NCBI GenBank assembly: GCA_001769505.1
Contig: MEOF01000045.1
Span: 42,718-106,717 of the forward strand
Direction: 5' to 3'
DNA from: Bacteroidetes bacterium GWF2_33_38
GTDB taxonomy: Bacteria; Bacteroidota; Bacteroidia; Bacteroidales; GWF2-33-38
DNA length: 64,000 nt
A program made the translations under genes and the position numbers. Position 1 is the stretch's first letter. Every line of letters begins with the position of its first letter. The notes beneath the pieces were generated by a model. The model did no database searches and was not told where the DNA came from. It saw nothing but the letters and a program-made list of their open reading frames with translations. This document shows, in pieces, positions 1 through 64,000 of this stretch.

Positions 1-732
1 ATGGGCGAACAAGCCATTAATATAGCTAAATCAGTTAAATATTGCAGTGTTGGCACCGTTGAATTTTTACTCGACGATGATATGAATTTCTATTTCATGG
101 AAATGAATACTCGGATTCAGGTTGAACATCCTGTTACAGAAACAATTACTGGAATAGATCTGATTGAGCAACAAATAAAAATGGCACAAGGCGATAAATT
201 GAGCATTAAACAAGAGGATGTTCAATTAAATGGCTGGGCTATTGAGTATAGAATAAATGCTGAAGATGTTCAGGCAAACTTTTCTCCTTTTTTGGGAACC
301 ATTCAACATATTTCGTTTCCAAAAGGAAAAAACGTTAGAGTTGATACTGGCGTTGAAGATGGATCTGTAATTACTCCATATTACGATTCGATGGTCGCGA
401 AATTGATTGTTTCGGGAGAAACTAGAGAAAAAGCAATTGCGAATTCGCTTGTGGCAATTAATAAAGTTAAGATAAAAGGTGTTAAAACTACAATTCCGTT
501 TTGTAAGGCTGTTATTGAAAACAAAGACTTTCAATTAGGAAACTTGAATACATCATTTATTGACAAAAAAATGGATGGAATTTTCAATGAGGACCCCGAT
601 GAAAAACTAATGGCTGCTTTTTTTGCGACAATGGATTATATAAAAGATGAACAAATGGACGAAGCGGCTTACGTTGATTTCGAAAAAGGAAGAAATATTA
701 CTCCTTGGTTAATCAAAAGAAGAATAAAATAA
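1..732 (+). CDS. accC: Biotin carboxylase (acyl/acetyl-CoA carboxylase subunit), C-terminal ~240 aa; the true 5' end lies outside the window
   Basis: Translation carries ATP-grasp/biotin-carboxylase motifs (FMEMNTRIQVEHPVTE, ...DSMVAKLIV...) and a biotin carboxylase C-terminal domain. A biotin-carrier gene follows directly. Confidence 0.9.
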   Translation: MGEQAINIAKSVKYCSVGTVEFLLDDDMNFYFMEMNTRIQVEHPVTETITGIDLIEQQIKMAQGDKLSIKQEDVQLNGWAIEYRINAEDVQANFSPFLGTIQHISFPKGKNVRVDTGVEDGSVITPYYDSMVAKLIVSGETREKAIANSLVAINKVKIKGVKTTIPFCKAVIENKDFQLGNLNTSFIDKKMDGIFNEDPDEKLMAAFFATMDYIKDEQMDEAAYVDFEKGRNITPWLIKRRIK

Positions 733-759
733 GTTTTCTTAAATTTTAAATCGAAGAAT

Positions 760-1302
760 ATGATTCTAAAAATCAAAAATAAAGACAAAAAATCCGACAA
801 TAAATACATCGCTCTAGGTCTTGATAAAAAGAAATACGAGTTCTTATTTAAAGCCGACAACACTGTTGCAGTTAATAAGAAAAAATCGGATATTAGAATT
901 GAAGAAGATGACGATGGGTTCACTTATGTTGTTTGGGAAAGCCGTCGAGTTCCGGTTGAGCTTGTCGAGAAGAACCAAAATAGATATGAAGTTTTAGTTA
1001 ATGGTATAAGTTATAAATTCTCGATTGAATCTCCAATTTCATATAAACGAAAAAAATTCTTAGATAAAACTCAGATTCAATCTAAAACAGAGTCGATTAT
1101 TGCTCCCATGCCTGGTAAAATTATTGATGTATTGGTTGAGCCAAACACGCATGTTAGCCAAGGCGAAGCAATTTTGATTCTAGAAGCAATGAAAATGCAA
1201 AATGAAATTCTTTCGACAGTAACTGGTAAAATAAAATCAATTAATATCAGAAAAGACGACAACGTAATGAAAGACGATGTGCTAATTGAAATTGAAAAAT
1301 AG
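760..1302 (+). CDS. Biotin carboxyl carrier / biotin-lipoyl attachment domain protein
   Basis: C-terminal biotinyl domain with the EAMKMQNEI biotinylation motif. Lies immediately downstream of the biotin carboxylase gene. Confidence 0.8.
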   Translation: MILKIKNKDKKSDNKYIALGLDKKKYEFLFKADNTVAVNKKKSDIRIEEDDDGFTYVVWESRRVPVELVEKNQNRYEVLVNGISYKFSIESPISYKRKKFLDKTQIQSKTESIIAPMPGKIIDVLVEPNTHVSQGEAILILEAMKMQNEILSTVTGKIKSINIRKDDNVMKDDVLIEIEK

Positions 1303-1331
1303 TTTTTTGTACTATTTTATGAATATAAATG

Positions 1332-1365
1332 ACCGTGAATCAATATTCATGGTTATTCTTTTTTC
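1332..1365 (+). terminator. Candidate intrinsic terminator after the biotin-carrier gene
   Basis: 9-bp stem ACCGTGAAT/ATTCATGGT (one G:U pair), loop CAAT, followed by TATTCTTTTTT. Overlaps the 3' end of the convergent minus-strand gene. Confidence 0.4.
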
Positions 1366-1996
1366 TTAGAATCATTATTCCGTCTCGAATAGGAAAAATA
1401 AGATTTTCGACTCTCGAATCGTTGTGAACAAATGTGTTAAAATCAAGAATCCCCTTTGTATATAAGTCATTCGAAACTAATGGCTCAACTACTTTTCCAC
1501 TCCAAAGTACATTGTCGGCTAAAATATATCCACCAACATTTACTTTTTCAAAAACGGCATGATAATACTCTAAATAATTTCTTTTATCCCCATCAATAAA
1601 TACAAGGTCGAACCTTTCGTTTATTGTTGGTATAATCTCCAATGCATCACCAATATGAAGTTGAATTTTGTTTTTATTTTCAGACTTGTCGAAATACGAT
1701 TGTGCAAAATCTACAATTTCATCATTTATTTCAATTGTATGTATTTTTCCGTCATCTGAAAGTCCTTCTGCGAAACAAAGAGCAGAATATCCGGTGTATG
1801 TTCCTATTTCGAGTACTCGTTTAGGGCGGATCATGTCTGTAATCATTTTCAATATTCTTCCTTGTATATGCCCGGATAGCATTCTAGGATAAAGAATTTT
1901 TACATGAGTTTGACGGGTTAGGTCTTTCAATAACTCACTTTCAGGTTCGGTGTGGTCGAGAATATATTTTTCGATTTCAATAGTCGAATTAAACAT
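1340..1996 (-). CDS. Class I SAM-dependent O-methyltransferase (caffeoyl-CoA OMT-like, family 3)
   Basis: VLEIGTYTGYSALCFAEGL SAM-binding motif and FIDGDK motif; 218 aa, a typical length for the family. Confidence 0.85.
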   Translation of the reverse strand: MFNSTIEIEKYILDHTEPESELLKDLTRQTHVKILYPRMLSGHIQGRILKMITDMIRPKRVLEIGTYTGYSALCFAEGLSDDGKIHTIEINDEIVDFAQSYFDKSENKNKIQLHIGDALEIIPTINERFDLVFIDGDKRNYLEYYHAVFEKVNVGGYILADNVLWSGKVVEPLVSNDLYTKGILDFNTFVHNDSRVENLIFPIRDGIMILRKKNNHEY

Positions 1997-1997
1997 A

Positions 1998-3245
1998 TTA
2001 TTTGTAAATTAGGATTGATAATTTATCTCGTTCAAATATTTCGTTGGCAACTTCTAGCAAATTCTCTGATGATATTTGATTGATTCTTGTGTATAAGGTT
2101 TTTAAATCATCAACTTTATCGTAAAACAAAAAACTTTTCCCAATAGTAAACATCATAGTTGCTTTACTTTCTGATGAAATAGCAATCTGACCTTCGAGTT
2201 GTTTTTTTGCTTTGTGCAATTGCAAACTACCTAATTTTTTTGTTCTTAGGTTTTGCAATTCTTTAAAAATTAGAGAATTAATCTTTTCTATATTTTCTTT
2301 ATCTGAACCAAAATATATAGTAAAAACTCCAGTGTCGGAATATGCTGTATAATTCGAATCAACATTATAAGCAAAACCGTGTTTTTCACGCAATAGCATA
2401 TTTAGTCGAGAGTTCATATTTGGACCGCCAAGTAAATTATTAAGCAAAGCTAAATCGGTTCGTTTTTCGTCTTGTAAATTATAAGCAAGATTGCCAATAA
2501 CACAATGTGCTTGATAACTATCGATATAAACAATTTTTTTTTCGGGAATATAATTTGAAAAAGGGATTCGAATATTTTCTTTAAAGTTAGGTTTAACATT
2601 TGCAACATACTTTGTAAACAAGGCTTTGATTTTTTCAAAAGAAATATTTCCTACCGAACAAAACACTATTTTGTCGGTTCGATAGTTTGAATCAATAAAG
2701 TCGAAAATATTTTTTTGTTTAAATTTTTTCAAACTTTCAGGTGTTCCTAAAATATTTCGACCAATGGTATGTTCTCTAAAAATTAATTCTTCGAAATCGT
2801 CGAAAATTTGTTCGGCAGGACTGTCTTTGTAAGAATTTATTTCGTCAACAATTACATCTTTTTCTTTTTCAAGTTCTTTTTCAGGAAAAATTGAATTAAA
2901 AGCAATATCTGTCAATACATCCATTACTTTATCGTAATATTTGCTTAAAAAAACTGAATAAATAACGGTTTTTTCTTTAGTGGTATAAGCATCAAGTTCT
3001 CCTCCAACATTTTCTACACTATTTAAAATATGAATTGGTTTTCGTTTGTTTGTCCCTTTAAACAGCACATGTTCAAGAAAATGAGCCATTCCATGCTCTG
3101 AGTCTTTTTCATCACGTGAACCGGTAGCAATAAAAAAACCGCAATAAGCAACCGGAGAATCTACAGAACTATGTATAAGTCGAAGACCATTGGGCAGAGT
3201 AAAAGTGTTGTAATTCATTGTTTCGCATTGATGAAAACTAATCAC
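1998..3245 (-). CDS. M16 family zinc peptidase (pitrilysin/insulinase-like)
   Basis: Inverted zinc motif HFLEHVLFKGT (HxxEH). The start is more likely the internal MNYNTF at 3218. Confidence 0.85.
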   Translation of the reverse strand: MISFHQCETMNYNTFTLPNGLRLIHSSVDSPVAYCGFFIATGSRDEKDSEHGMAHFLEHVLFKGTNKRKPIHILNSVENVGGELDAYTTKEKTVIYSVFLSKYYDKVMDVLTDIAFNSIFPEKELEKEKDVIVDEINSYKDSPAEQIFDDFEELIFREHTIGRNILGTPESLKKFKQKNIFDFIDSNYRTDKIVFCSVGNISFEKIKALFTKYVANVKPNFKENIRIPFSNYIPEKKIVYIDSYQAHCVIGNLAYNLQDEKRTDLALLNNLLGGPNMNSRLNMLLREKHGFAYNVDSNYTAYSDTGVFTIYFGSDKENIEKINSLIFKELQNLRTKKLGSLQLHKAKKQLEGQIAISSESKATMMFTIGKSFLFYDKVDDLKTLYTRINQISSENLLEVANEIFERDKLSILIYK

Positions 3246-3337
3246 AAATGTAAGGAAAGAATAAATTACTTATCTTTTTTTGTATTTTATTTTTCTTATA
3301 GAAATTTTTGTATAAATTTGCAACTCCAAAAAAGGAA

Positions 3338-3410
<73 letters not shown>

Positions 3411-3455
3411 CACCGAAAAAGTCCCAATCGCTTTGTAAAATAAGAGGTTGGGATT

Positions 3456-4151
3456 TTAATTTTCTTCTTCCGATTTTTTATTATTTAGACCTTCTAAAAC
3501 AATAACAATCTCGCCTTTTACGGTTTTCGCATTATAATAATTGAATAGTTCTTGCAAGTTTCCACGAGAATTTTCTTCAAACATTTTGCTCAATTCACGA
3601 CAAACACATGCTTTGCGTTCGGCTCCAAAAAATTCGATAAACTGACTTAATGTTTTTACCAACCGGAAGGGAGATTCGAAAAATATCATGGTACGTTCTT
3701 CGTTTTGCAAACTTGTTAGTTTTTTATTTCGCCCTTTTTTTTGAGGCAGAAAACCCTCGAAACAAAAACGATCGTTTGGCAAGCCCGAATTTACAATTGC
3801 AGGAACAAAAGAAGTCGCACCAGGTAAACATTCTACGTCTATTTCGTGTTCGATGCAATGTTTTACGATTAAATATCCGGGGTCGGAAATTGCAGGAGTT
3901 CCCGCATCAGAAATCAAAGCTATGGTTAAACCCTGTTTGAGTTGATTTAAAATTCCTTCAACGGCTTTGTGCTCGTTAAAGGCGTGGTAGGATTGAAGTT
4001 TTTTATTTATTTCGTAATGTTTCAACAATTTGCTGCTGGTTCGGGTATCTTCGGCAAGAATCAAATCAACTTCTTTAAGTATACGAAGAGCTCGCAAGGT
4101 AATATCTTCGAGGTTTCCAATGGGTGTAGGAACAATGTACAGTTTACTCAT
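3456..4151 (-). CDS. rsmI: 16S rRNA (cytidine1402-2'-O)-methyltransferase
   Basis: N-terminus MSKLYIVPTPIGNLEDITLRALRILKEVDLILAEDTR is the canonical RsmI tetrapyrrole-methylase-fold signature. Confidence 0.9.
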   Translation of the reverse strand: MSKLYIVPTPIGNLEDITLRALRILKEVDLILAEDTRTSSKLLKHYEINKKLQSYHAFNEHKAVEGILNQLKQGLTIALISDAGTPAISDPGYLIVKHCIEHEIDVECLPGATSFVPAIVNSGLPNDRFCFEGFLPQKKGRNKKLTSLQNEERTMIFFESPFRLVKTLSQFIEFFGAERKACVCRELSKMFEENSRGNLQELFNYYNAKTVKGEIVIVLEGLNNKKSEEEN

Positions 4152-5406
4152 ACCTTTCGATAAAATTAGTTAAAAGTCTAAAAAAATCTTCGTATTCGGT
4201 CAGTGGTAGGGTTTCAGGCTTGTCGAATACGTTGTGATATTCGCCAATTCCGCCACGTGCATAAATAAAAAAACATCGAACTGCATTTTCAAAAAAGAAA
4301 TGATGATCACTGTTCGAAGCTTTTCCACGTTGCGAAACATCGGGGAGTAATTCTTTTTCTTTGTTGATTTCGATTAATAAATTGGCTTCTTTCTCAAATA
4401 CCTTTCCATTTACTAGACAAATACCTTCATCGCCTGTTCCAACCATATCTAAATTGAACAAAAATTTAATTTTTGATAAGGGAAAGAGAGGATTTTCGGT
4501 ATAATATTTTGAACCCAATAAGCCAATTTCTTCGGCACTAAAAAACATGAACACAATCGTGTATTTTGGTTTTTGTTGAGAATAATGCCGAGCTAAATCC
4601 AACAACATCGAAACACCCGAAGCATTGTCGTTTGCTCCGTAAAAATAGGCTTGATTTCCAATCGCTCCAAGATGGTCATAGTGTGCCGAAAATACGATAA
4701 CAGAATCGCTTTCTCCTTCGATATATCCTATAATATTTTGAGTTTGATAATCTTTTACAAACTTAGGAAGGAGTTTAATCTCAAGTATTTTAGAATTATT
4801 TGAAATTGCTTCGGAGCTAATTCTTAGCGATGGAAACCAAGCTTGAGAGCTAGATATTCCGATTCTAAGATGCCCCGAATCGATTGACAAAATTGCTTTT
4901 GCATTAAATAAATTAAAATTTGTACTGTACTCGATTAGTTTTCGAAGCTCTTTGTCAGAAATTCCGACTGTATCAATTGCAACAACATTTTTAGAATGCT
5001 TGGAATTTAGAAACTTTCGGAAAAGATATTTGTCGTTAATTATTTGTTTATCTAAATATTCAATATTGAACTTTCCAGTGCATTTTGCGGTTTGAGGAAA
5101 TGGAACAAATTCAGTTCCAGCAATCAATTCTTTGCCATCGACTTTTACAATTACATTTTTTGGAAAAGTGTTTGCTGAAACTGTAAAGGGTTGAAAAAAC
5201 GTGTTCCCAAAATTTTTAATATTCTTTTTTTTAAGTTCTGACTCAATGTATTGAGCTGCTAATTTATCTCCGTCAAAGACATAAGCTCGACCATTAAACG
5301 ATTTTGAACATAAGCTATCGATTACTTTTCTTGCATATTGAATATCTTGTGCAAAAAAGTTTGAACAGATAAAAAAAATGAAAACAAATATTTTAATTTT
5401 CAACAT
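4144..5406 (-). CDS. M28 family metallopeptidase (aminopeptidase-like), secreted
   Basis: N-terminal signal-like segment. Metal-ligand motifs SAHYDHLG, NDNASGVSMLLDLA and FFSAEEIGLLGS. Confidence 0.8.
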   Translation of the reverse strand: MLKIKIFVFIFFICSNFFAQDIQYARKVIDSLCSKSFNGRAYVFDGDKLAAQYIESELKKKNIKNFGNTFFQPFTVSANTFPKNVIVKVDGKELIAGTEFVPFPQTAKCTGKFNIEYLDKQIINDKYLFRKFLNSKHSKNVVAIDTVGISDKELRKLIEYSTNFNLFNAKAILSIDSGHLRIGISSSQAWFPSLRISSEAISNNSKILEIKLLPKFVKDYQTQNIIGYIEGESDSVIVFSAHYDHLGAIGNQAYFYGANDNASGVSMLLDLARHYSQQKPKYTIVFMFFSAEEIGLLGSKYYTENPLFPLSKIKFLFNLDMVGTGDEGICLVNGKVFEKEANLLIEINKEKELLPDVSQRGKASNSDHHFFFENAVRCFFIYARGGIGEYHNVFDKPETLPLTEYEDFFRLLTNFIERYE

Positions 5407-6198
5407 TTATTTGAGGTTTTCGGTTACTAAGAATCGTCTGAAAACGAGTTCTAATAATTTCTTAAAGCCTTCTTGTTTTTCGTCCCATTCAAGATTTTTA
5501 TTAATAAAAGACATGGCTTGGTCTAAATCTTTTTGTCCGTTTAATTCGTCGATTAACAAGTTAAAAGCATTTGAATCTCCTTTGAATAATTCATTAATTA
5601 TTAAGAATTTATCATTCAATCCGATCGCAGATTTTATATTGCTTATCGGGTTGTCTTTTAATCGACTTGTAAGGTCTTTTTGTGTTTGATATTTTGAAAT
5701 AATATCGTTCAATGATTTTTGCTTTCCGTGAAATCTATCGGCTAAAATTTCTTTGTCTTGAGACTCTTTAATCGGCTCTTTTTGCACTATTTGTTCAATA
5801 ATTGGAACAACTTTTTCTTCCTGAATATCAATTATTGGCTCAGGAACTTCAATTCGACTTTCTTGAATTACCTCATGTTTCACATCTTCAGCTACCGTTT
5901 CAACTTTTTGAATAATTACTTCAATCGCATTTTCGTGGTCATCAATTAACTTATTTAATTCTTCATCGGCGTTCTGGACTTCAAAACTTGAAGCATTTAA
6001 GTTTAATGCTAAATCATAAGCCTTACGCAATTTCGATTTAACTAAGTCGATTTCGATATTGCTTAATTGATTGTTTGCAATCAAAATTGCTTTAATCTTT
6101 TCTATTTCGCTGATTATGTATTGTACTTTTTCGGACATATAATTTTTGTATTGTTTTGTTCGGTTTGTAAAGGTAGAAGTTTTATTACAAGACTTCAA
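5407..6198 (-). CDS. Hypothetical protein (acidic, coiled-coil-like N-terminal half); likely start MSEKV at 6138
   Basis: Long ORF abutting the upstream gene's stop codon. I recognised no motif. Confidence 0.5.
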   Translation of the reverse strand: MKSCNKTSTFTNRTKQYKNYMSEKVQYIISEIEKIKAILIANNQLSNIEIDLVKSKLRKAYDLALNLNASSFEVQNADEELNKLIDDHENAIEVIIQKVETVAEDVKHEVIQESRIEVPEPIIDIQEEKVVPIIEQIVQKEPIKESQDKEILADRFHGKQKSLNDIISKYQTQKDLTSRLKDNPISNIKSAIGLNDKFLIINELFKGDSNAFNLLIDELNGQKDLDQAMSFINKNLEWDEKQEGFKKLLELVFRRFLVTENLK

Positions 6199-6284
6199 AT
6201 GAAAATCCTAAGAAATTTTTAACATGGTATTTATACTTTAAAAAACAAGAATCCAGGTAAGTTTTCTGGGTTATATTAAGCAAT

Positions 6285-6323
6285 TCAATAAAAGAAAAAG
6301 GATGGAAGTAAATCCATCCTTTT
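6285..6323 (-). terminator. Intrinsic terminator downstream of sdhB
   Basis: Perfect 10-bp stem AAAGGATGGA/TCCATCCTTT (6297-6322) with a 6-nt loop. On the minus strand it is followed by TTTTCTTTTATT. Confidence 0.6.
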
Positions 6324-6459
6324 AACTATTAATGAGTATATTTAATCACTTATTTTTGAAAAAAGCTATTATTTTTAAATTTATTCACTAAAACTATCGA
6401 TGTTAAATCGGGAAAATTATTTAGCTACACTTTTTTTACAATAACATTTATTTTGAATA

Positions 6460-7203
6460 CTAATCTTGAATATTGGCACACAAAAACTCTCGGTTCATTC
6501 GAGCAATGTGAGAAATTGAAATGCTTTTTGGACACTCGGCTTCGCAAGCTCCAGTATTTGTGCAACCTCCAAAACCAAGTTCATCCATTTTTGAAATCAT
6601 GTTTTTGACTCTTGCGGCTGCTTCGATTTTACCTTGTGGTAATACGGCTAATTGCGATACTTTTGCTGCAACAAACAACATGGCCGATGAGTTTTTGCAA
6701 GCGGCTACACAAGCTCCACAACCAATACACGAAGCGGCGTCCATTGCTTCTTCTGCTGTATCGTGGGGAATCAATATTGCATTTGCATCTTGAACTCCGC
6801 CCGTATTTACAGAAACAAATCCACCTGCTTGTAAAATTTTATCGAAAGCATTACGCTCGATAATTAAATCTTTTACAACAGGGAATGCTGCTGCTCTCCA
6901 TGGCTCAATAGTTATGGTATCTCCATGCTTGAATTTACGCATATGTAATTGACAAGTTGTGATATCATCATCTGGTCCATGTGGGCGACCATTTATATAC
7001 AAACTGCACATTCCGCAAATACCTTCTCTACAATCGTGGTCAAAAGCAACTGGCTCTTTCCCTTCGTTGATTAATTGTTCGTTTAAAATGTCAATCATTT
7101 CTAAAAAAGAACAATCGGGAGAAATATTAGCAATATTATAGGTTTCGAATCTTCCTTTATCTTTCGGATTCTTTTGTTTCCAAATTTTTAATTTTAAATC
7201 CAT
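6460..7203 (-). CDS. sdhB: Succinate dehydrogenase/fumarate reductase iron-sulfur subunit
   Basis: 2Fe-2S, 4Fe-4S and 3Fe-4S cysteine clusters ([32 protein letters not shown]). Confidence 0.93.
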
Positions 7204-7660
7204 TGCTTTTAAGTTATTAGTAATGAGTTATTAGTTACGAGTTTAAATCAGGTTTTTTCTACTTGTTTTAAAAGTGAATTTAGCATTTTGCTTAATTCTT
7301 ATACCGAAATTCTAATTAACTCAAATTGTTCATTATTTAAATATTTTAATTTATTCGATATTATTGATATTGTTTCTACTTCATAAAGCGAGCCTCTTGA
7401 AATTTTCAAAAACTGAGCAAATGATTTATTGCTTTTTCGTCCCCAGCCTTCAGCAATGTTAAGCGAAACAGAAACTGATGCTCTTCTAATTTGATTTGTA
7501 ATTCCAAATTGTTCAGAATTTGGAAATGATTTAGTTATATCATAAATTACACTCACAAAATCAACGCTTTTTTGCCAAACAATTAAATCCTTATATGTTT
7601 TTGCATCAAAACTCATAACTTCTTACTCATTACTCTTTACTTGTAACTCGTTACTTGTAG
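7204..7660 (-). repeat. Four-helix-bundle cassette E1: ORF flanked by mutually complementary short-word arrays; fills the whole sdhA-sdhB spacer
   Basis: In gene sense the upstream flank (rc of 7617-7660) is AGTAACG/AGTTAC/AGTAATG-type words. The downstream flank (rc of 7211-7243) is the complementary GTAAC/CATTAC/TAATAAC vocabulary. Confidence 0.7.
7299..7616 (-). CDS. Four-helix-bundle protein (23S rRNA intervening-sequence protein / Avd-like family), apparently nonsense-truncated
   Basis: Family hallmarks: KDLIVWQKS..., ...QIRRASVSVSLNIAEG..., ...SRGSLYEVET. The in-frame TAA at 7299-7301 is followed by 16 more sense codons (ELSKMLNSLLKQVEKT). Confidence 0.8.
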   Translation of the reverse strand: MSFDAKTYKDLIVWQKSVDFVSVIYDITKSFPNSEQFGITNQIRRASVSVSLNIAEGWGRKSNKSFAQFLKISRGSLYEVETISIISNKLKYLNNEQFELIRISV

Positions 7661-9588
7661 TTCCTTTGAACGCGTTTAACAAATTCGTAGTCAAGATTTT
7701 CTTTATACATTTCGGGGTCTTGATTATCTCCTTTGTACTCCCATGAAGCAACATATGCAAAATTTTCGTCGTCGCGTTTTGCTTCGCCGTCTTCTGTTTG
7801 CATTTCTTCACGGAAATGACCTCCGCATGACTCTTTTCTATTTAAAGCATCTCGAACCATTAATTCGCCTAATTCCAAGAAATCAGCAACACGACCAGCT
7901 TTCTCCAATTCAGGATTAAACTCATCTGTTGTTCCTGGAATTTTTACATCTTGCCAAAATTCTTTACGTAATTTCGGAATTAAATCTAATGCTTTTTTCA
8001 AACCTTCTTCGTTTCGTCCCATACCGCAGTATTCCCACATAATTTTACCTAAACGTTTGTGGAACGAGTCAACCGATTGTTTTCCTTTAATCGACATGAG
8101 TTTGTTAATTCTGTCGTTAACTTGTTTTTCGGTTTCAACAAATTCTTTTGAATCGATAGAAATTCGTTTAGTATGAATTTCGTCGGCTAAGAAATTTCCG
8201 ATTGTGTATGGAAGCACAAAATATCCGTCGGCCAATCCTTGCATTAATGCGGATGCTCCTAATCGGTTAGCTCCATGGTCGGCAAAGTTTGCTTCGCCAA
8301 TACAGTATAAACCAGGAACGGTTGTCATTAAATTGTAATCAACCCAAAGTCCACCCATTGTGTAATGAACCGCAGGGTAAATCATCATTGGTGTATTGTA
8401 TGGATTTTCGTCTGTAATTTTTTCGTACATCTGAAATAAGTTTCCATACTTTTCCTCAACATTTTCTTTTCCTAAACGTTTAATAGCGTCAGCAAAGTCA
8501 AGATATACAGCCAATCCTGTTCCTACTCCGTGTCCAGCATCGCAACGCTCTTTAGCGGCACGCGAAGCCACATCTCGAGGAACTAAATTTCCAAATGCAG
8601 GGTATCTTCTTTCTAGGTAGTAGTCGCGTTTTTCTTCTGGCAAATCGGTTGGACTTAATTGTTTATTACGAATTTTTTCAGCGTCTGATTTATCTTTTGG
8701 AACCCAAATTCGACCATCATTACGCAAGCTTTCGCTCATTAAGGTAAGTTTCGATTGATAATCGCCATGAACTGGAATACAAGTTGGATGTATTTGTGTA
8801 AAACAAGGATTTGCAAATTGTGCTCCTCGTTTGTACGCTTGCCATACCGGAGAACCGTTTGAACCCATTGCATTTGTCGATAAATAAAATACGTTACCGT
8901 ATCCTCCAGTAGCTAAAACTACTGCATGACCAAAATACTTTTCAAGTTTTCCGGTTGCTAAATTTCTAACTACAACTCCTCTTGCTTTTCCGTCAACAAC
9001 AACAACATCTTGCATATCGCGACGATAATACATTTCAACTGAACCTTTTGCAATTTGACGATTCAATGCACTATAAGCACCCAATAATAATTGTTGTCCT
9101 GTTTGACCACGAGCATAGAATGTTCGCGATACTTGAGCTCCACCAAACGAACGATTATCGAGCAATCCACCGTAATCACGAGCAAAAGGAACTCCTTGAG
9201 CAACACATTGGTCGATAATGGAGTTGCTAACTTCTGCTAGCCGATAAACGCTTGCTTCTCGTGAACGGTAATCGCCACCTTTGATAGTATCGTAAAATAA
9301 ACGATATATGCTATCGCCGTCGTTTTGATAATTTTTGGCTGCATTTATTCCTCCTTGTGCAGCAATACTGTGAGCTCGTCGAGGACTATCTTGATAACAA
9401 AAAACTTTAACATTGTATCCTAATTCACCAAGTGCGGCAGCGGCAGATGCTCCGCCCAAACCAGTTCCAATAATAATAATGTCTAGTTTTCTTTTATTTG
9501 AAGGATTTACAAGTTTACAACTTGATTTATAATTCGACCATTTTTCGGCTAAATTTCCTTCGGGTGATTTTGAATTTAAAACGCTCAT
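7651..9588 (-). CDS. sdhA: Succinate dehydrogenase/fumarate reductase flavoprotein subunit
   Basis: FAD-binding N-terminus [20 protein letters not shown], the covalent-FAD histidine context [14 protein letters not shown], and 645 aa. Confidence 0.95.
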
Positions 9589-9601
9589 ATTTATTTAGTT
9601 G

Positions 9602-9637
9602 AAAGTTCTTAAAGTCCATAAAGTTTTTAAAGTTGAA
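9602..9637. repeat. Four phased 9-bp repeats (AAAGTNNNN) in the sdhC-sdhA spacer
   Basis: AAAGT occurs at 9602, 9611, 9620 and 9629: aaagttctt aaagtccat aaagttttt aaagttgaa. Confidence 0.8.
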
Positions 9638-9688
9638 AATTAAATAGCATTTTTTAATTAGCATATTAGCTCATTTTCTTTTGCCTTC

Positions 9689-10351
9689 CTACATTAAAGA
9701 ATTAATGAAAAAATAAATTGGAATTATCGAAAAACCAATGCTGATAACTAAAGCATAAATATTTCCAATTACGATTAATCTACGTTCCCAAGTTTTATTG
9801 TTTAATCCTAATGTTTGAAATGCTGATTGAAATGCATGATTTAAATGCAGCCCAAGCAAAATGAACCATCCAATATAAATTACAACATAATACCAATTCT
9901 CAGGTTGAAATAATCCAACCACCAAATCGTATTCAGTCATTTCGCCACTCTCAATTAAATCGGTAAACTTAATTTTGTAATAGTAATTCATCAAATGAAG
10001 AACCAAGAAAATCAAGACAACTCCACCTGTTATTAACATGTTTTTTGAAGCCCAGCTAGTTGCTTTGCTTTTATTCGCTACAGCGTACTTAACAGGACGA
10101 GCATTTTGATTTACGATTGTTAAATACAATGCGTAAACCATGTGAAATAAAAAACCTGCCGCTAATGCAAATTCCATCACTTTCATAATAGGATTAGTTC
10201 CCATAAAATGTGCGGCGGTATTAAATACATCCGAACCAACTAGGGTTAACAAGTTTAAAAACAAGTGTACTAATAAAAACATAATCAAAAACAAACCAGT
10301 AACACTCATTATCAATTTTTTGCCGATTGAAGAGCCTAAAAAACTACTCAT
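9689..10351 (-). CDS. sdhC: Succinate dehydrogenase/fumarate reductase cytochrome b subunit (b558-type, 5 TM helices)
   Basis: A 220-aa polytopic membrane protein with conserved histidines, first gene of the sdh operon. Confidence 0.85.
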   Translation of the reverse strand: MSSFLGSSIGKKLIMSVTGLFLIMFLLVHLFLNLLTLVGSDVFNTAAHFMGTNPIMKVMEFALAAGFLFHMVYALYLTIVNQNARPVKYAVANKSKATSWASKNMLITGGVVLIFLVLHLMNYYYKIKFTDLIESGEMTEYDLVVGLFQPENWYYVVIYIGWFILLGLHLNHAFQSAFQTLGLNNKTWERRLIVIGNIYALVISIGFSIIPIYFFINSLM

Positions 10352-10669
10352 AAGTTAATTTATTAAATAATTTCTAATTTCGTAAAATGCGAAGTTACAT
10401 TGTTTATAAAAAATGTGAAATGTTTATAAACATCAAGTGATGAAAGTTTGTCTAGTTTATAAAATTGAAAGGTTGTGCTATAAATTAGTTAATTGCTTGA
10501 GCTATTTTAATTCTACTAAACAAAATATTAGCCTTCACATTAATAATATTTTCAAGTGAGGGGAATAGTTAGAAATTTCAACTGTCAAGGAATACTCGAT
10601 AGTTCAAATGGAGGGTTTAAGGAAAGTTTATTCTCGGATTTTTTACTTTAATATTGATGTAATAGGGTT

Positions 10670-10767
10670 TATACCGAATAATTTTTTAGAGAAAAATTCA
10701 AATAGTTCGACCACGTAGTGGTCATACAAATCTTTAAATTTTAGCATATAATTTCTTATTCGGTATA
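10670..10767. repeat. Nested palindromic element
   Basis: Perfect 12-bp inverted repeat TATACCGAATAA (10670-10681) / TTATTCGGTATA (10756-10767), centred on the perfect 15-bp palindrome GACCACGTAGTGGTC (10709-10723). Confidence 0.75.
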
Positions 10768-10831
10768 ATATCTAGTAATATAATTTAAGTGCAAATTTTG
10801 TCATTTCAACGATGGGAGAAATCTAAAGTAT
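10756..10831 (+). repeat. Left copy of a two-block boundary repeat
   Basis: TTATTCGGTATAAT, ~33 nt, then ATTTCAACGATGGGAGAAATCTAAAGTAT. The same blocks with similar spacing recur at 45709-45781. Confidence 0.7.
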
Positions 10832-10852
10832 TATCGAACCATTGTAATATTA

Positions 10853-10964
10853 CTATAGTTCGTTCAATTTTGCCAAAGTTGATTTTAACCAAAGTATAAC
10901 GTACTGATAATCAGCAATATATTAATTTAATGCAAGTTTTGGCAAAGTTCTTAAAATCAGAGAC
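10853..10964 (-). repeat. Double-palindrome intergenic repeat, copy B2 (inverted relative to B1 at 39441-39552)
   Basis: Its reverse complement matches 39441-39552 at ~90% over 112 nt (my hand alignment). Contains boxes AATTTTGCCAAAGTT (10866-10880) and AGTTTTGGCAAAGTT (10935-10949). Confidence 0.9.
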
Positions 10965-11291
10965 ATACAAAAATTAACCGAACTATTGTTATTAAAGAAA
11001 TGAAAAAAATAGAATTGGATATTTTGGACGAGCCTATTTTTCGAAAGAAATATTGGATTTCTACAACGCTGTTGAAATCAAAAAAGACGTTGATTTTTTC
11101 GGATGGGAAAAGCTCGACTATGTTGATGAAATCAAAAAATAATTTGGATTATAAATAAAAAAGTGCCTAAGCACGTTTTTTTTATTTGAAAAAGTTTTAT
11201 CTTGCCCTTAAATATTCCTGTTTTCAAAGGAAACTATTATATAGTTTTTGAGGTCTATACCTCAGATTAGGGATGATTAACAATTTTTTAA

Positions 11292-12500
11292 ATGGATATA
11301 TCAAAAAATTATGATTATATAATTCTTGGAGGAGGAATTATCGGCTTATCGATTGCAAAAGAATTAAATCAAAGATTTCCATCAAGTAAAATTATTGTTT
11401 TGGAAAAAGAGTCAGATGTCGCTGAGCATAGTAGCGGAAGAAATAGCGGAGTATTACATGCAGGATTTTACTATACGGCAGATTCTCTTAAAGCAAAATT
11501 TACAAAAGAAGGAAATCAACAATTAAGAGATTATTGTTATGCCAACAATTTGAAAATAAATGAATGCAAAAAAGTTGTTGTGGCACAATCCGAATCTGAA
11601 ATTTCAACAATTTATGAATTAGAAAAACGCGGTACATTGAACGGAGTTGATGTGAAAGTTATTGATTCATATGAGTTAAATCAGTTAGATGAAAATGTTG
11701 TAACCTCTCAATATGCATTATATTCGCCAAATACTGCAACAGTTGACCCAGTTGAAGTATCACAGTCGATTAAAAATAAATTGCTTTTAAATGGCGTTAC
11801 TTTTTTGTTTAACGAAGGATATAAAAAACGATTAGATGGAAACACAATTCTTACTAAGAATAATCGTGAAATAAGCGGAACAAAAATAATTAATACAGCT
11901 GGTCTTTATGCTGATAAAATTGCAAAAGATTTTGGATTTTCAGATAATTATACCATAATTCCATTCAAAGGAATTTATTTAAAATATAAAGGGGAAAATA
12001 AACCCGTAAAAATAAATGTATATCCTGTTCCAAATTTAAAAAATCCGTTTTTAGGAGTACACTATACTGTTACTGTTGATGGACACGTAAAAATTGGACC
12101 AACATCCATTCCTGCTTTTTGGAGAGAAAATTATTCGGGTTTGGGAAAATTTGATTTTAACGAACTTGTAAATATTTTGGGGTGGGAGGCAAATTTATTT
12201 TTCTCAAATTCTTTTAATTTTAGAGGATTAGCAATTGATGAGATGAAAAAATACAATAAAAATTATTTTATTAATTTAGCAACTTCAATGGTAAAAACTC
12301 TCGATAAAAAAGGGTTTAATGAATGGTGCAGACCAGGGATAAGAGCACAATTATTAAATAAAAAAACAAAAGAATTGGTTATGGATTTTGTTGTTGAAGG
12401 AGATAAAAATTCAATTCACGTACTAAATGCAGTGTCTCCTGCCTTTACCTGTAGTTTCCCATTTGCAAAATATGTAGTAGAAAAATATATAATATCATAA
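11292..12500 (+). CDS. lhgO: L-2-hydroxyglutarate oxidase-like FAD-dependent oxidoreductase
   Basis: N-terminus YDYIILGGGIIGLSIAKEL...VLEKESDVAEHSSGRNSGVLHAGFYYTADSLKAKF matches the LhgO signature. Confidence 0.7.
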   Translation: MDISKNYDYIILGGGIIGLSIAKELNQRFPSSKIIVLEKESDVAEHSSGRNSGVLHAGFYYTADSLKAKFTKEGNQQLRDYCYANNLKINECKKVVVAQSESEISTIYELEKRGTLNGVDVKVIDSYELNQLDENVVTSQYALYSPNTATVDPVEVSQSIKNKLLLNGVTFLFNEGYKKRLDGNTILTKNNREISGTKIINTAGLYADKIAKDFGFSDNYTIIPFKGIYLKYKGENKPVKINVYPVPNLKNPFLGVHYTVTVDGHVKIGPTSIPAFWRENYSGLGKFDFNELVNILGWEANLFFSNSFNFRGLAIDEMKKYNKNYFINLATSMVKTLDKKGFNEWCRPGIRAQLLNKKTKELVMDFVVEGDKNSIHVLNAVSPAFTCSFPFAKYVVEKYIIS

Positions 12501-12504
12501 ATGT

Positions 12505-13488
12505 ATGAATACAGCTAAAAAAGTGTTAGTTTCTGGTGGAGCAGGTTATATTGGAAGCGTTTTAGTAAGATTACTTCTCGAAAAAGGCTATTCTGTTAGA
12601 GTTATAGATAAGCTTAATTTTGGAGGAGAACCCATTATGGATTTACTTAATAATCCTAATTTTTCTTTTTATAAGGGAGATATTAGAAATGCTGACGATG
12701 TTTCAAAAGCAATGAAAGGAGTTGACTATGTGGCACATCTAGCAGCAATCGTTGGAGATCCCGCTTGTGCAGTAAATCCAGAATTAACAAAATCTGTTAA
12801 TTTAGACGGAGCCAAACTAATGTATCAAAAAGCAAACGAGGCTGGTGTTAAAAAATTAATTTTTTCATCAACTTGTAGCAATTATGGAAAAATGAAAGAT
12901 CCTAATAGTTTTGTAAATGAAGAATCTGAACTGGCTCCTGTTTCTTTATATGCAGAAACAAAAGTAGAATTTGAAAATTTTTTATTGTCTCAAAACAAAA
13001 GTAATATCTGTAAGCCGACTATTTTAAGATTTTCGACTGTATATGGTCTATCATTAAGACCAAGGTTCGATTTAACCGTAAATGAGTTTACAAAAGAGCT
13101 TGCAATGAATCGCGAATTAGTTGTATTTGGAGAACAATTCTGGAGACCATACTGCCACGTTGTCGATTTAGCAAGAAGTGTAATTAAGGTTATTGAAGCT
13201 GATGAACAAAATGTTGCATTTGATGTTTTTAATGTTGGTGATACAGACGAAAATTATCAAAAACAGATGATTATAAATGAGATTGTTAAAAAAATTCCCG
13301 AATCAAAAGTTAAATACGTAAGTAAAAACGAAGATCCTAGAGACTATCGCGTAAATTTTGATAAAATCAAAATAAAATTAGGATTTACTATTACAAAAAA
13401 GGTTCCTGATGGAATAGATCAAATAATTAAAGTAATAAAAGACGGATTTATTATTAACCCTGATGACCCCAAATATAAAAACACTTAA
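12505..13488 (+). CDS. NAD-dependent epimerase/dehydratase family (extended SDR) sugar-nucleotide enzyme
   Basis: GGAGYIGS Rossmann motif and catalytic S...YAETK. Confidence 0.85.
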   Translation: MNTAKKVLVSGGAGYIGSVLVRLLLEKGYSVRVIDKLNFGGEPIMDLLNNPNFSFYKGDIRNADDVSKAMKGVDYVAHLAAIVGDPACAVNPELTKSVNLDGAKLMYQKANEAGVKKLIFSSTCSNYGKMKDPNSFVNEESELAPVSLYAETKVEFENFLLSQNKSNICKPTILRFSTVYGLSLRPRFDLTVNEFTKELAMNRELVVFGEQFWRPYCHVVDLARSVIKVIEADEQNVAFDVFNVGDTDENYQKQMIINEIVKKIPESKVKYVSKNEDPRDYRVNFDKIKIKLGFTITKKVPDGIDQIIKVIKDGFIINPDDPKYKNT

Positions 13489-13499
13489 AACATATAAAT

Positions 13500-14156
13500 A
13501 TGCAATTATTTCAATTTGACACAGAGAAAATGTGGGAGTATGAAAATGGATTCTATTTAACTTCCAATGTAAGCAGAATTGGTAAATTATTAGCTCACTA
13601 TGAGTTATACAAAGAAATCAAAGAATTACCAGGACATATCCTAGAATTTGGCGTATTTAAGGGAGCTTCTTTAGTTAGATTTGCCACATTCCGTGAGTTG
13701 TTTGAAAGCCCATATTCAAGAAAAATTATTGGTTTTGATATGTTCGGTCAATTCCCAAGACAAGGAAGTGATGCTGACATAAAGTATGCAAATATGTTTG
13801 AAAATAATTCTGGAACTGGGATTTCCGAGGATGAATTACGGAATGTATTTAATTATAAAAAAATAAATAATTTTGAATTAATACAAGGCGATATTCTAAC
13901 TACTTTACCCGAATATCTAGACAAAAACCCTCAATTAAAAATTTCATTACTTCACATTGATGTAGATATTTATGAACCAACAAAAGCAATATTAGAACTT
14001 TGTTTTGATAGAGTCGTTAAAAATGGAATAATCGCATTTGATGATTATGGGACTGTTGAAGGCGAGACAAGAGCTACAGATGAATTTTTTACAAATAAGT
14101 GTATAGAAATTAAAAAGAAACCCTTTTCTCACATACCTTGTTTTATCAAAAAATAG
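13500..14156 (+). CDS. TylF/MycF-family class I SAM-dependent sugar O-methyltransferase
   Basis: EFGVFKGASL SAM motif and the HIDVDIYEPT...FDDYG metal/substrate motifs typical of macrocin-O-methyltransferase-like enzymes. Confidence 0.75.
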   Translation: MQLFQFDTEKMWEYENGFYLTSNVSRIGKLLAHYELYKEIKELPGHILEFGVFKGASLVRFATFRELFESPYSRKIIGFDMFGQFPRQGSDADIKYANMFENNSGTGISEDELRNVFNYKKINNFELIQGDILTTLPEYLDKNPQLKISLLHIDVDIYEPTKAILELCFDRVVKNGIIAFDDYGTVEGETRATDEFFTNKCIEIKKKPFSHIPCFIKK

Positions 14157-14258
14157 CTTTTAATCTTCGTTTCAAAATATCGTTACTTAAAAATTTATTA
14201 CCATTATAAATTCAATATTTAAAAGTAAAATGGAAGAATATGGAGTTCTTCATAAAAT

Positions 14259-14588
14259 TTGTTTAAAAAACATATAATAAGAAAGCATCTACATTCATCG
14301 GAAAACACCGAAAAAACAATTGTGGTATCTAAAATTATGATTGAAAAAAATAAAATTTGGTTTATCCATCGTATTTTAGAATATGGTTTATTGAGAGATT
14401 GGGTTTTTATATTAAAAAAATATGGAATAGATGAAATTGCACAAATTGCAATTAATTTGAAAGATTTAGATAAAAAAACAATATCACTAATCTCAGTTTT
14501 ATCAGGAGTTCCAAAAGAGAATTTTTTATGTTACAATACCGAAGCCTCGAACCAAAAACATTGGAATTTAAAAAAAGTTAATGAATGA
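14259..14588 (+). CDS. DUF6922-like small protein (usual partner of AbiEii-type nucleotidyltransferases), possibly degenerate
   Basis: The core ...FIHRILEYGLLRDWVFILKKYGIDEIAQIA...LDKKTISLISVLSGVPKENFLCY resembles the DUF6922 family. The ORF has only a TTG start; the first ATG is at ~14337. Confidence 0.4.
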   Translation: MFKKHIIRKHLHSSENTEKTIVVSKIMIEKNKIWFIHRILEYGLLRDWVFILKKYGIDEIAQIAINLKDLDKKTISLISVLSGVPKENFLCYNTEASNQKHWNLKKVNE

Positions 14589-14748
14589 AGAGGTTTTTTC
14601 GAACTTGAAATTTGTTGGAGGAACATCATTTGTATCGCAAATTGGAAACAGACAATCTATTGATATAAAAATATTTGAAAAGATTAGCTGGGAACAAATT
14701 AAGAAAAAAATTCTTTTGGAATTAAATTCACATATAAAATTATCATAA
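14581..14748 (+). pseudogene. 55-aa remnant resembling the N-terminus of an AbiEii/AbiGii-family nucleotidyltransferase toxin
   Basis: My hand translation: MNEEVFSNLKFVGGTSFVSQIGNRQSIDIKIF... resembles the (L/F)xGGTAL...G.R.S.DLDxF N-terminal motif. It ends after 55 aa, whereas the family is several-fold longer. Below the ORF-track size cut-off. Confidence 0.4.
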
Positions 14749-15884
14749 TGTATAGTAACATAGTTGATTTCATAAAGCAGACTTATCAAAAAGATAAGGT
14801 TATATTACACGAGCCCACATTCATTGGCAATGAAAAAAAATACGTCAACGAATGCATCGACACAACTTTTGTATCAAGCGTGGGAAAATTTGTTGATAAA
14901 TTTGAAGATTTAACAGCAGAATATACGGGAGCAAAAAAAGCGATTGTTTGTGTAAACGGAACAAATGCGTTGTATTTAGCATTGTTGCTAGTTGGGGTAA
15001 AACAAGGAGACGAAATTATAACACAACCCTTAACATTTATTGCAACAGCAAATTCCATATCGTATTGCAATGCAAACCCGATTTTTATCGACGTTGATAA
15101 AGAAACCATGGGACTAAGTCCTAAAAAACTCAACGAATTTTTATCGAAAAACACCGAAATAAAAAACAATGCTTGTTACAATTTAAAAACTAGGAAAAAA
15201 ATTGCGGCTTGTGTTCCAATGCACACTTTTGGACATCCTGCAAAAATTGATGAAATAATTGATATTTGTAATAAATATAAAATCGAAGTTGTTGAAGATG
15301 CTGCCGAAAGCATGGGCTCAACCTACAAAGGAAAACACACCGGAACATTTGGGAAATTAGGAATTTTGAGTTTCAATGGAAACAAAACCATAACTACCGG
15401 TGGCGGTGGCATGATTTTAACAAACGACGAAGAACTTGGAAAATTTGCAAAACACCTTACCACGCAATCAAAGGTTCCGCACCCATGGGAGTTCAATCAC
15501 GATAACATCGGATATAATTATCGAATGCCCAATATAAATGCAGCACTTGGCTGTGCACAAATTGAAAAGCTTGATTTTTTTATCGAAAAAAAAAGATTAC
15601 TAGCTACAAAGTACAAAGAGTTTTTTAAAAATACTTCGCTTCAGTTTTTTTCTGAACCCGAGAATTCATTTTCAAATTATTGGCTAAATGTTGTATTGCT
15701 CGAAAATAGAGAAAAACGTAACGAATTTCTCGAATTTACAAACAAAAATGGAGTGATGACTCGTCCTGCATGGACACTAATGAATAAATTACCAATGTTT
15801 CAACACTGCCAAACCGAAAATATTGAAAACGCTCAATGGTTTGAAGATAGACTTGTTAATATTCCAAGTAGTGTGATAATTTAA
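14748..15884 (+). CDS. legC: LegC-type DegT/DnrJ/EryC1/StrS aminotransferase (nonulosonic acid pathway)
   Basis: LHEPTFIGNEKKYVNECIDTTFVSSVGKFVDKFE N-terminus and the SFNGNKTITTGGGG PLP-lysine motif. Confidence 0.8.
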   Translation: MYSNIVDFIKQTYQKDKVILHEPTFIGNEKKYVNECIDTTFVSSVGKFVDKFEDLTAEYTGAKKAIVCVNGTNALYLALLLVGVKQGDEIITQPLTFIATANSISYCNANPIFIDVDKETMGLSPKKLNEFLSKNTEIKNNACYNLKTRKKIAACVPMHTFGHPAKIDEIIDICNKYKIEVVEDAAESMGSTYKGKHTGTFGKLGILSFNGNKTITTGGGGMILTNDEELGKFAKHLTTQSKVPHPWEFNHDNIGYNYRMPNINAALGCAQIEKLDFFIEKKRLLATKYKEFFKNTSLQFFSEPENSFSNYWLNVVLLENREKRNEFLEFTNKNGVMTRPAWTLMNKLPMFQHCQTENIENAQWFEDRLVNIPSSVII

Positions 15885-15908
15885 AAAATTTATTATGGTA
15901 TTTTGCAA

Positions 15909-17291
15909 ATGACCGAAAAAGAAATATTAGATATTATTAAAAGTGGAGAAAACAGTTTTGTAGAGTTTAAACTGAATTTTAACATTGATGTAATTATATC
16001 TTTATGTGCATTTGCAAACGCAAAAGGAGGTAAGGTAATTATAGGAATATCTGACATAGGCGAAGTTAGAGGAATATCAATTCATAAAGAATCATTTCAA
16101 ACTTGGTTAAACGAAATAAAATCAAAAACAATACCTTCTATTATTCCTGATATCGAAGTGGTTGATATTAATAACAAGAAAATTTTAATAATTTCGATTC
16201 CTGAATTTCCTATTAAACCTGTTTCGATGCAAGGTCGATATTTTCAGCGTAAAAACAATTCAAATCATCAACTTTCACTTAACGAAATATCTGATTTATA
16301 TATACAAAGCATGCAAATATCGTGGGACTCATATACTTATCCAAATTCTACGATTAATGACATAAACTTAAAAAAAGTTGCAGTTTTTATTAACAACGTC
16401 AATAAAATTGGTCGATTTCATATAGAAGAAATCGAGATAAAAGCCTTAGAAAAACTTGGACTGATAAAAGAAAACAAACCTACAAATGCAGGAATGATTT
16501 TATTTTCGAAAGAAAATTTACGATACAACGTTCATATTGGAAAATTTAAAACTCCCGACAAGATTATTGCAGATAAAATGATAAACGGCAATTTGTTTGA
16601 TGTGTTGGAAGAATCCTTGCAAGTTATTATAGGACATTTGAAATTTGCATTTGAAATTACAGGAAAAACTACTCAACGAACAGAAATTCCGGAATATCCC
16701 TTAAATGCAATACGGGAACTTCTCGTAAATTCACTTGTTCATAGAGATTATAAAAGTTCAATTGATATTCAAATTAAAATTTTTGATCAATCAATTAGCT
16801 TTTTCAATCCAAGCGGTTTATATGGAAATCTTAAAATTGAAGATTTGAAAACAGATAATTATCGTGCAAGTACCAGAAATAAATTAATTGCCGAAGCCCT
16901 TTATCTAACAAGCGATATTGAAAAATATGGAAGTGGTTTTATTCGTATTCGCAAAGCTATTGCCGAATACCCAACCATGAAATTTGAATATAAAGAAATT
17001 CCAAATGGTTTTTTAGCAGAATTGAATTATTCAAAACAAAAACTATCCCTTGATAATGTCGTAGATAATGTCGTAGATAATGTCGTAGATAATGTCGTAG
17101 ATAATGTCGTAGATAATGAACAAAAAATTATAGATTTACTGAAATTAAATAATAAATTATCGGCGAAACAATTATCAGAAAAATTAAACATAACCGATCG
17201 GTCAGTGCAAAGATATCTTAAAACATTAAGAGAAAAAGGAACTATTAAACGTATTGGTTCTGACAAAGGTGGTTACTGGAAAATAATTTAA
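15909..17291 (+). CDS. AlbA_2 (Schlafen-like) + RecG-C-terminal-like ATPase + C-terminal wHTH protein (COG2865-type putative regulator)
   Basis: N-terminal GENSFVEFK...AFANAKGG AlbA_2 motif. Central ...IRELLVNSLVHRDY... domain. C-terminal LSAKQLSEKLNITDRSVQRYLKTLREKG HTH. The ATG at 15909 is preferred over the TTG at 15903. Confidence 0.75.
   Translation: MTEKEILDIIKSGENSFVEFKLNFNIDVIISLCAFANAKGGKVIIGISDIGEVRGISIHKESFQTWLNEIKSKTIPSIIPDIEVVDINNKKILIISIPEFPIKPVSMQGRYFQRKNNSNHQLSLNEISDLYIQSMQISWDSYTYPNSTINDINLKKVAVFINNVNKIGRFHIEEIEIKALEKLGLIKENKPTNAGMILFSKENLRYNVHIGKFKTPDKIIADKMINGNLFDVLEESLQVIIGHLKFAFEITGKTTQRTEIPEYPLNAIRELLVNSLVHRDYKSSIDIQIKIFDQSISFFNPSGLYGNLKIEDLKTDNYRASTRNKLIAEALYLTSDIEKYGSGFIRIRKAIAEYPTMKFEYKEIPNGFLAELNYSKQKLSLDNVVDNVVDNVVDNVVDNVVDNEQKIIDLLKLNNKLSAKQLSEKLNITDRSVQRYLKTLREKGTIKRIGSDKGGYWKII
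17052..17118 (+). repeat. In-frame 12-bp tandem repeat, 5.6 copies (GATAATGTCGTA = DNVV)
   Basis: Perfect copies at 17052, 17064, 17076, 17088 and 17100, plus a partial copy. Encodes (DNVV)x5 between the ATPase-like and HTH domains. Confidence 0.97.
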
Positions 17292-17404
17292 TGAACAAAA
17301 TGAATAAATTACCAATGTTCAAACATTGTCAAACAGAAAATATTGAAAATGACGAATGGCTAGAAAATAGCCTCGTTAATATTCCAAATAGTATGATAAT
17401 GTAA
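17291..17404 (+). pseudogene. Remnant of the 3' end of a second legC allele
   Basis: 17300-17404 aligns codon for codon with 15780-15884 (88/105 nt identical, my count). It encodes MNKLPMFKHCQTENIENDEWLENSLVNIPNSMIM, against the intact C-terminus MNKLPMFQHCQTENIENAQWFEDRLVNIPSSVII. Confidence 0.8.
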
Positions 17405-17406
17405 AT

Positions 17407-17991
17407 ATGGATAAACCTAAAATAATAATATTTGGTGGTGGTGGACATTGCAAATCGTGTATTGATGTAATAGAAACAGAAAATAGATTTATAATTGCAG
17501 GAATTGTTGATATAAAAGAAAAGATTGGAGAAGAAATTTTAGGATATAAAATAATAGGATGTGATTTTGATATTCCAGAATTAATTAAGAAGTATAAAAA
17601 TGCATTGATTACAATAGGACAAATTTCATCACCAGAAAACAGAATAAGAATTTTTAATATTTTGGAAAATAATCAGGCAAACTTACCTACAATTATTTCT
17701 CCTTTTGCTTACGTGTCGAAACATACAAAAATAGGAAAAGGAACGATTGTTCTGCACCATGCACTAATATATGCAAATGCACAAATAGGAATAAACTGTA
17801 TTATTAACTCAAAGGCTCTTATTGAACAAGATGTAGAAATTGGAGATCATTGTCATATTTCAACCTCTTCTGTTGTAAATGGAGGTGTTAAAATTGGAGA
17901 TAAAGTTTTTTTTGGAAGTAATGCTGTTAGTAGGCAAGGAGTTGAAATATCGGATTATAGTTTTATAAAAGCAAATAGTATAGTAAAATGA
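17407..17991 (+). CDS. NeuD/PglD-family sugar N-acetyltransferase (left-handed beta-helix)
   Basis: N-terminal IIIFGGGGHCKSCIDV Rossmann-like motif followed by hexapeptide repeats. This is the position expected for a LegH-like step. Confidence 0.85.
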   Translation: MDKPKIIIFGGGGHCKSCIDVIETENRFIIAGIVDIKEKIGEEILGYKIIGCDFDIPELIKKYKNALITIGQISSPENRIRIFNILENNQANLPTIISPFAYVSKHTKIGKGTIVLHHALIYANAQIGINCIINSKALIEQDVEIGDHCHISTSSVVNGGVKIGDKVFFGSNAVSRQGVEISDYSFIKANSIVK

Positions 17992-18113
17992 AAAAAGTAA
18001 TCATCATAGCAGAAGCGGGAGTAAACCATAATGGATATATATTTTTTATGGCCTCTATAATGAATCTTCAATTCTCATATAAGCACGACATATCACTTCA
18101 TATTAAAAAATGA
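17988..18113 (+). pseudogene. Remnant of the 5' end of a second neuB allele (first 16 codons), fused to unrelated sequence
   Basis: 17988-18035 (MKKVIIIAEAGVNHNG) aligns with 21823-21870 (MTKVIIIAEAGVNHNG), 39/48 nt identical by my count. It keeps the ATGA overlap with the acetyltransferase stop, then diverges and stops at 18113. Confidence 0.8.
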
Positions 18114-19138
18114 ATCGAAAGACTACTTCAATAGAGCCTAACTTTTTCGCTTTTGTAAAAGAAATCAAAAGCAAGATTTTATCTTCGCAATATGAGGCTT
18201 TAAAGGCTGTAAACAAAGAGCTGATTAATCTCTATTGGGAAATTGGAAAAAAAATTGTAGAAAAACAAGAACAGTTTGGTTGGGGTAAATCGATAGTAAA
18301 AACTTTATCGAACGAATTACAAAAAGAGTTTATTGGCATCAAAGGTTTTAGTGTACAAAATCTTTGGAATATGCGACAATTTTATACTGATTATCAAAAC
18401 ACTGCAAAACTCCAGACATTGTCTAGAGAAATCGGATGGTCGCACAATGTGGTGATTTTTCAAAAATGCAAAGACGATTTCGAAAAAGAGTTTTATATAA
18501 AAATGGTAATTAAATACGGCTGGACTTATCGAGTTTTAGACCATAACATAGATCAAAAAGCATACGAAAAGTATCTGCTCAATCAAACAAATTTTGATAA
18601 TACTATTTCCGAAAAATATAAGCATCAAGCAAAATTGGCTATAAAAGATGCCTATAACTTCGATTTTCTAGAAATTGGACAAACACATAGTGAGCACGAG
18701 TTAGAAGCTGGTTTGATTGGAAAAATTAGAAATTTTCTTGCACAAATCGGCTCCGATTTTGCATTTATAGGAAATCAATACAAACTTGTAGTTGACGATG
18801 AAGAATATTTTATAGATTTGCTTTTGTATCATCGGCGTCTTAAATCACTTATAGCTATCGAATTAAAAGTGGGCAAATTTAAACCTGAGTATTCTGGAAA
18901 AATGAATTTTTACTTGACAGCTCTTAACGAAACCATAAAACTACCTGACGAAAATCCATCAATTGGCATCATTATTTGTAAAGAGAAAAAAAGAACAACC
19001 GTTGAATATGCACTAAAAGATAGCAATCAACCCATTGGAGTTGCCACTTACAAATTAACAGAGTCATTACCCAATGAACTTCGCGACTTGCTCCCAAGTA
19101 CTAGAGAGATAATTCAAAAATTAGAAAATATAATGTAG
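18110..19138 (+). CDS. DUF1016/YhcG-family PDDEXK nuclease-fold protein
   Basis: DUF1016 N-terminal region (YWEIGKKIVEKQEQFGWGKSIV). C-terminal PDDEXK-like core (FIDLLLYHRRLKSLIAIELKVGKF). Confidence 0.8.
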   Translation: MNRKTTSIEPNFFAFVKEIKSKILSSQYEALKAVNKELINLYWEIGKKIVEKQEQFGWGKSIVKTLSNELQKEFIGIKGFSVQNLWNMRQFYTDYQNTAKLQTLSREIGWSHNVVIFQKCKDDFEKEFYIKMVIKYGWTYRVLDHNIDQKAYEKYLLNQTNFDNTISEKYKHQAKLAIKDAYNFDFLEIGQTHSEHELEAGLIGKIRNFLAQIGSDFAFIGNQYKLVVDDEEYFIDLLLYHRRLKSLIAIELKVGKFKPEYSGKMNFYLTALNETIKLPDENPSIGIIICKEKKRTTVEYALKDSNQPIGVATYKLTESLPNELRDLLPSTREIIQKLENIM

Positions 19139-19199
19139 TATGCTGTATTTTGTAACATATATTTAATTACGGGTTTAAAAAAAACATACGTTGCTGAGA

Positions 19200-20225
19200 A
19201 TGAAAAAAATTATTAAAATCGGAGGCGAGTTTGATATTAATCCGAATATCCTTGAAGGATATCCCGATTATACACCAAACAATAATACATATTTGTATTC
19301 TAGCGGAAGAAGTGCTCTAATGGCAATACTTAAGCAAGTAAGCACATACGGAAAATCTATAATTCATATACCTTATTATATTTGCCCCTCCGTTGTTTTT
19401 GCATGTGAAAAAGCAGGATTTGACGTTAAATTTTATGAGCTAGATAAAAATTATTTATTCCCTCTAGAGTACTTGACGAACATTAGAATAAATGACGTTG
19501 TTTTAACAGTAAACTATTTCGGCTTTGTTGATGATAATCCGACAATACTTGAAATTAGAAATTTACGACCAGACATAACAATTATTAGTGATCAAGTTCA
19601 ATCCTTTTGGACTTATGATAAAACTGAGGCTGACTTTTCTTTTACCAGCTTAAGAAAGCATTTTCCAATACCTGATGGGGCATTAATATATTCTAAAAAT
19701 CAGCCCATTGAGCTTAAATTTTCTTTAAAAGAATCTTTTTTTTACAAAAATAAGCTTATCGGCTCATTGTTGAAAAATCAAAGCCTGCCAGATAATATAT
19801 ATCTTAAATTTTTTGAAGATGCAGAATTAGAGCTAGACATTGAGAAAGAACCATTAAAAGCATCGAAATTATCACATTTCTTATATGAAAAGATTGATTT
19901 TGAAAAAATTAGAACCAAAAGAAACGAAAATTATAAATATACCTACGAAATAGGACTGCAATTTGGATTGAATTTTATGTTTTCTTATAACGATTCTGTT
20001 ACCCCATTAAATGTTCCAATTTTATTAAATAACAGAGACCATGTTCGCAAAAAAATAATGAATAACAATATTTTTTTGCCTATTCATTGGACTCAATCAA
20101 ATTATAATATTTGTTCTGACACGGCAAAAAGAATTGGAATAAATGAATTATCTTTGGTTATTGATCAGCGTTATTCAAAAGAAGAAATATACTATCAAAT
20201 AGAAATAATAAGCAAAATGATATGA
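19200..20225 (+). CDS. Hypothetical protein, possibly a DegT-like (fold-type I PLP) enzyme
   Basis: Weak resemblance only: ...YSSGRSALMAIL..., SFTSLRKHFPIPDGAL in the position of the PLP-lysine loop. The ATG at 19200 is preferred over the TTG at 19191. Confidence 0.35.
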   Translation: MKKIIKIGGEFDINPNILEGYPDYTPNNNTYLYSSGRSALMAILKQVSTYGKSIIHIPYYICPSVVFACEKAGFDVKFYELDKNYLFPLEYLTNIRINDVVLTVNYFGFVDDNPTILEIRNLRPDITIISDQVQSFWTYDKTEADFSFTSLRKHFPIPDGALIYSKNQPIELKFSLKESFFYKNKLIGSLLKNQSLPDNIYLKFFEDAELELDIEKEPLKASKLSHFLYEKIDFEKIRTKRNENYKYTYEIGLQFGLNFMFSYNDSVTPLNVPILLNNRDHVRKKIMNNNIFLPIHWTQSNYNICSDTAKRIGINELSLVIDQRYSKEEIYYQIEIISKMI

Positions 20226-20782
20226 TTAGTGAAGCAAAAAGATTTGTATTATTTATCGGAACTCGACTAGAAGCTTTTAAAGCGACTCAAATACTTATAG
20301 AAGGGAAAAGCGAATATTCACTTTATGTCGCAACTTTTTTAAATACTAAATTGCATGAATATTTAGTAAACACGAATTATAATTCACACAAAGTGTTCAG
20401 TAAATCCAAAAATCAGGCATTAAACGAATTACAAACAATTATTTGCGAATTGAATCCTGAATTTGTAATTTCCGTGGGGTTTCCTTATATTATACCCCCA
20501 AATATACTTGATTATAAGGAAATTCGTTTCTATAATTTGCACCCACATATTCTGCCTAAATGGAAAGGATATAATGCAATTAAAGACAGTTTAGCCCAAA
20601 ACGAAAATTATTTTGGAGCAACTTTTCATAATATGACGGTAGAAGTTGATGATGGCGAAATTATATTTCAACAAGGTTTCATCCTTGATAATAGAAATTT
20701 ACCTCACATTTACGATGCTTTATTCTCTATAATTGAACCTTTTGTCATAATTAATGGGCTAAAAAGAGTATTGAATGAATAA
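20222..20782 (+). CDS. Formyltransferase-family protein (N-terminal catalytic domain only)
   Basis: YNLHPHILPKWKGYNAIKDSL matches the N-x-H-x-S-L-L-P-x-x-R/K-G formyltransferase motif; 186 aa. Confidence 0.6.
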   Translation: MISEAKRFVLFIGTRLEAFKATQILIEGKSEYSLYVATFLNTKLHEYLVNTNYNSHKVFSKSKNQALNELQTIICELNPEFVISVGFPYIIPPNILDYKEIRFYNLHPHILPKWKGYNAIKDSLAQNENYFGATFHNMTVEVDDGEIIFQQGFILDNRNLPHIYDALFSIIEPFVIINGLKRVLNE

Positions 20783-21821
20783 CAATAATTACACACAGTG
20801 TCTTAATCTATTTTCAATTAAAAATAAAGACATATATTTCTTGGAAAACTACATGAGAATTTATGAGTCAGACAATGAAAACAAAATGAATTTTTACTTT
20901 TTTGAACAACAAAACAATATTGCTTTGTATCCTTTTTTTAAAAATATGATTCCTGAAATTTATAATAACTATAATCAAAACTTCTACGACATTCAAAGTG
21001 CTTATGGGTATTGTGGAATTTTAACCAACTCATATGAACCTTCATTTATTAACGATTTTTATAAGTCATTTGAAAAATATTGCATACAGAATAATATTAT
21101 AGCCGAATTTACACGTTTTAACCCACTTTTACAAAACCATCAATTTTCGAAAAATCATCTAACTGTAATTTTCGATAGGGAAACCGTTGCTCTTGAATTA
21201 AATCAGAGCTATGACAATATTTGGTTAAATGAATATTCTTCCAAAAATAGGAATATGATTAGAAAAGCCCAAAAATTAGGATTTTCTTCAAAAATCATTT
21301 CAAACCCATCAAAAGAAGACATTGATAAATTTATTTCCATTTATTACCATAGTATGGAGAAGGTTGGAGCTGAAAAATATTATTTTTTCGACAATAATTA
21401 TTTTTATAATATTTTCGGCGATTTAAAGGAAAATTCCTACTTATTCTTTATAATTGACAACGAAAATCAAGTTGTTTGTTCTTCAATTTTCTTTCATTAT
21501 GGCGATTATTTTCATTATCATCTTTCGGGGAGAAGTGAAAAAGCAGATAATTCTGTTAATAGTTTCCTTTTGGATGAAGCAGTCAAATTTGCTAAAAGCA
21601 AAGGTGCAATTACTTTCCATTTTGGCGGTGGACGGACTGCCGACTCTGACGATAGTTTGCTAAAATTTAAAACCAGTTTTTCTAAAACCAGGTTATCATT
21701 TTATATTGGGAAAAAAATACACAATACAGAGGTTTACACTAATATTGTAAAACAATGGGAAAAGTTGTTCCCAGAAAAAATCGAAAAGTTTAAAAATCAT
21801 ATTCTAAAATACAGATACTAG
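20775..21821 (+). CDS. FemAB-like / GNAT-fold acyl- or aminoacyl-transferase
   Basis: Size (348 aa) and a C-terminal ...YHLSGRS...NSFLLDEAVKFAKSKGAITFHFGGG pattern resemble FemAB/BioF2-like GNAT proteins. The call comes from memory of the family only. Confidence 0.5.
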   Translation: MNNNNYTQCLNLFSIKNKDIYFLENYMRIYESDNENKMNFYFFEQQNNIALYPFFKNMIPEIYNNYNQNFYDIQSAYGYCGILTNSYEPSFINDFYKSFEKYCIQNNIIAEFTRFNPLLQNHQFSKNHLTVIFDRETVALELNQSYDNIWLNEYSSKNRNMIRKAQKLGFSSKIISNPSKEDIDKFISIYYHSMEKVGAEKYYFFDNNYFYNIFGDLKENSYLFFIIDNENQVVCSSIFFHYGDYFHYHLSGRSEKADNSVNSFLLDEAVKFAKSKGAITFHFGGGRTADSDDSLLKFKTSFSKTRLSFYIGKKIHNTEVYTNIVKQWEKLFPEKIEKFKNHILKYRY

Positions 21822-21822
21822 T

Positions 21823-22845
21823 ATGACTAAAGTAATAATTATCGCAGAAGCAGGGGTTAATCATAATGGAGATATTGATTTAGCCTTTAAGCTTATTGAT
21901 GCAGCTGCAGAGGCTGGGGTTGACTATATTAAATTTCAAACATTCATCACAGAATTTATTGTTGATAAAAGTGCACAAAAGGCTGAATATCAAAAAACAA
22001 CAACAAGTAGCGAAGAAACACAGTTTGAAATGATCAAAAAATTGGAATTTACCTTTGAAGACTTTCATAAGTTAAAGGCATACTGTGAAAAGAAGAATGT
22101 TAAGTTTCTTACTACAGCTGCAGATTTAGTTAGCCTTGAAAAAATTGATGAATACAGTTTAGATTATATAAAAATTGCATCAGGGGAATTAACTAATATT
22201 CTCTTTCTCAGAAAAGCAGCGTTAAAGAAAAAACCAATTATTCTTTCTACAGGAATGGCAACGCTTAGTGAAATAGACATAGCACTAAAAACATTACGTG
22301 ATGGAGGTGCTTCAATTGATGATATAACAGTACTACATTGTAATACAGAATATCCTACGCCTTTCGAAGATGTCAATCTAAAAGCGATGAATACTATTGC
22401 ACAATCTTTTAAAGTTAAAGTTGGGTATTCAGATCATACATTAGGAATTGAAATCCCTATCGCAGCAGTTGCAATGGGTGCAACTATTATTGAAAAGCAT
22501 TTTACAATTGATAAAAAATTACATGGTCCCGATCATGCAGCATCGCTTACCCCCGAAGAATTAAAAGCAATGGTAAAAGCTATTAGAAATGTTGAATGTG
22601 GTATTTTTGGTTCGGGCAGAAAAGAACCAAGTAAGTCGGAGTCCAAAAATATAATTATTGTCAGAAAAAGTTTATTTGCTTCCAATTCGATATCAAAAGG
22701 GGACATTTTTTCAGAATCAAACCTTATTCTGAAAAGACCAGGAGATGGCATTCCTGCAATAGATATTGACAAAATTTTAGGAAAAAAAGCCAATTCCAAT
22801 ATTGAAAAAGGACAAAAACTAAATTATACAGATATTGCATGGTGA
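21823..22845 (+). CDS. neuB: N-acetylneuraminate/legionaminate synthase family (NeuB/LegI)
   Basis: IIAEAGVNHNGD N-terminus, ...GYSDHT... motif and a C-terminal SAF domain. Confidence 0.9.
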   Translation: MTKVIIIAEAGVNHNGDIDLAFKLIDAAAEAGVDYIKFQTFITEFIVDKSAQKAEYQKTTTSSEETQFEMIKKLEFTFEDFHKLKAYCEKKNVKFLTTAADLVSLEKIDEYSLDYIKIASGELTNILFLRKAALKKKPIILSTGMATLSEIDIALKTLRDGGASIDDITVLHCNTEYPTPFEDVNLKAMNTIAQSFKVKVGYSDHTLGIEIPIAAVAMGATIIEKHFTIDKKLHGPDHAASLTPEELKAMVKAIRNVECGIFGSGRKEPSKSESKNIIIVRKSLFASNSISKGDIFSESNLILKRPGDGIPAIDIDKILGKKANSNIEKGQKLNYTDIAW

Positions 22846-23969
22846 AAATAGGCGTTTTGACAAGTTCTAGAGCCGATTTTGGAGTTTACTTACCTTTGCT
22901 AAAAGCATTTGTTAAAGATTCCGAAATTAGTTTTGAAATTATTGCTTTTGGAACTCATTTATCGAATTTACATGGTTATACAATAAATGAGATTCGCGAA
23001 AGTGGTTTTATCGTTAAATTTGAAATTTCATCTATGCTTGCTGATGATTCCGAATTAGCTGTTTCAACATCTGGAGCATTAACTTCATTGAAATTCTCGG
23101 ATTTTTGGGATAAATATAAAGATGAATTTGATTTGGTGCTTTGTTTAGGCGATCGTTTTGAAATGTTTTCAGCTGTCATTGCTGGAATTCCTTTTGGAAT
23201 TAAATTTGCTCATTTTTATGGAGGCGATTATAGTCAGGGTGCAATAGACAATGTTTATAGGAATGGAATGACACATTCGTCAATTTTACATTTTACCTCA
23301 ACAACTAAGTGTGCCAATCGTGTTCGAGCTATGATTAATTCGAAAGAAAATGTATATGATGTTGGTATTTTAAGTTTGAGTGGATTAAATAAAGTTAAGT
23401 TTTTGTCAAAAAACGATTTTTATACCAAATGGCATATCGACTTAAATATACCTACAATACTCATTACTTTTCATCCTGAAACAATTGATAGCCATAGCAA
23501 CGAAATATATTCACAAGTTGTATATGACGTTTTATTAGAACTAAAAAAAACATATCAATTAGTAATTACCATGCCCAATGCCGATACCAACGGTATTACA
23601 TACAGAAGAAAATACGAATTATTCACTAAAGAAGACTCTAAAAATGTTTTTTTAATTGAAAATTTTGGAATTGAATCATATATGACTTGTATGAAATATT
23701 CCTTGTTAATGATTGGAAATACATCAAGTGGAATAACTGAATCAGCGTCCTTTAATAAATATTTTGTAAATGTTGGAAAAAGACAAAAGGGCAGAGAGAT
23801 GGGAAATAATATAATAAATTCGGATTTTGAAAAAAGCATGTTAATCCAATCCATAAATCTCGCCCTATCACTTGGAGAATTTAATGAAGATAACATCTAT
23901 TTTAAAAAAGATGCTATCGATGGAGTCCTATCGACAATAAAGTTTTTGTTAGAGAATAAACGAATATAA
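22839..23969 (+). CDS. neuC: UDP/GDP-N-acetylglucosamine-type 2-epimerase (hydrolysing), NeuC/LegG-like
   Basis: KIGVLTSSRADFG N-terminus, ...LGDRFE..., ...GNTSSGI... motifs. Overlaps the neuB stop. Confidence 0.85.
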   Translation: MVKIGVLTSSRADFGVYLPLLKAFVKDSEISFEIIAFGTHLSNLHGYTINEIRESGFIVKFEISSMLADDSELAVSTSGALTSLKFSDFWDKYKDEFDLVLCLGDRFEMFSAVIAGIPFGIKFAHFYGGDYSQGAIDNVYRNGMTHSSILHFTSTTKCANRVRAMINSKENVYDVGILSLSGLNKVKFLSKNDFYTKWHIDLNIPTILITFHPETIDSHSNEIYSQVVYDVLLELKKTYQLVITMPNADTNGITYRRKYELFTKEDSKNVFLIENFGIESYMTCMKYSLLMIGNTSSGITESASFNKYFVNVGKRQKGREMGNNIINSDFEKSMLIQSINLALSLGEFNEDNIYFKKDAIDGVLSTIKFLLENKRI

Positions 23970-24065
23970 ACATGTTATTAACTATAAATACATCATGTTT
24001 TTGCGGTATAATATAGAGTAAGATTTTAATGAAGATGATTTGATAAAAATTTAAAACTTTAACTG

Positions 24066-25115
24066 ATGAACAACAATCTTCAAAAATACACCATCAATCA
24101 AAATGCTTCCCTTATCGAAGCGTTAAAAAAAATGTCGGAAATACCAGACACCTTAAACTTGTTTGTGCTAAACGACCAAGAAGAACTTATTGGGACTCTT
24201 ACCGATGGAGATGTTCGCCGAGGCTTGATAAACGGACTTAATGTAAATTCAAAATTAATAGATTTTATTTTTAGAGATTTCCAATACATAAAAGCAGGGA
24301 ATTTTGATAAAAAAATAATCACCATTATTCGCAAAAAGAACATTAAAATTGTTCCTATTCTTGATAATAACAACCAAATTATCAAATTGTTAAATTTCAA
24401 AAAAATTAAATCTCTCATTCCTGCCGATGCAGTTTTAATGGCAGGAGGCGAGGGGCTGCGATTACGCCCACTTACCGAAAAAACACCAAAGCCATTGTTG
24501 AAAATCGGAGGAAAAGCAATTATTGAATATAATATTGACCGATTACAACAATTTGGAATTCAAAATCAATTTATCTCAATCAACTATTTGGGAGAGCAAA
24601 TAATTTCTTTCTGTAAACACAAAGAATCAGATATTAATTTCAAATTTATAAGAGAAACCAAGCCTCTTGGAACAATTGGCTCGGTAAAACTCGTTGAACA
24701 TTTCGAAAATGACTATATTTTAATCATGAATTCTGATTTATTGACAAACATCAACTTTGAAGATTTTTACGATTCTTTTGTTTCTAAGAATGCCGATATG
24801 ATTGTTGCTGCAATTCCTTATAAAGTTGATTTGCCATACGCTATATTTGAAACCGAAGATCGCAATATATTGTCGTTCAAAGAAAAGCCAAGTTATACAT
24901 ATTATGCCAATGCAGGAATTTATCTCATCAAAAAAGAGTTGATTAACTTAATCCCTTCAGACGAGATTTTTAATGCAACAGATTTTATGCAAGCCGTCAT
25001 CAACAAAGGATTACAAGTGGTTCATTACCCAATTCGCTCGTATTGGCTCGACATCGGAAATCCCGACGATTTTGAAAAAGCTCAACGAGATGTATCTCAT
25101 ATTGATTTCGATTAA
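24066..25115 (+). CDS. CBS-domain sugar-phosphate nucleotidyltransferase (PtmE-like)
   Basis: N-terminal CBS pair (...LTDGDVRRGL...) followed by the LMAGGEGLRLRPLTEKTPKPLL nucleotidyltransferase motif. Confidence 0.8.
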   Translation: MNNNLQKYTINQNASLIEALKKMSEIPDTLNLFVLNDQEELIGTLTDGDVRRGLINGLNVNSKLIDFIFRDFQYIKAGNFDKKIITIIRKKNIKIVPILDNNNQIIKLLNFKKIKSLIPADAVLMAGGEGLRLRPLTEKTPKPLLKIGGKAIIEYNIDRLQQFGIQNQFISINYLGEQIISFCKHKESDINFKFIRETKPLGTIGSVKLVEHFENDYILIMNSDLLTNINFEDFYDSFVSKNADMIVAAIPYKVDLPYAIFETEDRNILSFKEKPSYTYYANAGIYLIKKELINLIPSDEIFNATDFMQAVINKGLQVVHYPIRSYWLDIGNPDDFEKAQRDVSHIDFD

Positions 25116-25135
25116 ACATTATGATAATACATCGA

Positions 25136-25258
25136 TTAACTTTGACAAAGTTATTCTTAAGAAAATTGAAAATACTTAATATTCAGCAGCATAATAAAAT
25201 CGACAACTTTGTCAAAGTTTTAATTATCAGGTTAATATAAAAATTAAACGAACTATTG
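25136..25258 (+). repeat. Double-palindrome intergenic repeat, copy A1
   Basis: ~90% identical to 36726-36849 (my hand alignment). Perfect palindromes AACTTTGACAAAGTT (25138-25152) and AACTTTGTCAAAGTT (25205-25219). The tail ATATAAAAATTAAACGAACTATTG ends 2 nt before the neuA ATG. Confidence 0.9.
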
Positions 25259-25260
25259 TC

Positions 25261-25947
25261 ATGATAAACAATACTAAAATTTTAGCCATTATTACGGCTA
25301 GAGCTGGAAGCAAAAGATTGCCCAATAAAAACATTAAAAACTTAGCTGGCAAACCTCTAATTGCTTGGTCAATTGAAGCCGCATTAAGTTCAAAATATAT
25401 TGATAAAACAATTGTTTCGACCGATTCTAACGAAATAAAAAAAATATCAGAGTCTTACGGAGCAAGCGTTCCCTTTATTCGTCCAACTGAATTAGCAAGC
25501 GATACCTCCGATTCAATTTCAGTTTTAAAACACGCCATCGACTTTTTTCAAAATGAATATAAATACATAGTTCTATTGCAACCCACCTCTCCGTTACGTT
25601 CTGTTGACGATATTAACGCAGCGATTGAAATGCTAAACAATGATACAAAATCAGTAATATCTGTATGCGAAACTGACCATTCTCCTCTATGGGCAAATGT
25701 TTTGCCCGAAGATTTTTCGATGGAAAATTTTATACGTCCTGAAATTAGAAACAAGCGTTCTCAAGATTTACCAAAATATTACCGATTAAACGGAGCTGTT
25801 TACGTATCTGAGATTAAATATCTTTACGAAAACAACGGATTTTTAGGACATCAAACAAAAGCCTATGTAATGCCACGTGAAAGAAGCATTGATATTGACA
25901 ACGAAATTGATTTTAAACTTGCGGAACTAGTATTAAAATCGGAATAA
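25261..25947 (+). CDS. neuA: N-acylneuraminate (nonulosonate) cytidylyltransferase
   Basis: AIITARAGSKRLPNKN N-terminus and ...LQPTSPLR... motif. Confidence 0.9.
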   Translation: MINNTKILAIITARAGSKRLPNKNIKNLAGKPLIAWSIEAALSSKYIDKTIVSTDSNEIKKISESYGASVPFIRPTELASDTSDSISVLKHAIDFFQNEYKYIVLLQPTSPLRSVDDINAAIEMLNNDTKSVISVCETDHSPLWANVLPEDFSMENFIRPEIRNKRSQDLPKYYRLNGAVYVSEIKYLYENNGFLGHQTKAYVMPRERSIDIDNEIDFKLAELVLKSE

Positions 25948-26146
25948 TTATTCAACTTGTTATACAAGACGTTCAATCGTATTGAGTATTAAATCAAAAC
26001 TACACGAGCATTTTTAAAAGATAAATCATAACGGAGGCATTTAAAAAAACGTGTTTCTGTCGTAAAAAGGGTGATTTTTTTTGATAAAATGTACATAAAT
26101 ATTCGATTATCACTATATTTACTTTCTTTTACATAAAAAAACACAC

Positions 26147-27295
26147 ATGAAAGTTGCTTTAATAACCGGAATTACAGGTCAAGATGGGGCATATCTAGCC
26201 GAATTACTCCTCAAAAAAGGCTATAGAGTACATGGTCTGAAAAGAAGAAGTTCGTTGTTTAATACCGGACGAATCGACCATTTATTTAATAAAGACAGAG
26301 AAGAAAAATCCGCTTTCAGCTACGTATATGGCGATTTAACCGATTCGACAAATCTTATTCGGATAATCAAAGAAATAATGCCCGACGAGATTTACAATTT
26401 AGCAGCAATGAGCCATGTTAAAGTTAGTTTCGATACTCCTGAATATACAGGCAATGCTGATGGATTAGGAACATTGCGAATTTTGGAAGCGGTTCGATTG
26501 TTGGGTTTAGAGAAAAAAACGAAGGTATATCAGGCTTCTACATCGGAGTTGTACGGAAAAGTTCAAGAAATTCCACAAACCGAAAAAACCCCATTTTACC
26601 CACGCAGTCCATACGGTGTTGCAAAACTTTACGGATATTGGATTACGGTTAATTATCGCGAAGCATATGGTTTACACGCCAGCAACGGAATTTTGTTTAA
26701 TCACGAATCTCCATTACGTGGCGAAACCTTTGTAACCCGAAAAATTACTCGTGCGGTTTCAAATATTGCCTTAGGATTTCAGCATTCCTTACATCTTGGA
26801 AACCTCGATGCAAAAAGAGATTGGGGGCACGCCAAAGATTATGTAAAAGCAATGTATTTAATTTTGCAACAAGATACCCCCGATGATTATGTAATTGCAA
26901 CCGGAGTTACAACTCCTGTAAGAGAATTTGTCAGAAAAGCATTTAATTATATCGGACTTGAAATCGATTTTCAAGGAGAAGGAATTCAAGAAGAAGGTAA
27001 AATAAACAGTATTGATACAGAAAAATTTGAACCTATTGTCGGTAAAAAAGCGACGCATTTAACAATCGGACAAACTCTCGTTCGAGTCGACCCATTTTAC
27101 TTCCGCCCGACTGAAGTCGATTTGCTGGTTGGCGACGCCTCAAAAGCAAAAACAAAATTAGGATGGATACCTAAATACAATGTTGACATGCTAATTGACG
27201 ACATGATGAAAAACGATATTTATCTGATGAAGAAAGACGAATATCTTAAAAACGGAGGATTTTTGATACAACCACAGATAGAAGACATTGTTTAA
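26147..27295 (+). CDS. gmd: GDP-mannose 4,6-dehydratase
   Basis: [24 protein letters not shown]-terminus, ...ASTSELYG..., ...[11 protein letters not shown]... Confidence 0.95.
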
Positions 27296-27816
27296 GGGTG
27301 ATGAAGAGGGGAAAGTAATGTAGTGATGGAGTACGAAGTGATGGAGTAACGGAGTAATGTAGTGATGATAGTTAAGAAGTGATGGCGGGAAAAATAACGA
27401 AGTAATGTAGTGATGATAGTGAAGAAGTAACAGAGTTAAGAAGTAATGAAGAGGAAAAATGAAAACACATAATGATTTAGATGCTTGGAAAAGCTCGCTA
27501 GAGTTTGTTACACAAATATACAAATTCAACGAAACTTTTTCGAAAAGTGAAGAATTTGGACTTAAAAATCAACTGAGACAAGCGACTTTTTCTATCCCTT
27601 TAAATATTGCTGAGGGAGTAGCCCAAAATCATACTAAAGAATTAATAAAAGTAAAAGAACTCGACATAATTAAAATTAAGCAGAGCAATCAAATACAAAA
27701 AAAAACAGAACGTCCCAAAACTTCATAACCCTCATAACTATGCTACTCCATTACGATATAACTCTCATTACTCTCATAACTATGTTACTCCATAACTATT
27801 ATAACTCTACAAAAAA
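27296..27816 (+). repeat. Four-helix-bundle cassette E2: word array, truncated ORF, complementary word array; fills the gmd/rmlC-like spacer
   Basis: Upstream (27296-27458): GTGATGR/GTAATGR/GTAACGR/GTTAAGR words. Downstream (27729-27816): CATAAC/CATTAC/TTACTC words. Confidence 0.75.
27459..27728 (+). pseudogene. Four-helix-bundle (23S-IVS/Avd-like) gene with an internal deletion
   Basis: The first ~60 codons parallel 29238-29552 (MKTH.DLDAWKSS.EFVTQ.YK...NIAEG...NHTKE). The FIQFLYISLGSLSEVETQLII helix region is then missing and the reading continues into tail sequence. Confidence 0.7.
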
Positions 27817-28353
27817 ATGTCATACAAAGATTTTGAAATAACTCATTCAACAATAATTCCCGATGTATTGATTATAAAACCATCAATATCGTGGGACAGC
27901 AGAGGAAATATTTTCTCAAGCTACAATGCCGATTTTTACAACGAATTTTTATCGCAAAAACTTAATTTTAAACACGATAAATTTGCTCTATCTAAGCACA
28001 ATGTTCTACGGGGTTTGCACGGCGACAGCAAAACATGGAAATTAGTTTCCTGTGTTTATGGTGAAATACTCGAAGTGGTAGTTGACATGCGTCCCGATTC
28101 ACCTACATATATGAAATGGGATAGCTTTGACCTTAAAGCCGACGAATATCGTCAAATATTAATCCCTCCTATGTTTGTAAATGGTTATTACGTAAAAAGT
28201 GAAAACGCTTTATTTCATTACAAATTGGCTTATGATGGCGATTATATTGATGCCGGCGAACAAATGACTTTCAGCTGGGACGACGAAAGATTTAATATAA
28301 AATGGGGCTGTACAAATCCAATTTTACAGGCTCGCGATAACATTAACCGTTAA
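27817..28353 (+). CDS. RmlC-like cupin: NDP-4-keto-6-deoxyhexose 3,5-epimerase family
   Basis: ...LRGLHGD...WKLVSCVYGEILEVVVDMR... matches the RmlC core. Confidence 0.75.
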   Translation: MSYKDFEITHSTIIPDVLIIKPSISWDSRGNIFSSYNADFYNEFLSQKLNFKHDKFALSKHNVLRGLHGDSKTWKLVSCVYGEILEVVVDMRPDSPTYMKWDSFDLKADEYRQILIPPMFVNGYYVKSENALFHYKLAYDGDYIDAGEQMTFSWDDERFNIKWGCTNPILQARDNINR

Positions 28354-28365
28354 CATTTGACGACA

Positions 28366-29094
28366 ATGGAAAAAACAAACACACAAGTAGAATGGGACTT
28401 TTATCAAAGTCATTACAGAGATAATTATTCTAGCAAATCAGGGTGGAACGATCCTTCGCTGTTTTTTGTTAAAGATTTAATACGGTTAAATCATATTAAT
28501 ACCAACTCACTTCTCGAAATTGGATACGGCGACGGAAAAACCTTGCAAAGTTTTTCAAAAATATTCAAGCAAGTTTCAGGTGCTGATATTTCGCCAAAAA
28601 ATATTGAGATTACGGAAAAAGAATTTGGGAATTTGAAAATCACAAATGCTGACTTTTTTGTTTTTGATTTGATGGAATCGGTTAGCGACAACAGATTGTT
28701 TGATAATGTATTGTTATCTCACGTTATCGAACATTTCACACAGGAAGAACTTAAAATAGTTATTCCCAATTTATTAAAAAAAATCAAACCTGGAGGAAAA
28801 CTTATTGGAGCAGTTCCATATAAACTTCCTTTTAACTTTAGATATTGTCCTCACTGCCAAAGTAAATTTGAATTAGACGGACATCAAATTATATACGATG
28901 AAAATATAATTCGAGAAACATTTAAACAATATGAATTAAAGGAAATATTGGTAAGAAACTATAATTTTAGCTTCTATTCTCGAAATGATAACCTAATAAA
29001 AAAACAAATACGGAAACTTTATCATCTATATCGAAGTCTTAGAGGAGATAAACCAAAAGGACAATTGGAATTCTGTTTTGAAGTGGGAAAGTAA
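28366..29094 (+). CDS. Class I SAM-dependent methyltransferase
   Basis: LLEIGYGDGKTL SAM motif, ...LLSHVIEHF..., ...IKPGGKLIG... The ATG at 28366 is preferred over the TTG at 28357. Confidence 0.75.
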   Translation: MEKTNTQVEWDFYQSHYRDNYSSKSGWNDPSLFFVKDLIRLNHINTNSLLEIGYGDGKTLQSFSKIFKQVSGADISPKNIEITEKEFGNLKITNADFFVFDLMESVSDNRLFDNVLLSHVIEHFTQEELKIVIPNLLKKIKPGGKLIGAVPYKLPFNFRYCPHCQSKFELDGHQIIYDENIIRETFKQYELKEILVRNYNFSFYSRNDNLIKKQIRKLYHLYRSLRGDKPKGQLEFCFEVGK

Positions 29095-29715
29095 CAAAGT
29101 TATGATAGTGATGGAGTTATGAAGTGATGGAGTGGGGAAAGTGATGAAGAGGGGAAAGTTACAAAGAGATGAAGTAACGAAGTTATGGAGTGACAAAGTG
29201 TGGAAGTGCAAAAGTTAAAAAGTAATGAAGAGGAAAAATGAAGACACATAAAGATTTAGATGCTTGGAAAAGCTCGGTAGAGTTTGTTACTCAAATGTAC
29301 AAAATCACCGAAAGTTTTCCGAAAAGCGAAGAATTTGGTCTTAAAGACCAATTACGTCGGGCAGCTGTATCGATTCCTTCAAACATTGCTGAGGGAGCAG
29401 CTCGGAATCATACCAAAGAATTTATTCAATTTTTATACATCTCATTAGGAAGTTTATCAGAAGTAGAAACCCAATTAATAATTGCTCAAAACCTTAATTA
29501 TATAACCAATGGTAAATGGTATGTTTATTCAAACGGAACCTCAAATTATTAAAATTCGCTCTCAAATAAGCGGACTTATCAAATACCTAAAAACATTAAT
29601 CCCAAAAACTACATAACTATGTTACCCCATCATAACTATCATTACTTTATAACTCTCTTTACTCTTGTTACTATCATAACTATCATAACTCTATAACTAC
29701 CATAACTTAATAGAA
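29095..29715 (+). repeat. Four-helix-bundle cassette E3: word array, ORF, complementary word array; fills the methyltransferase/aminotransferase spacer
   Basis: Upstream (29095-29237): GTTATGR/GTGATGR/GTAACGR words, ending in the same AGTAATGAAGAGGAAAAATG junction as E2. Downstream (~29610-29712): CATAAC/CATTAC/GTTAC words. Confidence 0.75.
29238..29552 (+). CDS. Four-helix-bundle protein (23S-IVS/Avd-like family), probably frameshifted near the 3' end
   Basis: Family motifs KDLDAWKSS, LRRAAVSIPSNIAEG and SLGSLSEVETQLIIA. The expected C-terminal helix (...IIKIRSQISGLIKYLKTL) is readable only in the +1 frame after ~29510. Confidence 0.75.
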   Translation: MKTHKDLDAWKSSVEFVTQMYKITESFPKSEEFGLKDQLRRAAVSIPSNIAEGAARNHTKEFIQFLYISLGSLSEVETQLIIAQNLNYITNGKWYVYSNGTSNY

Positions 29716-30894
29716 ATGAACAAAAACGATAAACAACTCGCAATTAATGGTGGCACACCTATTTCAAAAGAGCCCATCATCATACATAAACCTTATTTAG
29801 ACGAAGCCGACTTTGCTGCTGTAAACAATTCGGTTCGGACGACTTTTGTTTCGGGCGATGGTCCTGCATGTCGGGAGTTTGAAAAAAACTTAGCAATATA
29901 CTTAGGTGTAAAACACGTACTGTTTGTTAATTCGGCAACAACAGCTTTAGAATTGGCTTTTAGAGTAAAAAATTTCAAACCCGAGTCAGAAGTTATCGTT
30001 CCTAACTTTACCTATACATCGACAGCACTTGGGGCACTTTATAATAACCTCAACATTAAATTGGTTGATGTGTATGCCGATAATGGAAGCATTGACGTGA
30101 GTAAAATTACAGCCGCTATCAATCCTAAAACCGTAGCCATTGCCCCTGTTGATTATGGAGGAATTCCCGCCGAAATGGACGAAATAAACGAGATTGCAAA
30201 AAAACACAATTTGTTTGTGGTTCACGACACAGCACAATCGGTTGGCTCAATTTATAAAGGCAAAAAAACAGGAAATTTAGCCGATGTTTCGACTTTTAGT
30301 TTTCACGGAACAAAAAATCTGACTACCGGAGAAGGAGGAGCCCTCACTACCAACGACGATGCAATTGCCGACAGAATTAAAATATTACGAGAAAAAGGAA
30401 CCGATAAATATTCATTTTTGACCGACAATAAAACTCGAGGATATTACGAATATGTTGACATTGGAAATTCCTATGTGCAATCAAACATTTTGGGAGCAAT
30501 GGGCGTAACACAGCTCGAAAAATTGGATTGGATGAATGCAAAACGTAAAAAAATAGCCGATTACTATAAACAAGAATTGTCAGGAATATCGGGACTCGAT
30601 TTTTTGAGAATAACCGAAGGTTCTGAACACAATTGGCATTTATTCGGAATATTGGTTCCGGCAAACGAAAAATATTGGATTATGGACGCACTTCGAGCCG
30701 AAGGTGTAATGTCGAATGTACACTATACTCCATTGCATCAAAATAAATATTACAAAAATTTAGGATCCGATACCGATTTTCCAAACTCAATCAATTTCTT
30801 CAGCCGTTTGCTCCGCATTCCTATTTATCCTTCGCTCAGCGATTTAGAAGTTGAAAATATTGTGAAAGCTGTCAAAAAAGTTTTTAATGTTTAA
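29716..30894 (+). CDS. DegT/DnrJ/EryC1/StrS-family sugar aminotransferase
   Basis: ...NSATTALELAF..., ...FSFHGTKNLTTGEGGAL... PLP-lysine motif. Confidence 0.85.
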   Translation: MNKNDKQLAINGGTPISKEPIIIHKPYLDEADFAAVNNSVRTTFVSGDGPACREFEKNLAIYLGVKHVLFVNSATTALELAFRVKNFKPESEVIVPNFTYTSTALGALYNNLNIKLVDVYADNGSIDVSKITAAINPKTVAIAPVDYGGIPAEMDEINEIAKKHNLFVVHDTAQSVGSIYKGKKTGNLADVSTFSFHGTKNLTTGEGGALTTNDDAIADRIKILREKGTDKYSFLTDNKTRGYYEYVDIGNSYVQSNILGAMGVTQLEKLDWMNAKRKKIADYYKQELSGISGLDFLRITEGSEHNWHLFGILVPANEKYWIMDALRAEGVMSNVHYTPLHQNKYYKNLGSDTDFPNSINFFSRLLRIPIYPSLSDLEVENIVKAVKKVFNV

Positions 30895-30942
30895 GCATCA
30901 GAATCATACAATGGAAGTTTAAATTAACAACACAAAAATAAT

Positions 30943-31959
30943 ATGAGAAAATTAATCAAACAAATAATACCCAGTAAGTATCACGTTTATTACAAGGTCA
31001 TTAAAAAGAAATGGTTTATTGTTTTTGAAATTGTTTTATCCCCATTAACTATTATTAGTTGTTATTGGCTTAAATTGTGTAAACGAAAACTGTACGTATC
31101 TCCTTTTACCAAAAGCATATTCGATTTTACAGGAGTTTTTCCAATTTTAGATCATTATTACGAACCATTATATAACAAAAAGCATTTAAGAAAATCGCTT
31201 CGAGAAGATCGAAATATAGTTTCATTAGACTTTAACGATGCTGAACAAATAAAGTTAATCGACAAATTTTCTTACAACGATGAACTCTTAGCCTTCCCAA
31301 GAAAAAGAACTTCTAATCCTTTAGAATTTAGCTATAATTACGGAGACTACCCTTCAGGAGATTCAGAGAGTTTGTATAATATGATGCGAACAATCAAACC
31401 GAAAAGAATGATTGAAGTAGGCTGTGGCTCCTCAACTTTAATGGCTATTAATGCCATGAAAATGAATAAAAAAGAAAACGAAAATTACGACTGCGAATAC
31501 ACTTGTATAGAACCATACGAACAACCTTGGTTAGAAAAAACAGGATTGAAAGTCTTACGGAAAAAAGTTGAAGATGTTCCTCTCGATTTTTTTAAAACTC
31601 TTGCCGAAAACGATATTTTATTTATTGACTCATCTCACATGATAAGACCTCAAGGAGACGTATTGTACGAAATTCTTGAAATTTTACCCGCATTAAATTC
31701 CGGAGTTATTATTCATTTTCACGACATATGCACTCCGAAAGACTATTTCGACGAATGGGTAGGGAAATTTATGTGGAATGAACAATATATCTTAGAAGCA
31801 TTTTTATCAAATAATAAAGAATATGAAATAATTCTTAGTACAAATTATTTACTACATCATCATTACGAAAAATTTATTTCGAAATGTCCAGTATTAAAAT
31901 TTGATAAAGAGCAAAATCCGATTAGAGAAACTGGAGCATTTTGGATACGAAAAAAATAA
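30943..31959 (+). CDS. Class I SAM-dependent methyltransferase with an N-terminal membrane segment
   Basis: MIEVGCGSSTL SAM motif and ...LFIDSSH... motif. Confidence 0.6.
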   Translation: MRKLIKQIIPSKYHVYYKVIKKKWFIVFEIVLSPLTIISCYWLKLCKRKLYVSPFTKSIFDFTGVFPILDHYYEPLYNKKHLRKSLREDRNIVSLDFNDAEQIKLIDKFSYNDELLAFPRKRTSNPLEFSYNYGDYPSGDSESLYNMMRTIKPKRMIEVGCGSSTLMAINAMKMNKKENENYDCEYTCIEPYEQPWLEKTGLKVLRKKVEDVPLDFFKTLAENDILFIDSSHMIRPQGDVLYEILEILPALNSGVIIHFHDICTPKDYFDEWVGKFMWNEQYILEAFLSNNKEYEIILSTNYLLHHHYEKFISKCPVLKFDKEQNPIRETGAFWIRKK

Positions 31960-33152
31960 AAAAATTGGGAAAAACTATTTTGATTTTTGGCGGTGGCGAT
32001 AATCAACGCACATTGATTATCGGAGCAAAAGAACTAGGATATAGAACTGTGGTTATCGACCCAAACGAAAAAGCCATTGGAAAAAAATATGCCGATATTT
32101 TTGAGCTTGTTGAAGCAAAAGATTATGAAAAAACAAAAGAAATTGCTGAAAAATACCAAGTTAAAGGCATCGTAACCTGTCAAATGGAAAACCCTTTGTT
32201 AATGATGGCAAAATTAGCCGAAGAGAAAAATTATCGTTTTCCTTCGATTGAAAGCATCGGAAATGCTCGTGATAAATATTTGATGAAACAAGCTTTTCTA
32301 AAATCGGGAGTACCTTGTGCAAAAGGCTTTTTAATTGCCGACATCAAAGAAATTTACGATAAAAATATTCTGTTTCCTGCAATCTTAAAACCAGTTGATG
32401 CTTTCTCAAGCAGAGGTGTTTACAAAGTAAATTGCAACGAAGATATTGAAGCTCACTTTACCGAAACACAATATTATTCTTCTACTGGAAACGTAATAAT
32501 AGAAGAGTTTATCGAAGGTCCAGAATTTAGTGTCGAAAGTGTTACCAACAACGAACAAACCTACATTATTCAAATTACCCAAAAAGAAATAACACCTTTC
32601 CCAAATACCGTAGAAATGGCACATATTCAACCGGCAGAACTTACTCAAAACGAATGGATTGACATTGAAACCATTGTTAAAAATGCCATTTCGGCTCTCG
32701 GAATTAACAATTGTGCTTCGCATGCCGAACTTAAATTAACTGCGAACGGTCCAAAAATGATTGAAATTGGAGCTAGACTAGGTGGCGATTACATCACTTC
32801 ACACTTAGTTCCTTTATCAACCGATGTAAATATCGAAAAACTTACGGTTCAAATTGCCATGAACGATTTTACAAGTGTTCCTGCAAAAAGTAATCATGCT
32901 TCGATTATTAGATATTTGAATCTAAAACCTAACAAATTAGTTAAAAAAATAGCTGGCTGGCAGAAGATATTTGAGAACAAAAATTTAATTCATGCTGATA
33001 TAAATATAAAAGAAAACGAATACACAAAATCAATAACAGATAGCGCCAAACGTGCGGGCTTCGTAATTGTAAAAGGAACAAATCGAACCGATGCTATTGG
33101 CCGAGCCGATGAATTAATCAAAAAATTAGAATCGTACATAAAACTTGAATAA
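31941..33152 (+). CDS. ATP-grasp carboxylate-amine ligase
   Basis: ATP-grasp layout (...DKYLMKQAF..., ...ILKPVDAFSSRGV..., ...IIEEFIEGPEFSVE..., ...IEIGARLGGD...). There is no in-frame ATG near the 5' end, so a TTG start is implied. Confidence 0.8.
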   Translation: MDTKKIKKLGKTILIFGGGDNQRTLIIGAKELGYRTVVIDPNEKAIGKKYADIFELVEAKDYEKTKEIAEKYQVKGIVTCQMENPLLMMAKLAEEKNYRFPSIESIGNARDKYLMKQAFLKSGVPCAKGFLIADIKEIYDKNILFPAILKPVDAFSSRGVYKVNCNEDIEAHFTETQYYSSTGNVIIEEFIEGPEFSVESVTNNEQTYIIQITQKEITPFPNTVEMAHIQPAELTQNEWIDIETIVKNAISALGINNCASHAELKLTANGPKMIEIGARLGGDYITSHLVPLSTDVNIEKLTVQIAMNDFTSVPAKSNHASIIRYLNLKPNKLVKKIAGWQKIFENKNLIHADINIKENEYTKSITDSAKRAGFVIVKGTNRTDAIGRADELIKKLESYIKLE

Positions 33153-33154
33153 AT

Positions 33155-33691
33155 ATGTTAATAGGAGAAAAAGTAATTTTAAGACCGTTAAAAAGATCTG
33201 ATATGAGTAAAACAATCACATGGAGGAATGATATTGATGTGATAAAACAAGCCCAATTAATCCGATTTCCCAAATCAGAAGAAATGGAAAAAGAATGGTG
33301 GGATAATGTGTTAATTGATAAAAGTAATAGGAATGTCTATTTTGCAGTTGAAGAAAAAAGTTCAAGTAATTTTATAGGAATAATTCAATTAAATCAAATT
33401 GATTGGATATCAGGAACGGCAGTTTGGGGGTTTATTATTGGCAATAAAGAAGATAGAGGCAAGGGATATTCGACAGAAGCACCACGGTTATTATTTGATT
33501 ATGCATTTAATATTTTAAATTTAAGAAAAATCTTTGGTTATCCAGTCGAATACAACCAAGCAACACTTAAAATGCATCAAAAGATAGGGAATTTTAAACA
33601 AGAAGGGAAATTAGTTAAACATTATTATATAAATAATGAATACCATGACGTTCTTATTTTGTCTCTTTTCAGGGAAGATTTTATCAAATGA
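33155..33691 (+). CDS. GNAT-family N-acetyltransferase (RimJ/RimL-like)
   Basis: ...EDRGKGYSTEA... acetyl-CoA loop; 178 aa. Confidence 0.8.
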   Translation: MLIGEKVILRPLKRSDMSKTITWRNDIDVIKQAQLIRFPKSEEMEKEWWDNVLIDKSNRNVYFAVEEKSSSNFIGIIQLNQIDWISGTAVWGFIIGNKEDRGKGYSTEAPRLLFDYAFNILNLRKIFGYPVEYNQATLKMHQKIGNFKQEGKLVKHYYINNEYHDVLILSLFREDFIK

Positions 33692-34029
33692 TCATAACTT
33701 TAAATGAGAATTTTATCGGAATGATTTATTTGAAAAACATCAATTGGATTAGCCGAAATTGTTATTTCACAATATTTATTGGCGAAAAAGTCGAACGAGG
33801 TAAAAACATTGGTCAACAAGCCATGGAATTAACTCACGAATATGTTTTTAACTACCTAAATATGAGAAAAATAACACTCGAAGTAGTTAAATTCAACAAT
33901 AGCGCAATTAAACTTTACCAAAAAATGGGATATAAAGAAGAGGGAATTTTAAAAGAACATTTCTTTTTTAATAATTCATTTCACGATGTTTGTATATTCT
34001 CGATTATTAATAATACTACTGTTAAATAA
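33688..34029 (+). CDS. N-terminally shortened GNAT paralogue (113 aa)
   Basis: Aligns to the C-terminal two thirds of the preceding GNAT (NFIGMIYLKNINWISRN... against NFIGIIQLNQIDWISGT...). ATGA start/stop overlap. Confidence 0.65.
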   Translation: MIITLNENFIGMIYLKNINWISRNCYFTIFIGEKVERGKNIGQQAMELTHEYVFNYLNMRKITLEVVKFNNSAIKLYQKMGYKEEGILKEHFFFNNSFHDVCIFSIINNTTVK

Positions 34030-34181
34030 GCAGGATAAATGATTGATTTATACACAATTCTAATAGCTTTTCGAAAGAAAATAAGTATAGAGTATATGCC
34101 TATAGAATTACATGATTTTCTATTTCGTATCGGTATATTAAAAAACGCAAGTAACTAGAACCGTTAAATTGTAAATTTAAA

Positions 34182-35030
34182 ATGCCTGAAAATAAAATTG
34201 TTCTATACCAATCCAATGAACTAACTAGTCAACTCGAAGTTCGGGTCGAAGACGATACAGTATGGCTTACTCAAGCTCAAATGGTTGAATTGTTTAATGC
34301 CACAAAGCAAAATATTAGCCTTCATATAAATAATCTTTTTAAAGAGAAAGAATTAGTTGAGGATTCAGTTGTCAAGTATTCCTTGACAACTGCTTCTGAC
34401 GGAAAAAAATACAACTCTAAATTATACAATCTAGATGTAATTATCTCCGTGGGCTACCGAATTAAATCGAAACGAGGCACACAATTTCGAATTTGGGCAA
34501 CTAAAATTTTGAAAGAATTTCTGCTTACTGGACACGCCAATAATCAACGATTGGTGAACATCGAAAACGACATTACTTCGATAAAAACCAAAGTTTTAGA
34601 AATCGATTTTAAAATCCAAGCCAACCTACCCCCCAACGAAGGCATTTTTTACGACGGACAAGTGTTTGATGTTTGGCAATTTGTTTCATCAATTGTAAAA
34701 TCGGCTAAAAGCAGTATTATTCTAATTGACAATTATATAGATGAAAGCGTTTTGCTTTTGCTTTCTAAACGAAATTTAACGGTCAAGGCAACTATTTATA
34801 CTCAGAAAATAAGTGAAACTTTACAAAAAGATTTAGAACGACACAATACTCAATATCCGAAAATAGAACTAAAAACTTTTACAAAAGCTCACGACCGCTT
34901 TCTGATTATAGACCAAAAATCTATTTATCATATTGGAGCGTCACTTAAAGATTTGGGCAAAAAATGGTTTGCTTTCTCTAAAATGGAACTCGATATCACA
35001 GAATTAATTCATAAACTGAAAACAAATTAA
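34182..35030 (+). CDS. RhuM-family protein
   Basis: ...EVRVEDDTVWLTQAQMVELF...YNLDVIISVGYRIKSKRGTQFRIWATKILKEFL... is the RhuM signature. Confidence 0.8.
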   Translation: MPENKIVLYQSNELTSQLEVRVEDDTVWLTQAQMVELFNATKQNISLHINNLFKEKELVEDSVVKYSLTTASDGKKYNSKLYNLDVIISVGYRIKSKRGTQFRIWATKILKEFLLTGHANNQRLVNIENDITSIKTKVLEIDFKIQANLPPNEGIFYDGQVFDVWQFVSSIVKSAKSSIILIDNYIDESVLLLLSKRNLTVKATIYTQKISETLQKDLERHNTQYPKIELKTFTKAHDRFLIIDQKSIYHIGASLKDLGKKWFAFSKMELDITELIHKLKTN

Positions 35031-35234
35031 AAAAATGACTATCTGTATTTATACCCAAAATGATACGTCTTGTTTTGCCGTTCCAGAGCTTATGTCGAAC
35101 GAAGCTGAAGTAAAAAATGCAACAATGAATTTAACTCATTATCTGTTAAGGCAGAGTTATACACGACTTGATATTTTTAGATATGTATTCAAGTATTTGA
35201 AAATGATAAAATTACTAGTTAATAAACCCATAGA

Positions 35235-36515
35235 ATGCTTAACCAAAAACTAAAAAAAATATTTCTTAACTTTTCCATCAGAACTGTTGGCAGTATTTTA
35301 AGTAAAACCTTAGGTTTTATTACACTTCCTTTTATTGCCAGAGCTGTTGGTCCTGAGGGTTTTGGCACATATAGTTTTATCATTACGCTTATTACCTATA
35401 CCGCTATATTGGTAGAATGGGGATATACTCCCTATGGTTTACGAGAAACCGCTAAACATGAAGATTCCTCATCAGTAGTAAACAATATTATAAATACTCG
35501 GTTTACCTTTGGTATTATTTCCATGATAATAGGGGCAATTGCTTTTAGTATTGTATATTGGAATAACCTCCCATTTCTGGTTGATGTTTTTATCGGATTT
35601 GGATTTATTGTTTCACAAATAATTAACGTTGATTACTATTACTTTGGCAAGAAAAAAATGCTAATTCCAACCGTTTCGCAACTATCAGGTCAAATTGTAT
35701 TTGTAATAGGCGTGTTGTTTTTTATCAAAACAGCAAGCGATTTTCGATTGTTAATGGTTCTTTATGTTGCGTATCAATTTATTGGTAGCATTATTGGTCT
35801 ATTATTATATCTTTCGAATCACTCCATTAAACTCAAATTTTCGATAAAAGCATCTATTGAAACTATAAAAAAAACATTTCGATTAGGCTTGTCGGCTCGA
35901 ATTGAGCAACTAACCTCAACTTATCCCATTTTGATTATTCCATTGTTCTTTGTTGGAACATTCGAATTGGGACTTTATACTTCGGCCTTTAAGTTTTTCA
36001 CTATAGTGCTTATAGTTTATCAAGTAGTTATGCTGACAATCGCCCCTTATTTGGTGAACTTACAAACCAAAGCAATTCATATTCAGCGAAAAACTATTTT
36101 TCAACTCTTGAGTTTTTTATTTTTTATGGGTGTTCTTTCCTCGATTTTCTTTTTTGTAACCGATAAATACATTGTTGCGTTGTTGTTTGGAGAGTCTTTC
36201 AAAGATGCTATTCCTGTGGTCGATTTAATTATTTTTATTCTCTTGCCTTTTTGGCCCATTACCATGGTATTGGGAGGTATATTGATATATTATAATTTCG
36301 ATAAATATTATTTACAAGCAACCATTGTAAACGCAGTTTTTATATTAATGCTAACGCCTTTGCTGGTATATACATTTGGTATTTCTGGGGCTATATATTC
36401 CATTGGCATTGGAAATTTTTCGGTAATTCTTATCAGCATTTATTATTTAAACAAATTGATACCAAATTTATTTATAAACCCGATTAATTATTTGAAAAAA
36501 AAGAAATACGTTTAA
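35235..36515 (+). CDS. wzx: Oligosaccharide flippase (Wzx, polysaccharide biosynthesis MATE-like family)
   Basis: 426 aa, ~12 predicted TM helices, N-terminal ...KTLGFITLPFIARAVGPEGFG... motif. Confidence 0.8.
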   Translation: MLNQKLKKIFLNFSIRTVGSILSKTLGFITLPFIARAVGPEGFGTYSFIITLITYTAILVEWGYTPYGLRETAKHEDSSSVVNNIINTRFTFGIISMIIGAIAFSIVYWNNLPFLVDVFIGFGFIVSQIINVDYYYFGKKKMLIPTVSQLSGQIVFVIGVLFFIKTASDFRLLMVLYVAYQFIGSIIGLLLYLSNHSIKLKFSIKASIETIKKTFRLGLSARIEQLTSTYPILIIPLFFVGTFELGLYTSAFKFFTIVLIVYQVVMLTIAPYLVNLQTKAIHIQRKTIFQLLSFLFFMGVLSSIFFFVTDKYIVALLFGESFKDAIPVVDLIIFILLPFWPITMVLGGILIYYNFDKYYLQATIVNAVFILMLTPLLVYTFGISGAIYSIGIGNFSVILISIYYLNKLIPNLFINPINYLKKKKYV

Positions 36516-36546
36516 AATTTAGAAAAGACAAAAACATTATCTTCAT

Positions 36547-36575
36547 ACCTCCAAGGTTTTGGAAACCTTGGAGGT
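36547..36575 (+). terminator. Strong hairpin 32 nt after the wzx stop (terminator-like, weak T-run)
   Basis: Perfect 13-bp stem ACCTCCAAGGTTT/AAACCTTGGAGGT with a 3-nt loop. Only TT follows. Confidence 0.45.
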
Positions 36576-36631
36576 TTAAAGACAAACTTTCGGAAAGTTA
36601 AAAGAATAAATTATAAAATTACATAACCATG

Positions 36632-36665
36632 ACCTTTGACAAAGTTTTGGATCTTTGTCAAAGTT
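36632..36665. repeat. Two adjacent extra copies of the TTTGNCAAAG palindrome box
   Basis: ACCTTTGACAAAGTT (36632-36646) and ATCTTTGTCAAAGTT (36651-36665). Confidence 0.85.
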
Positions 36666-36725
36666 TAAAAACCTTGAAGATTTATTTGCCAATTTGACCG
36701 AAGAATTAATTTAATAATATTTAGG

Positions 36726-36849
36726 TTAACTTTGACAAAGTTATTTTAATAGAATTGTGATTGCTTAATATTCAGTTGCATAATAAAATTGACACAACTT
36801 TGTCAAAGTTTTGATTATCAAGTTAATATAAAAATTAAACGAACTATTG
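36726..36849 (+). repeat. Double-palindrome intergenic repeat, copy A2
   Basis: ~90% identical to 25136-25258. Boxes at 36728-36742 and 36796-36810. Same tail AAAAATTAAACGAACTATTG. Confidence 0.9.
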
Positions 36850-36881
36850 AATATAAACAACTATTAGGAAAATATAAAAAG

Positions 36882-37922
36882 ATGAAAAAAGCATTATTTC
36901 TATTTCCCAAATCATATACCTTACTCGATAATTTTAAAAGTATATTCCAACACGCCGGATACGAAGTATTAAACATTGATTATGCAGATTTTTTCTCGCC
37001 AAGCGAAAAGAAAATTCACCATTATTTATTAAAAATGCCTTGGAATATTCGTTGGGCTGTTCTCGAAAAAATAAACAAAACCGTTAACATTCGGTATAAA
37101 GAAATTTTTGAAGAACAAAAACCGGATATTGTGTTCACATACAACGACCAGAAGTTAGTTAAAGATACGGTTGCATATTTTAATGAAAAATCGACCACTG
37201 CATTTTTTTTAGGAGATAATCCTCTTTTTATAAAAAATCGCCCCGACAATTTAGCTGCAATTTTAGAAGGAAATCATATTTTTTCGCCCGATTCGTATTG
37301 GCTTACACAACTGAAAATTTTGGGAGCCGAGAGCGTTCATTTTTTAATTCCTGGCTATGCGAAAAAATTAAATTATGAAAAAGCTATTTCCAACGAAGAT
37401 GTTAAAAAATGGGGTGCCGATATTGTTTTTATCGGAAACCAATATCACGATACATGGGGATATAAAAGAGCCTTGTTTGCAAATTTGTTTGTTGGACAAA
37501 ATTTTAAAGTTTATGGCGACTTGGCATGGACAAAATGGTTTCGATATTTTCCCGATCTAGAAAAACATTTTACCTTAAATCAAACATATCTGCCATTCGA
37601 AACCGTAAACACGATTCTCAATGCCTCGAAGGTGTATCCGATTGATGCAAATTCGGGTTTAATCAATGGATTACATACTCGTATTTTCGAAACCATCGGC
37701 TCAGGGGTTTTGCCATTGGTCGAATATCGCAAAGATTTGGAAACGGTTTTTGATGGTGTTGAAATACCCGTAATTCATAATTATAATCAAGCCAAAAATC
37801 TTGCGATTGAATATATTAACAAAGATGAAAAACGGAGTCAATTAATTCAAAATCTACAAAAGTTTATCGACCAAAAATATACCGATGCAGAAGTTGGAAA
37901 ACAAATATTCAATAAACTGTGA
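36882..37922 (+). CDS. CgeB-like (Glyco_trans_1_2 type) glycosyltransferase-family protein
   Basis: ...LHTRIFETIGSGVLPLVEY... resembles the CgeB-family C-terminal motif. The ATG at 36882 is preferred because the TTG at 36789 lies inside repeat A2. Confidence 0.55.
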   Translation: MKKALFLFPKSYTLLDNFKSIFQHAGYEVLNIDYADFFSPSEKKIHHYLLKMPWNIRWAVLEKINKTVNIRYKEIFEEQKPDIVFTYNDQKLVKDTVAYFNEKSTTAFFLGDNPLFIKNRPDNLAAILEGNHIFSPDSYWLTQLKILGAESVHFLIPGYAKKLNYEKAISNEDVKKWGADIVFIGNQYHDTWGYKRALFANLFVGQNFKVYGDLAWTKWFRYFPDLEKHFTLNQTYLPFETVNTILNASKVYPIDANSGLINGLHTRIFETIGSGVLPLVEYRKDLETVFDGVEIPVIHNYNQAKNLAIEYINKDEKRSQLIQNLQKFIDQKYTDAEVGKQIFNKL

Positions 37923-39223
37923 ATGTAGCTACCAAAAATATAAATGTTTATTTATTCCTTCTCTTTATTATTATAGGAGGGACTTACAGTTTTGGTTTAG
38001 CTTGGTCTAATTTTTATATCGCTACTCCTTTTGTAAAAATTACCGATAGTCTGTTGTTGTTTTTATATCTTTTTTTTGTTGGGTCTTTTTATTACAAAAA
38101 TAAAATTTCGTATTCTAAATCGCCGATTAAATATTACTACTTTTTTGTAATTCTATTTACGTTTGAACTTATAAAAAATATTGTTTTCTCAGATGCTAGT
38201 ATTCCAGTTCTTATTAATAATGTTAAAAATTACTACATCGTTTTTTTGATTTTCCCACTTGTTAAACTCATTAAAAACGAAAATCAAGTAAAATTATTTA
38301 TTAACGGCATTATTTTATTAGGTCTTATAAATGGATTAGTATATTATTTTCAATTTCTTACAGGAATTGAATTACCGGCATCCAAAGGTGCATATTACGA
38401 AGGTATTTTTAGAATAAACCACCCTGGAGGTAATCTTATGTCTATTTCATTTTTTTTAGTTTTTGCCCGAGTAATTACCAATTATTCAAGGAAACTGTGG
38501 TTAAACTATACATTATTGCTCTTTTTCTTAAGTATATTCATCATTACTTTGGCTCGAGGCTTTTTGTTAGGTATAGCTTTGGGCGTAATTCTAATGATGA
38601 GATGGAATTTTGTTCAAAATACCTTTTCAACAATTTTATATTCATTTTTAATGGTAGTAGGATTATTTTTAGTTGGTCTTTTACTTATCTCACAACTTAA
38701 TTTCAATTTTTCTTCATTTAATTCCCGCATGCAAGAAGGGCTAGAAGATATAAATCAACAAGAAGGAGCTTACAAGGTGCGAGAAGATATGATTATATAT
38801 AAAATGGATTATATATTACAAAATCATCCATTATTAGGTGTTGGATTTTCATATAAAGAAACCGAAACCGATGAGCGAGGAAATGTTCTTGCTGAAAGCT
38901 ATAACGACCCACTAACAGTTAATAACGATTCAACTTACCAAAATATCGTAGTTATTACTGGATACATCGGGTTATTATTATGGGGACTAATTTTGCTAAA
39001 AATATATTTGATCGGAAAAAGATTATTTTTACGTTTTAAAAATACTGAGTGGCAATATGTTTCCTTAGCTCTTATTGGTATTTCTCTTTTTCTGATTATA
39101 CATGGTATTAGTTCGAGTTATTTTAATTCTCCAGGTCTAACTTTTTTAACAATTATTACGGCATTCACATTTTGGATACATAAATTCGCATTAAGCAAGG
39201 CAAACGATGTTAAGAAAAATTAA
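37919..39223 (+). CDS. wzy: O-antigen polymerase/ligase-family membrane protein (Wzy-like)
   Basis: 434 aa, ~10-12 TM helices with one large loop (...NSRMQEGLEDINQQEGAYKVRED...). GTG start overlapping the previous stop. Confidence 0.65.
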   Translation: MNVATKNINVYLFLLFIIIGGTYSFGLAWSNFYIATPFVKITDSLLLFLYLFFVGSFYYKNKISYSKSPIKYYYFFVILFTFELIKNIVFSDASIPVLINNVKNYYIVFLIFPLVKLIKNENQVKLFINGIILLGLINGLVYYFQFLTGIELPASKGAYYEGIFRINHPGGNLMSISFFLVFARVITNYSRKLWLNYTLLLFFLSIFIITLARGFLLGIALGVILMMRWNFVQNTFSTILYSFLMVVGLFLVGLLLISQLNFNFSSFNSRMQEGLEDINQQEGAYKVREDMIIYKMDYILQNHPLLGVGFSYKETETDERGNVLAESYNDPLTVNNDSTYQNIVVITGYIGLLLWGLILLKIYLIGKRLFLRFKNTEWQYVSLALIGISLFLIIHGISSSYFNSPGLTFLTIITAFTFWIHKFALSKANDVKKN

Positions 39224-39292
39224 AATGATTGTCAAATTACAGATACCAACCAAAAGTATTTCTTGCATAGACTGGAATCGTAAATTTGAATT

Positions 39293-39316
39293 AACACTGG
39301 TTTTAAAACCAGTGTT
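39293..39316 (+). terminator. Perfect 24-bp palindrome after wzy (terminator-like hairpin)
   Basis: AACACTGGTTTTAAAACCAGTGTT, 70 nt after the wzy stop. Confidence 0.45.
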
Positions 39317-39440
39317 GAATAAAGTTTTGCTATATTTAAGTGCGACAGAAGCTAATAATTAAACGAAAATCTTGTAACTTGCCAACGTTTCAATTTACGA
39401 ATGAAAAAAATGTTGTTTATTACACGGTTAATTTTTGTAT

Positions 39441-39552
39441 GCCTCTGATTTTAAGAACTTTGCCAAAGTTTGCGTTGAATTGAAATATTGCTGATTATCA
39501 GCGTGTTATACTTTGGTTAAAATCAACTTTGGCAAAGTTGAACGAACTATAG
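39441..39552 (+). repeat. Double-palindrome intergenic repeat, copy B1
   Basis: Boxes AACTTTGCCAAAGTT (39456-39470) and AACTTTGGCAAAGTT (39525-39539). Central GCTGATTATCAGC. Tail GAACGAACTATAG. Inverted partner at 10853-10964. Confidence 0.9.
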
Positions 39553-39624
39553 TTATTAAGTACCATATTAAAATGTCCAAATTGGCAAAGCTATTTTTTT
39601 GAAAAATAGATAAAACATATACAC

Positions 39625-40788
39625 ATGAAAATATTAATTGTCTCCCCAATAAGCCTACCTATTCTAAATACCTTAACTGGAATAATTGATTCGTCGGAAA
39701 AAGTATTTAGGGTTAGTTATCATAACCATCCTTGGATTTATAATTTAGCAAAAGGATTAACCACCATATCCGATACCGAAGTTCATATTCTTTCAGTGAG
39801 CAATGTAATTTCAAAAGAATACCATTTTATTATTGAAAATATTCATTATCATTTGCTTCCTTCAGAAAATAAATACATAAACGCTGGTACATTTTTTATG
39901 CTCGAAGGGCGGAAAATAAAAAAACAAATACAAAAAATCAAGCCTGATATTATTCATGCTCAGGATAGGTCATATCTAGCGTATGCGTCGCTTCATACTT
40001 GCTTTCCGATTGTTATTACCAATCACGGTCAAATCGAAGAACATTATAAGGCTTTGGGAAAGAAAAATTTTAAATATTATATTTTTCTTTACTACTTGAA
40101 GATAGTAAATCGAAACATGAAATATTGTATTGGCGTTTCGCCAAATTGCACCAATAATTGCAAAAAATTTCTATCCGAAGATCGTATTTTCTTAATCCCA
40201 AATGCTATCAATCCTATTTTTTTCGAAGAAAGAAAGTTAGAAGATCAAAATACCATATTATTTACAGGCTCAATCACTCCCTTAAAACAAGTAAAAGAAC
40301 TTGTTTTAGCGATTTCGAAGGTGGAAAATTGCAAGTTAAAATTAATTTATCAATCCTATACTCCAGCCTATTTTGAAGAAATAAAGCAATTAATTAAAAC
40401 ATTAAAGATAGAAAACAGAGTCTTTTTTCTTGGACAGAAAAATCAAGTCGAATTAGCCGACGAAATTGCAACATGCACAGCTCTTTGTCTTCCCTCAACA
40501 TACGAGTCTTTTGGAATGGTGTTGGCTGAAGCCATGGCTGTCGGGAAACCCGTTATAGCTTCGAAAATTGAAGGACCATCTTTTATAGTTACCCACAATT
40601 ACAATGGTTTGCTGTTTGAATCTGGAAATGTAGCGGAATTAGCACAGTGTATATCGCTCTTAATTAACGATAAAGCCTTTGTCGAAAAACTTGCAAAACA
40701 GGCAAAACAAGATGCATCCTTAAGATTTAGTCCCGAATCAGTGGCAAAAAAAACATTTGCAGTATATAAAAAGATTTTATCTTTGTAA
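39625..40788 (+). CDS. Glycosyltransferase family 4 (GT-B, Glycos_transf_1)
   Basis: ...STYESFGMVLAEAMAVGKPVIASKIEG... E-x7-E region. Confidence 0.85.
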   Translation: MKILIVSPISLPILNTLTGIIDSSEKVFRVSYHNHPWIYNLAKGLTTISDTEVHILSVSNVISKEYHFIIENIHYHLLPSENKYINAGTFFMLEGRKIKKQIQKIKPDIIHAQDRSYLAYASLHTCFPIVITNHGQIEEHYKALGKKNFKYYIFLYYLKIVNRNMKYCIGVSPNCTNNCKKFLSEDRIFLIPNAINPIFFEERKLEDQNTILFTGSITPLKQVKELVLAISKVENCKLKLIYQSYTPAYFEEIKQLIKTLKIENRVFFLGQKNQVELADEIATCTALCLPSTYESFGMVLAEAMAVGKPVIASKIEGPSFIVTHNYNGLLFESGNVAELAQCISLLINDKAFVEKLAKQAKQDASLRFSPESVAKKTFAVYKKILSL

Positions 40789-40821
40789 AGTGCGATGCAA
40801 CGTATTAAATAAAGCAAGCGA

Positions 40822-42003
40822 ATGAATACCCCTCAAAAAACAACCATCGTTTTTTTTGCGTATAATCAATCTCTGATTAATTACGTGATTAAAGATGTTG
40901 AAAAATATTTGAACCAAGATTTTAACGTAATTGTTTTACATATCTCAAATTTAACAAGAGATCGATCAAAAGCATTACCTAATAAAGAATATCCTTTTAG
41001 AACAATTGACATTAGTGGCTATAACTCTATTAAAATAAAAAACCTACTCAAATCCATAAGTCCGAAAACAATTATATTTACAACATATCTGGCTTATTAC
41101 GATTTTCTTCTTTTTAATATTGCAAAGAAATTAAAAATTTCCACCATATTTCACGACCATGGATTAGTATTTGGAGGAAAATCCCCACAAAGAGTATCTT
41201 TTATTAAATGGCAAATAATAGTTCGGTTTCTATCCTTTTTTAAAAATTTATTCTTTTTATTTTTAGTGTCTCCCCGAGTAAGTATTATTAAAAATTTTTG
41301 GAAATTTTTCAAACAAAACTTTAATTTCTATTCTTTTGATGCATACTTAATATACAGTTCAAATAATTTGAATCATTATTCTAAAATTCTGCCAATAAAC
41401 CAAAACACTATCATAAGTGGGTTTCCTTTATTTGCCGATGACGTTGAAAAATCGCGTCTAAAAAATTCTTTTCGAAATAATAAGTTTTTATTTGTTCAAC
41501 AACCTTTTCGCAAAATAGATTATTCAACAGCAACTTTTGATGAAGAAATAAATCAAATTCTTGAACTCCAAAAAATTCTTTCTAAATATAATTTTTCATT
41601 GGAAGTGAGACTTCATCCGACTGAAAAAATAAATGATTACGATTTATTGCTTAAAGAAGGAGTCGTATTTAATACAGGAAATCTAATTGAAACATGCTCG
41701 ACTTTTAAAGGTCTCATCGGACAATGGAGCACGGCTCTTATATCTGCCTTACCTCTCAATATTCCAATATACATTATTGAATTTCCAAAGGTAAAACCCG
41801 AATTTAAGTTTTATTACAATATATTTCAAGATTTTGGAATATATATTTTTTCAATGGACGAATTTGAAAAAAGTTTATTAGTCCAACTTAAAACTCATAA
41901 TTTTACATATGACCAAAGTCTGGTTAAAAATTTTATTGGAGAGGATAACACTTTCGAAAAAAATGCAAAAGATTTAACAATGATTATTAATTCATTTAAC
42001 TAA
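40822..42003 (+). CDS. Hypothetical protein; possible HP-motif glycosyl-(nonulosonate-)transferase
   Basis: Clear ORF inside the operon. The only recognisable feature is an ...LEVRLHPTEK... HP-type motif in the C-terminal half. Confidence 0.3.
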   Translation: MNTPQKTTIVFFAYNQSLINYVIKDVEKYLNQDFNVIVLHISNLTRDRSKALPNKEYPFRTIDISGYNSIKIKNLLKSISPKTIIFTTYLAYYDFLLFNIAKKLKISTIFHDHGLVFGGKSPQRVSFIKWQIIVRFLSFFKNLFFLFLVSPRVSIIKNFWKFFKQNFNFYSFDAYLIYSSNNLNHYSKILPINQNTIISGFPLFADDVEKSRLKNSFRNNKFLFVQQPFRKIDYSTATFDEEINQILELQKILSKYNFSLEVRLHPTEKINDYDLLLKEGVVFNTGNLIETCSTFKGLIGQWSTALISALPLNIPIYIIEFPKVKPEFKFYYNIFQDFGIYIFSMDEFEKSLLVQLKTHNFTYDQSLVKNFIGEDNTFEKNAKDLTMIINSFN

Positions 42004-42042
42004 TTTTAAACCACGAATTAGAGAAAAAACTACTTGTCGAAT

Positions 42043-42549
42043 ATGAACGAGAACGATAAACAAATTGTAAAAAGAAAGTATCCCTTAAAAAGAATTTATT
42101 CTAAAATTGTTTTTTATATAGCACGTAAATGTCCTTTTTTACGCGGTGAATTTAGAGCCTCTCTTTTTAAATCCGCAGGAGTTAAAATTGAAAAGCCATC
42201 TGTAACGTTTATTGGCTTTGATGTTGCCTTCGACGATATTTGTCCCGAAAATATTTCGGTAGGGCAAAAAACGATGATTACTGAAGGCGTAAAAATTTTA
42301 TCTCATTTCATTGATGTTAATCATGACGATTTAGAACACATGTATTTCGGAAAAGTTGAAATTGGTTCAAACGTTTTTATTGGGATGAATACTGTAATTG
42401 TACGACCAGTTACTATTGGAAATGGAGCAATTATCGGAGCGAATTCAGTTATTACCAAAGATATTCCTCCATATACTATTTGGGGAGGTAATCCAGCCAA
42501 GTTTATCAAAAACAGAGAAATTAATCAAGATTCCAATAAAATAGAATAA
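42043..42549 (+). CDS. Hexapeptide-repeat (LbH) O-acetyltransferase
   Basis: ...VEIGSNVFIGMNTVIVRPVTIGNGAIIGANSVITKDIPPYTIWGGNPAKFI... Confidence 0.8.
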   Translation: MNENDKQIVKRKYPLKRIYSKIVFYIARKCPFLRGEFRASLFKSAGVKIEKPSVTFIGFDVAFDDICPENISVGQKTMITEGVKILSHFIDVNHDDLEHMYFGKVEIGSNVFIGMNTVIVRPVTIGNGAIIGANSVITKDIPPYTIWGGNPAKFIKNREINQDSNKIE

Positions 42550-42600
42550 TGTTATGATTTTACCAAACTATTATACAATGAACATTTTCTGATAAAGTTG

Positions 42601-43524
42601 ATGATATTTATGAAAAAGGATTTAATAAAAATAATATGCTGCCCAATTAGCCACAAAGACTTGAATTTTGTCAGCATAATAGAAAATGCCGAAGGCGAAA
42701 TATCATCGGGTAAATTGATTACGGAGAGTGGAGTAGAATATTTTATAGAAAATGGAATTCCTAATTTAATTCCATACAATCCTATATTCGAGAAAGAAGA
42801 CGATCGCAAAAATTTATATAAAACTGTTTCTGAACCATATGTCTCTATTTTGCATAAAATAGGTATGGATTCAAATAAAATTGCACAAATGGATTCTCTC
42901 CGATTTGCAATATATTCCAAAACAAAAAAACTATGTGCTGAACATATTTCAGGAAGAGTGTTAGAAATAGGAGCTGGTGGAAATTATTTAAAAGAAGAGT
43001 TTAAAAACGCCTACAACGAATGGATTTCATTAGATTACGATTTACGCTCAGATTCAATAGACATAAGGGGAGATGGTCAAAACCTTCCTTTTAAAAATGA
43101 AATATTTGATACTATTATTTCAATCGACGTTTTAGAACACGTTCCTAATCCTGAAAAATTTGTTTCTGAAATTTTCAGAGTAATGAAACCTAATGGAAAA
43201 GTAATATTATCAACACCTTTTTTCTTTTATTTACATGAAGAGCCTCATGATTTTTTTAGATTTTCGAAATACGGATTGAAAGTATTATTTGAACGTAACG
43301 GATTTAATGTACAAGAAGTTACGCCAACCGCAGGTCTTATCTCGATAATTGGAATATTAATTAGCATCTTTTTAACTCGCATTTTTAAATTTTCTAAAAT
43401 TTTGCTTAAATTTATGTTGAAAATAAATCGTTTTTTTCAATTAAAATTACTTTTACCAATCGATAATAAGTTAGATAAAAACAAAAGATTTGCTCAGGGG
43501 CATTTTATAATAGCAAAAAAATAA
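42601..43524 (+). CDS. Class I SAM-dependent methyltransferase with a Trm112-like N-terminal zinc-ribbon-like segment and a C-terminal TM segment
   Basis: KIICCPISHKDL, VLEIGAGGNYL, ...IDVLEHVPNPEKF...MKPNGKVILSTP. Confidence 0.75.
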   Translation: MIFMKKDLIKIICCPISHKDLNFVSIIENAEGEISSGKLITESGVEYFIENGIPNLIPYNPIFEKEDDRKNLYKTVSEPYVSILHKIGMDSNKIAQMDSLRFAIYSKTKKLCAEHISGRVLEIGAGGNYLKEEFKNAYNEWISLDYDLRSDSIDIRGDGQNLPFKNEIFDTIISIDVLEHVPNPEKFVSEIFRVMKPNGKVILSTPFFFYLHEEPHDFFRFSKYGLKVLFERNGFNVQEVTPTAGLISIIGILISIFLTRIFKFSKILLKFMLKINRFFQLKLLLPIDNKLDKNKRFAQGHFIIAKK

Positions 43525-43625
43525 ACACATGAAATAGCCATGATTGGGAATAAAACAACAACCGAGATGATTATTTTTGGCGTATTCCATCTGGCAAATA
43601 AAAAATTTAATAAAAAAATAATCAG

Positions 43626-44525
43626 ATGAAAAAAATTTACATAGCAGGTTGTGGAGGAATGCTGGGAGAAGCATTTTACCATCAGTTTAAAGCAGAATAC
43701 GAGCTAAAATGTACCGATAAAGATGTAAACGACACTTGGCTTTCGTATTTAGATTTTCGCGATTTTGAAGCCTACAAAAAAGACGTGCTAGATTTTAAAC
43801 CCGATTATTTGTTTCATTTAGGAGCTTATACCGATTTAGAATTTTGCGAACTAAACATTAACGATACCTATCTCACGAATACACTTGCAGTTGAAAATGC
43901 AGTTTATATTGCAAATATGCTCAATATCCCATTGCTATATATTAGTACAGCAGGTATTTTCGATGGGGCAAAAATGGTTTATGATGATTGGGATACTCCA
44001 AATCCTCTCGGACATTACGCTCGAGCCAAATATGCTGGAGAAGTATTTGTCGAAAAAAATGCGAATCGCCATCTTATTTGCCGTGCTGGTTGGATGATGG
44101 GTGCAGGACCCACAAAAGATAAAAAATTTGTCCAAAAATTAATGAAACAATTAAAAGACGGCAAAACTGAACTCTATGTTGTAAACGATAAAGATGGAAC
44201 TCCTACTTATACACACGATTTTGCTAAAAATGTAAAACTCTTACTTGAAAAAGAATATTGGGGACTTTACAATATGGTTTGTGGCGGAGAAACAAGCCGG
44301 CTGGAAGTTGCCAAAGAAATCATAACAATTTTAGGACTTCAAAACAAGGTGCAAATTCACGAAGTAAGTTCCGAGTACTTTAAAAAAGATTATTTTGCTC
44401 TCAGACCACCATGCGAAAGATTGCTTAACAAAAAACTTCATCTTCGGGGACTTAACATCATGCGTGACTGGAAAATTGCATTAACCGAATATTTGCAGAA
44501 CTACTACAAAGGATATCTTGATTAA
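43626..44525 (+). CDS. RmlD-like NDP-4-dehydro-6-deoxyhexose reductase (SDR)
   Basis: KIYIAGCGGMLG Rossmann motif, ...YARAKYAGE... catalytic YxxxK, 299 aa. Confidence 0.75.
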   Translation: MKKIYIAGCGGMLGEAFYHQFKAEYELKCTDKDVNDTWLSYLDFRDFEAYKKDVLDFKPDYLFHLGAYTDLEFCELNINDTYLTNTLAVENAVYIANMLNIPLLYISTAGIFDGAKMVYDDWDTPNPLGHYARAKYAGEVFVEKNANRHLICRAGWMMGAGPTKDKKFVQKLMKQLKDGKTELYVVNDKDGTPTYTHDFAKNVKLLLEKEYWGLYNMVCGGETSRLEVAKEIITILGLQNKVQIHEVSSEYFKKDYFALRPPCERLLNKKLHLRGLNIMRDWKIALTEYLQNYYKGYLD

Positions 44526-45613
44526 TGTCAGAAAAGAAGAATAAAAAAGTTGCGATAATCGGAAGTGCAGGGCTTCCGGCAAACTACGGCGGATTTGAAA
44601 CCTTGGTTAACTACCTAAGCCTGAAAAAAAATCCGAATATTGACTATACCGTATTTTGTCAGAAAACTCCAAAAAAAAATCGATTGAACTATTTTAATGG
44701 TAGTCGATTAAAATATTTGCCATTTAAAGCAAACGGCATTCAAAGCATTATTTACGACATCACCTCTATCATAATAAGTTGGTTTACGTACGACACGCTG
44801 TTAATTCTTGGAACTTCGGGAAGCATTATTTTACCATTTTTAAGAATATTCAAAAAAACAAAAACAATTGTAAATTTTGGCGGATTAGAATGGAAAAGAG
44901 ATAAATGGGGCAAATTTGGACGATGGTATTTGAAGTTTACCGAAAAAATTGCAATTCGATATTCGACGGTTGTTGTAGCCGACAATCAATATTTTTGCGA
45001 TTATATAAACGAAACATACAAAAAAGACTCCGTACTTATTGAATATGGTGGCGATCACACATCTCGAATACCGATTGAACCAACGCTAATTGATAAATAT
45101 CCTTTTTTAAAACTCGAATACGATGTAAGCGTTTCAAGAGCACAAATCGACAATAATTTACATATTCTACTCGACGCTTATAGTAAAACACCTGAACGAA
45201 ATTTAGTGTTGGTTTCCAATTACAATAGTTTTGAATACGGGCGAGAACTGAAAAAAAAATACTCGAGCTATCCAAATTTGTTTTTGCAAGATGCCGTATA
45301 TAATCTCAACGAACTTGATACCATTCGAAGCAATGGTCAACTTTATATCCACAGTCATTCGTTTTGTGGCACAGCACCTTCGTTGGTTGAAGCCATGAAT
45401 ATAGGTCTGCCAATAATTGCGTTTGATGTTCCGACAAATCATTTTACAACCGAAGAAAAAGCCCTCTATTTTAAAGATGTAAACGAACTTTTAGAAATTA
45501 TCAAAAACCTAACAAAAACAACCGAAACTACACTTGGTAAAACCATGCACGAAATTGCAAACCGAAGATATACTTGGCAGCAAATTTCGGATAAATATTC
45601 AGCATTATTCTAA
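44525..45613 (+). CDS. DUF1972-type family 4 glycosyltransferase
   Basis: KKVAIIGSAGLPANYGGFETLVNYL is the DUF1972 N-terminal signature. The C-terminal half is GT-B. Confidence 0.8.
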   Translation: MSEKKNKKVAIIGSAGLPANYGGFETLVNYLSLKKNPNIDYTVFCQKTPKKNRLNYFNGSRLKYLPFKANGIQSIIYDITSIIISWFTYDTLLILGTSGSIILPFLRIFKKTKTIVNFGGLEWKRDKWGKFGRWYLKFTEKIAIRYSTVVVADNQYFCDYINETYKKDSVLIEYGGDHTSRIPIEPTLIDKYPFLKLEYDVSVSRAQIDNNLHILLDAYSKTPERNLVLVSNYNSFEYGRELKKKYSSYPNLFLQDAVYNLNELDTIRSNGQLYIHSHSFCGTAPSLVEAMNIGLPIIAFDVPTNHFTTEEKALYFKDVNELLEIIKNLTKTTETTLGKTMHEIANRRYTWQQISDKYSALF

Positions 45614-45708
45614 ACAAATAAAATATATCTGTAATACCAATGGTTAATGCCGATATTAAAGCAAAACAAGCATACAAAACGAAGTGAAAGTATGCGACAT
45701 TTTGATGT

Positions 45709-45781
45709 TTAATCGGTATAATTCGGAGTATCATAAAACTACGCTTCGTTCAATTTCGACGATAGGAGAAATCTAAAATAT
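45709..45781 (+). repeat. Right copy of the two-block boundary repeat
   Basis: TTAATCGGTATAAT, ~30 nt, then ATTTCGACGATAGGAGAAATCTAAAATAT. Compare 10756-10831. Confidence 0.7.
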
Positions 45782-45807
45782 GACCATACAAAATAAATTA
45801 GCGGACA

Positions 45808-47142
45808 TTATGAATCGATCTCTGGCTCCAATGGTAAAATCTTTTTGGTTTTTGCTCCCAATTCTCTGATTTTTTCTGCACTGCGGAGTACGTTTCCTTT
45901 TCCTTCGGAAAGTTTATTTAGCGAATTATCGAGACCCGATTGAGCGTCGCTAAGTTTCTTTTTTACAGATTGTAGATCTTCAACAAACCCAACAAGTTTG
46001 TCGTATAAAGCTCCACCTTGCCGTGCAATTTCCAATGCATTTTGATTCTGATATTCTTGACGCCAAAGGCTCACAATCATTTTAAGCGATGCGATTAAAT
46101 TTGTCGGACTTATTAATAAAACTCTTCTTTCATATGCATAATTCCATAAATCGGGCTCGTGTTGAATGGCAATCATATAAGCGGGTTCAATTGGCATAAA
46201 CATCATTACGAAATCAAGCGTTTTTATTTCATAAATATCCTGATAACTTTTTGCCGAAAGACCACTAATGTGATTTTTGATTGAAAGCAAATGATCTTTT
46301 AAAGCTGTTTCTTGTTCTGCTGCATTTCCCGAAGAACTATAACGCTCGTAAGCATTAAGCGAGACTTTCGAATCAATAATTATACATTTCTCTCCTGGAT
46401 AATGAATAACTACATCGGGCTGATAACGCTTGCCCTCATCGTTTGTGTACGAAGCCTGAATAAAATATTCTCGATCTCGAATCAGCCCCGATTTTTCTAA
46501 AATATTTTCCAAAATAATTTCACCCCAATTCCCTTGTGTTTTATTTTCCCCTTTCAGGGCATTTGTCAAATTATTTGCTTCTTTACTTATTTGTTGATTT
46601 AACTCAGCTAATCTTTTTACTTCTTCTTTTAGCGAAAATCGTTGTTGGGCTTCTTTGTCGTAGGCTTCATCTACCTTTTTCTCAAAATCTTTGATTTTTT
46701 CACCAAGTGGTTTTAAAAGTTGATCAAGGTTTACTTTGTTTTGTTCGGTAAATTTTTTTGTTTTCTCTTCTAAAATTTCGTTAGCTAAATTTTTAAATTC
46801 GACACTAAATTTTGTTTGAATATTTTCTAACTCCTGCTTTTGTTCAAGAAGTTTTTCTTTAAGATTTTCAAAATCAGATGTTTTGCTGGCAATTTCACTG
46901 CTTAATTTCAAAACTTTTTCTTTTTCCAGATTATATTCTGATTTTATTTCAGATATGTCGGAAGAAAGAATATTGATTCTCTCTTCTTTGACTCTTATGT
47001 CGCCGTTTAGTTTGTCTATTTGTGTTTTTAACACAGCGGTTTCACCAGAAACTAAAGAATTGTTTTTGTTTTTTAAGGTTGAAAACAACCATCCAACAGT
47101 AAAGCCTAACACAAGTCCTAAAAGAATATATCCAATTTCCAT
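45808..47142 (-). CDS. rmuC: DNA recombination protein RmuC
   Basis: N-terminal TM segment, long coiled coil and a C-terminal RmuC nuclease-like domain (...YQPDVVIHYPGEKCIIIDSKVSLNAYERY...). Confidence 0.9.
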   Translation of the reverse strand: MEIGYILLGLVLGFTVGWLFSTLKNKNNSLVSGETAVLKTQIDKLNGDIRVKEERINILSSDISEIKSEYNLEKEKVLKLSSEIASKTSDFENLKEKLLEQKQELENIQTKFSVEFKNLANEILEEKTKKFTEQNKVNLDQLLKPLGEKIKDFEKKVDEAYDKEAQQRFSLKEEVKRLAELNQQISKEANNLTNALKGENKTQGNWGEIILENILEKSGLIRDREYFIQASYTNDEGKRYQPDVVIHYPGEKCIIIDSKVSLNAYERYSSSGNAAEQETALKDHLLSIKNHISGLSAKSYQDIYEIKTLDFVMMFMPIEPAYMIAIQHEPDLWNYAYERRVLLISPTNLIASLKMIVSLWRQEYQNQNALEIARQGGALYDKLVGFVEDLQSVKKKLSDAQSGLDNSLNKLSEGKGNVLRSAEKIRELGAKTKKILPLEPEIDS

Positions 47143-47349
47143 CTTAATTTATTTTCGATAAAATTACTTTTTTTTTGTTGGAGAAAAAAATGACTTATCC
47201 ATTTTTCACGATACTTGCGTATGATTAAATTTATTTGCGAATCGGAATTCATTTTCTAATATTTCAATGTTGGATTTTTCAATGGGTAAATGATTGCTAA
47301 AAAAGTATTAACTTTGGAACAATTTGGAAAATTTTCCGTATAAATTTAT

Positions 47350-50300
47350 ATGAATCTGCGAAGTAAACATATTAATATGAAATCGAGACTTTTGCTAACA
47401 GTACTTATATTGTTTTGTGCTACTGGTTTGAGGGCACAAGATGGTCCGGGGGGAGTAGGAACATCTGCAAATAATATTCAATGGTTAAGGGCTGATAAAA
47501 TTGCATCAAATCCTGCTGATGGAACTACAATTACTCAGTGGGACGACCAGTCTGGGAATAATTGGCATGCTACCATTGGAGCAGGAATAAATGAACCAAC
47601 ATTTGAATCTGGGATTTTAAATGGAAAACCAATTCTTCGTTTTGATGGCACACAAGACTATATGGATTTTGATGCAAATGTTGAAACACAACTTTCGGGA
47701 AATAATTATAGCATTTTTTCAGTTGGAGCAAAAAGAACGCTGAATGCATACGACTTGTTTATTGGCGGTTCTTCAAATGGAACAAATCAATCCTTATTGT
47801 TTGGGATAGGAAATTCCACTACTAGATTTTGGTTAGGTCAAGTCAATAATAACTTATGGGGAGCTCTAATTTCAGGCGAGTCGGGAACTGATATAAACAC
47901 ATTTGGATTATTTTCGGGTTTTTTAGACAATGCAGTTGGTCATAAGATATACCAAAACGGTTCATTATTAAATTCAAATACTAACTTAACGCAACTCTCT
48001 GGCTTTCCAAATCCCTATTTAGCAAGATATCGTGCAACATATTATGAGGTTGATATTGCTGAGATGATAATCTATAATTCCAGTGTAAATACTGCACAAC
48101 GAAAAATTATCGATAATTACCTTGCTGCCAAGTATGGTATTACAATCGCAAATGATTATTTTGCTTATGAAGCTTCTCATCCAAATGAGTTAGCTGGAAT
48201 TGGCAGAGATGATGCATTAAACTTACATAACGACGCCAAAGGTTCTGGAATAGCTAGGGTTGATAATCCTAGCGACTTAGGAGATGGAGAATATTTCTTA
48301 TTTGGACACGATAATCAAAGCATTGCTTCTTGGTCAACCTCAGATTGTCCAACTACAGATATTCGTCGATTAATTAGAGAATGGCGGATAAGTCATGTGG
48401 GGAATGTTGGAACGGTTGATTTTACATTTTATACAACTCAAGTGGGTAGCGTGCTTCCTGCTTTAGCTCCGGCTGCATATACCAAATATGTAGTTTTAGT
48501 TGATGCCGATGGCGATTTTACATCTGGGGCTAGCGTTTATGAAGCTGTTGATGTAGGTGGAGGCAATTATAAAGCTAGTGGTTTAACTATTCCTGATGGT
48601 TATTTTATGACATTTGGAGAAATTATTCCCAAAATTCAATTCAGATTAGCAGCGTCATCAGGTCTCGAATCAGTATTAACTCCCAATTTAGATATTGACT
48701 TAAATTACATTGCTGGTAGCTCGGTTGATGTAGATTATACAACCGCAAGTGGAACTGCAACTGAAGGAGCTGCATGTTCTGACGATTTCAACGATCTTAC
48801 TGCTACTGCGACCATTTTATCTGGAACATCTTCAATATCTGTCGCATTGGATATTTGTGATGATGCGAATCCGGAGAGTGATGAGGCATTTACCATAACT
48901 TTATCTGGACCTACTGGAGGTGTTAATCTTGGAACAAATACCATCAATACTTATACGATTTTGGCGAACGATATGGGGCGATTGATTGAATTTCAGGGAA
49001 TAAGCTCAAGTGGGAACGAATCATTTACTCCTATAACAATTAATGTTGAAGTTGATGTTATTGATGCTGCCCCAACAACGGTTGACTACATCGTTACTGG
49101 TTCAGCAACTGCTGGAGGTGTCGATTATACACTGGCAAGTGGAACATTGACGATTCCTGCTGGTCAAAGTTTAGCAAATCCTCCCATAAGTATTGTAATT
49201 AATAACGATGTTATAAATGAAAATACGGAAACAGTAGTCATTACATTGTTAAATCCATCAGGTACAGATGTTTGCTTAGGAAGCGATATTGAATATACAT
49301 ATTCAATAATTGATGACGATAGCCAACCTACGTTACAATTTCAATTAAGTTCCGATGCATCATCAGAGGATGCTGGAACGGTAAACATAAATGTTCAATT
49401 ATCTGCAGTATCTGGGCGAGATGTTTCTGTTGACTATCTTGTTTCTGGAACAGCCATTGGTGGAGGAGCTGATTATACTGCATTAAGTTCAGGAACATTG
49501 GTAATCCCCGCTGGAAATCTTAGTAAAAATATTTCGGCATTAATTATTGATGACTCAAATATTGAAGTTGATGAGTCAATTATTTTAAGTTTGTCAAATC
49601 CTTCTGGTGCAAGTTTGGGCACTAATGATGTTCATACTTCTATGATTAACGATAATGATTTTTTTGGGTGGACTGGACCAGGAGGAGTCGGTGATGCGGT
49701 AACCAATTCAATGTGGTTGAGGGCAGATAAAGGAACTTCCACAACAACCGATGGAAATACATTTGATCAATGGGACGACCAATCGGGCAATACGAACTCA
49801 AGTTTTCAAACAACGGCTAACAATATGCCAACATTTAAAACGAATGTGCTTAATGCAAAACCAGTTGTTCGCTTTGATGGAACAAATGACTTTATGAATA
49901 TTGACCCTGTATTATCAGGAGGCGATGGCTTAGACGAACTGTTAAATACTTCATATACAGTTATGTTGGTTGGAGCACGACGTAGAAATGTTGTAAATTA
50001 TTTCTTTGGTGGTTCTTCGACAAATAATAACGAGCAATTAATGATGGGGTGGAATAATCTAACACCACTTAGATTTCAGTTAAATCAATATGGAAATGCA
50101 GTTACTGTAACAGGACCTGCAACAACTAGTCTAGATCAGTATGCTCTGTTTGGTGGACTGTATAATTCAACCCTTGGACATTATTTGTATGAAAACGGAA
50201 CTCAAATGGCGTCTAATACGAATACTGTTGGCTTGAATGCTTACCCTGACCCTTATTTAGGAAGACGACAAGGAACATACTACGAAGTTGATATTGCTGA

Positions 50301-53300
50301 AATGTTAATTTATAATCAAGATTTAAGTAGTTGTCAAAGAATAATCGTTGAAAATTATTTGGGGGCGAAATATGGATTAAGTGTTGCCAATACTAGATAT
50401 GTTTATGCATCTCAACATCCAAATGATGTTGCTGGAATAGGGAGAGTAAGTGCGTTTGATATGCACACAGCTGCAAAAGGCTCTGGAATCTTGAAAATTG
50501 GAAATGCTTCGGCTTTAGATAATGGAGATTATTTCTTATTTGGACATAATGGAGGAAGCATCGCTTCCTTTACAACTACAGAAGCTCCGACTGATGTCGA
50601 AAGAGTTACTCGTGAATGGAGAGCAGATCAAACTGGAGATGTAGGAACTGTATCGGTTTCTTTATATAATGATCAAATTGATGACGATTTTATAGCTTTT
50701 GACCCTTCCTTAATCCCTGTAATAATGATTGATGCCGACGGAGATTTTAGTTCTGGTGCAAGCCTAATTGAAATGATTGATATGGGAGACTGGGGAGATG
50801 GATTAGGTAATTTTTATCAGGCATACAATGTTACCATTCCTGATGGTTATTATTTCACTTTTGGACAAGTTGATCCTAAAATTCAATTTACATTAAGCTC
50901 ATCAGGAGGGCAGGAAGATGAAGCAACAGTTGATATTGAAGTTTCTTTGAATTATAGTCCATACATAAATGTTGATGTTGATTATGCTGTAAGTGGAGGA
51001 GATGCCGTAGGTGCAGGAACAGATTATACGCTAGCATCGGGAACATTAACTATTGTTTCCGGAACAAATTCAAATACATTTTCTATTTCAGTCGTTGACG
51101 ATCCAGATGTTGAAAATACAGAAACAATAGACATAGAATTAACAAATCCTTCATGGCCTGCAATGTTAGGATTAAATACTGTTCATACATACAGTATATT
51201 CGATAATGATTTGGCAAAGAAAGTTCAATTTGCAACCATTACAAATACTGCAGATGAAGCGTTTACTCCATTAACGGTTACAGTAGAATTGGTTGGCGGA
51301 ACAGGAAATCCCACAACTGTTGATTTTGTTGCATCGGGAACCGCAACGAATGGAGTCGATTATACAATTGTTACAGCCTCTCCTCTTTCAATAGGAGCGG
51401 GATTAACCACTGCCACTATTACAATTAACATTAACGATGATGCGATTTATGAAAATGCGGAAACAATAATACTTACACTTTCTAACCCTTCTATTGATGC
51501 AAACCTTGGAACAGATTTAGTTTATACCTATAATTTATTAGATAACGACCTTTCTCCAACGGTTCAATTTACATATTCGGAGTCAAGCGGTTCAGAGGGA
51601 ACTACATATCCAACATTTCAAATTACACAATCTGCTGCATCGGGGAGTGCCACAACTGTAAATTATACAGTTACAGGAACCGCATCAAACGGAGGAATTG
51701 ACTATACGCTTTCAGACGGGATTGCGACAATTTCTGCCGGTTCAACAACTGTTACGGTAAATCCTGTTGTTTCCGATGATGCATTAATCGAAAATCCTGA
51801 AACAATTATTATTACACTAATTGGAGTAACGGGAGCTACATTAGGAACAAATGTAATATATACTTATACAATATTAGATAACGAATTTTGGGGATATACA
51901 GGACCGGGCGGAGTAGGTGATGCAAACTTTAATACGTTGTGGCTAAAAGCCGACGACGGAACTTCCACAACCTCTGATGGTGCGTTTATGGATACTTGGT
52001 CTGATAAATCGGGAAATGGAAACGATTATTCAAATGCAGGAGGAACAAGTGATGACCCATTATATGTGGTTAACGGATTAAATAGCCGACCAATAATACG
52101 TTTTGACGGAGGATCTGATTATCTGGAGGAAACAGATGGCGTTTCGGATATATTAGGAGGTTCATATGCGATATTTGCCGTGGCAGCAAGACGATTAGCA
52201 GACGGTGCGGCTAAAGTTATACTTGGCGGTAGTAGTACTACAGATCACTTATTGTTTTATTGGCTAGATATTACAGGCACTAATTTTAGATTAAGGCAAA
52301 ATGTTGCTGGTGCTGCAACAAATTTAGATGTTACAGTTAGTAATGTTGCAAGCGAATTTTCTATTTTGTCAGGATTTTCAAGTACCGTAAATGGAAAAAG
52401 TATTTATGGTAACGGAACTTTATTGGGAAGTAATATTGCACAAACAAATCAATTGACCACTTACCCGAATCCATATATTGCACGGTACACTACAACATAT
52501 TATCCAATCGATGTTGCCGAAATTATACAATTCAACACAGATTTAGGGACTACCAAAAGAAATATTGTTGACAATTATTTGGCTGCAAAATATAACACAA
52601 CAATTTCGAATGATAAATATGCTTATCAAGCAAATCATGGAAGTGAAGTTGCCGGATTAGGAAAAGAAAGTTCAATCGACTTGCATACTACAACTCAAGG
52701 ATCGGGAATTGTTCGTATTAGCGATGCCGATAATCTTGATAATAGCGAGTATTTATTTTTTGGTCATGATGGCTCTAGCATTGCTTCTTGGACAACAACG
52801 GAAGCTCCTTCTGATGTCGAACGATTAGCTAGAGAATGGAGAGTAGATCACGATGGCGGTAATGTAGGAACAATTAGTTTAAGTCTAGAAACTAGTTCGT
52901 TGCTTGCTCCTTCAGGTGGTTATACAAAGCGGGTAGTGTTAGTTGATGCAGATGGAGATTTTACGTCCGGTGCAATTATATACGAAATGGAAGTAGCAGA
53001 TGGAACATATTATAAAGCTACGGGGGTTGATGTTCCTGATGGATATTACATAACTTTTGGAAATTTAATTCCTAAAGTTCAGTTTGTATCTGCAACTTCA
53101 AGTGATTTTGAGAATGTTAGCAATCCAACCATTCAACTATATTTGAATTATATACCTTGTACATCTGTAACCGTTGATTATTCGGCTGCGGACGGAACTG
53201 CATTTGGCGGGGGAGTTGACTATACTCTGGCATTAGGAACAGCAACAATTGTTTATGGAACAACAACTGCATTAATTTCGCCAACAATATTTAATGATGT

Positions 53301-56300
53301 TGTTGTGGAGTCAAGTGAGAATTTTACTATTACACTTAATTCTGCTTCTGGCGGAGTCCAAATAGGAACAACTAATATTCATACATACACCATAAATGAT
53401 GATGATTCTCCTCGTCAGATTTATTTTGCCATAACGGGTGCTTCAGGAGATGAAAGCTTTTCAACTATTAATGTTACAGTACAAATCAATTTGGTTGATG
53501 CAACCAACCCAACAGCCGTTGATTATACAGTAACTGGAACAGCTTCTGGTATAGGAGTGGATTATACTCTTGCTAGTGGAACAGCCCAAGTAGATGCAAC
53601 ATTTACGACAACAAGCTTAACAATAACTGTTAATAACGATTTGCTTGATGAAGGGGACGAGACGGTAATTATTACCCTCTCAAATCCGACAAACAGTATT
53701 TTAGGTGCAAATCAGGTTTATACTTATACAATTGTTGATAACGACTCTGAGCCAACTGTTGAATTTTCACTTGCCACATCCTTGGGTTCAGAAGGAGCTA
53801 CTCCTGCAAGTGTTGTTGTTTCATTGTCAGCAATTTCAGGTCAGGATGTTACTGTAAATTATGATGTTAATGTTGGAAGTACAGCAACGGGTTCGGGAAC
53901 CGATTATTCTTTAGCAAATGGAATACTTACAATACCTGCTGGAAGCTTAACGGCAAATATTAGTATTGGAATTACCGATGATGCTTTGGTTGAAACAACT
54001 GAAACAATTGTGATTGATTTATCTTCTCCAAGTGGAGCAGGTTTAGATGCAATAACTCAACATACATTTTCTATTATAGATAATGATGATATTGGATTCG
54101 TTGGACCGGGTGGAGTTGGAAATAGTAATAATTTAAGTATTTGGTATCTTCCAGAACTAGAGGCTTATGGAAATGGAGCTAATGTTACTTCTTTAACTGA
54201 CTATTCAGGAAATGCAAATGATGCCACTGCACCTGGTGGAAACGAGCCTGTATTCCAAACAAATATTGTCAATTCCTTGCCAATAGTTCGTTTTACTCAA
54301 GCAAACAGCGATTATTTAAATTACAATTATGGAGCAGGAACATCTGTTGATAATAGCTCATATTCAATTTATTCCGTAGCACAACGAAATACTAATGTTA
54401 ACGGAGATGTATTGCCAATTTTTGGTGGACCAAACAACAATGCAAATGAGTATGTTTATTTAGCTTGGGTAGATAGAAGTGGAGATAATCCAGATATTCG
54501 ATTCAGCCAAAATGGAGCGGGTGTTTGTAGCGGGAATTGGGATCATGTTAATGGTACATTTAACATAATATCTGGAACATTCGATGTAATAGGAGGAAGA
54601 AATTTTTACAATAATAGTGCTACCGTGGTAACCAATGCAAATACTGTGGTTATTGGAAGTGTGCCAAATCCTCCATGCATTGGTCGTCAAAATGCAAATT
54701 ACGCTGACTTTGATGCAGCAGAGTTATTTCAATATCACATTAAGCTAAACGATGCACAAAGAATAATAGTTGACAATTATTTATCCTCGAAATATGCTAT
54801 TGCCGTTGGAGGAAACGATAGATTTGCTATTGCTGATGAAACAACATACCGACATCAAGTTATTGGAATCGGTCGTGAAGATGCCAGCAATTTTCATACA
54901 GCTGCTCAAGGGCGTGGAATCGTGAAAATATGGAATTCGAATAGCCTCGACAATGCAGATTATCTATTACTTGGACACGACAATGCGGTAATGGCTTGGA
55001 CTGCAACGGGAGCTCCTGCTTCTACAGAGCTTTGTGGTAGAGTTTGGCGTTTTGATGAAACTGGAGATATCGGAGAAATTACCATTTCCGTTGATAACGC
55101 AACGATTGATGCACTAGGTGGTTTAGGAGCTTATAGTGGTTATGCTTTAATATTATCAACAGATAATGATTTTTCTACTACAGGAGATCAAACACTGTTT
55201 GAACTTAATACTAATGGAAGTTATTATGAAGCCTTAAATGCAACAATTGGTGGCGATAAATATATGACCGTTGTGAGATGTAACAAAACAGTTGAGTTCT
55301 CTCTAGCATCTTCAAGCGGAGGCGAAAATATGAGTCCAGCATCAATTACTGTTGAGTTGAATTTTGTGCCACAAACTGACATTACTGTTAGCTACACAGT
55401 TGCTGATGTAACTGCAACAGGTGGCGGAATTGATTACACATTGGCAAACGGAACGGTTGTAATAAATGCTTACAATACAACTGCAACAATAGAACCTTCA
55501 ATATTGTATGATGTTATTAATCCTGAAGCAGATGAGGATTTTACTATTACATTGACTGGTGCTGATAATGGAGTTGTTGTTGGAACAACCGACGAACATA
55601 CATTTACAATTACAAATGTTGCAAACAATTTGACAGTTGATTTTCAGCAAGTAACTTCATCTGGAGATGAAAGCTTTACTTCTATTAACTTAGTTGTTAC
55701 GTTGAATGGTGTTTATACAAGCGATATTGATATTGACTATGCCGTAACAGGAGGAACAGCTGTTGATCCCGATGATTATGGTTTAGTTGCAGGAACAGTT
55801 ACTATTTTAGCAGGAAATTTAACGGTAAACATTCCAATAAGTATAGTTGACGATGCTGTTGACGAAAGCAACGAAACAATAGACGTAACAATTAGTAATC
55901 CGGAAGCTCCTTCAATTTTAGGAACTCAGCTAATTCATACTTATACCATTACAGATAATGATCCAAGTCCAACTATTCAATTTACTTCAGCAAGTGGTAG
56001 TGGCACGGAGGCTGTCCCAAATCCTGCAATTGAAATAAGTATGTCGGCGGCAACAGGTCAAGATATTACCGTTGATTACACTGTAACTGGAGGAACAGCA
56101 ACCGGAGGAGGTTCTGACTATACATTAGCAAACGGAACAGCAACAATAGTGGCAGGAGCAACAACGGTTGATATTCTTCCTATTATTGTTTACACAGCAA
56201 CAACTGAACTTTCAGAAACAATAATAATTACGTTGTCAAATCCGATAGGAGCAACTTTAGGAGCAAATTCAACTTTTGTGTTTACAATAATTGATATTGA

Positions 56301-59300
56301 TGATTTTGGAATCACGGGTCCTGGTGGTGTTGGTGATGCAAATAATAATAAAATTTGGTACAAAGCCGATAATGGACCTTCTTCAACGGTTGATGGTTCT
56401 TTGGTTAGTCAATGGAGCGATGTCTCAGGAAATACAATTCATGCGACACAAGCAACAACAACAAATCAACCAACTTATATACAGAATGGTGTGGGAGGAA
56501 AACCTGTATTACGATTTGATGGAACAAGCGATTACTTTTTTTATTCTCCGACTTTTGTTGAATTAGCTAATTATACTATAGTTTCAGTTGCTGCAAGAAG
56601 GAGTAGTTCGGTTTTTAATACAATACTTGGAAGTAGCTCAAATACAGCAAGTCGATACTTGCGTTTCGGTTGGACTTCCGATAATCGATTTAATTTCCAA
56701 ACAGATAACAATGTTGTAAATGCACTTATTACTCAAACAGGATTAAATGTGTTTAATGTTTATTCGGGAGTTTTCAACAATGCAGTGGGGACAGGGAAAA
56801 ATGTTTATGAAAATAATACCATTCCCACAAGCGGAACAAATACTCTCGCTATTAATACTGTTTCTCCTTCGTTTAATGGAACGCCATATATCGGAAATTG
56901 GAGAGGAACCTACGCTGCTGTTGATATTGCCGAAATAGTAATGTATAATACAAATTTAAATACAGCACAATTAAAAATCGTAAATAGTTACCTTGCTGCG
57001 AAATATAGCTTAACGATATCTAACGATAAGTTTACTTATGATGCAACGCATCGAAATGATGTTGCAGGTATAGGACGGGATAATATCAGTAATTACCATA
57101 CTGCTGCAAGAGGACCTGGAATTATTAAAATTTCGAGTCCAAACTCCTTAGATGATGGAGATTATATGTTGTGGGGACACGATAATGGTTCAATCGCTTC
57201 TTGGGTTAGCACAGATGTTCCAACCGACGTTCAACGATTAAGTCGTGAATGGAGATTTGACCAAACAGGAAATGTGGGAACGCTTACTTTTACGGTTTAC
57301 GATTTAGCTGGAGCGATAGCTGTTCCTGTAGGAACTAAACCAATTGTGATGGTTGACAGCGATGGAGATTTTACAGCAGGAGCTATTTTGTACGAATTAT
57401 CAGATATTGGAGGCGATGATTATGAAGCAACTTCTGTTACTATTGCAGACGGCTATTATGTTGCAGTTGGATGCATCACTCCAAAAGTTCAATTTACGTT
57501 AACAACCTCTTCGGGAAATGAACCAACATCAAGTCCTAATTTACAAATTACGCTAAACTACATACCAAATGCAGCAATAACTGTAAATTATTCTGTTTCA
57601 AACATTACGGCTACTGGAGGGGGTGTAGATTATACTCTAGCAAGTCCGGGGACTGTAATAATTTCAGCAGGAGCTCAAACGGCTAATATTACACCAACTA
57701 TTGTAAATGACGTGTTTGCTGAGGCGAATGAAACATTCTCAGTAACCTTAACAGGTGCAACCGCTCCAGTGATTATTGGAACAAATGCTATGAATACTTT
57801 TACTATTGTAGATGATGACAATGCTAGAATTATTCAATTTTCTTCTACTAGTTCTACTGCTGATGAAAGTTTGTCGCCGTCTTTGACAATACAGATAGAT
57901 AATATTGATGCAGTAAATCCAACCACGGTTAATTATACAATTACTGGAACAGCAAATGGCTCAGATTATACAATTATTGATGGAATCGCTACGATAATTG
58001 CAGGAAATAATAATACGACTATTAGTTTAGGTATTCTTGACGACGCAGTTTATGAGGTAAATGAAACCGTTATAATTACCTTGTCTTCTCCAACAAATGC
58101 AGGTTTAGGAACAAATTATATTTATACGTATACGATTATTGATAATGATACTCCACCTACAATTGCTTTTACAATTTCAACCTCAAATGGCAGCGAAGAA
58201 ACAACACCAGTACTTCTTGAAATATCATTATCGGCAGTATCAGGAGCAGAAACATCCGTGTTTTATACGGTATCTGGAGGTACAGCAACTGGTGGAGGAA
58301 CCGATTATACATTGGCAAATGGAACAGCAACGGTAACAGCTGGAGCTTTAACAGGAACGATTAGTATTTTAATCACAAATGATTTAACTATAGAAACTGA
58401 TGAGACAATTATTATTACTCTTTCTGCACCATCAGGAGCAACATTAGGAGTAATAACAGTTCATACATTCACTATTATTGATGATGATAATATTGGAATT
58501 ACTGGTCCGGGAGGAGTTGGAGACCAAAATTATAATAATTTATGGTTATGTGATCCTGTTGCTGGTTCAATAACAACTTGGTCTGATATTTCAGGGAACG
58601 GAAATAATGCTGTTCAGGCAACCGTTGCAAATAAACCTACATTAAATGCAGGTACAGTAGCGTCAAATAATAAACCGTTTTTATATTTTGACAATTCTGT
58701 AGGTGGAACGGCAAGTGATGATTATATGACATATAGCTATGCCGTGGGGACAGATATTGCTGCGACTCCACATACAGTTTTTGCCGTTGGTGCAAGAGTT
58801 ACTAATGTTGCTAATTATATTTTAGGAGGTACAGCTACAAATTATTGGGATTTAAGATTGGGGTGGAGTAATACAGAAATAACAAGTCCAAATATTTTAT
58901 TTGATCAAACTATAGCAGCAACAAGAGCTCAAGGACAATCGACGAAAGTTACTGGAACATTCTCTGTTTTAACAGGCAGAGCTAGCAGTACAACTGGCAA
59001 ATCACTGTTAGAAGATGGATACACAAGAGGTACAGTTGCAAATAATACATTGTTAACTCAAACGACAACGCCTTATATTGCCCGCTATGGAGGGACTTAT
59101 TATCGGGTTAATGTAGCAGAAATAATTCAATATAAAACTGCTCTTAACACAGCACAACGAAGAATCGTAGAAAACTATTTGGGTGCAAAGTTTGCCTTAA
59201 CAAATAGTAATGATTTATTTGCTTACGATGCAACTTTTGGTAACGAAGTAATAGGAATTGGTCGTGAAAATTCTACGAATTTTCATAATGCAGCTCAAGG

Positions 59301-61338
59301 TCGTGGAATAGTTAAAATATCAACTGCAAGTAGTTTTGGGGACGGTGATTACCTATTGATGGGGCATGATAACGGAGATTTGACAACTTGGACAGCAACA
59401 GATGCTCCTACGGGCTCTCAAACTATGCGTATGGCTAGAGCATGGCGTTTTGATGAAACAAATGAAATAGGAACTATAACAGTCGAAGTAGATGCATCAA
59501 CGCTTCCTGCTATTCCTGCCGGAAATATTATGTTGCTTGTTGTCGATAGCGATAATGACGGTGTATTTGCTACCGGGCGAACAATTTATCCGATGGAAAA
59601 TGTGAGTGGGTCGCTTTGGGATGCAGACAATGTAGATATAACAAATGACAATAGATTTTGTATTGCATATGGAAGAAATATTTCTCAACAAACAGGAAAT
59701 TTCAACGATCCTGCAACTTGGTTGTTAAGTTCAGTTCCAGGAACAGGAGAGCCAGCAGTAATAGATATTCCGCATGTTGTTACATTAACTGCTCATCAAA
59801 CAGTGGGCTCTGTTGATATACTCGCTGGAGGAGAACTTGCTTTAGGAACTTTTACCTTATCGTTGGATAACGGAACAATTTCAAATGCAGGAACTTTTAC
59901 TCCAAATACAGGAACCGTGAGATATGCTGAAGCTGGTGCACAACAAATTGCTGATGTTCAATATTACAACTTAACTACAGCCGGTACAGGAACAAAAACA
60001 TTGAATAATCATCTTGATATTGACGGAAATTTGACGATAGGTTTAGGAACAACGATTGATGTTGCAACATTTGACATTAATATTGGTGGCAATTGGTCTA
60101 ATTCAGGGTCTTTCGTTGAAAGTTCTAGAACAGTTACATTTGATGGAGGTCTTGGACAAACAATTTCAAATCCAGAAACATTCAATAATCTTACAATTAA
60201 CAAATCTGGAGGAGATATTTCATTGTCACAAAGTATTGTTGTCAATGGTCAGATGGATTTTAGTGCAGGAGATATTGTATTAGGATCATGGAATATCACT
60301 ACAGGGAACTCAGCTTCAATAATTAATGGAAGCGGAACATCGTATATTCAAGCAGATGGAAATGGAAAATTGGTTAGAAATTTTTCAGCTACACCAACAA
60401 CATTGTTTTATCCGCTTGGAGATGTTGATGAGTATAGTCCAATGACAATTACGATGAATTCAGGTACGCTCGTTTCTTCTAATATTTCTGTTAATCTGAG
60501 AGATGTAGTTCATCCAAACTTACTTCCTACTGGAGCATTTATAACAAGATACTGGACTGTTACACCGAGTGGGATAACAACTCCAAATTATGATATTGCA
60601 TTGACATATTTAGATGCAGATATTTCTGGAACAGAAGCAGATATCTACCCTGCTAAATATTCAAGCAGTGCATGGTCGAGAGGTACTATTGCAGCTGTTG
60701 TTGCAACAAATATATTGAATTGGACGGGAGTTACTTCATTTAGCGACCACACAGGAGGAAGTCTTTCGGCATTACCAATAGAATTGATTGCTTTCAATGT
60801 AAAAGAATTTGAAAAATTTGTTAATGTTTCTTGGATTACAGCTACAGAAATTAATAACGATTATTTTACAATCGAGAGAACAAGCGATTTTGAAAATATT
60901 CAGGAAATTGCAGAAGTTGATGGAGCTGGAAATAGCAATGTATTTTTGGAATATAGATATATTGATGAAGAACCATTGACAGGAATATCATACTATAGAT
61001 TAAAGCAAACTGATTTTGATGGAAAATCAACTTACTCTGATTGGGTGTCAGTTTTGTTAGGTATTGATGGTCGCATGGAGTTTAAGGTATATCCAAATCC
61101 AGTTCTGAAAAATCAGCCTTTATTTGTTCAATTTAATGGATTAGAAGAACACGAAGAAGTTCTAGTTGTTGTTAGAGATATTTTAGGCAATGCAAAATAT
61201 AGTAAAGTTTTTGTAACGGAAGAAACTGAAGATTATGTTTTTGCGATTGATCAGTTAAATAATTTGAGTTCAGGAGTTTACATAATCATTGGAACGTCTA
61301 AAAATGAAATGTATTATAAGAAAATAGTGATAAAATAG
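47350..61338 (+). CDS. Giant (4662 aa) modular T9SS-secreted surface protein: 6 LamG-like modules, 15 Calx-beta domains, a C-terminal beta-rich region and a sorting domain
   Basis: Signal peptide (MKSRLLLTVLILFCATGLRAQ; start possibly at 47377). GPGGVG...W(L)RAD...QW.D.SGN...RFDG LamG-like motifs. Calx-beta motifs (VDYT...GT.TI..G....I...I.DD...E..E.). T9SS C-terminal domain. Confidence 0.9.
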   Translation: MNLRSKHINMKSRLLLTVLILFCATGLRAQDGPGGVGTSANNIQWLRADKIASNPADGTTITQWDDQSGNNWHATIGAGINEPTFESGILNGKPILRFDGTQDYMDFDANVETQLSGNNYSIFSVGAKRTLNAYDLFIGGSSNGTNQSLLFGIGNSTTRFWLGQVNNNLWGALISGESGTDINTFGLFSGFLDNAVGHKIYQNGSLLNSNTNLTQLSGFPNPYLARYRATYYEVDIAEMIIYNSSVNTAQRKIIDNYLAAKYGITIANDYFAYEASHPNELAGIGRDDALNLHNDAKGSGIARVDNPSDLGDGEYFLFGHDNQSIASWSTSDCPTTDIRRLIREWRISHVGNVGTVDFTFYTTQVGSVLPALAPAAYTKYVVLVDADGDFTSGASVYEAVDVGGGNYKASGLTIPDGYFMTFGEIIPKIQFRLAASSGLESVLTPNLDIDLNYIAGSSVDVDYTTASGTATEGAACSDDFNDLTATATILSGTSSISVALDICDDANPESDEAFTITLSGPTGGVNLGTNTINTYTILANDMGRLIEFQGISSSGNESFTPITINVEVDVIDAAPTTVDYIVTGSATAGGVDYTLASGTLTIPAGQSLANPPISIVINNDVINENTETVVITLLNPSGTDVCLGSDIEYTYSIIDDDSQPTLQFQLSSDASSEDAGTVNINVQLSAVSGRDVSVDYLVSGTAIGGGADYTALSSGTLVIPAGNLSKNISALIIDDSNIEVDESIILSLSNPSGASLGTNDVHTSMINDNDFFGWTGPGGVGDAVTNSMWLRADKGTSTTTDGNTFDQWDDQSGNTNSSFQTTANNMPTFKTNVLNAKPVVRFDGTNDFMNIDPVLSGGDGLDELLNTSYTVMLVGARRRNVVNYFFGGSSTNNNEQLMMGWNNLTPLRFQLNQYGNAVTVTGPATTSLDQYALFGGLYNSTLGHYLYENGTQMASNTNTVGLNAYPDPYLGRRQGTYYEVDIAEMLIYNQDLSSCQRIIVENYLGAKYGLSVANTRYVYASQHPNDVAGIGRVSAFDMHTAAKGSGILKIGNASALDNGDYFLFGHNGGSIASFTTTEAPTDVERVTREWRADQTGDVGTVSVSLYNDQIDDDFIAFDPSLIPVIMIDADGDFSSGASLIEMIDMGDWGDGLGNFYQAYNVTIPDGYYFTFGQVDPKIQFTLSSSGGQEDEATVDIEVSLNYSPYINVDVDYAVSGGDAVGAGTDYTLASGTLTIVSGTNSNTFSISVVDDPDVENTETIDIELTNPSWPAMLGLNTVHTYSIFDNDLAKKVQFATITNTADEAFTPLTVTVELVGGTGNPTTVDFVASGTATNGVDYTIVTASPLSIGAGLTTATITININDDAIYENAETIILTLSNPSIDANLGTDLVYTYNLLDNDLSPTVQFTYSESSGSEGTTYPTFQITQSAASGSATTVNYTVTGTASNGGIDYTLSDGIATISAGSTTVTVNPVVSDDALIENPETIIITLIGVTGATLGTNVIYTYTILDNEFWGYTGPGGVGDANFNTLWLKADDGTSTTSDGAFMDTWSDKSGNGNDYSNAGGTSDDPLYVVNGLNSRPIIRFDGGSDYLEETDGVSDILGGSYAIFAVAARRLADGAAKVILGGSSTTDHLLFYWLDITGTNFRLRQNVAGAATNLDVTVSNVASEFSILSGFSSTVNGKSIYGNGTLLGSNIAQTNQLTTYPNPYIARYTTTYYPIDVAEIIQFNTDLGTTKRNIVDNYLAAKYNTTISNDKYAYQANHGSEVAGLGKESSIDLHTTTQGSGIVRISDADNLDNSEYLFFGHDGSSIASWTTTEAPSDVERLAREWRVDHDGGNVGTISLSLETSSLLAPSGGYTKRVVLVDADGDFTSGAIIYEMEVADGTYYKATGVDVPDGYYITFGNLIPKVQFVSATSSDFENVSNPTIQLYLNYIPCTSVTVDYSAADGTAFGGGVDYTLALGTATIVYGTTTALISPTIFNDVVVESSENFTITLNSASGGVQIGTTNIHTYTINDDDSPRQIYFAITGASGDESFSTINVTVQINLVDATNPTAVDYTVTGTASGIGVDYTLASGTAQVDATFTTTSLTITVNNDLLDEGDETVIITLSNPTNSILGANQVYTYTIVDNDSEPTVEFSLATSLGSEGATPASVVVSLSAISGQDVTVNYDVNVGSTATGSGTDYSLANGILTIPAGSLTANISIGITDDALVETTETIVIDLSSPSGAGLDAITQHTFSIIDNDDIGFVGPGGVGNSNNLSIWYLPELEAYGNGANVTSLTDYSGNANDATAPGGNEPVFQTNIVNSLPIVRFTQANSDYLNYNYGAGTSVDNSSYSIYSVAQRNTNVNGDVLPIFGGPNNNANEYVYLAWVDRSGDNPDIRFSQNGAGVCSGNWDHVNGTFNIISGTFDVIGGRNFYNNSATVVTNANTVVIGSVPNPPCIGRQNANYADFDAAELFQYHIKLNDAQRIIVDNYLSSKYAIAVGGNDRFAIADETTYRHQVIGIGREDASNFHTAAQGRGIVKIWNSNSLDNADYLLLGHDNAVMAWTATGAPASTELCGRVWRFDETGDIGEITISVDNATIDALGGLGAYSGYALILSTDNDFSTTGDQTLFELNTNGSYYEALNATIGGDKYMTVVRCNKTVEFSLASSSGGENMSPASITVELNFVPQTDITVSYTVADVTATGGGIDYTLANGTVVINAYNTTATIEPSILYDVINPEADEDFTITLTGADNGVVVGTTDEHTFTITNVANNLTVDFQQVTSSGDESFTSINLVVTLNGVYTSDIDIDYAVTGGTAVDPDDYGLVAGTVTILAGNLTVNIPISIVDDAVDESNETIDVTISNPEAPSILGTQLIHTYTITDNDPSPTIQFTSASGSGTEAVPNPAIEISMSAATGQDITVDYTVTGGTATGGGSDYTLANGTATIVAGATTVDILPIIVYTATTELSETIIITLSNPIGATLGANSTFVFTIIDIDDFGITGPGGVGDANNNKIWYKADNGPSSTVDGSLVSQWSDVSGNTIHATQATTTNQPTYIQNGVGGKPVLRFDGTSDYFFYSPTFVELANYTIVSVAARRSSSVFNTILGSSSNTASRYLRFGWTSDNRFNFQTDNNVVNALITQTGLNVFNVYSGVFNNAVGTGKNVYENNTIPTSGTNTLAINTVSPSFNGTPYIGNWRGTYAAVDIAEIVMYNTNLNTAQLKIVNSYLAAKYSLTISNDKFTYDATHRNDVAGIGRDNISNYHTAARGPGIIKISSPNSLDDGDYMLWGHDNGSIASWVSTDVPTDVQRLSREWRFDQTGNVGTLTFTVYDLAGAIAVPVGTKPIVMVDSDGDFTAGAILYELSDIGGDDYEATSVTIADGYYVAVGCITPKVQFTLTTSSGNEPTSSPNLQITLNYIPNAAITVNYSVSNITATGGGVDYTLASPGTVIISAGAQTANITPTIVNDVFAEANETFSVTLTGATAPVIIGTNAMNTFTIVDDDNARIIQFSSTSSTADESLSPSLTIQIDNIDAVNPTTVNYTITGTANGSDYTIIDGIATIIAGNNNTTISLGILDDAVYEVNETVIITLSSPTNAGLGTNYIYTYTIIDNDTPPTIAFTISTSNGSEETTPVLLEISLSAVSGAETSVFYTVSGGTATGGGTDYTLANGTATVTAGALTGTISILITNDLTIETDETIIITLSAPSGATLGVITVHTFTIIDDDNIGITGPGGVGDQNYNNLWLCDPVAGSITTWSDISGNGNNAVQATVANKPTLNAGTVASNNKPFLYFDNSVGGTASDDYMTYSYAVGTDIAATPHTVFAVGARVTNVANYILGGTATNYWDLRLGWSNTEITSPNILFDQTIAATRAQGQSTKVTGTFSVLTGRASSTTGKSLLEDGYTRGTVANNTLLTQTTTPYIARYGGTYYRVNVAEIIQYKTALNTAQRRIVENYLGAKFALTNSNDLFAYDATFGNEVIGIGRENSTNFHNAAQGRGIVKISTASSFGDGDYLLMGHDNGDLTTWTATDAPTGSQTMRMARAWRFDETNEIGTITVEVDASTLPAIPAGNIMLLVVDSDNDGVFATGRTIYPMENVSGSLWDADNVDITNDNRFCIAYGRNISQQTGNFNDPATWLLSSVPGTGEPAVIDIPHVVTLTAHQTVGSVDILAGGELALGTFTLSLDNGTISNAGTFTPNTGTVRYAEAGAQQIADVQYYNLTTAGTGTKTLNNHLDIDGNLTIGLGTTIDVATFDINIGGNWSNSGSFVESSRTVTFDGGLGQTISNPETFNNLTINKSGGDISLSQSIVVNGQMDFSAGDIVLGSWNITTGNSASIINGSGTSYIQADGNGKLVRNFSATPTTLFYPLGDVDEYSPMTITMNSGTLVSSNISVNLRDVVHPNLLPTGAFITRYWTVTPSGITTPNYDIALTYLDADISGTEADIYPAKYSSSAWSRGTIAAVVATNILNWTGVTSFSDHTGGSLSALPIELIAFNVKEFEKFVNVSWITATEINNDYFTIERTSDFENIQEIAEVDGAGNSNVFLEYRYIDEEPLTGISYYRLKQTDFDGKSTYSDWVSVLLGIDGRMEFKVYPNPVLKNQPLFVQFNGLEEHEEVLVVVRDILGNAKYSKVFVTEETEDYVFAIDQLNNLSSGVYIIIGTSKNEMYYKKIVIK
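47443..59690 (+). repeat. Tandem coding modules of ~2.2 kb (5 complete + 1 partial)
   Basis: GPGGVG codon blocks start at 47443, 49675, 51901, 54103, 56317 and 58504, giving periods of 2232, 2226, 2202, 2214 and 2187 nt. The copies are diverged, not recent. Confidence 0.9.
61075..61335 (+). other. T9SS (Por) C-terminal sorting domain of the giant protein
   Basis: MEFKVYPNPVLKNQPLFVQF...GVYIIIGTSKNEMYYKKIVIK has the type-A CTD pattern (YPNP start, terminal K-(I/L)-(V/I)-(I/K)). Confidence 0.8.
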
Positions 61339-61350
61339 TATATATTCGGC

Positions 61351-61387
61351 AATGTTTCTGTCAGTTATTTGACATAGATGTTTTTTT
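61351..61387 (+). terminator. Intrinsic terminator after the giant gene
   Basis: 13-bp stem (61351-61363 with 61370-61382; 3 G:U pairs, 1 mismatch), 6-nt loop, then a T-run to 61387. Confidence 0.55.
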
Positions 61388-61580
61388 GCTTGATTAATGG
61401 TGAAATTATTAGGATTATTAATTACTATAATTTAGTATTTGGCTTAAAAACAGTCTGTTGCAAATTAATCGTTAATTTATTCTCTTTGGTAAGATAAATA
61501 ATCAATTAGCTCAAATATTTATTACTCAGAAAGTTTAATTACGTATATTAAATAATGTTGTTAAATTTGCTATAGAAAAA

Positions 61581-64000
61581 ATGAACCAGATGAGATCAAT
61601 TATAGTAATAATTCTAATTTTAATTGCACTAAATGCTTTTTCACAATCAGGTCCCGGTGGGGTCGGAAACACATCTAATAACAAAGTGTGGCTTCGAGCT
61701 GATAAAGGCGTTTATATAGATGCTGGTATCACTCCTGCAAACAACAGCGAAGCGGTTCAGCAATGGAACGACCAGAGTGGTAATAATTACCATGTTTCTC
61801 AGGCAACACTGAATAATAAACCCTTATTCATATCCAGTTCCGTAAACCTCAATAATAAATCCTCGCTTTCTTTTGACGGATTAACAGCACAAAATGACTA
61901 TTTGCAAAATACATCTTTTTCAGGAATTTTTGGAGGTGCAAATTCTCAGCAAATAACAGCAATTTCAGTTGTTAGACATAATACGGGTGACGCCGATCAT
62001 GCTATATTTGAAATCAGTAATGGTGTTACTTATAATACAGGTGTATCTCATTTATTAGCAGGAACTACATTTTATTCTAGAATGGTATGTTCTGGAGCAG
62101 ATGATGTTACAAGTGCAATTACTCTACCAAAAAACGGAATTCACACTCAAATAAAAAATACTACTGATGCAAAACATTACTATTTCCTTAACAGTAGTGA
62201 ACTTGGTCGAGTGAATGGTCCAGGCACTTTTACGAATGCACTTACAACGTTGAATATAGGGACTCTTCAAAATTACGCACAATGGAGTTTAAAAGGCGAA
62301 TTGGCTGAATTTATTGTTTATAATTCCGAATTAAATGATGCACAAAGAATAATTGTCGAGAATTACTTATCGTCGAAATACGGTATTGTATTGACAGCAA
62401 ATGATAAATACGCATTTGATGCAGTTCATGGAAATGATGTATCTGGTATTGGTCAAGAAGTATCTGGCTCAAATACTGATGCTATTTCAGCAGAAATTTT
62501 AGAGGTAAGTAATGCAAGTAGCATCAATAATGGTCGTTATTTATTATTTGGACACGACGGAGCGGATATTAGCTCATGGACAACAAGTGATTGTCCTGAT
62601 GCGGGAGTTAATGTTCAAAGAATAGCAAGAGAGTGGCGATTTGATAAAACTAATAATGTAGGAACAGTAAAAATTACAATCCCCGACACGGCATTGCTAC
62701 CTGCAAAACCCGATGGATACTCTCAATATGTTTTGTTAATTGACAATGATGGTGATTTTACTAATGGAGCCTTGCAATATTCACTAACCACAAATGGTGC
62801 TGGAGTTGAAGTTCCAGGAGTTTCTTTATCAGATGGAGATTACATAAGTTTTGGTATTATTAAACCTGTTGTTCTGTTCCTTTTTGCAGGATTAAATGAT
62901 TCTGAGTCTGCAACTCCTGCTTTAATAGATGTTGTAATGAACTATTATCTTGCAAGAGATATTACATTTACTTTTAATACTGGCGGAGATGCTGACGACG
63001 GGGTAGATTATTCAATACCTGGAGGGACAACCGTTACTATTTTTGCAGGAAATACTTCAGCCAGCATTAGTGTTGATATTACAAACGACACAGATATTGA
63101 ACCTGACGAAAGTATTGTTTTCAATCTTTTTTCTGCTTCATGGGGAGTTACAATTGGTGATGTTGCCGTTCATACTTATACAATTAATGATGATGATAAT
63201 GCAAGAAAAATTGAATTTTCTTCTGTCGGATCAAATAATACTGAAGACATTACGCCAATTACGGTAACTATTGAAATCAACGCCGTTGATGCTTTTAATC
63301 CCACATATGTTGATTACACGGTTACAGGAGGAACAGCCTTAGGTTCTGGTGATGACTTTACTCTTGTAAATGGAACTGCAACGATCCCAGCTGGTTCACT
63401 TAGTACTACTTTTGACATTACGATTGTAGAAGATGCCATCGACGAAGTTGATGAAGATATTGTTATAACACTCTCAAATCCCTCTAATGCTTCCCTTGGT
63501 ATTAATACAACTTACTCTTATATTATTGAAGATAACGATAGCGAACCAGAGGTCGAATTTACGTATTCAATTTCTAGTTACTATGAAAGTAGCACTACGG
63601 CATTTATTGAAGTCAACCTATCAAACGAATCAGGTCAGGATGTTATGGTGAATTATGAGGTTACAGGTGGAACAGCTGTTGGTGGTTATACAGATTACTT
63701 TTTCGCTGATGGAACATTGATAATTCCTGCTGGTGATGTTTCAGCAAACATTGATTTTACTGTAATAGACGATGGTTCAATTGAGCCTGATGAAACAATA
63801 GAAGTAACATTATCTGGTGAGGTTTCTGCAACACTTGGAGCGAATTCTGTTCATACTTACACTATATCAGATAACGATAATCTAAGTTATAAAGGACCAG
63901 GAGGCGTTGGAGATGAAACAACAAATAAGCTGTGGCTGCGGGGTGATGTAGGTGTATATTCCGATGCAGGCTCAACAGCAGCAACAAACGGAGGAACAGT
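61581..64000 (+). CDS. Second giant LamG/Calx-beta surface protein, paralogue of 47350-61338; 3' end beyond the window and not in the supplied ORF track
   Basis: My hand translation from the ATG at 61581: MNQMRSIIVIILILIALNAFSQSGPGGVGNTSNNKVWLRADKG...QQWNDQSGNNYH... (signal peptide plus LamG-like start). A second in-frame GPGGVGDETTNKLWLRGD begins at 63894. I saw no stop in the stretches I translated. Confidence 0.85.
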   Translation, partial: MNQMRSIIVIILILIALNAFSQSGPGGVGNTSNNKVWLRADKGVYIDAGITPANNSEAVQQWNDQSGNNYHVSQATLNNKPLFISSSVNLNNKSSLSFDGLTAQNDYLQNTSFSGIFGGANSQQITAISVVRHNTGDADHAIFEISNGVTYNTGVSHLLAGTTFYSRMVCSGADDVTSAITLPKNGIHTQIKNTTDAKHYYFLNSSELGRVNGPGTFTNALTTLNIGTLQNYAQWSLKGELAEFIVYNSELNDAQRIIVENYLSSKYGIVLTANDKYAFDAVHGNDVSGIGQEVSGSNTDAISAEILEVSNASSINNGRYLLFGHDGADISSWTTSDCPDAGVNVQRIAREWRFDKTNNVGTVKITIPDTALLPAKPDGYSQYVLLIDNDGDFTNGALQYSLTTNGAGVEVPGVSLSDGDYISFGIIKPVVLFLFAGLNDSESATPALIDVVMNYYLARDITFTFNTGGDADDGVDYSIPGGTTVTIFAGNTSASISVDITNDTDIEPDESIVFNLFSASWGVTIGDVAVHTYTINDDDNARKIEFSSVGSNNTEDITPITVTIEINAVDAFNPTYVDYTVTGGTALGSGDDFTLVNGTATIPAGSLSTTFDITIVEDAIDEVDEDIVITLSNPSNASLGINTTYSYIIEDNDSEPEVEFTYSISSYYESSTTAFIEVNLSNESGQDVMVNYEVTGGTAVGGYTDYFFADGTLIIPAGDVSANIDFTVIDDGSIEPDETIEVTLSGEVSATLGANSVHTYTISDNDNLSYKGPGGVGDETTNKLWLRGDVGVYSDAGSTAATNGGT

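Follow-up and report, generated by a model that had tools for sequence, protein, structure and literature searches.

A neuB 5' stump beside a DUF1016 gene suggests allele displacement in a mosaic legionaminic acid locus

In a 64,000-nt stretch of DNA from a Bacteroidota metagenome-assembled genome (here called the window), the 5' end of neuB occurs twice within a legionaminic acid (Leg) locus, once as a 16-codon stump next to a DUF1016 gene and once in the intact gene. We propose that the stump is a scar in a mosaic operon, left when a resident allele, neuB', was displaced by imported DNA carrying DUF1016...neuB-neuC through homology-facilitated illegitimate recombination (HFIR). We assign this reading a probability of roughly 0.5.

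Results

The features of the locus are listed in Table 1. The LegC, NeuD/PglB-type, NeuB-type, and NeuC-type proteins all scored above their NCBIfam cutoffs, and a PtmE-like nucleotidyltransferase and a CMP-sugar synthetase are encoded downstream, as expected of a Leg biosynthesis locus. We did not find a canonical LegB 4,6-dehydratase: the product of 12505 to 13488 reached 91.5 bits on TIGR04180 (cutoff, 475) and belongs to a different subtype of SDR epimerase/dehydratase, sharing 64% identity with a neighbor in locus L049. An acetyltransferase gene directly beside neuB proved to be common, as legH lies within 120 nt of neuB in 45 of 83 loci, with a spacing of 3 nt or less in 4 of these 45. 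About 20 contigs encoding exactly the same proteins belong to one population and share the arrangement.

Table 1. Coordinates and assignments of features in the Leg locus (window positions)
Feature	Position	Strand	Basis or remark
Full-length LegC-family aminotransferase	14748..15884	+	TIGR04181 561 bits (cutoff 420); Pfam DegT
Passenger gene 1: Schlafen/AlbA_2 + HATPase_c_4 + HTH protein	15903..17291	+	Pfam
legC 3' stump, 37 codons (LegC aa 342-378)	17291..17404	+	Directly upstream of legH
LegH/PglD-type N-acetyltransferase, intact	17407..17991	+	TIGR03570 166 bits (cutoff 160.8)
neuB 5' stump, 16 codons + ~6 nt	17988..18041	+	ATG overlaps legH stop (ATGA)
25-codon tail completing 41-codon bridging ORF	18036..18113	+	TGA overlaps DUF1016 ATG
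Passenger gene 2: DUF1016_N + YhcG_C, predicted PD-(D/E)XK nuclease	18110..19138	+	Pfam; PADLOC candidate PDC-S02
Spacer, 61 nt	19139..19199		Sole uncoupled gap in gene chain
g5, 341-aa protein, first gene of conserved 3-gene module	19200..20225	+	Orthologues 52-53% (L001/L002)
g6, formyltransferase-like	20222..20782	+	PF00551 1.5e-20
g7, FemAB-like (Acetyltransf_6)	20775..21821	+	1516 homologues; 50-56% identical to L001/L002
Intact NeuB/LegI synthase	21823..22845	+	TIGR03569 464 bits (cutoff 400)
NeuC/LegG hydrolyzing 2-epimerase	22839..23969	+	TIGR03568 320 bits (cutoff 236)
PtmE-like CBS + nucleotidyltransferase	24066..25115	+	Pfam CBS + NTP_transferase
LegF-like CMP-sugar synthetase	25261..25947	+	Precomputed Pfam CTP_transf_3

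The initial annotation had described the neuB 5' end as duplicated, with all differences but one codon synonymous, and had taken the stump for a diverged functional allele; each of these points was borne out. The segments at 17988 to 18035 (ATGAAAAAAGTAATCATCATAGCAGAAGCGGGAGTAAACCATAATGGA, MKKVIIIAEAGVNHNG) and 21823 to 21870 (MTKVIIIAEAGVNHNG) are identical at 39 of 48 nucleotides and 15 of 16 amino acids. Their likeness spans about -8 to +54 and ends there, and blastn self-comparison of the 20-kb locus recovered the pair (E = 1e-7; 61 nt; 79%). Of 80 other neuB loci, 78 contain exactly one copy of the NeuB N-terminal motif [ILVFM][ILVA]AE.G.NH.G; the window is the sole locus with two. By codon position, the differences number 0/1/8 (8 of 9 in the third position), affecting 7 codons synonymously and 1 nonsynonymously. 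Because they lie almost entirely in third positions, the stump appears to derive from a diverged neuB allele that was formerly functional, which supports its identification as the 5' end of a displaced gene. It is equally close to many foreign neuB genes and to the resident neuB; judged from the comparison of sequences, the 48-nt segment is so highly conserved that it holds no phylogenetic signal. As in a displacement scar, a truncated end of a conserved gene abuts foreign DNA, with an intact copy close by.

The stump runs in frame into an unrelated 25-codon tail. The resulting 41-codon ORF (17988 to 18113) bridges legH and DUF1016, starting on the stop codon of the former and ending on the start codon of the latter, with ATGA present at both overlaps. 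At the internal joint (18033 to 18041), the two neuB copies share only GGA-ATAT (GGAtATAT versus GGAgATAT), a weak microhomology. No homologue of the tail was found in about 160 loci, and its origin as a NeuB C terminus was ruled out, with 164 of 200 shuffles scoring equally well or better. Between 15.4 and 23.2 kb we found no terminator-like site on the plus strand. The 41-codon ORF joins the legH stop to the DUF1016 start, so that translation of the promoter-less DUF1016 gene is probably still coupled to the operon. Such a placement, in an ORF that is intact and perfectly conserved in the population, might also be expected of a leader peptide or of a small functional gene that is conserved, or the ORF could be an in situ tandem duplication that decayed; in either case it would not be a scar. 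We regard this as highly improbable, since 8 of 9 differences in the third position are unlike the neutral decay of a local copy, the tail lacks a homologue among the loci compared, and only the window has the motif twice. The identity within the population is uninformative, as the whole locus is ~100% identical.

A second stump had been reported for legC, and it is real. It is identical to 15771 to 15887, at the 3' end of legC, in 93 of 117 nucleotides, and its differences by codon position (7/5/11) resemble the divergence of a functional allele more weakly than do those of the neuB stump. Its nearest relative is the window's own legC (90/107), any other locus reaching at most 80/112. The stop codon of the AlbA_2 gene overlaps the ATG of this stump (TAATG). 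The same passenger gene contains a 12-nt variable-number tandem repeat (VNTR) at 17052 to 17118, and its product differs among samples, from 448 to 462 aa.

The assignment of passenger gene 2 to DUF1016 was confirmed with HMMs, both domains matching at full length and above the gathering score: PF17761 (2e-45; 154.6 bits; cutoff, 32.8; profile positions 1 to 137 of 137) and PF06250 (1e-60; 204.1 bits; cutoff, 32.5; positions 3 to 157 of 157). The PADLOC PDC-S02 models match residues 7 to 340 (E = 2.3e-139). The gene is a candidate for a phage defense nuclease, PDC-S02 being a candidate class only. A predicted catalytic D...ELK motif is legible in the protein, FIDLLLYHRRLKSLIAIELK (..FIDLL..IAIELK..), and no solved homologue was found by sequence. 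Although the gene resembles the DUF1016/YhcG PDC-S02 family in these full-length matches, it differs in that its subfamily (at least 67% identity) lies mostly inside sugar operons, where its start codon sits on the preceding gene's stop codon (abutting or overlapping a same-strand ORF in 35 of 68 cases). This subfamily recurs in nonulosonic acid and sugar operons of other phyla. The protein is 73 to 79% identical between this genome and L073/L100, versus 53 to 63% for the neighboring Leg enzymes, and at the nucleotide level 80 relatives match only between 18150 and 19130, the homology stopping at the ORF edges. More distant relatives adjoin restriction-modification, helicase, and CRISPR genes; the restriction-modification and CRISPR neighborhoods were counted against the main reading.

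That both stump junctions carry defense-type genes had been noted before, and the comparison of loci indicates a recurrent pattern and not a coincidence. DUF1016 genes were strictly bracketed by direct repeats of neighbor-gene ends in 10 of 65 loci (8 of 63 when nonredundant), that is, in only ~13 to 15%. Among control ORFs the figure was 2 of 206, both of them KilA-N passengers, with 0 of 204 for ordinary genes (Fisher P = 7e-6, DUF1016 versus controls). The same scars are found at AlbA_2, HepT/MNT, KilA-N, PDDEXK_3, and GIY-YIG genes, with flanking duplications of 19 to 379 nt that are 72 to 100% identical. Locus L143 reads neuC-[ptmE 5' 25 codons + tail]-DUF1016-ptmE, and L100 reads neuB-KilA-N-[neuC 5' 13 codons + neuB 3' 28 codons]-DUF1016-[same chimera]-neuC, with ATGA at each junction. 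In L149, L106, and L123, a 3' stump of the upstream gene follows DUF1016, and in L049 the legH|neuB junction itself is occupied by an AlbA_2 gene, accompanied by a 58-nt legH 3' stump. The AlbA_2 ATPase, HepT/MNT, and KilA-N genes carry identical scars; therefore, nuclease activity is not required. The recurrence of the scars and their enrichment at passengers support the suggestion that DUF1016 hitch-hikes with cassette exchange, whereas the other suggestion, that such genes promote exchange, gained no support for the nuclease.

Direct repeats of host sequence around passengers in many loci would also be produced by a Campbell-type event, in which a circle carrying DUF1016 (with or without g5 to g7) and a short neuB 5' segment integrates by a single crossover in neuB. 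The identical chimeric linkers between successive passengers of L100 look array-like, and circles would form anew by loop-out between the repeats. We nevertheless consider this origin quite improbable for the window. The 48-nt homology is 81%, and its stretches of perfect identity do not exceed 9 nt, far short of what a RecA-dependent crossover needs; the locus encodes no integrase or recombinase. Moreover, such an event predicts a legH-linked resident type for the remainder of neuB, whereas the affinities of neuB and neuC place them with the g5/g7 donors.

This grouping is evident from the relatives of each gene. The nearest loci, L001 and L002, hold legC-g5-GNAT-g7-neuB-neuC tightly packed and without legH. 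The neuB product is 71% identical to theirs and at most 61% to all others; for neuC the values are 59% and 56%, against 50% or less. g5 had no match in Pfam, NCBIfam, or PDB; the g6 position holds a GNAT gene in L001, L002, L183, and L185, the last two of which also have the g5-X-g7 module. The best relatives of legH are in L045 (60%), L073 (59%), L005 (58%), and L066 (57%), and those of legF are in L043 (59%), L073 (57%), and L100 (56%), versus 42% for L001 and 38% for L002. ptmE is closest to Bacteroidota loci (52 to 54%). In L073, L005, L066, L043, and L100, the nearest for legH or legF, legH and neuB overlap or abut, and the legC'-legH-neuB' fragment is collinear with L073 as far as 18036. 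By these identities, the ancestry of the locus is mosaic, L001/L002-like for neuB, neuC, g5, and g7 and Campylobacterota-like for legH and legF, and neuC is coinherited with neuB.

The initial annotation had placed a 3.8-kb insert between the neuB copies. The three tailoring genes do not fit a drop-in insert, as the closest loci hold g5-X-g7 between legC and neuB-neuC, without legH. Because L001 and L002 keep g5-X-g7-neuB-neuC as one block, the import most likely included neuB and neuC; it probably ran from DUF1016 through both, and its right boundary is most likely not 21823. The affinities of ptmE and legF differ again; therefore, more than one event is needed. We found neither a preinsertion allele or donor (x-DUF1016-g5-g6-g7-neuB) nor a close relative without the insert, the best neuB match being 71% and exact matches all coming from the same population.

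Two successive steps could also have built the block. DUF1016 would first have entered the resident neuB 5' end, duplicating its first 16 to 25 codons, and g5-g6-g7-neuB(-neuC) from an L001-type locus would later have replaced the resident neuB downstream of it, with DUF1016 or downstream genes as a possible homology anchor. L143, where a 5' stump, tail, and DUF1016 are followed at once by the full downstream gene, looks like the first step. The 61 nt that follow DUF1016 are the only uncoupled gap, breaks at 19081 and 19130, at the 3' end of DUF1016, occur in several independent assemblies from other samples, and all other g5-X-g7 modules retrieved lack DUF1016 upstream. We consider this history possible but doubtful: it costs one event more than a single import, its intermediate (legH-stump-DUF1016-neuB) was not found, and the breaks in the assemblies might be trivial in origin.

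The two stumps could be explained jointly if a 750-bp legC'-legH-neuB' fragment (17291 to 18041) of a canonical locus had been inserted between adjacent AlbA_2 and DUF1016 genes in an L001-type recipient (legC-...-g5-X-g7-neuB). In its favor, legH has a stump on either side, the two being diverged to a similar degree (79% and 81%), the collinearity with L073 covers exactly that span, L001 and L002 lack legH, and L117 and L161 have an AlbA_2 gene immediately next to DUF1016. However, two illegitimate joints would be needed in one event, and the in-frame stump-passenger joints with stop/start overlaps, as seen at many single-passenger insertions, would go unexplained. The foreign affinity common to legF and legH speaks for the legH type as the older backbone, and the legC stump resembles the resident legC far more than any other locus, as expected of anchored exchange between related alleles. 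An insertion of this kind is therefore unlikely.

Discussion

Displacement of neuB' by one-sided homologous plus illegitimate recombination, as in T6SS/Rhs arrays, is the best model for these observations. The order of events and the HFIR mechanism, as we infer them, would be the following. The resident locus would have been canonical (legC'-legH-neuB'-...-legF), with an ATGA overlap between legH and neuB like that of Campylobacterota-type loci. DNA of a different locus type, [25-codon tail-DUF1016-g5-g6-g7-neuB-neuC...], would have replaced neuB' from about codon 17 on. Its right end may have entered by homologous recombination somewhere downstream and its left end by an illegitimate joint inside neuB', that is, by HFIR ("displacement"), so that 16 codons of the old allele remained, joined in frame with the tail. 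On the other side of legH, this process in mirror image would account for the legC 3' stump next to AlbA_2. DUF1016 may be a mobile passenger that moves between sugar operons attached to conserved neighbor-gene ends, and these ends would serve as portable homology arms. The duplications that it leaves may later become substrates for unequal exchange.

Displacement arrays built through HFIR are known from Vibrio cholerae T6SS effector-immunity modules and Rhs/CDI C termini (Kirchberger et al. 2017, PMC5361080). There, as here, an incoming module anchored by a conserved neighbor displaces the resident copy and leaves a stump without an integrase, and repeated events build arrays. In contrast, the anchors in our loci are sugar-nucleotide biosynthesis genes and not toxin genes, the stumps come from both 5' and 3' gene ends and form in-frame bridging mini-ORFs with stop/start overlaps, and the cargo is a candidate defense or selfish gene instead of an effector-immunity pair.

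Integron cassettes are likewise promoter-less single-gene units in series and in one orientation, with repeated linkers (as in L100) and older units pushed downstream. Here, however, the linkers are locus-specific copies of local host gene ends, and we rejected an integron cassette, with no integrase or recombinase gene called in the 21-kb locus and no attC-like structure. An insertion sequence or transposon with target site duplication was rejected as well: there is no transposase domain, the duplications have the lengths and identities given above, and the DUF1016 homology ends at the ORF. Free-standing homing endonuclease genes also place nucleases between conserved genes (predicted PD-(D/E)XK here; GIY-YIG in L019), and coconversion of flanks would spread them. 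Homing nevertheless leaves no flank duplications, non-nuclease passengers here show the same scars, and the nuclease here is predicted from its sequence.

Recombination junctions in O-antigen and capsule loci also carry gene remnants, which are usually associated with insertion sequences or treated as incidental. Those loci resemble ours as mosaics of diverged alleles with pseudogene fragments at the joints and an occasional unrelated ORF. A systematic link to passenger genes, chimeric coupler ORFs, and recurrence across phyla were not found in the literature searched. A DUF1016 ORF lies at the edge of the capsule region of Neisseria animalis (PMC6202450).

Gene content of the operon

Families were assigned with Pfam and NCBIfam, except that the synthetase assignment was taken from precomputed Pfam results. 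The genes listed in the table below form a legionaminic-acid-type (Leg) operon, although the dehydratase encoded at 12505-13488 is not a canonical LegB (91 bits versus a cut-off of 475). The initial annotation had recognized a DUF1016/YhcG nuclease gene in this operon, and the HMM check agreed, recovering full-length DUF1016_N and YhcG_C domains. The same protein is also a match (E = 2e-139) to PDC-S02, a candidate defence family in PADLOC. PDB sequence searches with DUF1016 and with the product of g5 (the first of the three packed genes g5, g6, and g7) returned zero matches. Scans for sigma-70 and TAnnTTTG promoters stayed at chance level, and terminator-like sites were absent from the + strand between 15.4 and 23.2 kb. 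Between a methyltransferase gene and legC, the stretch 14259-14748 contains a small DUF6922 gene (109 aa) overlapped by a 55-aa ORF; the two may represent a toxin-antitoxin-like pair or one more small passenger.

Genes of the legionaminic-acid-type operon and their coordinates in the window
Gene product	Position	Source other than Pfam and NCBIfam
LegC-family aminotransferase	14748-15884	
Schlafen/AlbA_2 + HATPase_c_4 + HTH protein	15903-17291	
LegH, NeuD/PglB-type acetyltransferase	17407-17991	
DUF1016_N + YhcG_C PD-(D/E)XK protein, full length	18110-19138	
g5, 341 aa, no family	19200-20225	
g6, formyltransferase-like	20222-20782	
g7, FemAB-like	20775-21821	
NeuB	21823-22845	
NeuC	22839-23969	
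PtmE-like CBS-nucleotidyltransferase	24066-25115	
LegF-like CMP-sugar synthetase	25261-25947	Precomputed Pfam

Gene-end stumps flanking legH

The segment at 17988-18035 had been described as a second neuB 5' end, left behind by recombination. It translates as MKKVIIIAEAGVNHNG, while the intact NeuB, starting at 21823, begins with MTKVIIIAEAGVNHNG. The two segments share 39 of 48 nt, and the nine differences are distributed 0/1/8 over the three codon positions, giving seven synonymous codons and one replacement. Similarity spans about -8 to +54 and ends abruptly beyond. The ATG of this stump overlaps the TGA of the upstream acetyltransferase gene (ATGA), and the pair scored E = 1e-7 in a self-comparison of the 20-kb locus. 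Of 80 other neuB loci, 78 carry the NeuB N-terminal motif a single time; only the window has it twice. The duplication is thus confirmed, and its reading as a recombination scar is upheld. The third-position bias contradicts a local duplication that later decayed, and with no more than 9 identical nt in a row within the shared 48 nt, Campbell integration is unlikely. The 48-nt segment is too conserved to identify its donor.

The reading frame of the stump continues through 25 unrelated codons (the tail) to a TGA at 18111-18113, which overlaps the ATG of the DUF1016 gene, so that a 41-codon ORF bridges legH and DUF1016. We considered whether this ORF might be a neuB that had lost an internal segment in frame and descended from a legH-neuB-DUF1016 locus like that of L073 (Aliarcobacter). 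This was rejected, as 164 of 200 shuffled tails matched or exceeded the score of the real 25-aa tail against 81 NeuB proteins, and the tail lacks nucleotide similarity to the 3' end of the L073 neuB. Judged by these alignments, the tail is not a NeuB C-terminus. Its frame-2 translation, LYNESSILI*, resembles the LegC C-terminus LVNIPSSVII*, a likeness that we attribute to chance given the different serine codon families and the poor nucleotide identity. Neither the tail nor the 61-nt spacer had a significant match when about 160 loci were searched for their origin.

The companion legC stump reported upstream is also real: 17291-17404 matches the last 37 codons of legC at 93 of 117 nt. Its nearest relative by a clear margin is the resident legC (90/107, versus at most 80/112 for any other locus), which is consistent with anchored exchange between related alleles. 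The ORFs of 41 and 37 codons annotated in these assemblies are scars rather than genes. Within the adjacent AlbA_2 gene, a perfect 12-nt tandem repeat at 17052-17118 (GATAATGTCGTA, 5.6 copies) encodes DNVV repeats; its copy number varies among samples of one population, giving products of 448, 456, 460, and 462 aa.

Mosaic ancestry of the Leg genes

A NeuB scan limited to one genome per species yielded 80 loci, which we mapped with the proteins of the window. Loci in which the acetyltransferase gene adjoins neuB, the comparison proposed by the initial annotation, proved common, as did the canonical order legC-legH-neuB: legH lies within 120 nt of neuB in 45 of 83 loci and within 3 nt in four (L073, L005, L048, and L067). 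The contents of the legC-neuB interval differ by locus and include LegH, a 300-aa formyltransferase-like gene, ATP-grasp genes, or ACP/ligase sets, making this interval a variable N-acyl tailoring slot.

Two loci, L001 and L002, were the nearest relatives for the NeuB (71%), NeuC (59/56%), g5 (52 to 53%), and g7 (50 to 56%) of the window. Both have the tightly packed order legC-g5-GNAT-g7-neuB-neuC and lack legH, DUF1016, and AlbA_2. The window's legH is nearest to that of L045, L073, L005, and L066 (57 to 60%), and its legF to that of L043, L073, and L100 (56 to 59%, versus 38 to 42% for L001/L002); ptmE and the upstream genes have different affinities again. The locus thus combines at least three ancestries in a mosaic. 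Since g5, g7, neuB, and neuC share the same nearest relatives, the tailoring trio goes with the neuB and neuC now present. Consequently, of the 3.8-kb insert proposed between two neuB copies, the duplicated stump stands, but g5-g6-g7 did not enter between two copies of one neuB.

The arrangement g5-X-g7 is a conserved three-gene module beside DegT aminotransferase genes, seen in L001 and L002 and also in further metagenomic contigs (L183 and L185). Position X is occupied by a GNAT gene in the relatives and by the formyltransferase gene in the window; in protein P0113, the FemAB-like protein is fused to a PglD/LegH-like acetyltransferase. These features suggest an aminoacyl-then-cap modification of a 4-amino sugar, possibly N-formyl-aminoacyl in the window.

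The window was matched to contig DOSB01000049.1 of GCA_003512225.1, a groundwater MAG named Bacteroidetes bacterium GWF2_33_38. Exact-protein look-ups with NeuB and LegC revealed no within-population variant lacking the insert. All contigs were ~100% identical with the same gene order, and variation was limited to VNTR copy number and contig break positions. Independent assemblies of other samples stop at ~19081 (L093 and L099) and resume at 19130-19133 (L087 to L090), at the 3' end of DUF1016; these breaks may reflect strain heterogeneity or a repeat at the joint.

DUF1016 and other passengers at operon junctions

A metagenome scan with DUF1016 recovered 80 loci (57 to 79% identity), in which nucleotide homology to the window was limited to the ORF (18150-19130). 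Recognizable sugar-nucleotide genes adjoin DUF1016 in at least 25 of the 80. It follows neuB in L073, L105, L109, and L100, lies between neuC and ptmE in L143, and follows gmd in L121, while other loci have dehydratase and aminotransferase neighbors. More distant relatives adjoin restriction-modification, helicase, and CRISPR genes. The DUF1016 of the window, a Bacteroidota MAG, is 73 to 79% identical to that of L073 or L100, whereas the adjacent Leg enzymes are 53 to 63% identical, indicating that this passenger (a single gene at a stump-bearing junction) moved independently of its neighbors. In 35 of 68 loci, DUF1016 starts on or beside the stop codon of an ORF that precedes it on the same strand. 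The literature searched contained only incidental mentions of DUF1016, YhcG, or PDC-S02 in polysaccharide loci.

When every locus was compared with itself, direct repeats copying the ends of the neighboring genes were often seen on both sides of DUF1016. L143 reproduces the architecture of the window exactly: neuC is followed by the first 25 ptmE codons (69/81 nt) with an unrelated tail, DUF1016, and the full ptmE. In L100, the order is neuB, a KilA-N gene, a 41-codon chimera, DUF1016, the same chimera again, and neuC, with an ATGA overlap at every junction; the chimera joins 13 neuC-like 5' codons to the last 28 neuB codons (85/87 nt). In L149, L106, and L123, a 98- to 379-nt 3' stump of the upstream gene follows DUF1016. 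Passengers other than DUF1016 left similar traces. L049 carries an AlbA_2 gene between legH and neuB, the junction that is also affected in the window, with a 58-nt legH 3' stump behind it. HepT/MNT pairs sit at the legC 3' end in L027 and L035, where diverged legC stumps precede legH. Further bracketed genes encode AlbA_2 (L018), PDDEXK_3 (L025), GIY-YIG (L019), a zeta-like P-loop protein (L016), and DUF6934 (L048). The further suggestion that the nuclease promotes exchange is not supported, and non-nuclease passengers behave like nuclease ones. Taken singly, the scar of the window is of an ordinary kind.

Among loci with adequate flanks, strict bracketing was found for DUF1016 in 10 of 65 (8 of 63 when non-redundant), compared to 2 of 206 control ORFs of at least 200 aa from the same loci (Fisher P = 7e-6). 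Both bracketed controls are the KilA-N passenger, so no ordinary gene was bracketed (0/204). Together, recurrence and enrichment support the earlier suggestion that defence-type genes hitch-hike at cassette joints. The systematic tie of a promoter-less passenger set to duplicated neighbor ends and coupler mini-ORFs in sugar operons was absent from the literature searched.

In the Leg operon of L100/L101 (L100 2344-4068 and 5076-5882), an AIPR/AbiU-like gene separates a formyltransferase-like gene from neuB, and the KilA-N gene after neuB corresponds to PADLOC PDC-S22, which makes three defence-type passengers in one sugar operon. At L143 540-640, the DUF1016 copy lacks an in-frame ATG downstream of the stop codon before it, and its reading frame runs over the last part of the stump ORF; this copy may be frameshifted or fused, or an assembly error.

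A model for scar formation

One process would account for all three types of scar, namely a 3' remnant of the preceding gene located after the passenger, a 5' remnant of the following gene located ahead of it, and a chimera of the two. Incoming DNA would undergo homologous recombination in a conserved neighbor gene at one end and an illegitimate join inside the resident copy at the other. The same model has been proposed for T6SS effector-immunity arrays and Rhs displacement (PMC5361080). In the window, the neuB stump would be the left, illegitimate joint of an import carrying tail-DUF1016-g5-g6-g7-neuB-neuC, and the legC stump would lie at the right joint of an import that brought legC-AlbA_2; an older backbone would survive as legH, and possibly legF. 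Because the joints are in frame and on stop/start overlaps, we infer that the chain legC-AlbA_2-stump-legH-stump-DUF1016 stays tightly coupled; the order of events is likewise deduced.

A two-step course, in which DUF1016 arrived first and the cassette swap came later, is hinted at by the 61-nt gap and by the breaks in assemblies at 19081 and 19130. Alternatively, a 750-bp legC'-legH-neuB' fragment may have been inserted between adjacent AlbA_2 and DUF1016 genes, which is possible since the two are adjacent in L117 and L161; however, this would require two illegitimate joints and would leave the affinity of legF unexplained.

Nonulosonic acids on the cell surface serve as receptors for phages and as targets of immunity, and the genes that tailor them are frequently exchanged. 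If it is usual for candidate defence or selfish genes to ride in nonulosonic-acid operons, marking or even seeding the swap points, this would account for a nuclease gene that is far better conserved across phyla than its neighbors. A passenger next to a duplicated neighbor-gene end would then be a sequence signature of recent recombination joints in glycan loci, and defence genes would have an integrase-free route into core operons that leaves the operons unbroken. A broader reading, to which we assign a probability of roughly 0.25 as a whole, is that promoter-less, recombinase-less single-gene passengers represent a distinct mode of gene mobility. The set may comprise DUF1016/PDC-S02, AlbA_2, HepT/MNT, KilA-N/PDC-S22, PDDEXK_3, and GIY-YIG genes, spreading between operons, even across phyla, with conserved neighbor-gene ends as portable homology arms and entering exactly at stop/start junctions. 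Duplicated gene ends may become in-frame coupler mini-ORFs that keep the operon translationally linked, and may serve as landing pads on which integron-like arrays grow without an integrase. Such passengers may also, as a side effect, drive the reshuffling of surface-glycan tailoring cassettes.

Other repeats in the window

Two 23S_rRNA_IVP (four-helix-bundle) genes, at 27312-27646 and 29096-29425, are contained in 338-nt repeats (79% identical) on either side of a dTDP-sugar isomerase gene and a methyltransferase gene. A third copy, at 7299-7616 (- strand), lies between sdhB and sdhA. The same habit of a passenger in an operon seems to recur here in another gene family. An intergenic element of ~140 nt occurs at 25124-25271 and 36714-36860 (86 to 87% identity) and contains two palindromic AACTTTG(A/T)CAAAGTT boxes, including TAACTTTG. 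One copy is upstream of legF, where ancestry switches between ptmE and legF, and the other is upstream of the ORF at 36789; this repeat could be a small mobile element, or could act at both sites as a common promoter or operator. Finally, a 4662-aa ORF at 47350-61338 contains internal repeats with a period of about 2.0 to 2.2 kb and 64 to 70% identity.
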